Shown here: one piece after another, positions 1 to 40,465 of the stretch
Numbering within the stretch: position 1 is the first letter of the stretch
Layout: each line of letters opens with the position of its first letter
DNA from: a virus
Lineage: Duplodnaviria; Caudoviricetes
Reading direction: 5' to 3' (one strand)
IMG/VR virus record: IMGVR_UViG_3300038679_000219
Span: 1-40,465 of that record
Length of the DNA: 40,465 nt
Position numbers and translations under genes: made by a program
Notes under the pieces: generated by a model
Told to the model about the DNA's origin: nothing
The model's input: only the letters and a program-made list of their open reading frames with translations
Database searches by the model: none

Positions 1-119
1 TGGGAATCAAGCGCGCAAAGAAAATGGCGTCCCGCAGCAATCGCAAACGGAAGCAAAATCAGAATAGCGCTGACTCATGAAAATAAGGAGAGTTGGTGAA
101 ATTCTGCTACCCCAGATGA

Positions 120-124
120 CCCCC
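120..124. repeat. Left copy of 5-bp target-site duplication (CCCCC)
   Basis: CCCCC immediately precedes TGT at 125, and an identical copy follows ACA at 40367. A 5-bp TSD is the Mu hallmark. Confidence 0.85.
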
Positions 125-311
125 TGTGAGAAGTAACGTATTATGAGACAAGAATTGACCTGGACTATGCGTGACTAATCGCGCTTTATAGCACAAGTAA
201 GGCTAATGTCTATGCATAGATAGAAATATTTTGTACCGTGCCGACATGTAAAGCGTGCATGCGACAATCTTTTTGGAAAAGCTGTTGATAGAAAAACGTA
301 ACGTGCGACAA
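125..311 (+). repeat. Left end (attL) with putative transposase-binding boxes L1-L3
   Basis: TGAGACAA 144-151, TGCGACAA 260-267 and TGCGACAA 304-311. L1 is set apart from L2/L3, as in Mu. Confidence 0.75.
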
Positions 312-313
312 AA

Positions 314-1063
314 TTATTTTTCCTTTTTCAATGTGTAGGTCCATGTTTGCCCAAATTTATTATCAAAGATTACCTTCTTGAAGCCTGATTTTTCTAAATT
401 ATCGAGCAATTCTCCTTCATTTACCAGTTTGTAAATAAATGGTCTCGAAAAAAGGACATACTTTATCCGCATCGTGGTTTTATCCAGTCCACTCACATAA
501 ACTTCGGCATCCATTCCCTTTTTTAGCAAATTTTCTTCCATCCTTTTTGACAACTCTTCACGCAGCTTGATTGAAACTTTTCTTGCAATAATTTCAGAGG
601 CTTTTTTGATTTCAGCATTTCTTCTATTTACCTCTTTTAATAATTTCTGCGCTTCATTATACTCTTGGGCATTACTATTGATGGCCGCTAAATGTTTTTT
701 GGCGTCATCTATCCGCCCCCACTTTGTTTTCATTATATCTTTATTGGGCTTATAGCCATCTTGAAGAGCAGCGTTTCCCTCCGCTAAATGATCGGCACTT
801 GTCATTTGTGAAAATTTGTCCACAGTTTTTACAGCGGCCGGTTTTAGTGGCGGCGGCGGTGGTGGCGGTGCGTCATCTTTACATTTGAATATTATAACCC
901 ATAACAATATAAGGGCAATTAGGATTGTGATCGATCTTGAAGAACACCCTGGTTTTTTGCTTTCGTGAGGTTGTTCTTTTATGACTGGAGCACCGCAGTG
1001 CGGGCACTTTTCCGCTTCGCTGCTTACTTTTCCACTACATTCCTTGCATTTTATTAGTGCCAT
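314..1063 (-). CDS. Zinc-ribbon, single-TM membrane protein (moron downstream of the repressor)
   Basis: N-terminal CKEC...CPHC, hydrophobic ITILIALILLWVIIF segment and poly-Pro linker; AT-rich. Confidence 0.8.
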   Translation of the reverse strand: MALIKCKECSGKVSSEAEKCPHCGAPVIKEQPHESKKPGCSSRSITILIALILLWVIIFKCKDDAPPPPPPPLKPAAVKTVDKFSQMTSADHLAEGNAALQDGYKPNKDIMKTKWGRIDDAKKHLAAINSNAQEYNEAQKLLKEVNRRNAEIKKASEIIARKVSIKLREELSKRMEENLLKKGMDAEVYVSGLDKTTMRIKYVLFSRPFIYKLVNEGELLDNLEKSGFKKVIFDNKFGQTWTYTLKKEK

Positions 1064-1098
1064 ATCAATCCCTTTGCGGCATTAGATAGAAACCCGTA

Positions 1099-1761
1099 TC
1101 AGATTTCCTGACCTTCTGTACCAGTAGGGGCGGCATGATCCATTCCCAGGGCGATGGGCGCGGAGCCGCCACTGTTCCCTTTTAACTTCCGAATTTCCTC
1201 ATGTAAGTTCCTATTTTCTTTTTCCAATTCATCCATTCGTGACTGCATCTTAGCAATAGAAGCACCCATGACTTTAAGATCGTCCTGGCACTTTTTAACG
1301 ACAGTTTCAGCCTGAACAGCACGGTCGAAGTGTTGGATATTCAAGTATAAAGCCGTTGCGTAAGAGGTGCCGGATTCTAAGACGCGGGCGCACATGGTCA
1401 TGGCGTCGGAGATGCGAAATTCCATACCATGACATTGTAAATCTTCTTGAGTTGAATCAAATTGTACTGAACCTGGAGGAGATTCATTTTTTTCCATATT
1501 GATTCCGTCATCATAAAAATCTGCTGTCTTGTAAAACGGGCGGCCTTTCCCTGTCATCAGCCATTCTTTATTACATTCAAATAATTCGCAAAGTTTTATA
1601 ATAAACGATGCCTTAGGTAGGTTCTTCATCGTTCTGTAATTACTCAACGTGCCCACGTTTACGCCTAATAAAGGCGCGAGCGTTTTATTGGTGTGCTCAT
1701 GGTTTTTACATATACGATTAATCGCCCATCTAACCCGCTTTTTCAATTCTTCATCGCTCAT
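1099..1761 (-). CDS. Prophage repressor, XRE/CI-type HTH with C-terminal coiled coil
   Basis: HTH NKTLAPLLGVNVGTLSNY...EWLMTGKG; divergent from ner at the Mu c position; no S24 peptidase motif seen. Confidence 0.85.
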   Translation of the reverse strand: MSDEELKKRVRWAINRICKNHEHTNKTLAPLLGVNVGTLSNYRTMKNLPKASFIIKLCELFECNKEWLMTGKGRPFYKTADFYDDGINMEKNESPPGSVQFDSTQEDLQCHGMEFRISDAMTMCARVLESGTSYATALYLNIQHFDRAVQAETVVKKCQDDLKVMGASIAKMQSRMDELEKENRNLHEEIRKLKGNSGGSAPIALGMDHAAPTGTEGQEI

Positions 1762-1900
1762 ATAAGCTCCTTTTTCACTTCCTTATTCCTGTCCCAATAA
1801 GGAAGTCGTATTAGGAAATAAGAAAATCGTATGTTTATGTAAATTTATCAATGACATATAAATATTCACCGGAAAATCAATAGGGAAGCGAAAAAACAAC

Positions 1901-1929
1901 TTGACAAAGCGAATAATATCGTTTATGCA
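1901..1929 (+). promoter_or_regulatory. Candidate early promoter
   Basis: TTGACA 1901-1906 with a weak -10 (TATGCA) at 17-bp spacing, in the repressor/ner intergenic region. Confidence 0.4.
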
Positions 1930-1965
1930 GTCTATAAAACAGCCTAACACAGGAGATTCAAAAAA

Positions 1966-2247
1966 ATGAAAATGCAGACCCGCATGGTATCCGACATGAA
2001 ACCGGAAGATATCAAGGCAGAGATCCTGAAAAAAGGTCTGAATCAGGCGGCCATCGCACGAGCCGTTGGCGTCCGCCCGAGTGTCGTTTCCGACTGCATT
2101 CACGGTTGGGTTACGTCCAGACGAGTCCATGAGGCCATAGCCGAGGCAATCAATAAAGATGTCAAAATTATTTGGCCGTCCATTTACCTTTACGGAATCC
2201 CGAGACGAGGAAGACCAAGAATTGAGTGGGCCAGGGGAAGCGCATAA
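1966..2247 (+). CDS. ner: Ner-like HTH transcriptional regulator
   Basis: DIKAEILKKG...AAIARAVG...IAEAINKDVKIIWPSIY matches the Ner/Nlp pattern; first early gene. The start may be further downstream. Confidence 0.85.
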   Translation: MKMQTRMVSDMKPEDIKAEILKKGLNQAAIARAVGVRPSVVSDCIHGWVTSRRVHEAIAEAINKDVKIIWPSIYLYGIPRRGRPRIEWARGSA

Positions 2248-2290
2248 GATCATCAAACATCCATCCCCATATATTGAAGGAGGGGGCCAT

Positions 2291-2668
2291 ATGAAAAAAG
2301 ACCAGATCGCAACCGAGATTATCAACATTAAAAGAGACATTTCCGACATTCAAACCACCTTGAATCAAATTTTGACCCTCATGGACAATAAACCGACCCT
2401 ACCAGAAAAACGACTTACCCCAAACCCGATGGGGAAGTGGAATCATTTCAGCCACAAGCTCATCGGTGGCTTCCGGGACCCTGCTATCAGAGAAATGGTC
2501 ATGACGCTTAGAAAGCAGGGTATGCATTTCAGAGATATCAAAACAGCCATCGAGGCCGCTTACCCGAACAACCCGGAAAAACATATGTCCCATTCGGCAA
2601 TACACCGTTTTTATGAAAGCGCCCGCAAGGGTCGGTTAATGGAGTTCGGTATTGAACGCACAATTTAA
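2291..2668 (+). CDS. Hypothetical protein with C-terminal HTH-like region
   Basis: ATG 2291 after AAGGAGG; HFRDIKTAIE...MSHSAIHRFY is HTH-like. Confidence 0.65.
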   Translation: MKKDQIATEIINIKRDISDIQTTLNQILTLMDNKPTLPEKRLTPNPMGKWNHFSHKLIGGFRDPAIREMVMTLRKQGMHFRDIKTAIEAAYPNNPEKHMSHSAIHRFYESARKGRLMEFGIERTI

Positions 2669-2708
2669 ATTTACGGCTTACTTATAAACGAAAAATCGGG
2701 TGGTTTCA

Positions 2709-3179
2709 ATGGCTAAGTCAAAAAATAGTTTAGACAATCAACTTTCCCTCTTCGATATTCTGAAAAATTACCAGGAACAGCAAAGCGCAAAGAAGCCTGC
2801 CGGAAGCTTCAATATCGATACGACCTTCCGTGAAGCAATCAGCGAGGCGTTGAAGCGCTGCCCTCGTTCTCGCTGGGAAGTGGCCGGGCGGATGTCGGAA
2901 CTGACCGGCACTGACATCTCAAAGTCCATGCTGGACTCATGGACCAGCGAAGCAAAGGAAAATCACCGATTCCCGGCTATTTTTCTTCCTGCCTTCTGTG
3001 AGGCTGTTGGCTGCAGCGAACCGCTGAAGATACTGGGCCGCCTGGTCGGCGTCTTTGTTCTACCCGGACCGGAGGCGCTTAGAGCGGAGATCATGAAGCT
3101 GGAGGAGGAGATCGGCAAGATACAGCAGGAAAAGAGGAAGCGCATGGTTTTCCTGAAAGAAATGGAGGCAGAGCGATGA
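2709..3179 (+). CDS. Phage regulatory (CII-like) protein
   Basis: SRWEVAGRMSELTG...MLDSWTS...HRFPAIFLPAFCEAVG pattern typical of Mu-like early regulators. Confidence 0.65.
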   Translation: MAKSKNSLDNQLSLFDILKNYQEQQSAKKPAGSFNIDTTFREAISEALKRCPRSRWEVAGRMSELTGTDISKSMLDSWTSEAKENHRFPAIFLPAFCEAVGCSEPLKILGRLVGVFVLPGPEALRAEIMKLEEEIGKIQQEKRKRMVFLKEMEAER

Positions 3180-3322
3180 AGCCGGAAATCATAAGAGACA
3201 GAACCCTGGACTGGTTTGAGGCGTTGATGAACAGCCCCTGGTGCGACCGTATGTGCTGGATCGTTATCATCGTGGCCGCCCTGTATTTCGGACCCACAAT
3301 CGTAAAAATACTCGTTGGGTAG
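3176..3322 (+). CDS. Small membrane protein (48 aa; not in the ORF track)
   Basis: ATGA overlap with the upstream stop; translates to MKPEIIRDRTLDWFEALMNSPWCDRMCWIVIIVAALYFGPTIVKILVG; fills the gap before the transposase. Confidence 0.55.
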   Translation: MKPEIIRDRTLDWFEALMNSPWCDRMCWIVIIVAALYFGPTIVKILVG

Positions 3323-3329
3323 GTGAGTT

Positions 3330-5642
3330 ATGGATTTAGGATTCACATCGAAAGAGATAGCGGCGGCTTTGGGAATCACAGAAAGGGCCGCCAATATGAT
3401 GCTGAGTAAAGAAGGCGCCTCATATACCGAAGAAAAAAGCAGTGGCAAGAACGGCACCAGAAAAAGGTGGCTGTTACCTACCCTTTCAACGCGGATACAG
3501 AATGCACTTATAAATAAAGGATATGTATCACAGCAGTGTATCCCGCAAATGATCAATAGCCTCTCCCCTGCCGCCGCTGAAACCGCTTTAGCCCTCCTTG
3601 CTCCGCCTGAACCGGCGCACGACCTTTTTCCGGCCCTCGCAGAGGTCCTCCCCGACACTGCCGGACGGAAAGGAAACGGCGCCGGTTCTTTATCCTTATA
3701 TAATAAAGGAAGGGAAAATACCTGGGCGCCAGATCGCGCCATCTCCCTCGACACTCTTCATGACCCTCGCGTCAAGGAGATCCTCGGGATCCTCCGGGAG
3801 ACGGAAGCCGTCCCGAAAGGTTGGGCGCTCGGAAAGCGCAAATGGATCGAGCATATCGCCGCCAAGAACAAGATCGGCTGGCAGACCATCTACCGGTGGC
3901 AGGCCAAATACGAAAAATGCGGCATCGCCGGGGTCGAGCACCGGAAGTCCACCAGGGACAATCCCAAAGCATGGACGCCGGAAGCCCTGGACTGGTGGAT
4001 CAGCCTTTGCCTGAAGCCCGCCCATCGCAAAATCGACCTCAAGGCCCTGTACGAGGACGTCCTGATCATCGAGGCTCAGCGCCGGACCTGGAGAATCGGC
4101 TGTAAGGAATCTGCCGTCTGGTGGTTCAACAAGCGGGCAACGCCCACGATGCTGGCCTTGCAAAAGGGCGGCATGCGCGCCCTGGACAACATCATGCCTC
4201 CCATCCTCCGGGATTATTCCGACCTGGCTCCCTTTGAAATGTTGGTTGGAGACCAGCATCGCTTTGACTTCTGGGTGGTGGACGACGACAGCGGTCAGGT
4301 TTTTCGCGCTGAGTGCTTTATGTGGCAGGACCTTCGGACCCGCCTGATCTATGGGATGGCTTTCGATCATCATTATGATGCTCACCTCTGCGGCCTGGCC
4401 CTGCGGATTGGTATGCGGGTTTGGGGATGCTTCAACAGCATCTATACCGACAACGGAAAGCCGGAATTGAGCAAATACATGAAGGGAATCATGTCAGAGA
4501 TCCGGGCCCTGGGGATGGAGTGGCAGTTGACCGTCGATGCGCCGATTGACCTGGTGGACATGGAAGCGGAGGAGATCAATCCGATCATCGCGCCAGGCAC
4601 GCATAAAAAAGCCATTGTGAAGAACGCGAAGGCCAAAATGATCGAAGGAACCTTCAGCGTGATCGAGGACATCCTGCGGAGCAGGTTCCGCCTTTCTGGA
4701 AGCGTCAAACGACTGAATGACGACATTCACAACCAGGATATCGATCACGAGGAGGCCATGAAGCTGGCCGTCCAGGGTCGGTTACTCCTGGCTTCCGAGT
4801 TTTACCTGCTCTGCTACCGGGCCATCGACTATTACAACCGGGAAAAGACCCATCGCGGCGTAAAAAAGGAATGGACATGGCAACCACGTCCGGCCGCAGT
4901 CACGCCGATGGACTGCCTGAAATCCTGCTACCAGGACGGCTGGCGTCCGAAGAGCATATCAGACGAAGCGGCTGACCTGATCTTCCTGAAGAAGACCTCA
5001 CGCATCGTTCAGCGGGGCAGAATCAGCATCGACAGCGAAGTCTATGAGCACGATCTGCTGATGGAGCTTCATGGGGAACGGGTGGATATCCGGTTCAATC
5101 CAATAGAGGCGGATATGGTCCTGGTCTTCCATCGCGGTCAATATCTTTGCTCTGCCTCGCCGGTTGAATATTCATCGATGAAGGATGATGACCTTGCACG
5201 CCGGAAGATCGTTGAAAAACGAGCCAGACGAAAGCAGATCGCGGAAAATTTCCGTGCCTTGACCCGCCACATCCCCGACTTCCGGGAATACTCGCAGGTC
5301 CCGGAGACGGAAAAGGTGGCGGCCCGGATCGGCGAGGAGAAGCGCCGCCAGGAACAGGCCAGGATCACCCATGAAAAGCCGCTGTCACCAGAACAATACG
5401 AAGCGGAAGTGGCCAAGTTGGAAGCCATGAATACCCTGCCGCAAAAGACGAGCAAGCCTCTTCCTCCCCGACCGAACCTCTTCCTTAAGGAATGCGAACG
5501 CCATTTGTGGTGCGTGAAATACGAAACGCTTGGCGGCCAGTTGACGGAAGAAGACCGTACCTGGGTGGACGGATACGAAGCAAAGATGTCGGACGCGGAA
5601 CGGGCGCGGTGGAAATTTGAGCGCGAAGACGCTGCCATGTAA
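3330..5642 (+). CDS. Mu-like DDE transposase (MuA-like)
   Basis: DDE motifs GDQHRFD, YTDNGKPE and AKMIEGTF; N-terminal HTH; C-terminal Mu-transposase-like region. Confidence 0.95.
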   Translation: MDLGFTSKEIAAALGITERAANMMLSKEGASYTEEKSSGKNGTRKRWLLPTLSTRIQNALINKGYVSQQCIPQMINSLSPAAAETALALLAPPEPAHDLFPALAEVLPDTAGRKGNGAGSLSLYNKGRENTWAPDRAISLDTLHDPRVKEILGILRETEAVPKGWALGKRKWIEHIAAKNKIGWQTIYRWQAKYEKCGIAGVEHRKSTRDNPKAWTPEALDWWISLCLKPAHRKIDLKALYEDVLIIEAQRRTWRIGCKESAVWWFNKRATPTMLALQKGGMRALDNIMPPILRDYSDLAPFEMLVGDQHRFDFWVVDDDSGQVFRAECFMWQDLRTRLIYGMAFDHHYDAHLCGLALRIGMRVWGCFNSIYTDNGKPELSKYMKGIMSEIRALGMEWQLTVDAPIDLVDMEAEEINPIIAPGTHKKAIVKNAKAKMIEGTFSVIEDILRSRFRLSGSVKRLNDDIHNQDIDHEEAMKLAVQGRLLLASEFYLLCYRAIDYYNREKTHRGVKKEWTWQPRPAAVTPMDCLKSCYQDGWRPKSISDEAADLIFLKKTSRIVQRGRISIDSEVYEHDLLMELHGERVDIRFNPIEADMVLVFHRGQYLCSASPVEYSSMKDDDLARRKIVEKRARRKQIAENFRALTRHIPDFREYSQVPETEKVAARIGEEKRRQEQARITHEKPLSPEQYEAEVAKLEAMNTLPQKTSKPLPPRPNLFLKECERHLWCVKYETLGGQLTEEDRTWVDGYEAKMSDAERARWKFEREDAAM

Positions 5643-5661
5643 AAAACGAGGAGGGCAATCA

Positions 5662-6348
5662 ATGATACAGGAATTTATCGAGACCGCGAACACGAGGAGA
5701 TTCAACGATCTATGCATTGAACTGGCAGACCGTTCCAGCCTGATCGGACCATCACTGGCGATGGTGACCGGCCCGGCAGGACGGGGGAAAACGGAAGCGG
5801 CGAAGCACCATGCGACGCACACCGACGCCGTCTATATCCCGCCCCTGAATACCAGGACCCCGCCGATGGTCCTCCGGGAAATCGCCTTCGAACTGGCGAA
5901 GGTCCGGCCTACCAGGTCGGATACCTGCCTGTCAGTCATCGGCGATGAAATGGCCAAAGACAGGCGGCTGATCATTATTGACGAAGCCGATCTGCTTGCC
6001 ATGAACATCCTGGAAATGCTGCGAAACTTGAACGAACGGTTTTCCTGTCCGATCCTGCTGATCGGCGAGGATGAATTGAAGGGAAAAATCGCTTCCCGGC
6101 GCAGGCTGGCCAGCCGGATCCGCCGAAAGATGGAGTTCTCACAGGTGACACAGCAGGACATCGCTTTCTTTTTCAAGCAATCCCTGAACGTCAAACTTCC
6201 CCAAGAGGTGTCTCTCCTGATCCAGCAGCACGGTCGGGGTGACTGGAGACCGGTCCTGACGGCGGCCATCTCCATCGAGCGCGCTATGAAGGCCAGCAAC
6301 GCAGAGATCACAGAGGAGTTGGTGAAGAATGTCCTCAGAAATTCCTAA
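5662..6348 (+). CDS. MuB-like AAA+ transposition ATPase
   Basis: Walker A GPAGRGKT and Walker B IIIDEAD; follows the transposase; ATG 5662 after GAGGAGG. Confidence 0.92.
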   Translation: MIQEFIETANTRRFNDLCIELADRSSLIGPSLAMVTGPAGRGKTEAAKHHATHTDAVYIPPLNTRTPPMVLREIAFELAKVRPTRSDTCLSVIGDEMAKDRRLIIIDEADLLAMNILEMLRNLNERFSCPILLIGEDELKGKIASRRRLASRIRRKMEFSQVTQQDIAFFFKQSLNVKLPQEVSLLIQQHGRGDWRPVLTAAISIERAMKASNAEITEELVKNVLRNS

Positions 6349-6832
6349 GAGCGGTTTGGCTTCCCGGATGCGGGCATGGATGGAGACGCAACAACGCTCC
6401 TTCACTCCCACGCAGCTATGCGAGGCGCTGGATATTGCGCCCGGAAAAGGACGAGAAAGGGTGAGAAGCAGCCTTGCCGATTTCATCAAGCGCGGGGAGA
6501 TCGCCAAGAAGAACGACAAACGAAAACGGCGACAAAATTATAGTTCCTACGTCTATTCCAAGACGCCGGCGATCGGTTTTGAAGGCGGAAAGGTACAGGA
6601 GAAGATCTTCAAGGCCATGCGCCTGCTCAGTTTCCACAATCCGTTTTCGGTGACCGACATTCAGCGCATGACCGATACAGACCGAAACTATATCGACAAG
6701 TTAACCAGAAGATTAGTGCAGGCTGGGCATCTAAAGCACGAAGGATACCGGTCTCGATCATCCAGTTATGGCCGGGAGTCCGTATATCGGGTTGTCAACA
6801 CTGACCGCTTTCGAGTCGAGGTCATGAAATAA
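6329..6832 (+). CDS. Hypothetical winged-helix DNA-binding protein
   Basis: Two wHTH-like basic segments; overlaps neighbouring genes in the operon. Confidence 0.6.
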   Translation: MSSEIPKSGLASRMRAWMETQQRSFTPTQLCEALDIAPGKGRERVRSSLADFIKRGEIAKKNDKRKRRQNYSSYVYSKTPAIGFEGGKVQEKIFKAMRLLSFHNPFSVTDIQRMTDTDRNYIDKLTRRLVQAGHLKHEGYRSRSSSYGRESVYRVVNTDRFRVEVMK

Positions 6833-7236
6833 TGGATGCGCTCGCTCTACAGAGGCAAGGCCTCCTGGCCAAAATACACATTGCCAAGAAGGATATGGGC
6901 CTGACGGAGGATCAATACGAGGCAATGCTCTCCGGGATGAAGGTCACCAGCGCGAAGGAATTGACCATCCCACAGATGGAAAAGCTGGTCGAGTATCTGA
7001 AGCATTACGGGTGGAGGCCGGTAAAATCGCGGAAACAGAAGCCAGTTGATGCTCAGATTAATGCATTGAAGTTCCGAGTTCAGGAGGCATCCCTAGAAAT
7101 CCACAACGGTCAAGAGCGGCTGCCGGGGCTGATCAAAAAGATCTGCGGTGTTGACAGCCTGATCTGGTGCCGAAGCGTCAACAAACTGGAGCGGCTGCTG
7201 GCCGTGATCGGAAAAATCAAGGAGCAGGAACGATGA
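6832..7236 (+). CDS. gemA: GemA-like (DUF1018, Mu gp16) protein
   Basis: LLAKIHIAKKDMGLTEDQYEAML...SAKELT...GW signature. Confidence 0.85.
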   Translation: MDALALQRQGLLAKIHIAKKDMGLTEDQYEAMLSGMKVTSAKELTIPQMEKLVEYLKHYGWRPVKSRKQKPVDAQINALKFRVQEASLEIHNGQERLPGLIKKICGVDSLIWCRSVNKLERLLAVIGKIKEQER

Positions 7237-7568
7237 TACGAAGGGAGCATCGTCTGAAAGAAGATCATGATTCTTTTGAAGCCCTATGGTTTGGGGCAAA
7301 GAGATTTGAACTGCGATTCAACGACAGAAACTATGAGTGCGGGGATCGCCTGCAACTTCTGGAAACAAAATATTCCGGTGAGCAAATGAGGGAGGGGAAG
7401 CCTCTCAAATATACGCATCGAGTGGTCGAAGCCGCTGTGAGCCATATTTTATACGGCCCGAAGTATGGCCTGAAGGAAGGGTGGGCGATTCTTTCTATCA
7501 TCGCTATTTCAAAATACAAATTGAGATCAAGGAGTTTTAATAAAATGTTAGCAGAGGAGGCAACATGA
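7233..7568 (+). CDS. DUF3850/ASCH-domain protein
   Basis: HRLK...F...GAKRFELRFNDRNYECGDRLQLLE; ATGA overlap start at 7233. Confidence 0.8.
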   Translation: MIRREHRLKEDHDSFEALWFGAKRFELRFNDRNYECGDRLQLLETKYSGEQMREGKPLKYTHRVVEAAVSHILYGPKYGLKEGWAILSIIAISKYKLRSRSFNKMLAEEAT

Positions 7569-8209
7569 ATAATTCAGATCTTGGAATTGACAGGAGGACA
7601 GGTGCTCACCAGGCCGCGCTCACGAGTCTGGAAGCGGAATGTGTTGAAACCATGAAAAAGCGCGGCTGTGGTCGCATCGCGGCGATCTCAGCGGCAGACA
7701 TGGCATTCGCACTATTTGAGGACGGAGGGGAGAGGGGTAAGCGTGATCTCCGTACTCTCATCAATCACCTGATCATGACCCATTCCCTTCCTATCATGTG
7801 TGAGGCGGGTGGTGGTGGAGGATACTACCTTCCCGGTGATGCGAAAGAGGCGGAAAGGTTCAAGGCCGCGTTTCGCCGTCGGTCGATGACAGGCTTGGTG
7901 AAAGCCAGTCGCGGAAGCAAAGCCGCGTTTGTGGACATGATGGCGCAGTACACCCTCGGCTTCGATGATCCGGAAACGGTAACAGTCATAGAGCACATGC
8001 GTTTCCTACCCGAGAATGACGGAACACCTGCATGGGTGCAGCTCGTGACAAAGTTTCTGGACCGGATCTCCCAAGACCCGAAGTTGTATGCGGCCGAGAT
8101 CAGAAGGATCCAGCACACCTATGGAGAAATATTCGTCCCACGAGAAAAAGTAACCATGTTGAAAGAAAAAACGGCGGAATTTCAGAAGTTATTGAGCGAG
8201 ATCGCATAG
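7565..8209 (+). CDS. Hypothetical protein with wHTH-like N-terminus
   Basis: KRDLRTLINHL...GGGGYYLP wing motif; RBS GAGGAGG. Confidence 0.65.
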   Translation: MNNSDLGIDRRTGAHQAALTSLEAECVETMKKRGCGRIAAISAADMAFALFEDGGERGKRDLRTLINHLIMTHSLPIMCEAGGGGGYYLPGDAKEAERFKAAFRRRSMTGLVKASRGSKAAFVDMMAQYTLGFDDPETVTVIEHMRFLPENDGTPAWVQLVTKFLDRISQDPKLYAAEIRRIQHTYGEIFVPREKVTMLKEKTAEFQKLLSEIA

Positions 8210-8217
8210 GAGGGGGG

Positions 8218-8364
8218 ATGGCAGCGAGGTTTTTCAGCCAAAAGAAAGCATACGTATGCACTGATCCAGACCTTCTTGATGAACTTCAGGCGCTATCTGA
8301 AGAAATTTATGCAGCATTTGATGAAGGGTGCGGTGACTGCATTGATGGATTGACAGACAGTTGA
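8218..8364 (+). CDS. Small hypothetical protein (48 aa)
   Basis: ATG 8218 after AGGAGGGGGG; C-terminal CGDC. Confidence 0.5.
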   Translation: MAARFFSQKKAYVCTDPDLLDELQALSEEIYAAFDEGCGDCIDGLTDS

Positions 8365-8431
8365 TCCGGAGGTTCCTCGCCGCCCTTGTCGAGGTGGATC
8401 GGAATCAAATCGCACAACTCAGTAAATGATC

Positions 8432-8691
8432 AAATTATATTGTTGATTCCCTTGATCTGAGATGAAGGAGGAAAATATGTCGTATTCGTTGAACACGCGC
8501 TGCGGAACATGCACAAAAATGGATAAATGCACCGACCGGCATTTCATCGAAGGTGCCATCAATGGAATCCATTCAGTATGGCCTTCCGAAAAGGGCCATC
8601 TCGGAAGCGGATCGGTTGACCTGAACTGTCAGAAACACGAGCAAAAGTCTGAATAGGTAACGAGCGATCAAGGGAATCAACAATATAATTT
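8432..8691. repeat. Perfect 26-bp inverted repeats flanking a small gene
   Basis: AAATTATATTGTTGATTCCCTTGATC (8432-8457) and its exact reverse complement (8666-8691). Confidence 0.95.
8477..8656 (+). CDS. Small Cys/His-rich protein (59 aa) inside the inverted repeats
   Basis: ATG 8477 after AAGGAGG; CGTC...C...C. Confidence 0.7.
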   Translation: MSYSLNTRCGTCTKMDKCTDRHFIEGAINGIHSVWPSEKGHLGSGSVDLNCQKHEQKSE

Positions 8692-8713
8692 CATAAATAA
8701 AGGGAGGTTTATC

Positions 8714-9757
8714 ATGAGTATTTTGAAGGGAAAAGCATCGTTATCACAGTTCAAGATCGATGGTGGCGCGGCCATGCTTGACGCGGCGGAATATTATCAA
8801 AAGATCAAAGCCTACGCGTTCCGTGATCTCGGCCTGGAGTCTAAAGATGAGAATATCGGCTGGACAAGCATCGATAACGCCAGAGACGGTAAGTTTTTGG
8901 GCGATTTAACCGACGGAAGCCAATATCGGCTCTTCGCCATGCGTATCGATCGCCGCACGATTCCAGCAGCGATCGTTAGAATGCGCTGTCTAGAAGAAGA
9001 AGAGAAAAAACTCGCGGAAACCGGCCAGAAGAGGCTCTATAGGGAGCAGCGAACCGCAATCCGGGAGTCTGTGATGATCGGTCTAGAACATGCCATTCCC
9101 CCCATACCGCATATTTACGAGATCATCTGGGATGTCGAGGAAGGCATCGTATATTTCGGCAGCCTTTCCATTCCGGCCATCGATACCTTCGTCGGTTTTT
9201 TTATGAAAACATTCAATCTAATTCTTCGCCCCTCAAGTGATATTTCGAATAACATTGGAGATCAGTATATGCGGCGCGAATTTCTTACCTGGCTATGGTT
9301 CAAGGCTGAAGAACGGGATGGCATCATTTACCCGTCCGGACTTGACCCCATAGCGGTATTTTTTGTTCGCCGAATTGCCTTGGTTGCTGGTGAGGGAGAG
9401 TACCTGGAGCAGGTCGTTTGCCAGGGTGAACACGCCGACCTGAAAGAAGGAATGGAAGCCCTTCGTCAGGGGAAAATGGTTATAGAAGCCCGCATCAGAG
9501 CCAATCGGGAGGGAGATGAGTTTGAGTTCACGACCCGTGCCAACGGATACCAATATCAGGGCATGAAGACCCCGCCGTCCCAGGGTGATGATCCGGAAGA
9601 CAAAACCGGTATGGCCCTGGTGCGAATTCATCTGATCAGGCAGGCGACCGGCACGATGGAATGCCTGTATCGTCAGTATATGAAAATGCGCAAGTCGGAT
9701 GAGTGGCCTGCCGAGAAGGCCCGGATGTCGCAATGGGTTGAAAGAACGGCGGAATAA
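8714..9757 (+). CDS. rdgC: RdgC-like recombination-associated protein
   Basis: AFRDL...GWTS...FAMRIDRRTIPAA...REFLTWLWF pattern of RdgC-family proteins; RBS AGGGAGG. Confidence 0.75.
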   Translation: MSILKGKASLSQFKIDGGAAMLDAAEYYQKIKAYAFRDLGLESKDENIGWTSIDNARDGKFLGDLTDGSQYRLFAMRIDRRTIPAAIVRMRCLEEEEKKLAETGQKRLYREQRTAIRESVMIGLEHAIPPIPHIYEIIWDVEEGIVYFGSLSIPAIDTFVGFFMKTFNLILRPSSDISNNIGDQYMRREFLTWLWFKAEERDGIIYPSGLDPIAVFFVRRIALVAGEGEYLEQVVCQGEHADLKEGMEALRQGKMVIEARIRANREGDEFEFTTRANGYQYQGMKTPPSQGDDPEDKTGMALVRIHLIRQATGTMECLYRQYMKMRKSDEWPAEKARMSQWVERTAE

Positions 9758-9808
9758 TAATGCGTGCTCTGGACCTCGTGTTCGGAGATCCGTAAAAAGG
9801 AGGGGCAT

Positions 9809-10018
9809 ATGGGACCAAGAAGAAAACGTACCTGCTTTGGGTGTAGAGCCCTGAAAGTTTGCTCCAGCGGTGGCGAGTGCTCCCTAGACTACACCATCAC
9901 GCTCAATAACGGATTTTATGGACCAGGTCGTGGCCAGATCTGCCCGAAGCCGGAGACTTTCGCGCGGCTGCAGTTAAGCGACGAGTTACGTCGGGAAAGC
10001 ATTCATGGGGGGGGGTAA
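9809..10018 (+). CDS. Small Cys-rich hypothetical protein (69 aa)
   Basis: ATG 9809 after AAGGAGG; CFGC...C...CPKP; ends in a G9 tract. Confidence 0.6.
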   Translation: MGPRRKRTCFGCRALKVCSSGGECSLDYTITLNNGFYGPGRGQICPKPETFARLQLSDELRRESIHGGG

Positions 10019-10020
10019 CC

Positions 10021-10587
10021 GTGAAATACAACTGTCCTTATTGTAGGAAGGATATTGATTTTATGGAATTGAAAACGGACAGCGACCTTTATGCCATCAT
10101 CAAGATGCTGCCTGTCTTTGGGAAATATAGCAATCTTGCATGGGCCTACGTTGAGCTTTTTAGCATCGTCCCGATGAGTAAGCACGCCGCAAAGGTCAGG
10201 TCGATCTTGGACGTACTGAAGATGGTATTCCAGGCCGAAGCGTTCACGTTCAACAAGAAGCGCTACAGTATCAGCCATGCCGGGATTGCTGAGGCTCTGA
10301 ACATCGTTGTTCTCAAGAATTTTCAGGAGCGCCTGGAAAACCATAATTACCTGAAGAAGGTCATGATCGGGATATCCGATAAGGAAGAGCGCGAATCCGG
10401 GAAGCAGTCGGAGCGGGATCTGCGGAAGAAAGAAGCGGGCCTGATGTCAGGGAGCAGGTATCCGGAAGCGGAAGAGACGGTCCAGTTGCCGAAGATGAAG
10501 GATGTCCCACCCGCCCATCTCACGGATGAGCAGATCGAGACCAACAGACGGCGATTGAAAGAGATGATCGAGAAGATCAGTGGATAA
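10021..10587 (+). CDS. Hypothetical protein with N-terminal CPYC
   Basis: GTG start, 188 aa, in the early operon. Confidence 0.7.
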   Translation: MKYNCPYCRKDIDFMELKTDSDLYAIIKMLPVFGKYSNLAWAYVELFSIVPMSKHAAKVRSILDVLKMVFQAEAFTFNKKRYSISHAGIAEALNIVVLKNFQERLENHNYLKKVMIGISDKEERESGKQSERDLRKKEAGLMSGSRYPEAEETVQLPKMKDVPPAHLTDEQIETNRRRLKEMIEKISG

Positions 10588-10656
10588 AATACACGCCATG
10601 CCGCCCGGCCCCGAGGCGGAAATATCGGGCCCCTCCAATGGGAAGAGAGGACAAAC

Positions 10657-10863
10657 ATGAAAGTTAAAGCAAAAAAAACTGATCATGACCGGGAAATTAC
10701 GTTGCCTTGCCCGCGTTGCGGAAAGCGACTGGCGGATTTGAAGGGGCATCAATGTGCAGGTGATGTTCAATTAGAATTCAAATGCCCTGGATCTTGTGGT
10801 CAGGTTTGGGTTACTACACAATATATTGAAAAAATACTTGCAAAAACTGCGGAGATGCGATAG
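10657..10863 (+). CDS. com: Com-like C4 zinc-finger protein
   Basis: CPRCGKRL...EFKCPGSC resembles the Mu Com pattern CxxCxKLL...ExxCPRC; RBS GAGAGG. Confidence 0.7.
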   Translation: MKVKAKKTDHDREITLPCPRCGKRLADLKGHQCAGDVQLEFKCPGSCGQVWVTTQYIEKILAKTAEMR

Positions 10864-10866
10864 GGT
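10838..10866 (+). promoter_or_regulatory. Candidate late promoter
   Basis: TTGCAA (10838-10843), 17 bp, TAGGGT (10861-10866); the palindrome TAGGGT-ttg-ACCCTA (10861-10875) overlaps the -10. Confidence 0.5.
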
Positions 10867-10889
10867 TTGACCCTAAATTCTTAAACACC

Positions 10890-10960
10890 GAGAGCCCCTG
10901 AGAGGGCCAGCGGGACTGAAACCCTGCCGGTGCGAAAACTGAGAGCCCCTGAGAGGGCCA
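10890..10960 (+). repeat. Two identical 20-bp direct repeats GAGAGCCCCTGAGAGGGCCA
   Basis: Copies at 10890-10909 and 10941-10960; each can fold as GCCC-CTGAGA-GGGC. Confidence 0.95.
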
Positions 10961-10991
10961 TCCGTCATAGACGGGTGGCCCTCTTTTTTTT
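10952..10991 (+). terminator. Rho-independent terminator upstream of the lysis/late operon
   Basis: 15-bp stem (10952-10966 / 10970-10984, one G-U), 3-nt loop and T8 run (10984-10991). Confidence 0.9.
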
Positions 10992-11013
10992 GGCTTTCAT
11001 AGGATACCGAAAG

Positions 11014-11394
11014 ATGAAAATTCAATTTATTTACAAAGTTCTTCCCGCCATCGTGATCTATACGGATCGCGTCCCGGAGGGGTCTGCCGGTTGCGCCAAC
11101 GCCATGATCGTCCGAATCCGCCCGAAGCATGTCAATGACGAAGGTCTCCTGCAGCACGAACTCACCCACGTCAAACAGGCATATCGCCTTTTGATCCTCT
11201 TCCACAGCCTCCTTTACCTCCTCGATGATCCTTACCGCCTGCATGCCGAGGTGGAAGCCTACCGAAAGCAGTTGGAATATTCCCAGGACAAGGTTGCCGA
11301 TACAGACCGTTTCGCCGGTTTCATTGCCGAGAAATACGATCTCGACGTCTCCAGAGACGCGGCGGCCATGCTGTTGAGGGGGAAAGATGACTGA
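11014..11394 (+). CDS. HExxH-motif protein (putative metallopeptidase)
   Basis: LLQHELTHVKQ and a downstream EVEAY; first gene after the terminator. Confidence 0.65.
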   Translation: MKIQFIYKVLPAIVIYTDRVPEGSAGCANAMIVRIRPKHVNDEGLLQHELTHVKQAYRLLILFHSLLYLLDDPYRLHAEVEAYRKQLEYSQDKVADTDRFAGFIAEKYDLDVSRDAAAMLLRGKDD

Positions 11395-11668
11395 GATAAA
11401 AAAATACATCATCCGTTTCGGCCTGATCCTCCTGGTCGTCCTGCCAATCCTCTATTTTACCCAGGGAGCGAACGCCCTGGGTATCATTTTTTACAAGATA
11501 TGCCTGTCCCTGCTCGGTGTCTCCACTGCCGAACTTGTCTGGGCTGTGTTCTTTAAACCCGTTTACGGAGCGACGGAGGACCTTTCCGGAGATGAGAAAC
11601 GAAGCGTCATGGTGTTTCGCGGCTTGCTTTACGCTGCTCTTATCCTGGCTTTTACCCTCGGTCTGTGA
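11387..11668 (+). CDS. Putative holin
   Basis: 93 aa with three hydrophobic segments, immediately upstream of the endolysin. Confidence 0.7.
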   Translation: MTEIKKYIIRFGLILLVVLPILYFTQGANALGIIFYKICLSLLGVSTAELVWAVFFKPVYGATEDLSGDEKRSVMVFRGLLYAALILAFTLGL

Positions 11669-12188
11669 CGCCGGAAACCGCTGTTTGAAATACTGGCCCC
11701 AGGTGGTTCGGGAGGCCCGCTATCACGTCGGGATGAACGCTCCCGCGAGCGACTTCATGGGCCAGATCGAAACGGAAAGCCGTTGCGATGCAGGTGTTAC
11801 GGCATTCGATGGCGGCATGGGTCTTGGGCAGTTCATGCCGGAAACGGCAACCTGGATCCAGGGCAAAGAAAAGGCCCTCCGGGATGTCTCGATGAAGCCC
11901 ATGCCTTACGATCCACGGTGGTCGATCCGGGCGCTGATCCTTTACGACCGATGGCTTTACCGGAACATCGATTGCCAGGACTGGCATTACGCCTACCGGG
12001 CCTATAACGGCGGCCTGGAGCGGATGAACAAGGAGATCCGGAAAGCAGGGTCCTGCGATTATCAGAAGGTTGAAGTGGCCTGCAGCAGAAAGGTGATCAA
12101 GATGAAAAAGGGGCTGCTGGATATGTGCCGGGTCAATATCGAGTATCCCTACAAGATCCGTCAAGCGGGTCGGAAGTATGAACGATGA
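11592..12188 (+). CDS. Endolysin, lytic transglycosylase (SLT) with N-terminal hydrophobic signal
   Basis: QIETES (catalytic E), GLGQFMPETA and AYNGG motifs. The start is uncertain; 11592 was chosen. Confidence 0.88.
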   Translation: MRNEASWCFAACFTLLLSWLLPSVCDAGNRCLKYWPQVVREARYHVGMNAPASDFMGQIETESRCDAGVTAFDGGMGLGQFMPETATWIQGKEKALRDVSMKPMPYDPRWSIRALILYDRWLYRNIDCQDWHYAYRAYNGGLERMNKEIRKAGSCDYQKVEVACSRKVIKMKKGLLDMCRVNIEYPYKIRQAGRKYER

Positions 12189-12736
12189 AAAGAGTGACGA
12201 TCATTGCGACTATCCTGGCGGCGCTGGCATTAACCGCCGCCGTCGTCGCTTGGTACCGGGAACAGCACCCGACGGTTATTTCGAGGACGGAATACGTCAA
12301 GGTTCCAGAAATAAAAACGGTGACAAAAATCAAGAGGGTTATGGTTCCTGTCAAGGAAGTGGTCACCCTCGAAAAACAAGTGGTTGTGGAGAAATTGAAG
12401 CTGCCGGACGAGGTGGCCAAAGACGAGGACAAACAGGTCATCACGACCGGAGAGGTTACTCCCTACGAAGGGAAAACAAACGTCGTCGCTGTCCTGGACA
12501 CGAAGACCGGAGAATCGAAGCTCATTGCCAAGCAGCAGCCCCTGCCCTTCATCGATTTTGAAAACAAGAAGGAGATCGGGGTGCGGTACGGCGTGACGAT
12601 CAAGAACGGCATGGAGGCCGACATATACGGACGGTGGGATTTCATGAGGATCGGGAACATCCATCTCGGCGTCTACGGGGAAGCGAACACGAGCGGAGAT
12701 GCCAAAGTCATGGGAAGCATCTCATACAGGTGGTGA
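12185..12736 (+). CDS. Lysis-cluster membrane protein, putative spanin-like
   Basis: N-terminal hydrophobic segment, beta-rich body and C-terminal amphipathic strands ending SISYRW; sits directly after the endolysin. Confidence 0.6.
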   Translation: MKRVTIIATILAALALTAAVVAWYREQHPTVISRTEYVKVPEIKTVTKIKRVMVPVKEVVTLEKQVVVEKLKLPDEVAKDEDKQVITTGEVTPYEGKTNVVAVLDTKTGESKLIAKQQPLPFIDFENKKEIGVRYGVTIKNGMEADIYGRWDFMRIGNIHLGVYGEANTSGDAKVMGSISYRW

Positions 12737-13003
12737 ATGGACGAGATCGACGTCGCCCAACAAAATGACGAGCTTTTCCGGCAATCGGCCCTCCGGGCTC
12801 ACTTTGCCGGTAGACAGGACGCCTTTTTGACAAGCGCCAGCCACCCTGCCCCTGGAATGAAGGGGGCGGGGCCTGGGCATGTCAAACCATGCTGCGACTG
12901 CGGAGACGAAATTGAAACGGCGCGCCTGGAGGCCCTTCCCAACGCCGTCCGGTGCATCGGTTGTCAGGAAAAAAAGGAGAGGAGGGACAGGAATCTTGGG
13001 TGA
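12737..13003 (+). CDS. TraR/DksA C4 zinc-finger protein
   Basis: MDEIDVAQ...CCDCGDEIETARLEALPNAVRCIGCQ. Confidence 0.88.
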   Translation: MDEIDVAQQNDELFRQSALRAHFAGRQDAFLTSASHPAPGMKGAGPGHVKPCCDCGDEIETARLEALPNAVRCIGCQEKKERRDRNLG

Positions 13004-13292
13004 GTACTGGCAATTATTTGTTTTCCTGGCAGGGCTGATCGCGGCCTGGAGCGTCCTTATCGTAGCGGTATTGCGGGAAATGCTCAAGGCCCATTGCGAT
13101 GACATCAACCGGAGAATCGATGAACGGATGTCGAAACTTTCCAAAGTGGAGAGGGACTTCCTCGAACTGAAAGCAGATCTTCCTCTCTCCTATGTCAGGA
13201 AAGAGGATTTTGTGCGGTTTGAAGTCGTGATCAACGCCAAGTTGGACCGCCTGTATGACTCCATAGAAAGATTGAAGGAGAAGGTATTATGA
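12996..13292 (+). CDS. Membrane-anchored coiled-coil protein (Mu gp25-like position)
   Basis: TTG start after GGAGG; TM segment followed by a coiled coil ending YVRKEDF. Confidence 0.6.
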   Translation: MGEYWQLFVFLAGLIAAWSVLIVAVLREMLKAHCDDINRRIDERMSKLSKVERDFLELKADLPLSYVRKEDFVRFEVVINAKLDRLYDSIERLKEKVL

Positions 13293-13609
13293 AGGATTCC
13301 CCCCCTCTCGATATTGAAAAAGCCCGGCGCGAAGAGATGCGCTGGCTCATTTTGAGAACGCTGCATGCAGCCCAGCCGAGCGGCACATCGGAGGTCATGA
13401 TCCGCAACGCCATCGAACCCGTCATCCTGGACGCGACGCTCAACGATGTTCGCCGGGAACTCGATTACCTGGAGGAACGTGAGCTGGTCGCGGTAACACA
13501 TCGTGACAGCCCCGTCTGGCGAGCCAAGATCAACAATCACGGCATCGACGTCGTGGAATATACCGTGGATTGCCGTCCTGGGATCGCCCGGCCTAAGAAG
13601 TGGTGGTGA
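13289..13609 (+). CDS. Mu gp26-like protein
   Basis: RWLILRTL...VRRELDYLEERELV...GIDVV...PGIARP; synteny. Confidence 0.75.
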   Translation: MKDSPPLDIEKARREEMRWLILRTLHAAQPSGTSEVMIRNAIEPVILDATLNDVRRELDYLEERELVAVTHRDSPVWRAKINNHGIDVVEYTVDCRPGIARPKKWW

Positions 13610-13610
13610 T

Positions 13611-14138
13611 ATGCCTTCGAGATCGAAGATCACGAAACTGCCCGACATTATCAAAAGGGAGTTGGATAAACGCCTGATCACGGGGAGTTTCTCCGATTAC
13701 AGAAAGTTATCCGACTGGCTTCAGGAGCAGGGATTCGAGATCTCCAGATCGGCTATCAACCGCTACGGGCAAGCCTTCGAGGACCGACTGGCGGCGATAA
13801 AGGTCGCGTCGGAGCAGGCGCGGGCCGTATCAGAAGCCGTGGGAGACAACGAAGGCGTCATGAATGACGCTCTGATCAGCCTGGTGCAGGAAAAAGCATT
13901 TGATGTCCTGGTCAACCTGCAGACGTCAGATCCGGTGGCCTTCGCCAAGATATTCCCGAAAATGGGCATCATGGTGGCCAAGCTGAGTAAAGCCTCTGTT
14001 GACCAGAAGAAGTGGATGTCCGAGGCCAAAGGCAAAGCAAAAGACGCGGCGGAAGAGGTCGTCAAGGCCGTCAAAAAGAGCGGCATGTCGGAAAAGACCG
14101 CCGAGGAGATCCGGAAGAAGATCTTGGGGATTGTATGA
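13611..14138 (+). CDS. Terminase small subunit (DUF3486, Mu gp27-like)
   Basis: MPSRSKITKLP...ISRSAINRYG; upstream of the terminase large subunit. Confidence 0.85.
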   Translation: MPSRSKITKLPDIIKRELDKRLITGSFSDYRKLSDWLQEQGFEISRSAINRYGQAFEDRLAAIKVASEQARAVSEAVGDNEGVMNDALISLVQEKAFDVLVNLQTSDPVAFAKIFPKMGIMVAKLSKASVDQKKWMSEAKGKAKDAAEEVVKAVKKSGMSEKTAEEIRKKILGIV

Positions 14139-15667
14139 CCGAAGTGAACCTCCAGAATGATTTTGATCAGGCGAGACCCGCCACGGGCATTTTGTTGCCC
14201 TATCAGACCCGCTGGGTCGCCGATCAATCTCCGGTCAAATTCATCGAGAAATCGCGCCGTGTGGGTATTTCTTGGGCCGAGGCGGCTGATGATACCCTCT
14301 ATGCCTCGGAAGCCGGGAGCGGCGAGAAACGGAACGTCTGGTACATCGGTTACACGAAGGACATGGCTCTGGAATTCATCAACGACTGCGCCAACTGGGC
14401 GCGGGCCTATAATCTGGCTGCGTCGGCGATGGAGGAATACGAGGAGATAGACGAAGAGGAAATCGGCGGAATCGTCCAGGAAAAGAAGATTCTGGCCTAC
14501 AAAATCACCCTCGAATCGGGCTGGCGGATCACGGCGCTCTCCAGCCGGCCGACGAACCTTCGCGGTAAGCAGGGCCGTGTGGTCATCGATGAAGCCGCTT
14601 TCCATGACGATCTGGCCGGGCTGCTCAAGGCGGCGATGGCTCTTCTCATGTGGGGAGGCCAGGTCCGGGTTATCAGCACGCACTTCGGGGACGTCAACGA
14701 ATTCAATTCCGTCATCCAGGATATCCGGGCCGGGAAGAAGCCGTACAGCCTCCATCGGGTGGACTTTGACGCCGCCCTGCAGGAGGGTCTTTACCGGAGG
14801 ATCTGCGAGGTCCTGGGCCGGGAATGGACTGAAGAGGGAGAGGCGGCCTGGCGGCAAGGAATGATCGATTCCTACGGGGAGGATGCCGATGAAGAGCTTT
14901 TCTGCATCCCGAGCCAGGGAACGGGAACCTTTTTGACCCGTGCGCTGATCGAGACCTGCCTCTCCGATGAGATCCCGGTCATCCGTTATGAGCAATCGAA
15001 AGCGTTTGCCGAGATCGCCGATCACATCCGCTACGCGGAAGTGAAGGATTGGTGCGATGAGACCCTGAAGCCCTTGTTGATAAAACTGGATGCCAAGCGT
15101 GCCTCCTATTTCGGGGAGGACTTCGGTCGGACGGGTGACTTGACGGTCATCACGCCTCTTTGCGAGCAGCAATCAGCCACATTCCGCGCTCCATTTATCG
15201 TGGAACTCCGAAACATCCCGTTCAAACAGCAGGAGCAGGTGCTGTTTTACATTGTCGACCGCCTTCCCCGGTTCCGTTACGGAGCGCTCGACGCGAGAGG
15301 CAACGGCCAGTATCTGGCGGAAGTGGCCATGCAGAAATACGGAGCCTCGCGCATCGCCCAGGTTATGTTGAGCGAGACCTGGTACCGGGAACACATGCCA
15401 AAATACAAATCGGCCTTTGAGGATCGTTCCATTCAGCTTCCGAAAGATGCCGACATTATCGAGGACCACCGGGCCTTCAAGGTCGTGCGCGGAGTGGCAA
15501 AACTGCCGGAAACGAAAACGAAAGGCAAGGACAACAAGCAGCGGCACGGAGATTCCGGGGTTTCCGGTGCATTAGCCTGGTTTGCCACATCGGAAGGAGA
15601 ATCCGGGCCTGTAGAATACGAAACCGTCAACAAGCGGCGCTTCGCTGCACAGCAGGGGGCCTGGTGA
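14135..15667 (+). CDS. Terminase large subunit (Mu gp28-like)
   Basis: LLPYQ, KSRRVGISW, VVIDEAAF, GEDFGRTGD and RHGD motifs. Confidence 0.93.
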   Translation: MTEVNLQNDFDQARPATGILLPYQTRWVADQSPVKFIEKSRRVGISWAEAADDTLYASEAGSGEKRNVWYIGYTKDMALEFINDCANWARAYNLAASAMEEYEEIDEEEIGGIVQEKKILAYKITLESGWRITALSSRPTNLRGKQGRVVIDEAAFHDDLAGLLKAAMALLMWGGQVRVISTHFGDVNEFNSVIQDIRAGKKPYSLHRVDFDAALQEGLYRRICEVLGREWTEEGEAAWRQGMIDSYGEDADEELFCIPSQGTGTFLTRALIETCLSDEIPVIRYEQSKAFAEIADHIRYAEVKDWCDETLKPLLIKLDAKRASYFGEDFGRTGDLTVITPLCEQQSATFRAPFIVELRNIPFKQQEQVLFYIVDRLPRFRYGALDARGNGQYLAEVAMQKYGASRIAQVMLSETWYREHMPKYKSAFEDRSIQLPKDADIIEDHRAFKVVRGVAKLPETKTKGKDNKQRHGDSGVSGALAWFATSEGESGPVEYETVNKRRFAAQQGAW

Positions 15668-17304
15668 TGGCAACTTTATATGATCAATTCGGAAAAGAAA
15701 TTCAGGTCATGAAACAGCCGGAGACCCGCGAGATCGCCGTGACGACGATCCGGGACCGATGGTCATCCTATCCGAGTCAAGGACTCACCCCCCAGCGCCT
15801 GGCCGACATTTTCAAAGAGGCCGACGGCGGGGACGTTTACCGGCAGGCTGAGTTATTCGAGGAGATGGAGGAGAAAGACACTCATCTCTTTTCGGAATTG
15901 CAGACGAGGAAGAACGCCGTCCTGGGTCTGGACTATGATCTGACGTCCTGGACGGAGTCTGCCGAGGATAAAAAAATCCGGGATTTTGTCTCCGATTGCA
16001 TTTTTAACCTCGACAGCTTTGACGATGCCCTGCTGGACCTCCTGGACGCTATTGGAAAGGGTTATTCCCTTTGCGAGATCCTTTGGCAGATCGACGGCGG
16101 AAAGGCTGTCATTGGAGGCCTGTCCTGGATCCACCCCAAGAAAGCCGTTTTCTATGACCGGGGTGGTGACATGTGGGCCAAGAGCTTTGAATTACCCCGC
16201 GTCGTAACCGAAGTGGAGCCCGTGTACGGGGAGATCATGCCGCCCTTCAAGCTGGTTTATCATCGATACAAAGCCAGATCCGGCTATGACACCCGTTCTG
16301 GCGTCCTGCGTGTATGCGCCTGGATGTACCTGTTCAAGAATTATTCCCTGAAAGATTGGGTGGCCTTCTCCGAGGTTTTCGGCATGCCTCTTCGCCTGGG
16401 TAAATATGATCCTGGCGCGAGCAAGGAAGACAAGGACGCCCTGGTCGCGGCGATCCAGTCATTAGGTTCCGACGCTGCCGGAATCATTTCCAAGAGCACG
16501 GAGATCGAGTTCGTTCAGGCCATGAAAAATGCCGGGACGGAGAACATCTACGAAGCCCTGTCCAATTTCTGCGACCGGCAAATGTCGAAAGCCATTCTCG
16601 GCCAGACAGCCACGACGGAAGGTACGCCGGGCAAGTTGGGAAACGAAGACGCCCAGGACCGGGTCCGCAGGGATCTGACGAAGGCCGATTGTCAAGCCAT
16701 TGAAAAGACAGTGCGGTTTCAGATGGTGCGGCCCCTGGTTGGCTATAATTTCGGATGGGATAAGCCGCTGCCCTGGTTCAAGATCATGTTCGAACCTGCG
16801 GAGGATCTGGAAAAACTGAGTACGGTTTATAAAAACCTCCGGGAAATGGGGCAACCGATGTCTGCCGAACACGTATCGGATCGGTTTAAGATTCCCCTGC
16901 CTCAGAAAGGGGAGACACCGCTTGGCGATGTCAAACCTGAACCACCCGGCAAAAAGACCCCACTGGCCGCCAAAAACAAGCCTGTTTCAAGCGAACGCCC
17001 TGGGATGAGGGTCGTCATAGCCAAGACGGGAGAAATCGCCACAGAAGGCGAAATTGATGATGCGGACCTTATTTCTGAACGTCTGGCGGAAGAATCGATG
17101 CCCATAACCGATGAACGCTTCATGCATCAGATCCGTCGCCTGCTCGATAATCCGAACGTGCGGGATCTCGCGGATCTACGAGACCGCATCATCGATCTTT
17201 GGGGAGAAATGGATCCGGAAGATCTTGGCGTGCTGATCGCGCGGGCGATGGCCGTGGCGGAAATGGCTGGCATGGCGGAAGTCCAGGACGAAACGGGGGT
17301 CTAA
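15667..17304 (+). CDS. Portal protein (DUF935, Mu gp29-like)
   Basis: LFEEMEEKD, FGMPLRLGKY and MSKAILGQT motifs. Confidence 0.93.
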   Translation: MATLYDQFGKEIQVMKQPETREIAVTTIRDRWSSYPSQGLTPQRLADIFKEADGGDVYRQAELFEEMEEKDTHLFSELQTRKNAVLGLDYDLTSWTESAEDKKIRDFVSDCIFNLDSFDDALLDLLDAIGKGYSLCEILWQIDGGKAVIGGLSWIHPKKAVFYDRGGDMWAKSFELPRVVTEVEPVYGEIMPPFKLVYHRYKARSGYDTRSGVLRVCAWMYLFKNYSLKDWVAFSEVFGMPLRLGKYDPGASKEDKDALVAAIQSLGSDAAGIISKSTEIEFVQAMKNAGTENIYEALSNFCDRQMSKAILGQTATTEGTPGKLGNEDAQDRVRRDLTKADCQAIEKTVRFQMVRPLVGYNFGWDKPLPWFKIMFEPAEDLEKLSTVYKNLREMGQPMSAEHVSDRFKIPLPQKGETPLGDVKPEPPGKKTPLAAKNKPVSSERPGMRVVIAKTGEIATEGEIDDADLISERLAEESMPITDERFMHQIRRLLDNPNVRDLADLRDRIIDLWGEMDPEDLGVLIARAMAVAEMAGMAEVQDETGV

Positions 17305-18156
17305 ATGACCATCGAATCAGTATTTAAACTGCCCTTCGCAGAGCAGGAATCGTTCTTTAAAAACAAGCTGAATATTCCGACCGAAAAGTGGACGGATCTC
17401 TGGAAGGATCAGCACGCAAAGGGGTTCATGATCGCGGGAGCCTACAAGGCAGACTTGCTGACCGACTTCCGGACCGCCGTGGACAAGGCCATCAGCCAGG
17501 GCATAACCCTGGAAGATTTCCGAAAGGATTTCGACAGCATCATCGCCAGGAACGGATGGTCCTACAAAGGCGGGAGGAACTGGCGAAGCGAGGTCATCTA
17601 TTCCACCAACATCCGGACGTCTTATGCAGCCGGACGGTGGCAGCAACTCCAGGATCCGGACATCCGAAAGTTTTACGGTTATCTGACCTATCGCCACGGG
17701 GACAGCCGGGTTCCGAGGCCCCACCATCTGGCTTGGAACGGGATCACACTGAAAGACGATGATCCCTGGTGGAAGACGCATTATGTGCCGAACGGCTGGG
17801 GGTGCAAGTGCAGGATCTTCGCGGCAACGAAAGAAGACTTTGACCGGGCAAAAGCGGGAGGAAAAGGAGAAGCGCCGCCCTCCCCCATCGATCCAAAGAC
17901 CGGAGAGCCGGTCGGGATCGATAAAGGATGGGGATACAACGTCGGGACGGCAACCCAGGCGAAATACGGCATCCTTGAAGGGTCTCTGGCGCGGCTTCCA
18001 GACGACATCGCCCAGGCGCTGATCAAGGAGATCGAGGCAAAGGACAAAGAGGTGGCAAAGGTCGCCAGGCGAATCCGCAGCACGGTGAAAAAGGAAAAGA
18101 AAGCAGAGGCATCGGTTGACGACACCACTCTCTGGAAAAAGGTCGAAGCCCAGTAA
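17305..18156 (+). CDS. MuF (gp30-like) head morphogenesis protein, ending at an in-frame TAA
   Basis: TNIRTSYAAGR, DSRVPRPHH and PNGWGCKC MuF motifs. Confidence 0.9.
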   Translation: MTIESVFKLPFAEQESFFKNKLNIPTEKWTDLWKDQHAKGFMIAGAYKADLLTDFRTAVDKAISQGITLEDFRKDFDSIIARNGWSYKGGRNWRSEVIYSTNIRTSYAAGRWQQLQDPDIRKFYGYLTYRHGDSRVPRPHHLAWNGITLKDDDPWWKTHYVPNGWGCKCRIFAATKEDFDRAKAGGKGEAPPSPIDPKTGEPVGIDKGWGYNVGTATQAKYGILEGSLARLPDDIAQALIKEIEAKDKEVAKVARRIRSTVKKEKKAEASVDDTTLWKKVEAQ

Positions 18157-19524
18157 GGATCGAATCCCGGAGGATTGTATGAAGCCCCGGACAAGCAGCG
18201 ATATTACGTCAAGTTTTACGCAGATGAAGGCCAGGCCCGAACAGAGTTTGCCTCCAACGCCATCCACAGGATGCTCGGCGTGGAGATGCCGGAACTGACC
18301 CTCCGGGACCTAAACGGAAAACTGGCCCTGGTGAGTAAGTGGAGGACGGATTTGAAGGCTATGAGCGCCGCCGACATGATCAGCCACCCAGGTGAAATGG
18401 CGAAGATCTTTCACGCCTCCGTCCTTACCAAGAATTGGGACGTGGTTGGCCTGGAGTTTGACAACGTCATGCTCGCCAAGAATGGACGTGTGGTCATGAT
18501 CGATGCTGGAGGGAGCTTTAAGTATCGCGCCCAGGGGGGAGCGAAAGCCTATGAAGCCGTTCCTGCCGAGGTGAAGACGTTGCGGGATGCTCAGTTGAAC
18601 CGTCAGTCGGCATCCGTCTTCAATGCCATTTTCGACAAGAATGCCTGGCTGGAGCGGGACGGTGCCGAGGATCTGCTGAAGCTGAAAAAGACGGACGTGA
18701 AAAAGGCATTTGAACAGGCTGGCTTTGCCAAAGCGGAGATAAACGATCTCACGGAGACCCTTTGGAAACGGCGTCAGGCGCTGATTGATCGTTATGATCT
18801 CGAAAACAAGATGGTTCCCCAGGGCTTCGGGAAACACCTGGCGGAATTCAAAAAATGGGGCGTCACGCGGTGGCAGCCGAACGAGGTCAACGGCCTGATC
18901 AATGGAGCCAGAGAAAGCCACTTTTTGACGGACGTGGAGGCTTTGGTCGGAAAGTTTGAAGCCTACGCGATGGCGAATATTCACAATTGGGGCCGGGGAG
19001 TGCTGCGCGGCTTATTTACTGAGTGGTCTGGAAGTTCTTCTACGAAGGGTGGAGCGACGATCAAGCTCTGGGCGGAATCCCGGTTCGGTAAGGTTACGAA
19101 ATACCATTCGGGACAGACATCGAGAGGCGAGGTTGTGACGACGTTGAAAGAGGGGCTACGAACGTCTTTGCAGCGAGCAAAACTGCCGCAGGAGACGGTA
19201 TTTTCGCTCCTCGATGCGGAGTACGAGTTTCAGCAGTACCTCATGAGGAGGCTGCACGGCTATGAGGAGATTCCGGCGGTTCGGTTCATGTCGAAAAGCG
19301 AATTTGCTTCGAATTTCAAGAAGGGTGCTTTCTCCGGGAATTCGGTCCAATCCGTGACGGTCAATGTTGACGGGTTTGGCGGATCAAAATGCGTGAGGAT
19401 GAGCATCCGCGTGGAGGATACGGTGAAAACCTATTACCAGGGTCGGAAGTACATGCATTTCGGCAAGGGCGAGTCTGAATATGTCGTCGTTGGGAGGACG
19501 GCCAGTGCAAACGTTATTCGATAA
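18157..19524 (+). pseudogene. C-terminal kinase-like plus ADP-ribosyltransferase-like extension of MuF, separated by one in-frame stop
   Basis: Same frame as 17305. Reads AQ*GSNPGGLY...YVK...NWDVVGLEFDN...IDAGG (PI3/4K/HipA-like), then R...SVQS...ESE (ART-like). Confidence 0.7.
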
Positions 19525-19804
19525 AACCGAGCTCCGCCTTCCATTCGTCAAGTTCGACCTGAACTTCAGGCGTGACGGGGAATGCCTCCAGCAGAAGGTC
19601 ATGGAGGCCGGGACAGAGGCCGCGAACCTCGGTGTAATCGGCGGCGCTGATCTGAAGTTTGCGCAAGAGGAGTCCGGTATCATGACCTTTTTCAAGAAAA
19701 TCCTCCCAGGTGCGCAGCCGGTCGACCCAGGTATAGTCACCGATTGCCGTTTCCGGGAGTGGCGTCAATGCTTCATATCGTTTTTTCAAGACGTTCTGTT
19801 CCAT
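19514..19804 (-). CDS. Hypothetical acidic protein, candidate toxin immunity
   Basis: 96 aa, convergent with and overlapping the toxin 3' end by 11 nt; last gene of the antisense operon. Confidence 0.65.
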   Translation of the reverse strand: MEQNVLKKRYEALTPLPETAIGDYTWVDRLRTWEDFLEKGHDTGLLLRKLQISAADYTEVRGLCPGLHDLLLEAFPVTPEVQVELDEWKAELGFIE

Positions 19805-19807
19805 TAT

Positions 19808-20119
19808 TCACGTCCTTTTCTGGTGCCTGTAAAGGGCCGACCACACGTCCATGCAGGCGTCATGGTACCGGTCGTCTCCGATGGAGTTCTTGAAGTTCGG
19901 ATAGTCGATTTCTTCAATCGCTGCCGACAGTTTTTCTACAACGAGAGGCCGGGGAACAAAGGCCCGGTAAAGATAATCCGCCTCCGGGGTCTTGAGAACC
20001 TTCGCTTTGGGAAACAGAGCCCGGATGTGCCCGGCAAAGCGGGATCGGACGACCATCGTTTCCGAATCGTCCCGATGTTCCACAACGGACAGAAAACCCC
20101 TGTTGGTGAAAACCCACAT
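19808..20119 (-). CDS. Conserved phage hypothetical protein
   Basis: MWVFT..GFLSVV...DYLYRAFV...IDYPNFKNS pattern; RBS GAGGAG; 3 nt from the next gene. Confidence 0.8.
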   Translation of the reverse strand: MWVFTNRGFLSVVEHRDDSETMVVRSRFAGHIRALFPKAKVLKTPEADYLYRAFVPRPLVVEKLSAAIEEIDYPNFKNSIGDDRYHDACMDVWSALYRHQKRT

Positions 20120-20130
20120 GGCTGTTGGTG

Positions 20131-20295
20131 TTACTCCTCTCGTCGTTTTGCTTCGTCGTTCTCCCGTTTGTTGTCCAGGCGGACCAGCATGCGGAGATAC
20201 GCCGACATGCTGAGACCGAGTGCTTCAGCCTTTTCGACGGCCATGCGCCTTGTTTCCGGATCGACCCGGATGGGGAGAAGCTCCGTTTTCTTCAT
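20131..20295 (-). CDS. Ribbon-helix-helix (CopG/Arc-like) regulator (54 aa; not in the ORF track)
   Basis: MKKTELLPIRVDPETRRMAVEKAEALGLSMSAYLRMLVRLDNKRENDEAKRREE: a beta strand, a helix, then a G-x-S-x-S helix. Confidence 0.8.
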   Translation of the reverse strand: MKKTELLPIRVDPETRRMAVEKAEALGLSMSAYLRMLVRLDNKRENDEAKRREE

Positions 20296-20301
20296 GGCTA
20301 T

Positions 20302-20329
20302 ATGATATACATTGTATATCGTTTGTCAA
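20302..20329 (-). promoter_or_regulatory. Sigma70-type promoter with palindromic operator driving the antisense operon
   Basis: Minus strand TTGACA (20329-20324), 16 bp, TATCAT (20307-20302); perfect palindrome GATATACA-T-TGTATATC at 20304-20320; ATG 6 nt after the -10. Confidence 0.8.
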
Positions 20330-20356
20330 GCGTTTTTTTGAAAGGCAAGAGGGAAA

Positions 20357-20890
20357 ATGCCGGAAATTAGAATCACCGTTCATGACGAATCCGTCAACAA
20401 GGCGCTGAACGATCTGGCCGGAAAGGTCAAGGACCCGTCTCCGGTCATGAAGATCATTGGGGAATACATGCTGCGGTCGACGGAAAATCGTTTCGACACC
20501 CAGGGACCGTCACCGGACGGATCGCCGTGGGCACCGCTGAAAGCGTCGACGCTGAAACGAAAGAAGCACAGCAAGATATTGACTGAATCCGGACATTTGC
20601 GTGGGAGTATCCGCTATCAGCTTCAAGGCCCGTCGGCTCTCGCCATTGGAACAAAGCGGGTTTATGCGGCGATTCATCAGCTGGGCGGAACGATAACACA
20701 AGCCGCCCGCAGCGAACTGTTTGTGAGAAATCGGCAGAGCGGGAAATTTTCGAAGGGAACAACGATGGGGCGTGGGTTTACGTTCAAAGAGAGGAAAATC
20801 AATATTCCCGCCAGGCCTTTTCTGGGGGTGAGCGCCCAGGACAGTACAAAGATCGTCGGAATCATTAACAATTATTTGTCGATGAGGTAA
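20357..20890 (+). CDS. Virion morphogenesis protein (Mu gpG-like)
   Basis: RF...PDGSPWAPLK...L..SG.LRGSI...YAAIHQLGG...IPARPFLG. Confidence 0.9.
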   Translation: MPEIRITVHDESVNKALNDLAGKVKDPSPVMKIIGEYMLRSTENRFDTQGPSPDGSPWAPLKASTLKRKKHSKILTESGHLRGSIRYQLQGPSALAIGTKRVYAAIHQLGGTITQAARSELFVRNRQSGKFSKGTTMGRGFTFKERKINIPARPFLGVSAQDSTKIVGIINNYLSMR

Positions 20891-20894
20891 AGCC

Positions 20895-21926
20895 ATGAAA
20901 CATCTGATCTTATCAGTTTTGAAGGAAATGACCGGTGCGCCGTCCGAGTTCCAGCTTCTTCCCTGGGGCAAAATCGAGATCGCTGGCGATGAACCGGCCT
21001 ATCTATACGACCAGGAAGCAGGGGCCCTGATCGAAGAATTCAAGAAACGCGGCAACGACATGGTCATCGATTACGAGCATCAAACGATTCAGGACGTTCA
21101 GGCACCGGCGGCCGGTTGGATCAAGCGCCTGGTCTGGAAAGGGACGGAAGGTTTGTGGGTGGCAGTTGAATGGACCAAGAAGGCGGAAGAATATCTGAAA
21201 AACCGGGAATATCGGTATTTCTCCCCGGTTTTATGGATCACGGCGAAAGATCGTAAAGTCGTGCTTCTGGAAAACGTTGCCCTCACGAACCAGCCGAAGA
21301 TTAATAACTTGAAACCGCTTATGGCCAAGATGCGCCATGACGGGAATGACAAGGGCAATCAAAATCAGGAAAGGGAGGCTATTATGATCGAGAAACTGAA
21401 GAAAATGTTTGGGTTGGCCAGTGATGCCGGGGAAGACAAGGTCGAGGAAGCGGTCACCCAGCTCGTGGCCAAGAACGCGAAACTGGAAGGAGACGCGATC
21501 AATGTCGTCGCCTGCAAAGAGGTGCTGACGGCCCTGGGAGCAAAGGAAGGAGCGGGAAAAGACGAGGTCATTCAGATCGTCGCTTCTCTCAAAGCTCCGG
21601 CGGAAGTCGCCAAGACCCTGAGCCTGGAAGTCGCGGAGCTTAAAAAGAAAATCTCCGGGATGGAGCAGGAGGACCTGATCTCCCTGGCTTTGAAGGAAGG
21701 CAAGACGAGCCCTGAGGAGCTGGACAAATGGGGACGCGACCTGGCCGGGAAAGCGCCGGAGCAGTTCAAGCAGATCGTTCTGTCCCGTCCGGCAGGAAGT
21801 GTGATCCCCGTGGACGGCATCAGGATCGCGGCGAAAGACACCCACGGCGGGATCGATGCCAATCAGAAGACCATCAACGAGATGATGGGAATCGAAGAGG
21901 AAACCTTCAAGAAATATAACAAATAA
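20895..21926 (+). CDS. Mu I-like prohead protease
   Basis: IDYEHQT, APAAGWI, EYRYFSPV and ALTNQP motifs. Confidence 0.92.
   Translation: MKHLILSVLKEMTGAPSEFQLLPWGKIEIAGDEPAYLYDQEAGALIEEFKKRGNDMVIDYEHQTIQDVQAPAAGWIKRLVWKGTEGLWVAVEWTKKAEEYLKNREYRYFSPVLWITAKDRKVVLLENVALTNQPKINNLKPLMAKMRHDGNDKGNQNQEREAIMIEKLKKMFGLASDAGEDKVEEAVTQLVAKNAKLEGDAINVVACKEVLTALGAKEGAGKDEVIQIVASLKAPAEVAKTLSLEVAELKKKISGMEQEDLISLALKEGKTSPEELDKWGRDLAGKAPEQFKQIVLSRPAGSVIPVDGIRIAAKDTHGGIDANQKTINEMMGIEEETFKKYNK
21384..21926 (+). CDS. Probable internal in-frame scaffolding protein (Mu Z-like)
   Basis: In-frame ATG 21384 preceded by AGGGAGG, just after the protease domain. Confidence 0.65.
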   Translation: MIEKLKKMFGLASDAGEDKVEEAVTQLVAKNAKLEGDAINVVACKEVLTALGAKEGAGKDEVIQIVASLKAPAEVAKTLSLEVAELKKKISGMEQEDLISLALKEGKTSPEELDKWGRDLAGKAPEQFKQIVLSRPAGSVIPVDGIRIAAKDTHGGIDANQKTINEMMGIEEETFKKYNK

Positions 21927-21956
21927 GCCAATCCCTGATGGGAAAAGGAGGATGAA

Positions 21957-23165
21957 ATGAGGAGACTAATCTGCAATTGTTTCGGAAGTGTGACGACGTT
22001 TTTTATGTTCTTTTGCGTCTGCCTGGCGGCTCTGGCAATGAAGATCTTCGGTTCGGGAGGCGAGGAACCTCTCCTGATGTTTGCCATGACGGCGCTGGCT
22101 ACAGACAAGAAAACCGAATATCGGGAAGGAGTTGACATCTCCATTCCCGTGGACGACGGAGACGTCATTTACGCCGGGGCGATGGTTAGCGTCAACGCCG
22201 CCGGGTACGCCGTAGCGGCAGGAGACACCGCCAGCACTCTCTTTGTAGGCATCTCCCGAGAACAGGCGGATAACAGCCTGGGCCTGGACGGCGCGATCAA
22301 CGTCACGGTGCGCAGGCGTGGTCTGTTCAAAATGTCCTTTGCCACGCCGATCACCATCGCCAACGTGGGCGACAGCGTCTATATCGCCGATGACCAAAAC
22401 GTCGATCTCGTCGGGAATGTCACCAACGACATCTTCGCCGGGATCATCGCCGAGTACATTGATACGACCCACGCTTGGATCGATATCGAACCGGCGATCA
22501 GGCAGTCGGATGCGGCCGCCCATATAGCGGACGGAAGCGCCGCCCACGCTGCCAGCGCGGTTTCCATCGTCGACGCGGGATTATTTACCGGCCAGACCGA
22601 GGTGGAGGCGGCACTCCAGGAGATCTACCAGAGCCTGCTTACCGCCAAAGGAGTCATCAACATTCCCACAAACTATTTCTCCGCCGCAGGAGTTGCCCTG
22701 GCTGCCTTCGCCGATGGCGCCAGCGATGTTCCCGGATTTTGCGTCACAGCAAAAGGGATGGGCGTTCGCTGGAACAACCACGCAGCCCCTCTCGCTGTCG
22801 CCGCCAAAGTGATCGTTCCCCCCGATGCCGACATCACGGCCAACATGACGCTGCATGTCCTGGCGGCCAAAACCGGCGCGACGATCGGCGATGCCACCAA
22901 GTTTACCGTGGCGGCCTACAACAACGTAGTCGATGCGGTATACGACGCCGATGCGGATTTCGGCGGCGACTCCAGCGCCATGACCGGGGATGCCGTTGCC
23001 AAGACGGTCCAGCACGAGACGCTCACCCTCGCCCTGGCCAATCTTGCCGCTTACCCGGCAGCGATTGAGCTGACCATCAAACCGAAAGACGGGACCCTCG
23101 GCACGGATGACGTGATCATGCTGGCAGCCTGGATCGAATACAAGAAGAAGCTGCTGACGGCGTAA
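21957..23165 (+). CDS. Head decoration/capsid cement-like protein with N-terminal hydrophobic leader and C-terminal extension
   Basis: Lies between the protease and the major capsid protein; the decoration-like domain begins MTALATDKKT (22086). Confidence 0.65.
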   Translation: MRRLICNCFGSVTTFFMFFCVCLAALAMKIFGSGGEEPLLMFAMTALATDKKTEYREGVDISIPVDDGDVIYAGAMVSVNAAGYAVAAGDTASTLFVGISREQADNSLGLDGAINVTVRRRGLFKMSFATPITIANVGDSVYIADDQNVDLVGNVTNDIFAGIIAEYIDTTHAWIDIEPAIRQSDAAAHIADGSAAHAASAVSIVDAGLFTGQTEVEAALQEIYQSLLTAKGVINIPTNYFSAAGVALAAFADGASDVPGFCVTAKGMGVRWNNHAAPLAVAAKVIVPPDADITANMTLHVLAAKTGATIGDATKFTVAAYNNVVDAVYDADADFGGDSSAMTGDAVAKTVQHETLTLALANLAAYPAAIELTIKPKDGTLGTDDVIMLAAWIEYKKKLLTA

Positions 23166-23224
23166 CATAACCCATGAACGGGGGGGAGAACGCTCCCCCA
23201 CACACAAAAGAAGGAGGACACAAC

Positions 23225-24103
23225 ATGATTGTCAATCAAGCGAATTTGCAGGGAATTTATAAGTCGTTCAGCACCGTTTTCAACCAGGCGTTTGACGCGG
23301 CTGCAAGCCAGTGGCTCCTGGTGGCCATGCAGACGCCCTCCACCGGACGGAGCGTCGATTACAAATGGCTGGGCGATTTCCCCATGATGCGGGAATGGCT
23401 GGGCGACAGGGTTCTGAAGGATCTCAGCGCCTTCAAGTACGAAATCACCAACAAGGACTACGAGTCGACCGTCGAGGTGGATCGGAATGACGTCGAAGAC
23501 GATCAGATCGGCGTCTATACGCCCATGATTCAGGGACTGGCACAGGCGGCAAAGGTGCACCCTGACATCTTGGTCTTCGCCCTCCTCAAAGCCGGTTTTG
23601 CCACGGCATGCTTCGACGGGCAGTATTTCTTCGACACCGACCATTCCGTCAATGGAGCGTCGGTGGCCAACAGCGGCGGTGGAGCAGGGACCCCCTGGTA
23701 CCTCCTCGATCTGTCCCGCCCCATCAAGCCGATTGTTCTGCAGATCCGGAAGCGGCCCCAGTTTGTGGCGATGGACAGGCCGGACGACGAGAACGTTTTC
23801 ATGCGGAAGAAGTTCCGGTACGGCGTCGATGACCGGAAAAACGTCGGCTACGGCCTGTGGCAGCTTGCCTACGGCAGCAAGCAGACCTTGAATGCCACGT
23901 ACTATGCGGCAGCCAGGGCGGCCATGATGGGCTTCACCAACGACGAAGGCGTTCCGCTCGGTATCATGCCGACCCATTTGGTCGTTCCGCCGACCCTGGA
24001 GTCCTATGGTCGTTCCGTCGTGGAAGCGCAGTTCGATTCCACCGGGGCGAGCAACGTCTGGTTTGGCACGGCGAAGCTCGTGGTCGTGCCCTGGTTGGCA
24101 TAA
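23225..24103 (+). CDS. Major capsid protein (Mu gpT-like)
   Basis: YKWLGDFPMMREWLGDR, DDQIGVY, CFDGQYFFDTDH and GYGLWQLAY motifs. Confidence 0.95.
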   Translation: MIVNQANLQGIYKSFSTVFNQAFDAAASQWLLVAMQTPSTGRSVDYKWLGDFPMMREWLGDRVLKDLSAFKYEITNKDYESTVEVDRNDVEDDQIGVYTPMIQGLAQAAKVHPDILVFALLKAGFATACFDGQYFFDTDHSVNGASVANSGGGAGTPWYLLDLSRPIKPIVLQIRKRPQFVAMDRPDDENVFMRKKFRYGVDDRKNVGYGLWQLAYGSKQTLNATYYAAARAAMMGFTNDEGVPLGIMPTHLVVPPTLESYGRSVVEAQFDSTGASNVWFGTAKLVVVPWLA

Positions 24104-24123
24104 GGGTCTTTCAAAATGTTATC

Positions 24124-24159
24124 TCCCTGTGCCTCCCGTGAAACTGGGAGGCACAGGGA
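24124..24159 (+). other. Strong hairpin downstream of the major capsid gene
   Basis: TCCCTGTGCCTCCC / GGGAGGCACAGGGA, a 14-bp perfect stem with an 8-nt loop and no U tract. Confidence 0.7.
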
Positions 24160-24179
24160 AAACCTGAAGGAGAGCGAAA

Positions 24180-24428
24180 ATGATCCGAATCAAAAGCAAA
24201 AAAGCGGGGTTCAGGCGATGCGGTGTTTCCCATCCGGCAGAGGTTATCGAATACCCGGACGAGCGTTTTACGAAGGAAGATCTGAAGACGCTCCAGAGCG
24301 AACCGATGCTGGTCGTGGAGATCGTGAAGGAGAAAAAGGAAGACCCGCCTGAAAGCCCCGGTGAGGCGGCGGAAGCGGCTGACAGCGGCAAAGAATCGGT
24401 CAAAACCGGGAAGAAAGGCAAACGGTAA
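24180..24428 (+). CDS. HI1506-like (Mu gp35-like) protein
   Basis: IRIKSKKAGFRRCG...L..EPMLVV. Confidence 0.8.
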   Translation: MIRIKSKKAGFRRCGVSHPAEVIEYPDERFTKEDLKTLQSEPMLVVEIVKEKKEDPPESPGEAAEAADSGKESVKTGKKGKR

Positions 24429-24853
24429 TGTCCTATTGCATCCAAGACGATATCCTGAGTCTGCTCAATGAAACAACGCTGATCCATTTGACGGACGACG
24501 ATGGTGCGGGTGAAATTGACGACGATAAGGTCACCCGTGCCATCGCCGATGCAGACGCCACCATCGACGCATATTGCCAGGATCGTTATAGTATCCCTCT
24601 ATCGCCGGTTCCTCCGAAGATTCGCCAGATCAGCGTGGATATAGCGGCCTACAACCTCTATTCCCGGAGTGATCTCCCCATGCCCGACATCCGGTCGGAC
24701 AGGAATAAAGAGGCGATTCGCTTCCTGGAAAAAGTGGCGGACGGGAGAATCAAGCTCGGCGCGGAGACGCCTTCGCCTGCCAATACGGATAACACTGTGA
24801 ACGTTGATTCCAACGCCCGGATTTTTAGCCGGGAGAAGATGTCGGGGTTCTAA
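24428..24853 (+). CDS. Head-tail adaptor (DUF1320, Mu gp36-like)
   Basis: MSYC...LTD...AIADADATIDAY...RY..PL...DIAAYNL. Confidence 0.88.
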   Translation: MSYCIQDDILSLLNETTLIHLTDDDGAGEIDDDKVTRAIADADATIDAYCQDRYSIPLSPVPPKIRQISVDIAAYNLYSRSDLPMPDIRSDRNKEAIRFLEKVADGRIKLGAETPSPANTDNTVNVDSNARIFSREKMSGF

Positions 24854-25296
24854 TGATTGAGACGATTCAGGACGACATCATTACGCAATTGCAAAAGATC
24901 ACCACCGTGGCCAGCGTCGGCGTCTGGCAGGGCGACATTGAGGATCTCCTCAAATCTCCCCAGCGCCTGCCTGCCCTGAACGTCATCTATCACGGCGCGG
25001 ATTTTGGAGAGAAAAAGGTCATCGGGACAAACCGGGCGGATCACCAGATGGACTTCCTAATCGTTCTGGTATATCGGAATCTCAAAAGCAGGGAGGCCGG
25101 TGCATCCGAAGCCTACACGATCATCGAGGCGGTCAGAAACTATCTCATCGGCCACCAGATCAGCCCTTATGGGTGGCTCTGGCCTGTCAGGGAGGATCTG
25201 GTGACGGCTGAGGGTGGGCTGCTGGTTTATGGCCTTAATTATCGTCTGAAGACGAATGTCATCGCAACTGAGCCGGTCCCTGAACCGGAACCGTAA
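24853..25296 (+). CDS. Tail completion/terminator protein (Mu gp37-like)
   Basis: Synteny; MIETIQDDII...LPALNVIYHG. Confidence 0.7.
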   Translation: MIETIQDDIITQLQKITTVASVGVWQGDIEDLLKSPQRLPALNVIYHGADFGEKKVIGTNRADHQMDFLIVLVYRNLKSREAGASEAYTIIEAVRNYLIGHQISPYGWLWPVREDLVTAEGGLLVYGLNYRLKTNVIATEPVPEPEP

Positions 25297-25307
25297 AAGG
25301 AGGATCT

Positions 25308-25502
25308 ATGAAAAAACTATATTATGACGAAGGTCCGAAAATCATGGGCTGCGGCGTCGCCGGGCAGTTCAAGATCGGCGTCCCGAAAGAGGTACCTGAC
25401 GATCTGGCGGAAGTCCTGCTCCGCAAGGGGAGGTTGAAGGAATTCCAGGAAAATCAGCCGGAGTTTGTATCCGGCAAAGGCAAGAAGGGAAAGGAGGAAT
25501 AA
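25308..25502 (+). CDS. Small hypothetical tail-region protein
   Basis: RBS AAGGAGG; 64 aa. Confidence 0.65.
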   Translation: MKKLYYDEGPKIMGCGVAGQFKIGVPKEVPDDLAEVLLRKGRLKEFQENQPEFVSGKGKKGKEE

Positions 25503-25505
25503 CCC

Positions 25506-26474
25506 ATGTCTCAGCAATCAGGCGCTAACGCCGTATTGATATTCGACACGGAAGCCACATACAAGACCACGCCGACCCCGGACGCACACGTGCTGCCGTT
25601 TACGAGCGAATCTCTCCGGCTGAGCCGAAATCTCGTATCGTCCAATACGATTCGTTCGAACCGCAATCCCCAGGCCCCTGTCCGGGGAAACGTGGACGTT
25701 GCAGGGGATATCAATTTCGAGCTTACCCCGCAGTACGGGAAGCTCTTCAAGCACATCTTTGGAGGCTACGGCGTTGCGGGAGGTCCGGCCCCCTACACGC
25801 ATACCTACAAGATCGGCGCGCTTCCCGTCGGAATGTGCATCGAGAAGCAGTTCACGGATCTGGCCACTGACAAGTACTTCCTCTACAACGGATGCCGGGT
25901 GAACAGCTTCAAACTGTCTGCCAAACCGGAGGGGATGATCGAGTGCTCCGTCTCCATCATGGGAGCGAAAGAGACCGTCGGAGCGGCCACCTTCGATGCC
26001 ACGGCGACCGACAACGGCCATACGCCGTTTGACGGCTTTTCTGGGTCTATCCAGCGCGGCGGATCTTCCCTGGGAACGGTCACCGAGATCGATTTCACCC
26101 TGGATAACGCCCTGGACGGGAACACTTACGTCATCGATGGTACGGGCCAGCGCTACAGCCTTCCGGAAGGAAAGGCGAAGGTGACCGGTACCGCCAAAAT
26201 CCTCTTCGAGGACGACGTGCTTTACGCCCTGGCCATTGCTCATACCGAGACGACCCTGGAACTGCATTTTACGAAGGGCGCGGGAACGGGTGCGTCGGCA
26301 GGCAACGAAAAGATGAGCTTCTACCTCGATGAGGCCATTTTCAAGCCTCAGTCCCCGGTGATCTCAGGACCGACGGGCCTGCTGGTGGAGCTTCCTTTTG
26401 AAGGCTTCTACAACGACGATGCCGATGCTTCGGCCCTGCGGATGGTGCTTTTGAGCCCGATAGCGACATTCTAA
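25506..26474 (+). CDS. Major tail tube protein (non-contractile tail)
   Basis: E..Y.TTP...LPFTSESL...GDINFEL...YNGCRVN; no sheath gene in the window. Confidence 0.82.
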   Translation: MSQQSGANAVLIFDTEATYKTTPTPDAHVLPFTSESLRLSRNLVSSNTIRSNRNPQAPVRGNVDVAGDINFELTPQYGKLFKHIFGGYGVAGGPAPYTHTYKIGALPVGMCIEKQFTDLATDKYFLYNGCRVNSFKLSAKPEGMIECSVSIMGAKETVGAATFDATATDNGHTPFDGFSGSIQRGGSSLGTVTEIDFTLDNALDGNTYVIDGTGQRYSLPEGKAKVTGTAKILFEDDVLYALAIAHTETTLELHFTKGAGTGASAGNEKMSFYLDEAIFKPQSPVISGPTGLLVELPFEGFYNDDADASALRMVLLSPIATF

Positions 26475-26492
26475 GCCCAGAAAGGATGCAAC

Positions 26493-26810
26493 ATGGAAAA
26501 AGAAATAGGCGGAAAGAAATTCGAAATCCGGCCCCTCACTCGGGGCGAGGTTAAGGCCCTTAGAAAGAAGGGCTACAATATCGGGAATCTGTCTCTCGAA
26601 AACGCGGATGATGCCGCCGACGAGATCCTGGAGTTGGTCTGTGGGACGGAGCAGATCCAGGAGGTCGACAAACTTCCGAACGACCAGGCTCTGGACCTGT
26701 TCAAGGCGATCATCGACCTGAGTTACGGCAAAGGCGACGATGAAAAAAACTTGAAGCCATCTGGCAGTGGTACGAAGGCGGCGGACCTGCCAGGTGCAAA
26801 GGATGCATAG
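26493..26810 (+). CDS. Tail assembly chaperone (G-like)
   Basis: Between the tube and tape measure genes; contains the slippery site. Confidence 0.8.
   Translation: MEKEIGGKKFEIRPLTRGEVKALRKKGYNIGNLSLENADDAADEILELVCGTEQIQEVDKLPNDQALDLFKAIIDLSYGKGDDEKNLKPSGSGTKAADLPGAKDA
26744..26750 (+). promoter_or_regulatory. Programmed -1 frameshift slippery site A AAA AAC
   Basis: The -1 frame stays open as LEAIWQWYEGG...LLRENEDAWDLW and runs into the ORF ending at 27202. Confidence 0.85.
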
Positions 26811-27202
26811 ATCGGTCTCGGTGTGATCAATGCCGGAACGCCCCGCCCGCTTTGCTGAGGGAAAATGAAGACGCCTGGGATCTATGGACAAACGTCTTGA
26901 CGCAATGGCGGGTGGGGCCGAACGGTGTGATCGGTCTCGATTACAATGCCGCCGCCATGATTGCGGGCGTGATCGAGATCGAATTTGACAAGGTGGTTTT
27001 ACGAAAGCTCCGGGTTCTCGAACAGAGCGTATTGAAGGGGATTCATGACAAGCAGGATGACCGTCCGCATAATGACCCGAAATCAGCATTTTGCCGGGCC
27101 TGCCGGGTGGCAAAAAAGAACGTGGACTGCTCGACCTGCAATATCGACCAAATAATTGTGAAGAGTCCAAATGACAAAACTCGAAATAATCATCGCAGCT
27201 AA
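26750..27202 (+). CDS. Frameshift extension of the tail chaperone (GT-like, DUF1799-like)
   Basis: ENEDAWDLW...TQWRVG...GLDY...LRVLE; in the -1 frame of the chaperone. Confidence 0.75.
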   Translation, partial: LEAIWQWYEGGGPARCKGCIDRSRCDQCRNAPPALLRENEDAWDLWTNVLTQWRVGPNGVIGLDYNAAAMIAGVIEIEFDKVVLRKLRVLEQSVLKGIHDKQDDRPHNDPKSAFCRACRVAKKNVDCSTCNIDQIIVKSPNDKTRNNHRS

Positions 27203-30200
27203 AGACCTGGCGTCCGGCGTCTTACAGACAGTGAACGGCGCAACGCGCTCCTATAGGCAGACGCTCCAGGAGACCAACAGCACTGCAAACGAATTTTCCG
27301 GGACGATCCGCAATCTATTCCTGTCGTTCGGCGGTTATGCCGTCATCAAAAATGCGATGACTGCCGGGTATGGGTTCAATTCCGTGATGGAAGAAACCAA
27401 AGTCGGGTTGGCCTCTTTGATCTATTCCATGCGGGAATTCAGGGACGGAACGGGAGAGGTCGTAACTGGACAGCGGGCCTTCGCCGCCGCCCTGGGGTTG
27501 AGCGTCGAGACGCAGAACCGGCTTCGCATCGCCGGGCTGGAAACCGCCGCAACCTATGAGCAACTGACGAAGGCTTACACCCAGGCTTACGTCCCGGCCC
27601 TGAAGGCTGGTTTCGATGAAAAAATGGTCGTGAACTTCTCCACGGCCATAGTCCAGGCGGCCACGTCCATGCGCGTTCCGCTTGATATGCTCGGTGAGGA
27701 AGTCCGAAGCATCCTGAGCGGCAATATGACGCCGAGAACGACCATGCTGCAGCCGCTCATGGAGGCGGCCGGGCTGACAAACGAAAAGATGCGCCAACTG
27801 AACGCAACAGGGAAGCTCTATCCTGCCGTCATGAAGGCCCTTGAAGGGGCCACAGTCGGCGCAGCAGAGGCATCCAAGAATCTATCCGTCCAGTTGTCCA
27901 ACCTGAAGGACGCAGCCACCCAGGCCCTCGGAAAGGGCATGGAAATAGGCTTTCAAAAGACAAAGAGCATCATCAAGGATGTCACCGATTCCATCGTCAC
28001 GTTCAATAAGGAAACCGGAGAGATCAAATGGAATGAAAGCCTGATCGTCTCCCTGCAGAAGATGGACGAGAAGATCTTCTCCATCATCGACGGCATCCGG
28101 GGCATGAGCAAGGCCATTAGCGATTTCACGAAAAATCATCCCGTCATCGTGGATCTCCTTACCGGATTCGGCGGTCTGGCGGTGAAGATCCTGGCCGTCG
28201 GCGTAGCCATCAGGGCCATCGGTGGAACGGTGACCTGGCTTGCTTCCCTGGTCGCTGCCAATGTTGCCTTCATGGCGGGCCTGTTTGCCCCGGTAGTGGC
28301 GTCAATCGAAAGCCTGTTTGCAGCGGCGCTGGCTGGTGCGGGAGGTCTGGCGACAATGGCGACGGCAGCCGCATTGGCTGCCGGAACTATGGCCGGTATT
28401 GGGGCGGCATTTATCGGATGGAAGTTGGGCCAGCAGATCGCTCAGATGGAGATCCTGGGGCTGACCATTGGTGAAGCTATGCAGGCCGGGTACGCCTCCG
28501 TCGCCAAGTTCGGCGCGTATGCCGTTTATACCTGGGACATGATCGGCGCCACCGCAAAATCGGTGTGGGGACAGGTCAAAGAGGCAGGGAGAATCCTCTT
28601 TTACGAGTTTATTGCCACCATCCAGGAATCCTTTCCCAAGATGGCGCAGTTCTTTGGGCTGACGGAGGTTTACCGAAAAAAGGCCGATTCCGCCAGAACA
28701 GCGCAAGGTGCCATCTATCAGGATTTCATAAAAAATCAGACGGCAGCCGAAGGTAAGCTGAAGCAGGAGTTGAATGTCCAGGAGTCGATCCGCGAGGAGA
28801 TATTCAGGGGAGCCGACGCCAGGAATAAAATCAAGAACGCTACGGACAGCGCCACGAAGAGCACGGAAGAGCTTACTGCCGGAAGCCGTAAGGGAAAGGC
28901 GGCTGCCGTTGAATATAACCTGTCCCACGAAGGCGTGAATCAGACCCTGGACCGGATGACCGATATTCTCAAGTCCGCTAAGGAGAAGATCCTTGAATTT
29001 GCGTCGGAAATCAAGAAACTGACCGCGACGTCTCACGGGGCCAAGCTGATTGACATCGAGGATGCCTACCGGAAGGACATGGCGGCCGTGGAGAAGTACA
29101 AGACCGATATGGAGCGGGCCGTCCGGGAATTACAGGAGAAAATCTCGAAAGCACAAAAAGATGCTGCAAAGAAAAACGCCAAACGGGACGCCAATGATCC
29201 CATCACTGCCGTCGATCCGGCGCTCCAGGCCGACCTGAAGAACATGCTCAAGGCCCAGGAGGAAGTGAACGCTCAGGTCGAGACCATGCGCAAACAGGCG
29301 AAAGATAAGCGGGACATCGCCGTTGCTCAGGAAAACGCCGAATCTCTGGCGAGCGTCCGTTCGTTCGTTACCGCTCAGACACAGGAATACACCCAACTGA
29401 CCGGGAACGTCAGGGCCGGTTACAAAGCGGAAGCCGATGCGTTGCGAGCGAAACTCGCGGAGGAGCTGGAGGACGTCAAGATCTCTGCCGAGAAAAAGGC
29501 GGCCATCACGCTCCTGTACAACGAGAAGATCCGTCAGGCCGAGGTGGTAAAACCTGCCGAGTATGACCGGGCGGCACGGGAGGCGGAACTTAACAATCGC
29601 CTGGCCAGCCTGGATTTGATCGAGGCCGAGGGTACGGCGCATCGAAATACCATAAATGAACGCATTCGTCTGACGGAACAACTTATCTCCCTGCAGCGTC
29701 AATCGCTCGCGGCGATGCCCAAGACGGGCAATGAGCAGGCATGGAATGCGCAAATGGATAAGATTATCGCCGAGATGAAGAAACGGGCGGAGCTGGCCCG
29801 TGAGACGTTGATGAATGAGCCACTGGAGGCGTTTAAGCTGGGGTTCAAGGACATTTTAAACCAATGGACCGACACGGGTAAGCAGATGTATGACATCGCC
29901 CAAACAACGGCCCAGGCAATGCAGCAGGGCTTTTCTGACTTATTTTTCGACGCCTTTCAGGGAAAGCTCAAAAGCCTGGCGGACTATCTCAACGCCTTTT
30001 TGACATCCGTTCATCGAGCCCTGGCTAACGCCCTGTCACAACAGGTGTCGGCTGGGATCACCAGCGGGATTCAGGGGCTATTTAACAGCGGGTCGTCTCC
30101 GGGAGCGAATTACGAGATCGGTGCTGTTGGGTCTCCCTACACCGCCAGCGAAGCGGCCTATATCAATACCGGTGTTTGGCATGGAGGCGGTGGCCCTGGG

Positions 30201-30539
30201 GATTCACCTAAATCGTATAACATCATCCCGAATTTCGCCTTTGCCGGAGCCCCTCGTTTTCACGGCGGATTCGCGCCTGATGAATATCCCGCCATTCTGC
30301 AGCGTGGAGAAGGTGTTTTCACCGCCGGGCAGATGAAGGCCCTGGGGCTCATGGCGAATAGTGGCTCTCTTCCGAAGGTGACCGTCAATATTGACAACCA
30401 GACGGGCACGCAGATGGAAACGGAGCAGAACGACATCCGGTTCGATCACGAGCAGCTTATCATCAACGTGGTGGCCAAAAAAGCGAAGAGCAGCCCTGAT
30501 TTCAGGAGCCTCCTGGCCACCGGCGGGAGGGGTGCATGA
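27171..30539 (+). CDS. Tail tape measure protein
   Basis: 1122 aa, Ala-rich and helical, central hydrophobic segments, C-terminal PRFHGG...EYPAILQRGE. Confidence 0.92.
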   Translation: MTKLEIIIAAKDLASGVLQTVNGATRSYRQTLQETNSTANEFSGTIRNLFLSFGGYAVIKNAMTAGYGFNSVMEETKVGLASLIYSMREFRDGTGEVVTGQRAFAAALGLSVETQNRLRIAGLETAATYEQLTKAYTQAYVPALKAGFDEKMVVNFSTAIVQAATSMRVPLDMLGEEVRSILSGNMTPRTTMLQPLMEAAGLTNEKMRQLNATGKLYPAVMKALEGATVGAAEASKNLSVQLSNLKDAATQALGKGMEIGFQKTKSIIKDVTDSIVTFNKETGEIKWNESLIVSLQKMDEKIFSIIDGIRGMSKAISDFTKNHPVIVDLLTGFGGLAVKILAVGVAIRAIGGTVTWLASLVAANVAFMAGLFAPVVASIESLFAAALAGAGGLATMATAAALAAGTMAGIGAAFIGWKLGQQIAQMEILGLTIGEAMQAGYASVAKFGAYAVYTWDMIGATAKSVWGQVKEAGRILFYEFIATIQESFPKMAQFFGLTEVYRKKADSARTAQGAIYQDFIKNQTAAEGKLKQELNVQESIREEIFRGADARNKIKNATDSATKSTEELTAGSRKGKAAAVEYNLSHEGVNQTLDRMTDILKSAKEKILEFASEIKKLTATSHGAKLIDIEDAYRKDMAAVEKYKTDMERAVRELQEKISKAQKDAAKKNAKRDANDPITAVDPALQADLKNMLKAQEEVNAQVETMRKQAKDKRDIAVAQENAESLASVRSFVTAQTQEYTQLTGNVRAGYKAEADALRAKLAEELEDVKISAEKKAAITLLYNEKIRQAEVVKPAEYDRAAREAELNNRLASLDLIEAEGTAHRNTINERIRLTEQLISLQRQSLAAMPKTGNEQAWNAQMDKIIAEMKKRAELARETLMNEPLEAFKLGFKDILNQWTDTGKQMYDIAQTTAQAMQQGFSDLFFDAFQGKLKSLADYLNAFLTSVHRALANALSQQVSAGITSGIQGLFNSGSSPGANYEIGAVGSPYTASEAAYINTGVWHGGGGPGDSPKSYNIIPNFAFAGAPRFHGGFAPDEYPAILQRGEGVFTAGQMKALGLMANSGSLPKVTVNIDNQTGTQMETEQNDIRFDHEQLIINVVAKKAKSSPDFRSLLATGGRGA

Positions 30540-30943
30540 GTGGCGTTTACGAAAACACCGAATATGACCTGATCTCTGCCCCTATGGGCGGATACAAACC
30601 GATGATTGTATCTCCGAAAGTTCGTTTTCAGGCGACGGCGGGATATGTCCATCAGCGCGACCGCTACCCCGCCCGTGGCAAAAAGATTGTCATTGAATCT
30701 CCAAACATGAGCCAGGGCGAATATAACATGCAACGTGCCTGGATCGACTACATAGGCTCGGAAACATTCTGGTATGTCCTGCCAACTTCCCTGGAGCCCA
30801 GGCCGGACGGCCAGGTCATTCCCAGGGCGATTCTGGCGAGGATCATCGATGAAGAAATTCCGGAGGATCCCGTAGAGTATGGCGACGGCTATATATATCA
30901 TACCAGGATCACCCTTGAATCTATCGGACCGGAGGTGGAATGA
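30536..30943 (+). CDS. Distal tail (Dit/gpM-like) protein
   Basis: Position after the tape measure gene; 135 aa. Confidence 0.55.
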   Translation: MSGVYENTEYDLISAPMGGYKPMIVSPKVRFQATAGYVHQRDRYPARGKKIVIESPNMSQGEYNMQRAWIDYIGSETFWYVLPTSLEPRPDGQVIPRAILARIIDEEIPEDPVEYGDGYIYHTRITLESIGPEVE

Positions 30944-31593
30944 TGGCCAGGACGATACCGGATGACGACCACCGAAATTTCAACAAACCTTCTGTATGGG
31001 TGCCCCTTTTTGAAATCACTCTGGAGACTCAGACGCTTTATTACACGCCGAACCAGGAAGAGATCGTCGTGGACGGCAATACCTATTCGCCTTTCCCCGT
31101 CATGCTGGACGAGATCCGGGACGACGGCAAGGGCGAGATCGCCACGGTTCAGTTGACCATCTCCAATATCGATGGCGTCCTGGGAACCTATCTTAAGCAG
31201 TCCGGATCCGTTGATGGGCAGACGATTATTTTCAAGCTCTATTCCGCAGAAAAGGACGATATCGTCTATCAAGAAACGCTGGAGATCCTCAAATGCGGGC
31301 CGATCACGGACGACGCCATCGTCCTTGAGTTGGGGACGTTCAATCCATTCATGGTGTCGCTCCTTCAGGAGAAATACCTGACCGATTTCTGTTGGAACCG
31401 CTACAAGGGGAAAGGCTGCTATATCAAGCAAATAGACGGCACTTATGCACAGCCGTCCGGATTTATAGCCGGATCTCCAGATTCCTGCAGCCACACCCTG
31501 GCGGATTGCGAGCGACACACGAATGTTTTGAGGTTCAATTCTTTTCCCGGCATTCCCGGATCTGCCTATGTGGGAGGTGGTGGCTTTGTATAA
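30940..31593 (+). CDS. Minor tail protein L-like
   Basis: GNTYSPFP, LTISNIDG and Cys cluster CWNRYKGKGC...C.HTLADC...F.SFPGIP. Confidence 0.8.
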   Translation: MMARTIPDDDHRNFNKPSVWVPLFEITLETQTLYYTPNQEEIVVDGNTYSPFPVMLDEIRDDGKGEIATVQLTISNIDGVLGTYLKQSGSVDGQTIIFKLYSAEKDDIVYQETLEILKCGPITDDAIVLELGTFNPFMVSLLQEKYLTDFCWNRYKGKGCYIKQIDGTYAQPSGFIAGSPDSCSHTLADCERHTNVLRFNSFPGIPGSAYVGGGGFV

Positions 31594-34500
31594 TCATCCT
31601 GCTCCTGTTCCCATTGCATATACCCCGGTCGAGTGGAAAGACCTGATCGGGATCCAGTACGCCCTCCGGGGAGAACATGACCCTCTGTGTCTGAACTGTT
31701 ATGGCCTGATTCGGGAGGTTTATTGCAGGCTAAAAGTCGAGCTGCCTGCCCGTGATGAAGACGGCATCGATGAGGCGCTGATCGCTACTGAGGGAAGAAA
31801 CTGGATCAAGATCTCACGCCCTCAGCCCTATTCCGTAGCCCTGCTGAAGATGCCTTCTGGCAACTATCACCTCGGCATCGTGACGCCGGAGATGAGTCTG
31901 CTCCATTCTCTTCCCCACAAGGGCGTCGTGTTGTCTCGCCTTTCCCGGTACGATTCGTTTATCGTCGGTTACTATGCGTACAAGCCTGGCGGCGGGGAAT
32001 CGTTGCCGGACGGGGATGGAGGAAACTCCGGCAGGATGATAGCACAAATTCTGGTGGTTATCGTCGCGGCGATTGCGACTTGGTATGTCGGCGGCGCGGG
32101 TGGTTATGGAGTTGCGGGATTGAACATGGGTGCTGGCTGGGGAATGGCGGCGGGGATGGCCGTTACTTTGGCCGGCAATATGGTCATCAATGCCACCATG
32201 CCCCTTGCCCCTCCGGAGGTCCCACAGATCTCCGGCTTCAGCGGCGACATCGCCGCCAGCAGCGTTTACAACCGCTATGACTGGAACGGGATCACCAACG
32301 AGGCCAGCCAGGGCCTGGTGAAGCCCATGATCTTCGGGATAATCAGGACAGGCGGCCAGATCGTCAGCGAGAAGACCTGGTATGATCCGAGCGAGAACGA
32401 ATATCTGGACATGCTGCTCTGCCCGGCAGGTCACCGGATCACCCGCTTTGAGGATATTCGCATCAACGACACGGTCTATACCTACTTCAAGGGGGCCTAC
32501 ATCGATTCGCGGATGGGCGATGATGAGCAGACCATGATGGACATGTTTGACGTCATCCACGTCCAATATGCCTCCGGTGCCAGGGTTCCTTATGATGCGT
32601 CGACAAGCGGTCCTTCCAACGTGGTCCTGTTCGCCTCGAAAGCGAGGATCACCGGGGCAAGACTGACGATTGTTGGCCCTCGTGGAATCTGTGAATATAC
32701 CGGCGGCGCTTATGTGGCCAGAAGCGTCGATTTCCGTATCCAGTATCGGAAAACCTCAGCAAGCACCTGGAATTTCATCCCTGGAGACGGCGTCGTCGGC
32801 CCTGGGGATATCACTGAAACAAACAGCGGGTTCTCCGGGAGAATTACCTGGGGCTTCGACAGCAATATTGAGACGACCTACATCTCCTTCACCCTCAATA
32901 GCTACTGGACCATCGACAATTCAACCTATTTCTCCAATTCAGGGTATCGGGTGTATTACCGGGAGACCGGGGCGAGTTCATGGATACTTCACAACACATA
33001 TGAGTTCGGCACTCCTGCCGGAGATCCATTCACACAGCCGAATGCAAACGGATCCGTCAACGTCGTCATTAACAATCTTCCTGAAGGCTATTATCAGGTG
33101 CGTGTGGACTGGTATCACGACTGGTGTACGAACGTATACGGGACCCACAACCGAAGCGCCTTTGCTATTACCAGTGTTGTCATGGCGTCGCAGGGGGAAG
33201 CCTTTACGATCAGCGGCGATTCCCTATCGCCGACGTCTGCCGTATCCAGAACAGCGCAAATCACCGGCCTGGACAAAGACTACTATTACTTCCGGATCTG
33301 GAGGACGACGACCGACCAGGATACCGAGCTTTGGATGGACGATATTTATCTTAAGTCCTATGCCGAAATCATCGATGCTCAGTGTTCCTATCCGAACCAC
33401 TCTCTGCTGGGCGTCCGGGCAATGGCGACGGACAGGCTCTCCGGGGCCCGCCCGAAGGTTACCTCCGTCGTCACGGGTCCCCCCTTATCGGTTCCTCCTG
33501 CCGCCGACCGGGAAGACACGACCGTCTATGCCGACGAGGGCCTGGTCACTGGAACGGGAACCGAGATCAATGAGATCAACGTCGACGGCCTGCGCAAGAT
33601 CAAAATCAATGCCGCCCTCGCCGATCCGGACACGGTTCCGGACACGTATTACTGGCTGGTCTTCATGGCTTCCTCCGGTTACGCCCAGGACGCCCGGCCC
33701 TTGACGAAGTTTTATGTCCGGGTCGAGACCTGGGAATTGACTGATTCCAATACGAAAACCAGGCTCTATGTCCGGATGGCGGAAACGGTTACGGCGGGCG
33801 CTTCCGTCATGGCCTTTCACGAAAGCGACGCTCCGACCAGAAACACCGCCTGGGCCACTGCATTAATGCTTTTGAACGGTTCTCAGGGGCGGATCACGAT
33901 CAGCGACGACCACTGGTCCTATTGGGAAGAGTGGAACGATTGGAATGAAGAGCTGGTTTATAACGCGGCAACCCTCGCATATGAAAAGCGGCACCAGTAT
34001 GATGCCGTGATCGATTTTCAGTCCGACCTGTGGAGCACTGCCTTCAGGGCGGCAGCCACCGCCAGGGCGGCGCTGGTCGCTTCCGGCGGCAGTTATCGTC
34101 CCGTGATCGACCGGGCGGCCACGGAAGTGCAGATCTTCGCTGAAGGTAATGCCGCAAATAGCCGCGTCGAGATGATCCCGAAGCAGGATCGTCCCAACAT
34201 CCTGGTCACCACTTTCCTCGATGAAAATGACAACTACAAACAGAAAACCATCTCCGAGGAGGATGTGGCTGCTGGTGAATATCCGATTGTGAAGACCATT
34301 CCCATCCAGGTCGGCGTCGTCCGGGAATCCCAGGTGCGCCGCCTGCTGAAATACATGCTGGCGCAGAACCGCTATGTGACCCACACGATCTCCCTGGACG
34401 CCGGGCTCGATGCCATCGAATGCGAGGTCGGCGATGCCTTTTTGAATCAGTCCCAGGCGAAGGACCTGGCGTTTTCCGGCAGGATTCAGGAGGTCTCCGG

Positions 34501-34801
34501 CAGCAACGTCCTTCTGGATCGGGAATTCACGCCGGAAGCGGGCGAAACCTATAAACTGTCCATCTGGGGCGACGGGGCCATCTATACCTGGCAGGGCACC
34601 CTGACCGGGACGGATATTCAGACGATCCCGCTGCCGACGGGCTTTGTCATGACCGACATGTACGAATATCCCTATATGCTGACGAAGTTGACTGCCGAAC
34701 GGACAAAATACCGGCTGCTTGGCGTCAAGAGACCCGTATCGACTATGCATTCCGAACTCGCGGCCATCGAGTATCGCTCCGAGGTCTATGCGAATGATTG
34801 A
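31568..34801 (+). CDS. Tail tip protein: NlpC/P60 (K-like) + I-like hydrophobic segment + J-like host-specificity region
   Basis: LNCYGL...HLGIV...LLHS at the N-terminus, a Gly/Ala-rich TM-like segment, then KPMIFG, SYPNHSLLG and ECEVGD J-like motifs. Confidence 0.8.
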   Translation: MWEVVALYNHPAPVPIAYTPVEWKDLIGIQYALRGEHDPLCLNCYGLIREVYCRLKVELPARDEDGIDEALIATEGRNWIKISRPQPYSVALLKMPSGNYHLGIVTPEMSLLHSLPHKGVVLSRLSRYDSFIVGYYAYKPGGGESLPDGDGGNSGRMIAQILVVIVAAIATWYVGGAGGYGVAGLNMGAGWGMAAGMAVTLAGNMVINATMPLAPPEVPQISGFSGDIAASSVYNRYDWNGITNEASQGLVKPMIFGIIRTGGQIVSEKTWYDPSENEYLDMLLCPAGHRITRFEDIRINDTVYTYFKGAYIDSRMGDDEQTMMDMFDVIHVQYASGARVPYDASTSGPSNVVLFASKARITGARLTIVGPRGICEYTGGAYVARSVDFRIQYRKTSASTWNFIPGDGVVGPGDITETNSGFSGRITWGFDSNIETTYISFTLNSYWTIDNSTYFSNSGYRVYYRETGASSWILHNTYEFGTPAGDPFTQPNANGSVNVVINNLPEGYYQVRVDWYHDWCTNVYGTHNRSAFAITSVVMASQGEAFTISGDSLSPTSAVSRTAQITGLDKDYYYFRIWRTTTDQDTELWMDDIYLKSYAEIIDAQCSYPNHSLLGVRAMATDRLSGARPKVTSVVTGPPLSVPPAADREDTTVYADEGLVTGTGTEINEINVDGLRKIKINAALADPDTVPDTYYWLVFMASSGYAQDARPLTKFYVRVETWELTDSNTKTRLYVRMAETVTAGASVMAFHESDAPTRNTAWATALMLLNGSQGRITISDDHWSYWEEWNDWNEELVYNAATLAYEKRHQYDAVIDFQSDLWSTAFRAAATARAALVASGGSYRPVIDRAATEVQIFAEGNAANSRVEMIPKQDRPNILVTTFLDENDNYKQKTISEEDVAAGEYPIVKTIPIQVGVVRESQVRRLLKYMLAQNRYVTHTISLDAGLDAIECEVGDAFLNQSQAKDLAFSGRIQEVSGSNVLLDREFTPEAGETYKLSIWGDGAIYTWQGTLTGTDIQTIPLPTGFVMTDMYEYPYMLTKLTAERTKYRLLGVKRPVSTMHSELAAIEYRSEVYAND

Positions 34802-34812
34802 AGGAGGTTGCC

Positions 34813-35763
34813 ATGAGTGATGTATTTCCAAGCGTTTTATACACCCTCTACGATCTGCGCTACAAAAAGATCACCGATCAGGACGCCAAAGACACGGCGC
34901 AAGATGCCGCCCTGGACGTCCACAAGGTCTATCCGGACGCCCATGCCGTGCAGAACGTCATGGAACCGGCGACGAACAATGCCGGGCGCGTCGGAGGGGC
35001 ATCCAAGAATTACGCGGCCGGGTATTTCCAACAGGTTTTTCTGGGTGGGGTTGGCAAAACCGCCTGGGATCTGGCCGCCTCCGGTTTGAACGGCCTGGTC
35101 ATGTCCGGGGTGTCCACCTTCGGTGGCGTCGACGGTATCACGATCACCCACAACCTCGGCTTGACGGGCTATGTCATCACGGCGACGCCCCTGGCCAAAG
35201 CGGAACGGGTCGGCGGGGTCTGGTACGTCCGGGCGGCCAACACCGTCACGGTCTATAACACCGGCGAGGCGGGAATACAGTTCACGATCACCATCGAGGT
35301 GGACGCCGGGATGACAACCCCGGCGCAGTGGCTCTGGCGTCATTACGGCGGTCTGCAGGTGGACGGCCAGATCTGGGCGAAGAACCTGATCGAGTCCCTG
35401 GACATCAAACCGGACAGCGACGCGGCCCGGACCCTGGGATCGGCGATCCTGCGCTACCTGCAGGGGCATTTTGTGAACCTGACCCTGGGTGGGGTGTCAA
35501 AGGCAGCCTGGCCGACAGCGGTCGCCGGATCGAACGGCAATGTTTTCATGAGCGGCGCTGTTACCCTGGCCGGTCAGGATGGAGTGACCGTGACGCATAG
35601 CAAAGGCGACACGAGTTATCTGGTCAAAACCATGCCCACCGGGACCGGCGGCCTGGGACGGATCGGCGACATTTCTTATGTGAAAGCAGCCAATACGGTC
35701 GTGATCTACAATTCCGGGCATGGCGGCTTCCCGGCGGACATCGAATTATCCAACGTGGTGTAA
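34813..35763 (+). CDS. Tail fibre-like protein with two tandem ~115-aa repeats
   Basis: LGGVGKTAW...DGITITHN...YVRAANTVTVYNTG versus LGGVSKAAW...DGVTVTHS...YVKAANTVVIYNSG. Confidence 0.75.
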   Translation: MSDVFPSVLYTLYDLRYKKITDQDAKDTAQDAALDVHKVYPDAHAVQNVMEPATNNAGRVGGASKNYAAGYFQQVFLGGVGKTAWDLAASGLNGLVMSGVSTFGGVDGITITHNLGLTGYVITATPLAKAERVGGVWYVRAANTVTVYNTGEAGIQFTITIEVDAGMTTPAQWLWRHYGGLQVDGQIWAKNLIESLDIKPDSDAARTLGSAILRYLQGHFVNLTLGGVSKAAWPTAVAGSNGNVFMSGAVTLAGQDGVTVTHSKGDTSYLVKTMPTGTGGLGRIGDISYVKAANTVVIYNSGHGGFPADIELSNVV

Positions 35764-35772
35764 GGAGGGCTT

Positions 35773-36321
35773 ATGATTATCGGCAATAATGACAAAATCA
35801 GCGTTCAGGGATCGACCTTTAACCTCGCCGCCTTTGCCTGCGCCCAGGGCAACGTCGCGGCCCAGGCGGTCGATTTGTCGCCCTATCAGGGGCATACGGT
35901 ACGGGTCTATCTCGACGGCAATCTCCAGATCCGGATCAATCCCAGGGAGGACATGTTCTGGCAACTGGCCGAGATGTCCATTCCGGCACCTCAGAGCCGC
36001 CAGATTCAGCAGGGAACCGTCGAAGTAGAAAAAACGGAATCGGAGACAATCTTACGAGGAGAGACCGACTTTGATGCCGTGCCGGGTATCGATGGAGCGG
36101 AAATAAAAGAGGTCGGGCATTACTGGAAAAACTACCGTCGCGGGTTGATTTGGCAAGCGGAGGCAACGGGGGTGCGCTGGCTGGGCGATATTGGTCCTAT
36201 CGTCGGAGAGGAATATCCGGTCACGCTGTTGAGGGCCGTTATCGAAACAAACATGGTCTCCGAGGTCATTCCGCTGGATCTGGAGGAAATCATCATTCAG
36301 GCGTTTGAAAATCCCGTTTAA
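35773..36321 (+). CDS. Hypothetical tail-associated protein
   Basis: RBS AAGGAGG; lies between the fibre gene and the DGR target. Confidence 0.7.
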   Translation: MIIGNNDKISVQGSTFNLAAFACAQGNVAAQAVDLSPYQGHTVRVYLDGNLQIRINPREDMFWQLAEMSIPAPQSRQIQQGTVEVEKTESETILRGETDFDAVPGIDGAEIKEVGHYWKNYRRGLIWQAEATGVRWLGDIGPIVGEEYPVTLLRAVIETNMVSEVIPLDLEEIIIQAFENPV

Positions 36322-36332
36322 AGGAGGACGAT

Positions 36333-37448
36333 ATGGGTAAGCGAACCAGTTTGTGGATTTTGGAAAAGTTGATGCAGTTCGACACGAGGCTTGACGTCTA
36401 TGTGGACGCCGACGGCAATGAGTCGGTTATGAAATGGATACCTCCGTTTCGTGCCTGCCGGGCACTGACCAGCACTGCGGCGGTGGCGACACCGTCAGGG
36501 AGCGTCGGCGATTGGTTTCACCCTGAAGATATTCAGGCGGGATGGGTGAACAACACGGATTATGAAATCATTTCGATGGGCGGATACTGGGTCGATATGT
36601 ATCTCTGTTCGTCTCCCCTGGCAACATCTGCCAGCATAGGCTCTGCCTGTAACGGCACTGATGTAAACAAGAAAGCCTATGTGTCCCAGCCCGGAGTCGC
36701 TCCGATGGTGAGTCAGACCATTGCCCACTTTCGGCAATATCTGAAGTCGAGATTTTCCTATGGAGGATTCGCGGGCGGTATCGCCGGGACCGGATGGGCC
36801 GGGAAGGGCGGTCTCATGACGGATGCCCACTGGTTCGAGTTGTGGATCTGGACCAGGATTAACCGTTGGCTGCTCCGTGGAAACACCAATGGATATGTGG
36901 ATGAATCGGGAACGCCTGCGACCCCGAAGTGGCACTTGGATGCCAATGATATCGGCATGCGTGATCAGTCCGATACGGCTGGGCATGGCTCGTCTCTGAC
37001 CGGTGGCGGCAGCAAGCTGTGGGATATTCCGATCAGTGATTTTTGCGGAAACCGATGGGAATTCACGGATGGTCTTCGATTGAACGGCGGTGCCATTTAT
37101 ACGGCCGGGAAGACTGTCAACCCATTTACGGGCTACACCGACGGCTATGGCCATGCAAGCTTTGCCGCCACGGGCTTGTCCGTCTCCGGGTGTACGCACG
37201 GGCAGTCCATAGCATCATACCGTGCGGAAGCCGCACTGAAGCTGCATGGGATACCGGCCAGCACTGTAACTGCGGGCACGGGCGGTTTTGATGGCGGGGT
37301 TTTCTATTTTGACCTTACCTCTGAGCGGATAGCTCTTCGCGGTGGTAGTTGTTCTAATGGGGCGCTTTGCCCCGGCGCGCTCTACATTTACTTTGCGCCC
37401 TCCGTCAACGGTTGGTTTATCGGCGCGCGCGCAGTACTTGTTCCCTGA
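36333..37448 (+). CDS. DGR target protein, Mtd-like C-type-lectin-fold receptor-binding protein
   Basis: GGYWVDMYLCS, DFCGNRWEFTDG and C-terminal ALRGG...IGAR; the 3' end is homologous to TR. Confidence 0.9.
   Translation: MGKRTSLWILEKLMQFDTRLDVYVDADGNESVMKWIPPFRACRALTSTAAVATPSGSVGDWFHPEDIQAGWVNNTDYEIISMGGYWVDMYLCSSPLATSASIGSACNGTDVNKKAYVSQPGVAPMVSQTIAHFRQYLKSRFSYGGFAGGIAGTGWAGKGGLMTDAHWFELWIWTRINRWLLRGNTNGYVDESGTPATPKWHLDANDIGMRDQSDTAGHGSSLTGGGSKLWDIPISDFCGNRWEFTDGLRLNGGAIYTAGKTVNPFTGYTDGYGHASFAATGLSVSGCTHGQSIASYRAEAALKLHGIPASTVTAGTGGFDGGVFYFDLTSERIALRGGSCSNGALCPGALYIYFAPSVNGWFIGARAVLVP
37332..37434 (+). repeat. DGR variable repeat (VR) with GC-only tract
   Basis: Ungapped 103-nt alignment to 38879-38981 with 14 mismatches at TR adenines; CGGCGCGCGCGC at 37421-37432. 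Confidence 0.93.
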
Positions 37449-37468
37449 AACCTGGTTCCTGTGTTCTG

Positions 37469-37494
37469 ACCCTCTGCCCGATAGGGCAGAGGGT
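37469..37494 (+). promoter_or_regulatory. DGR target-recognition hairpin
   Basis: ACCCTCTGCCC-GATA-GGGCAGAGGGT: an 11-bp perfect stem with a GRNA-type loop, 20 nt after the target stop. Confidence 0.88.
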
Positions 37495-37540
37495 TCGCGA
37501 AAAATTTTTGAAGATGCGCTTTTTGTACAAGAAATAAAAG

Positions 37541-37620
37541 GCGGACAGTATTCCAGGGAGTTGCGACCTCCCCAGACCAGGCGCTAAAGACGCCCGACGG
37601 GATAACCCGCTACCATCCGC
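37541..37620 (+). ncRNA. Putative structured RNA leader upstream of the methylase
   Basis: Closing stem 37541-37550/37611-37620 encloses three hairpins (GGGAG/CTCCC, GGCG/CGCC, CGGG/CCCG). Confidence 0.5.
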
Positions 37621-37682
37621 ACAGTGAAACCGAACGGCTTATAGCAGGGTTACTCCCATAAATCAATTCGGGGAGGACCACA

Positions 37683-38471
37683 ATGAACAGTTTTTTAGCG
37701 TATATGGGCGGAAAATCGTTACTGGCGCGCAAGATCATTCCGAAGATCCCGGAGCACAAATGCTACGTGGAAGTCTTCGCGGGCGCAGCCTGGCTGTTAT
37801 TCAAGAAAGAAGAGAACACATCGGACGTGGAGATTATCAACGACATTAACCTGGATCTGGTGACCCTGTACCGGGTGGTCAAACACCACCTGGAGGAGTT
37901 TATCAGGTATTTCAAATGGGTTCTCGTCTCGCGTGATGAATTCTATCGGTTTCGCAAGGAGTTACCGGATACCCTGACGGACATTCAGCGGGCGGTCCGG
38001 TTTTACTATCTCCTCAAGTTGGGCTATGCGGCCAGGATTAAGGACCCGTCCTTCTCCATCGCCACAACCTCCAAGCCCCGCCTGAACCTCCTGCGGATCG
38101 AAGAGGAGTTGTCTGCGGTCCACCTTCGCCTGGCGCGGGTCTACATCGAGCATCGATCCTACGCGGAGGTCTTTGCCCGCTTTGACAAGCCGGACACCTT
38201 CTTTTATATCGATCCGCCCTATTACGGCTGCGAGGATTACTATGGGGACGGAATCTTTGATCAAAGTGATTTCATGAAGCTCCGGGACATCCTGGCCAGC
38301 ATTTCCGGTAAATTCATCCTGTCGATCAATGACGTGGACCATATCCGGGATCTGTTCAGGGGCTTCCACATCGAGACGGTACCGACGTCCTATTCGGCGG
38401 CCGGGGCCAACAGAAAGAAATACGTGAACGAGCTGCTCATGATGAATTATGAGCCGCCTATTGAATCATAA
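37683..38471 (+). CDS. D12-class N6-adenine DNA methyltransferase (Dam-like)
   Basis: YMGGKS, YVEVFAGAA, EIINDIN and FYIDPPY motifs. Confidence 0.93.
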   Translation: MNSFLAYMGGKSLLARKIIPKIPEHKCYVEVFAGAAWLLFKKEENTSDVEIINDINLDLVTLYRVVKHHLEEFIRYFKWVLVSRDEFYRFRKELPDTLTDIQRAVRFYYLLKLGYAARIKDPSFSIATTSKPRLNLLRIEEELSAVHLRLARVYIEHRSYAEVFARFDKPDTFFYIDPPYYGCEDYYGDGIFDQSDFMKLRDILASISGKFILSINDVDHIRDLFRGFHIETVPTSYSAAGANRKKYVNELLMMNYEPPIES

Positions 38472-38473
38472 TC

Positions 38474-38502
38474 TTGACGATGGAAAGGCACCGTGATAGA
38501 AG
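38474..38502 (+). promoter_or_regulatory. Candidate promoter for avd-TR-RT
   Basis: TTGACG (38474-38479), 17 bp, TAGAAG (38497-38502), with TG at the extended -10 position. Confidence 0.4.
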
Positions 38503-38530
38503 GCGAGGTCCTTATCGGGGTGATAAATCG

Positions 38531-38872
38531 ATGGAAGAGTTGATCTTAAAGCAGAAACACGAAGACATGATGATTTATGGCTACGGTTGCCTGCGGCAGT
38601 TTCCGAAAAGCGAGAAGCACACGCTTTCAGCGGAGATTCGCCAGTCGATGTATGAAATCGACAAGCACATCATTCGTGCCCAGAAGCGCTACTTTAAGAA
38701 AACAACCCTCCAGGATCTCGACATCGAGATCGCCCATTTAAGGACCAAAGTCAGATTGGCCAAAGATTTAGAGTTCCTGCCATTCAACAAGTACGAGAAT
38801 TGGGAAAAGATGATTGTCGAACTTGGCCGGATGGTAGGTGGGTGGCTGAAAAAGCTGCCCGCAGGGTCATGA
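38531..38872 (+). CDS. avd: DGR accessory variability determinant (Avd)
   Basis: QFPKSEKHTLSAEIR...LQDLDIEI..LR..VRLA...ELGRMVGGW; immediately upstream of TR. Confidence 0.92.
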   Translation: MEELILKQKHEDMMIYGYGCLRQFPKSEKHTLSAEIRQSMYEIDKHIIRAQKRYFKKTTLQDLDIEIAHLRTKVRLAKDLEFLPFNKYENWEKMIVELGRMVGGWLKKLPAGS

Positions 38873-38878
38873 CCGTCT

Positions 38879-38981
38879 GCTCTTCGCGGTGGTAATTGTA
38901 ATAACGGGGCGCAGTCCCCGGGGGCGCTCAACCTCAATAACGCCCCGTCCAACAACAATTGGAATATCGGCGCGCGCGCAG
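38879..38981 (+). repeat. DGR template repeat (TR)
   Basis: Intergenic between avd and RT; 23 adenines and ten AAY codons in the VR reading frame. Confidence 0.93.
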
Positions 38982-39145
38982 CACATCTAACGGCAGATGC
39001 TTTGAAGGTACTGCCTTCAAAGACGGTCCACAACTTGTACAGGTCATGATCCTTGTCGCACTCGAAGCTGAGTCGGCAAAAATATTAAGCTGTGCGGGTG
39101 GTCAGTAGGAAGCCCGAACGCCACCCGCATTAGCGTTGAGAGACA

Positions 39146-40195
39146 ATGAAACGACACGGAAACCTCTATCATAAAATAATTACCTTCGAGAATATCTGCG
39201 AGGCTTATCACAAGGCGGCCCTGGGGCGGCGATATACCTACGAGGTCCTGTCTTTCCGCAATAATCTGGAGGAGAATCTGATCTCCATCCAGGAAGACCT
39301 GGTCGACAAGACCTATCAACCCGGCAATTACTGGAAATTCACCCTCTACGAGCCGAAAAGGCGCACCATTTACGTCTCTCCATTCAGAGATCGTGTTGTC
39401 CATCATGCCATAATGAACATTATCGAGCCGATCTGGGACCATCTCTTCATCTACGATTCCTACGCCTGCCGGAAATTTAAAGGAAGCCATGACGCCATGT
39501 ACCGCGTCGTTAAATTCTTCCGAGAGACAAAGCAGCAATATGAACGTGTATACTGCCTGAAAGGCGACGTTTCCAAGTTCTTTCCTTCGATAAACCACCA
39601 CATTCTAATGGAGATCATCGGACGCAAGATCAAATGCAAGGACACCCTTTCCTTGATCCGGAAGATCGTTTTTAACGCTGGAGATCCGTTAGATCCAGAT
39701 TCCAAGAATATGCCTATCGGGAGCCTGCTTTCGCAGTGGTCGGCGAATCTTTACTTGAACGAGCTGGATTACCATATCAAACACAATATGCAGGTTAAAT
39801 TCTATGTCCGCTACATGGATGACTTCGTTCTCCTCGATGACGACAAGGCCCGGCTGCACGCTTATAAGGCTGAAATATTATCCTATTTAAATGATCATCT
39901 ACGGCTTCAGTTAAACCCCAAGAGCGACATTTACCCGGCAGATCGAGGCATTGACTTTGTCGGTTATCGGATATGGCCGAGCTATCGATTGGTGCGGAAA
40001 AAGGCCCTTGTGCGCGCCACGAAGCGGTTTAAGAGGCTCTCACACGATTACGAGCATGGGCTGGTGGATTTGGCCCATGTCAATTCATCGGTCATGTCCT
40101 GGTTGGGACACTGCGGGCATGCCCACGTTCTGAACGGTAAAATAAAGTGTTTGGAGGCGCTGGTCTTAAGACGACCTACTGAGCAGACTGGATAA
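39146..40195 (+). CDS. DGR reverse transcriptase
   Basis: FRDRVVHHA, LKGDVSKFFPSI, MPIGSLLSQ (DGR-type SQ), YVRYMDDF and GIDFVGY motifs. Confidence 0.96.
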   Translation: MKRHGNLYHKIITFENICEAYHKAALGRRYTYEVLSFRNNLEENLISIQEDLVDKTYQPGNYWKFTLYEPKRRTIYVSPFRDRVVHHAIMNIIEPIWDHLFIYDSYACRKFKGSHDAMYRVVKFFRETKQQYERVYCLKGDVSKFFPSINHHILMEIIGRKIKCKDTLSLIRKIVFNAGDPLDPDSKNMPIGSLLSQWSANLYLNELDYHIKHNMQVKFYVRYMDDFVLLDDDKARLHAYKAEILSYLNDHLRLQLNPKSDIYPADRGIDFVGYRIWPSYRLVRKKALVRATKRFKRLSHDYEHGLVDLAHVNSSVMSWLGHCGHAHVLNGKIKCLEALVLRRPTEQTG

Positions 40196-40298
40196 AACCA
40201 GCAGAGATGAGGCGGTTTCTACCTGGCAATCGCGGCAGATTCAAAACAGGCCGACAATTGCACAGGATTTTTGCACCCTACGACCCACCCCGTGGGGG

Positions 40299-40367
40299 TT
40301 GTCGCATGTTTCGTTTTTTTGTCTCAGATTACGTTTTTTCTTGTCGCAGAATAACTTTCGCCTGACA
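40299..40367 (-). repeat. Right end (attR) with putative transposase-binding boxes R1-R3
   Basis: TTGTCGCA 40299-40306, TTGTCTCA 40319-40326 and TTGTCGCA 40341-40348. The outermost box starts at position 20 from the end on both sides. Confidence 0.8.
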
Positions 40368-40372
40368 CCCCC
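40368..40372. repeat. Right copy of 5-bp target-site duplication (CCCCC)
   Basis: Follows the terminal ACA (40365-40367) and matches 120-124. Confidence 0.85.
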
Positions 40373-40412
40373 TGTTTCTCGCCGGAGGGAAAAAATTCGA
40401 CAAATAATAAAG

Positions 40413-40449
40413 ATCAATGGGCTAACCATTTATTGGCTAACCCATTGAT
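40413..40449 (-). terminator. Host hairpin downstream of a probable tRNA 3' end
   Basis: ATCAATGGG/CCCATTGAT stem, extended by G-U pairs only on the minus strand. Confidence 0.5.
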
Positions 40450-40457
40450 TTTTAAAA

Positions 40458-40465
40458 TGGTGGGC
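40458..40465 (-). tRNA. Possible 3' end of a tRNA gene (GCCCACCA), cut off by the window edge
   Basis: Only 8 nt are visible: CCA end followed by a hairpin. Confidence 0.35.

What the first reader, a model, noticed from the sequence alone, without database searches (positions are those of the whole stretch)
36333..40195. Complete diversity-generating retroelement in a transposable (Mu-like) phage, at the position of Mu's G-inversion system
Seen: a CLec-type target whose 3' 103 nt (37332-37434) align without gaps to an intergenic TR (38879-38981). 14 of the 23 TR adenines are substituted. There is a GC-only tract, divergent IMH/IMH*-like ends, an 11-bp GATA-loop hairpin, avd and an intact RT (YMDD). 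The ten AAY codons allow about 15^10 protein variants. Known: this is the Bordetella BPP-1 architecture (mtd-avd-TR-brt), which switches host tropism. Inference: the DGR occupies the right-end slot where Mu has S/U/gin, no invertase is present, and replicative transposition could spread many independently diversified receptor-binding alleles.
Basis: partly seen in the sequence, partly recalled or inferred. Interest (0 to 1): 0.82.

Follow-up and report, generated by a model that had tools for sequence, protein, structure and literature searches.

The report
Mu-like phage DGR with swapped template
A complete Mu-type jumping prophage carries a standard diversity-generating retroelement aimed at a likely host-binding tail protein, a pairing already described in other phages, but here the template repeat likely arrived recently by recombination from a related phage and no longer matches its target.

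Summary
The DGR is real: TR/VR, Avd, a DGR-clade RT and a CLec-fold target (closest TaqVP) sit in a complete transposable prophage (125-40367, 5-bp duplication). The headline is not new. BalMu-1 and YPCBV-1 have the same right-end target-avd-RT layout, and Mushu and hankyphage are published transposable phages with active DGRs. (1) TR and VR also differ at 11 of 80 non-adenines (relatives: 17 of 1285). The VR fits the TR of the nearest relative (1 mismatch), and the window's TR lies in a ~265-bp tract of another lineage, so the template was likely swapped. No VR variation appeared in contigs of 6 runs. (2) A Dam-type methylase (mom slot) separates the target from avd-TR-RT, so only the target is in the S/U slot; the tail is non-contractile. 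(3) The right end lies 90 nt behind a tRNA; 15 of 20 related ends do likewise in one orientation (sister end type 0 of 9). The scan noted this on other DNA before. Activity is shown in the family (two copies of one prophage differ at 15 sites, all TR adenines), not in this strain. Verdict: new member of a known kind, interest 0.4.

The parts
125..40367 (+). Complete transposable (Mu-like) prophage, TG...CA ends with three GACAA-type repeats each
   Evidence: ends, repeats; Mu portal, F, I, gpT, gp36, gp37, GemA
120..124 (.). Left copy of 5-bp target-site duplication CCCCC
40368..40372 (.). Right copy of 5-bp target-site duplication CCCCC
3330..5642 (+). MuA-like DDE transposase
   Evidence: phrog_310 E 3e-67; Mu-transpos_C
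5617..6348 (+). MuB-like AAA ATPase
   Evidence: phrog_296 E 4e-37; AAA_22
25506..34801 (+). Non-contractile tail module: tube, tape measure, gpL-like, NlpC/P60-gpJ
   Evidence: no sheath hit among the ORFs scanned
36333..37448 (+). DGR target, 371 aa, CLec fold (FGE subtype); predicted receptor-binding tail protein
   Evidence: model pLDDT 92.6; TaqVP 5vf4 E 6e-17, Mtd E 3e-4; profile hit to 5vf4 E 1e-8
37332..37434 (+). Variable repeat (VR), codons 334-368; GC-only tract 37421-37432
37435..37448 (+). IMH-like end, diverging from the TR end in the same way in relatives
37469..37494 (.). 11-bp hairpin with GATA loop downstream of VR
   Evidence: same core in 27 of 32 related VR loci, stem arms co-vary
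37683..38471 (+). D12/Dam-type adenine methyltransferase at the mom position, inside the DGR cassette
   Evidence: PF02086 E 1e-31; TIGR00571 above cut-off
38531..38872 (+). avd (ATG start; the ORF finder opens at TTG 38474)
   Evidence: NF033474 above cut-off; PF22296
38879..38981 (+). Template repeat (TR), 23 adenines, 10 AAY codons
38839..39103 (+). Likely recombinant tract (avd 3' end, TR, spacer) of L009/L002 type in an L014-type backbone
   Evidence: informative sites
38982..39145 (+). IMH*-like end and spacer between TR and RT
39146..40195 (+). DGR reverse transcriptase, 349 aa, PIGSLLSQ and YMDD motifs; last gene before attR
   Evidence: bRT 8ub7 E 1e-58 against group II 1e-20; tree
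40458..40465 (-). 3' end of host tRNA-Lys(TTT), 90 nt beyond attR, pointing at the phage
   Evidence: full gene in identical contig L001

Best explanation
This is a BPP-1-type diversity-generating retroelement in a complete Mu-like prophage, predicted to rewrite the binding tip of a CLec-fold tail protein, whose template repeat was likely replaced recently by recombination with a related phage. Shown: all parts are present and intact; in the family the VR changes only at TR adenines; the window's VR matches a relative's TR better than its own; the window's TR sits in a tract of different ancestry. From known DGR biology: Avd-RT copies TR RNA with errors at adenines and the cDNA replaces VR, helped by the IMH and hairpin. 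Inferred: the present VR was written by the former (L014-type) TR; a ~265-bp crossover brought in a new TR; the middle of the VR has not yet been overwritten. A full overwrite would also change fixed residues (L345 to a CAG-based codon, C346S, I352L), which may be selected against. The receptor-binding role is inferred from fold and gene position. Confidence: DGR 0.97; TR swap 0.8; currently active in this strain about 0.5.
For: Avd above cut-off. RT falls with BPP-1, BalMu-1, YPCBV-1 and Mushu RTs, apart from 6 group II RTs at 100/100. Target fold is TaqVP/Mtd. In 16 distinct related pairs 177 of 363 adenines but only 17 of 1285 other bases differ. L009 and L032, the same prophage at the same site, differ at 15 of 9250 nt, all 15 in VR at TR adenines. 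Swap: window VR against the L014 TR has 1 non-A mismatch, against its own TR 11; the L002 VR fits the window TR with 1. At sites separating L014 from L009 the window sides with L014 at 25 of 27 upstream, with L009 at 15 of 16 in 38839-39103, and with L014 at 8 of 8 just downstream; 13 of 24 differences from L014 cluster in 66 nt (0 of 20,000 permutations). The same TR tract is in unbroken contigs of runs X5, X9 and X12, and X11 has VR and TR on one contig, which argues against misassembly.
Against: No VR variant of this strain was seen in contigs of 6 of 7 runs laid; the seventh held only diverged relatives. These were contigs, not raw reads, and probably come from one campaign. The exact donor TR was not found: the pattern scan returned only the window's own TR and the L002 VR, L002 ends before its TR, and L009 still differs at 5 of 66 sites. 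The window TR is the only one of 53 TR/VR copies with TCC at the Cys346 codon (50 TGC, 2 GCC, duplicates included), which could also be decay. The genomes are mosaic elsewhere too (second tract 39217-39319), so the swap may be incidental. Virion location and receptor binding were not tested. No retron RT was in the tree; retrons were excluded by profile score only (48 against a cut-off of 235).
Confidence: 0.8

Rival explanations
1. The DGR is decaying: it stopped working and TR and VR drifted apart by ordinary mutation.
For: Only 56% of mismatches face adenines; no VR variation in contigs; unique TCC codon in the TR; several relatives have lost parts of the cassette (L015, L017, L028, L055). 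PMC3521204 (passages) raises this reading for repeats with many non-A changes.
Against: Drift would not make the VR match another phage's TR at 79 of 80 non-A sites, nor give the TR 8 alleles shared with L009 in one block, while avd and RT stay 99% identical to L014 and intact.
Confidence: 0.07
2. The TR is native and the 3' end of the target gene (the VR) came in by recombination from an L014-type phage.
For: The target gene is the more diverged part against L014 (113 of 732 nt upstream of VR), and the DNA after the VR resembles L017 and L002.
Against: avd (5 of 342 differences) and most of RT (3 of 370, 12 of 495) are L014-type on both sides of the TR tract, so the TR block is the odd piece. 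Direction could reverse only if L014 itself were a double recombinant.
Confidence: 0.09
3. The RT has relaxed specificity and mutates non-adenine bases (an atypical DGR).
For: 11 non-A differences; Roux et al. (bioRxiv 2020.04.01.020958, passages) list 7 clusters with under 75% adenine mismatches.
Against: The 99%-identical RT of L014 has 1 non-A mismatch in its own pair, and the 11 changes are exactly the L014 TR alleles.
Confidence: 0.02
4. The mismatch is an assembly chimera of two co-occurring phages.
For: Run X10 holds related variants of the spacer and right end.
Against: The tract is spanned without differences by single contigs in X5 and X9, X11 links VR and TR, and L001 is identical over 14,133 nt. 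Some of these may be the window's own source.
Confidence: 0.02

Closest known systems
Bordetella phage BPP-1 DGR (mtd-avd-TR-brt)
   Same: C-terminal VR in a CLec-fold protein, AAY-rich TR between avd and RT, GC-only tract, divergent ends, downstream hairpin (hairpin and IMH roles recalled); RT 36% identical.
   Different: A Dam gene splits target from avd (TR-VR distance 1547 nt); target is closer to TaqVP than to Mtd; host phage transposes, whereas the BPP-1 record has a tRNA att site; TR and VR disagree at 11 non-A sites.
Bacillus phage BalMu-1 and Chromohalobacter phage YPCBV-1 (Mu-like isolates with DGR)
   Same: FGE/CLec target-avd-TR-RT after the tail genes at the right end of a transposable phage; BalMu-1 RT is the best isolate hit, 46%; in YPCBV-1 RT is also the last gene.
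   Different: They have baseplate/XkdT-type tail genes, no methylase inside the cassette, and clean pairs (1 and 0 non-A mismatches).
Faecalibacterium phage Mushu and Bacteroides hankyphage
   Same: Transposable phages with DGR activity shown in virion reads (PMC5883640, PMC12135933; passages). The title of Toussaint 2013 on DGRs in Mu-like phages of Firmicutes was seen in a reference list only.
   Different: Mushu's target is annotated Hoc-like and lies after RT; gut hosts, against a probable Syntrophales host from coal/groundwater here.
Phage Mu right end (S-U-gin-com-mom) and Mu-like phages with a methylase at mom
   Same: Variable tail protein at the end of the tail module; adenine methylase at the mom position as in B3 and FluMu (PMC3299994, passages).
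   Different: No invertase found; non-contractile tail; avd-TR-RT lies beyond the methylase; insertion is strongly biased to sites behind tRNA genes, whereas Mu samples tRNA flanks only as part of broad insertion (PMC7350765, passages).
Thermus aquaticus variable protein TaqVP (PDB 5VF4)
   Same: Best structural match, E 6e-17, TM 0.56-0.60; VR residues align with its C-terminal segment.
   Different: 18% identity; function of neither is shown here.

Membership tests
DGR (BPP-1 type) | RT in the DGR clade with GxxxSQ motif and intact active site | tested here: met
   (29 rows, DGR side 100/100; PIGSLLSQ, YMDD). No retron row in the tree.
DGR (BPP-1 type) | TR/VR pair with adenine-biased differences, VR in a coding 3' end | tested here: met
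   14/23 against 11/80, p=1.7e-5
DGR (BPP-1 type) | At least 75% of TR/VR mismatches opposite adenine (typical profile, Roux et al.) | tested here: not met
   14 of 25 = 56% with own TR; 13 of 14 with the L014 TR. An operational norm, not a strict criterion: Roux et al. kept such cases when the RT is in the clade.
DGR (BPP-1 type) | Avd accessory gene | tested here: met
   NF033474 112.8 bits, cut-off 80
DGR (BPP-1 type) | IMH/IMH* asymmetry and downstream hairpin | tested here: met
   hairpin core in 27 of 32 VR loci; function not assayed
DGR (BPP-1 type) | CLec- or Ig-fold target | tested here: met
DGR (BPP-1 type) | Ongoing adenine-directed diversification | tested here: inconclusive
   Met in relatives (L009 against L032, 15 of 15); not seen in this strain, contigs only
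DGR (BPP-1 type) | Target is a virion receptor-binding protein that switches tropism | not testable with these tools
   Position after tail genes and matches to tail-fibre models only
Mu-like transposable phage | MuA/MuB, TG...CA ends with repeats, 5-bp duplication, Mu-type head genes | tested here: met
Mu-like transposable phage | Replicative transposition and packaging of variable host ends | not testable with these tools
   Relatives show the same attR with different flanks; no virion reads
Mu G-inversion system | Serine invertase and inverted gix sites around tail-fibre genes | tested here: not met
   PF00239 0 of 1 record; no long inverted repeat flanking the target among the 25 longest shown
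Group II intron / retron RT | Profile score above cut-off, SP motif, clustering with those RTs | tested here: not met
   TIGR04416 130.8 against 300; retron St85 48 against 235

The most novel reading that the evidence does not exclude
These phages swap whole template repeats between lineages as a second layer of diversification, resetting fixed residues of the binding site that adenine mutagenesis cannot reach; this would explain some 'atypical non-adenine' DGRs. They also steer their Mu-type transposase to a window about 85-120 nt behind any tRNA gene in one orientation using an unknown phage-encoded target selector, while a sister lineage lands exactly 14 nt before -35 promoter boxes.
Probability: 0.4. 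Interest if true: 0.7.

Novelty: new member of a known kind. Interest (0 to 1): 0.4.

Why it matters
The DGR-in-Mu-like-phage pairing itself is ordinary and extends the kind to a probable Syntrophales phage family from anoxic subsurface and digester samples. The value lies in two by-products. First, it is a caught-in-the-act case of template replacement: high non-A mismatch, usually read as decay or odd specificity, can come from TR exchange, and the 11 marker sites make the length of natural retrohoming tracts directly readable in deep reads. Second, the family's oriented insertion behind tRNA genes, with a built-in negative control in the same host order, points to target selection by Mu-type transposases, which are normally treated as near-random.

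Tried and rejected
Pfam and NCBIfam found no family for the target, alone or in 92 aligned members; a single-sequence PDB search found nothing; only the profile and fold searches worked. Rfam found no family in the window at gathering level and only a chance U4 hit for the conserved leader before dam. No second VR exists in the window; the host chromosome is not held (G000 is this contig), so remote targets could not be sought. A pattern scan for the donor TR found none. Apparent VR variants in run X11 are the TR mapping onto the VR and were rejected; loose ends in X10 and X13 are low-depth and were not interpreted. The MuA query found no relative in viral contigs beyond an identical copy and only one weak hit in 3 genomes, so end types could not be tied to transposase clades. 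The ESM Atlas gave the HTH gene after MuB (6329-6832) only generic wHTH neighbours; its role as target selector is a guess. One search (self-comparison) gave nothing. One site (37423, G as in the new TR, C in L014-type repeats) hints at partial 3' overwriting by the new TR, but DNA recombination explains it as well, so it was not counted. The L009/L054 comparison also has differences outside VR (139 of 158 sites) and was not used as clean evidence. Literature searches for tRNA-directed insertion of Mu-like phages and for TR exchange returned no paper describing either; most hits were seen as listings only and subscription journals and supplements were not covered.
Full report
Observation. The repeat pair is as described: VR 37332-37434 and TR 38879-38981 align without gaps, 14 of 23 TR adenines are substituted, ten AAY codons give 15^10 variants, and an 11-bp GATA hairpin lies at 37469-37494. 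No other site in the window resembles the TR. Two facts were left out. Eleven of 80 non-adenine positions also differ, all in 37358-37400, and a Dam-type methyltransferase gene stands between target and avd.

The element. Avd passes its NCBIfam cut-off. The RT's best solved relative is Bordetella bRT (E 1e-58; group II RTs 1e-20). In a 29-row tree it falls with the BPP-1, BalMu-1, YPCBV-1 and Mushu RTs, separated from six group II RTs at 100/100, and has the SQ motif and YMDD; no retron was in the tree, and retrons are excluded by profile score only. The target has no Pfam family, but a 92-sequence profile hits TaqVP and the model (pLDDT 92.6) matches TaqVP at E 6e-17, Mtd at 3e-4 and many phage tail-fibre models.

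The phage. The window is a complete transposable prophage, 125-40367, with TG...CA ends, three repeats per end and a CCCCC duplication, MuA, MuB, GemA and Mu-type head genes, and a tube/tape-measure/gpL/gpJ tail with no sheath hit. No resolvase/invertase or tyrosine recombinase was found. Close relatives occur in a Syntrophaceae MAG and other deltaproteobacterial MAGs; the right end matches 12 of 339 genomes of that order; runs holding the DNA are coal and groundwater metagenomes. The host itself is not identified.

Activity in the family. In 16 distinct related TR/VR pairs, 177 of 363 adenines and 17 of 1285 other bases differ (0-4 per pair). L009 and L032 are the same prophage at the same insertion site and differ at 15 of 9250 nt, all in VR at TR adenines. 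The hairpin core is present in 27 of 32 VR loci, near-copies included. In this strain, contigs of six runs (X5, X9, X10, X11, X12, X13) carry the window's VR unchanged; X16 held only diverged relatives; 7 of 24 listed runs were laid, all as contigs, which drop rare variants.

The mismatch. The window's 11 non-A differences exceed the family rate (p=1e-7). The VR fits the TR of the nearest relative L014 (target 94%, avd and RT 99%) with one non-A mismatch, and the VR of L002 fits the window's TR with one. At sites that separate L014 from L009, the window follows L014 at 25 of 27 in avd, L009 at 15 of 16 in 38839-39103, and L014 again at 8 of 8 in 39170-39210. The simplest reading is that a tract with the avd end, TR and spacer came in from another lineage after the VR was written. 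Single contigs in several runs span the tract. Against this: the donor was not found, a second mosaic tract lies in RT, and the new TR alone has TCC at a codon that is TGC in 50 of 53 copies; the L002 VR has GCC there, so the cysteine is dispensable in that lineage. Published surveys treat such pairs as atypical or decaying (Roux et al. preprint; PMC3521204; passages only). My searches found no paper on TR exchange.

Position. The order is tail genes, target, hairpin, dam, avd, TR, RT, attR. Many relatives end in dam-attR with no DGR gene in the fetched flank, and others have target-avd-TR-RT without dam (L006, L011, L018, L031, L035, L043). A methylase at the mom position is known in Mu-like phages (PMC3299994, passages). 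So only the target occupies the S/U-like slot; the machinery lies outside the mom slot. The functional analogy with G inversion is fair but untested.

Comparison with the known. BalMu-1 and YPCBV-1 are Mu-like isolates with FGE-type target, avd and RT at the right end; the YPCBV-1 paper notes its DGR (PMC9769972, passages). Mushu and hankyphage are transposable phages with DGR activity in virion DNA (PMC5883640, PMC12135933, passages), and a 2013 paper title on DGRs in Mu-like phages appears in a reference list. BPP-1 IMH and hairpin functions are recalled; the review I asked for is not held. The headline is therefore known.

Insertion site. The right end lies 90 nt from the 3' end of a tRNA-Lys that points at the phage. 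Among 27 distinct right ends of this type, 7 had under 130 nt of flank and were dropped (L161, L156 and L124 look like misses). Of the other 20, 15 lie behind a tRNA in the same orientation (Lys, Leu, Phe, Arg, Thr; 13 at 84-122 nt, one at 19, one at 212; L035 read by eye from a partial gene), and 5 do not. A sister group with similar dam genes and another end sequence shows 0 of 9 (p=2e-4), but 5 of those 9 end exactly 14 nt before TTGACA. Selection among lysogens is a rival, though it explains fixed orientation poorly. Many flanks carry short direct repeats like ends of tRNA-integrated islands (my recalled reading), so the true target may be those ends. Tn7-like tRNA homing by TnsD is known (PMC10293859, passages); two papers on transposable phage sites do not mention tRNA; four searches found no report for Mu-like phages. 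Two earlier notes of this scan describe the same behaviour on other DNA; I saw them after making the observation.

Verdict. Genuine DGR, new member of a known kind. Interest 0.4, carried by the template swap and the oriented insertion rather than by the headline.

Noticed in passing
window 40367-40465; L001, L009, L019, L035, L054, L099, L103, L111, L117, L119, L121, L145, L146, L159, L160: Right ends of this Mu-like family lie behind tRNA 3' ends in one orientation in 15 of 20 informative cases, 13 at 84-122 nt, across five tRNA types.
   Followed up: partly
L128, L129, L139, L142, L144 (right ends ...CCACA): A sister group of dam-bearing elements with another end sequence ends exactly 14 nt before TTGACA, a sigma-70 -35 box, in 5 of 9 long-flank cases; possible promoter-directed insertion.
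   Followed up: partly
L015, L017, L028, L055, L036, L012: Relatives with deleted DGR parts: hairpin joined to the RT 3' end (L015), avd and TR missing (L017), VR running into a TR-type tail and RT (L028), RT fragment only (L055), no cassette after the target (L036, L012). Alleles may get locked by cassette loss.
   Followed up: partly
window 37540-37682: Non-coding leader before dam, conserved about 88% in another contig of run X5; no Rfam match; no com gene seen. Possible regulatory RNA.
   Followed up: partly
window 39217-39319: Second mosaic tract inside RT (22 of 114 differences from L014 against 3 of 370 next to it).
   Followed up: no
window 18175-20305: A 449-aa ORF with a DRAT-like ADP-ribosyltransferase hit (E 7e-9) and a 274-aa unknown ORF lie right after the MuF gene.
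   Followed up: no
window 8429-8694: 29-nt inverted repeat, 97% complementary, 208 nt apart, before the RdgC-like gene.
   Followed up: no
window 6329-6832: 167-aa winged-helix protein directly after MuB; a candidate target selector by position only.
   Followed up: partly
L116, L122: Short solo right-end remnants (about 50 nt) just downstream of tRNA-Leu with the inner side facing the tRNA.
   Followed up: no
L153 5013-5156: A relative's right end abuts a piece of a DGR RT gene 85% like the window's, as if inserted into another copy of the family.
   Followed up: no
L004, L005, L008-L010, L056, L057: The same target family sits on different tail modules and end types, and some targets are about 430 aa long; the DGR block moves between phage backbones.
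   Followed up: no
L101, about 300 nt left of attL: An IS21-like element (IstB-type ORF, read by eye) lies in the host flank.
   Followed up: no
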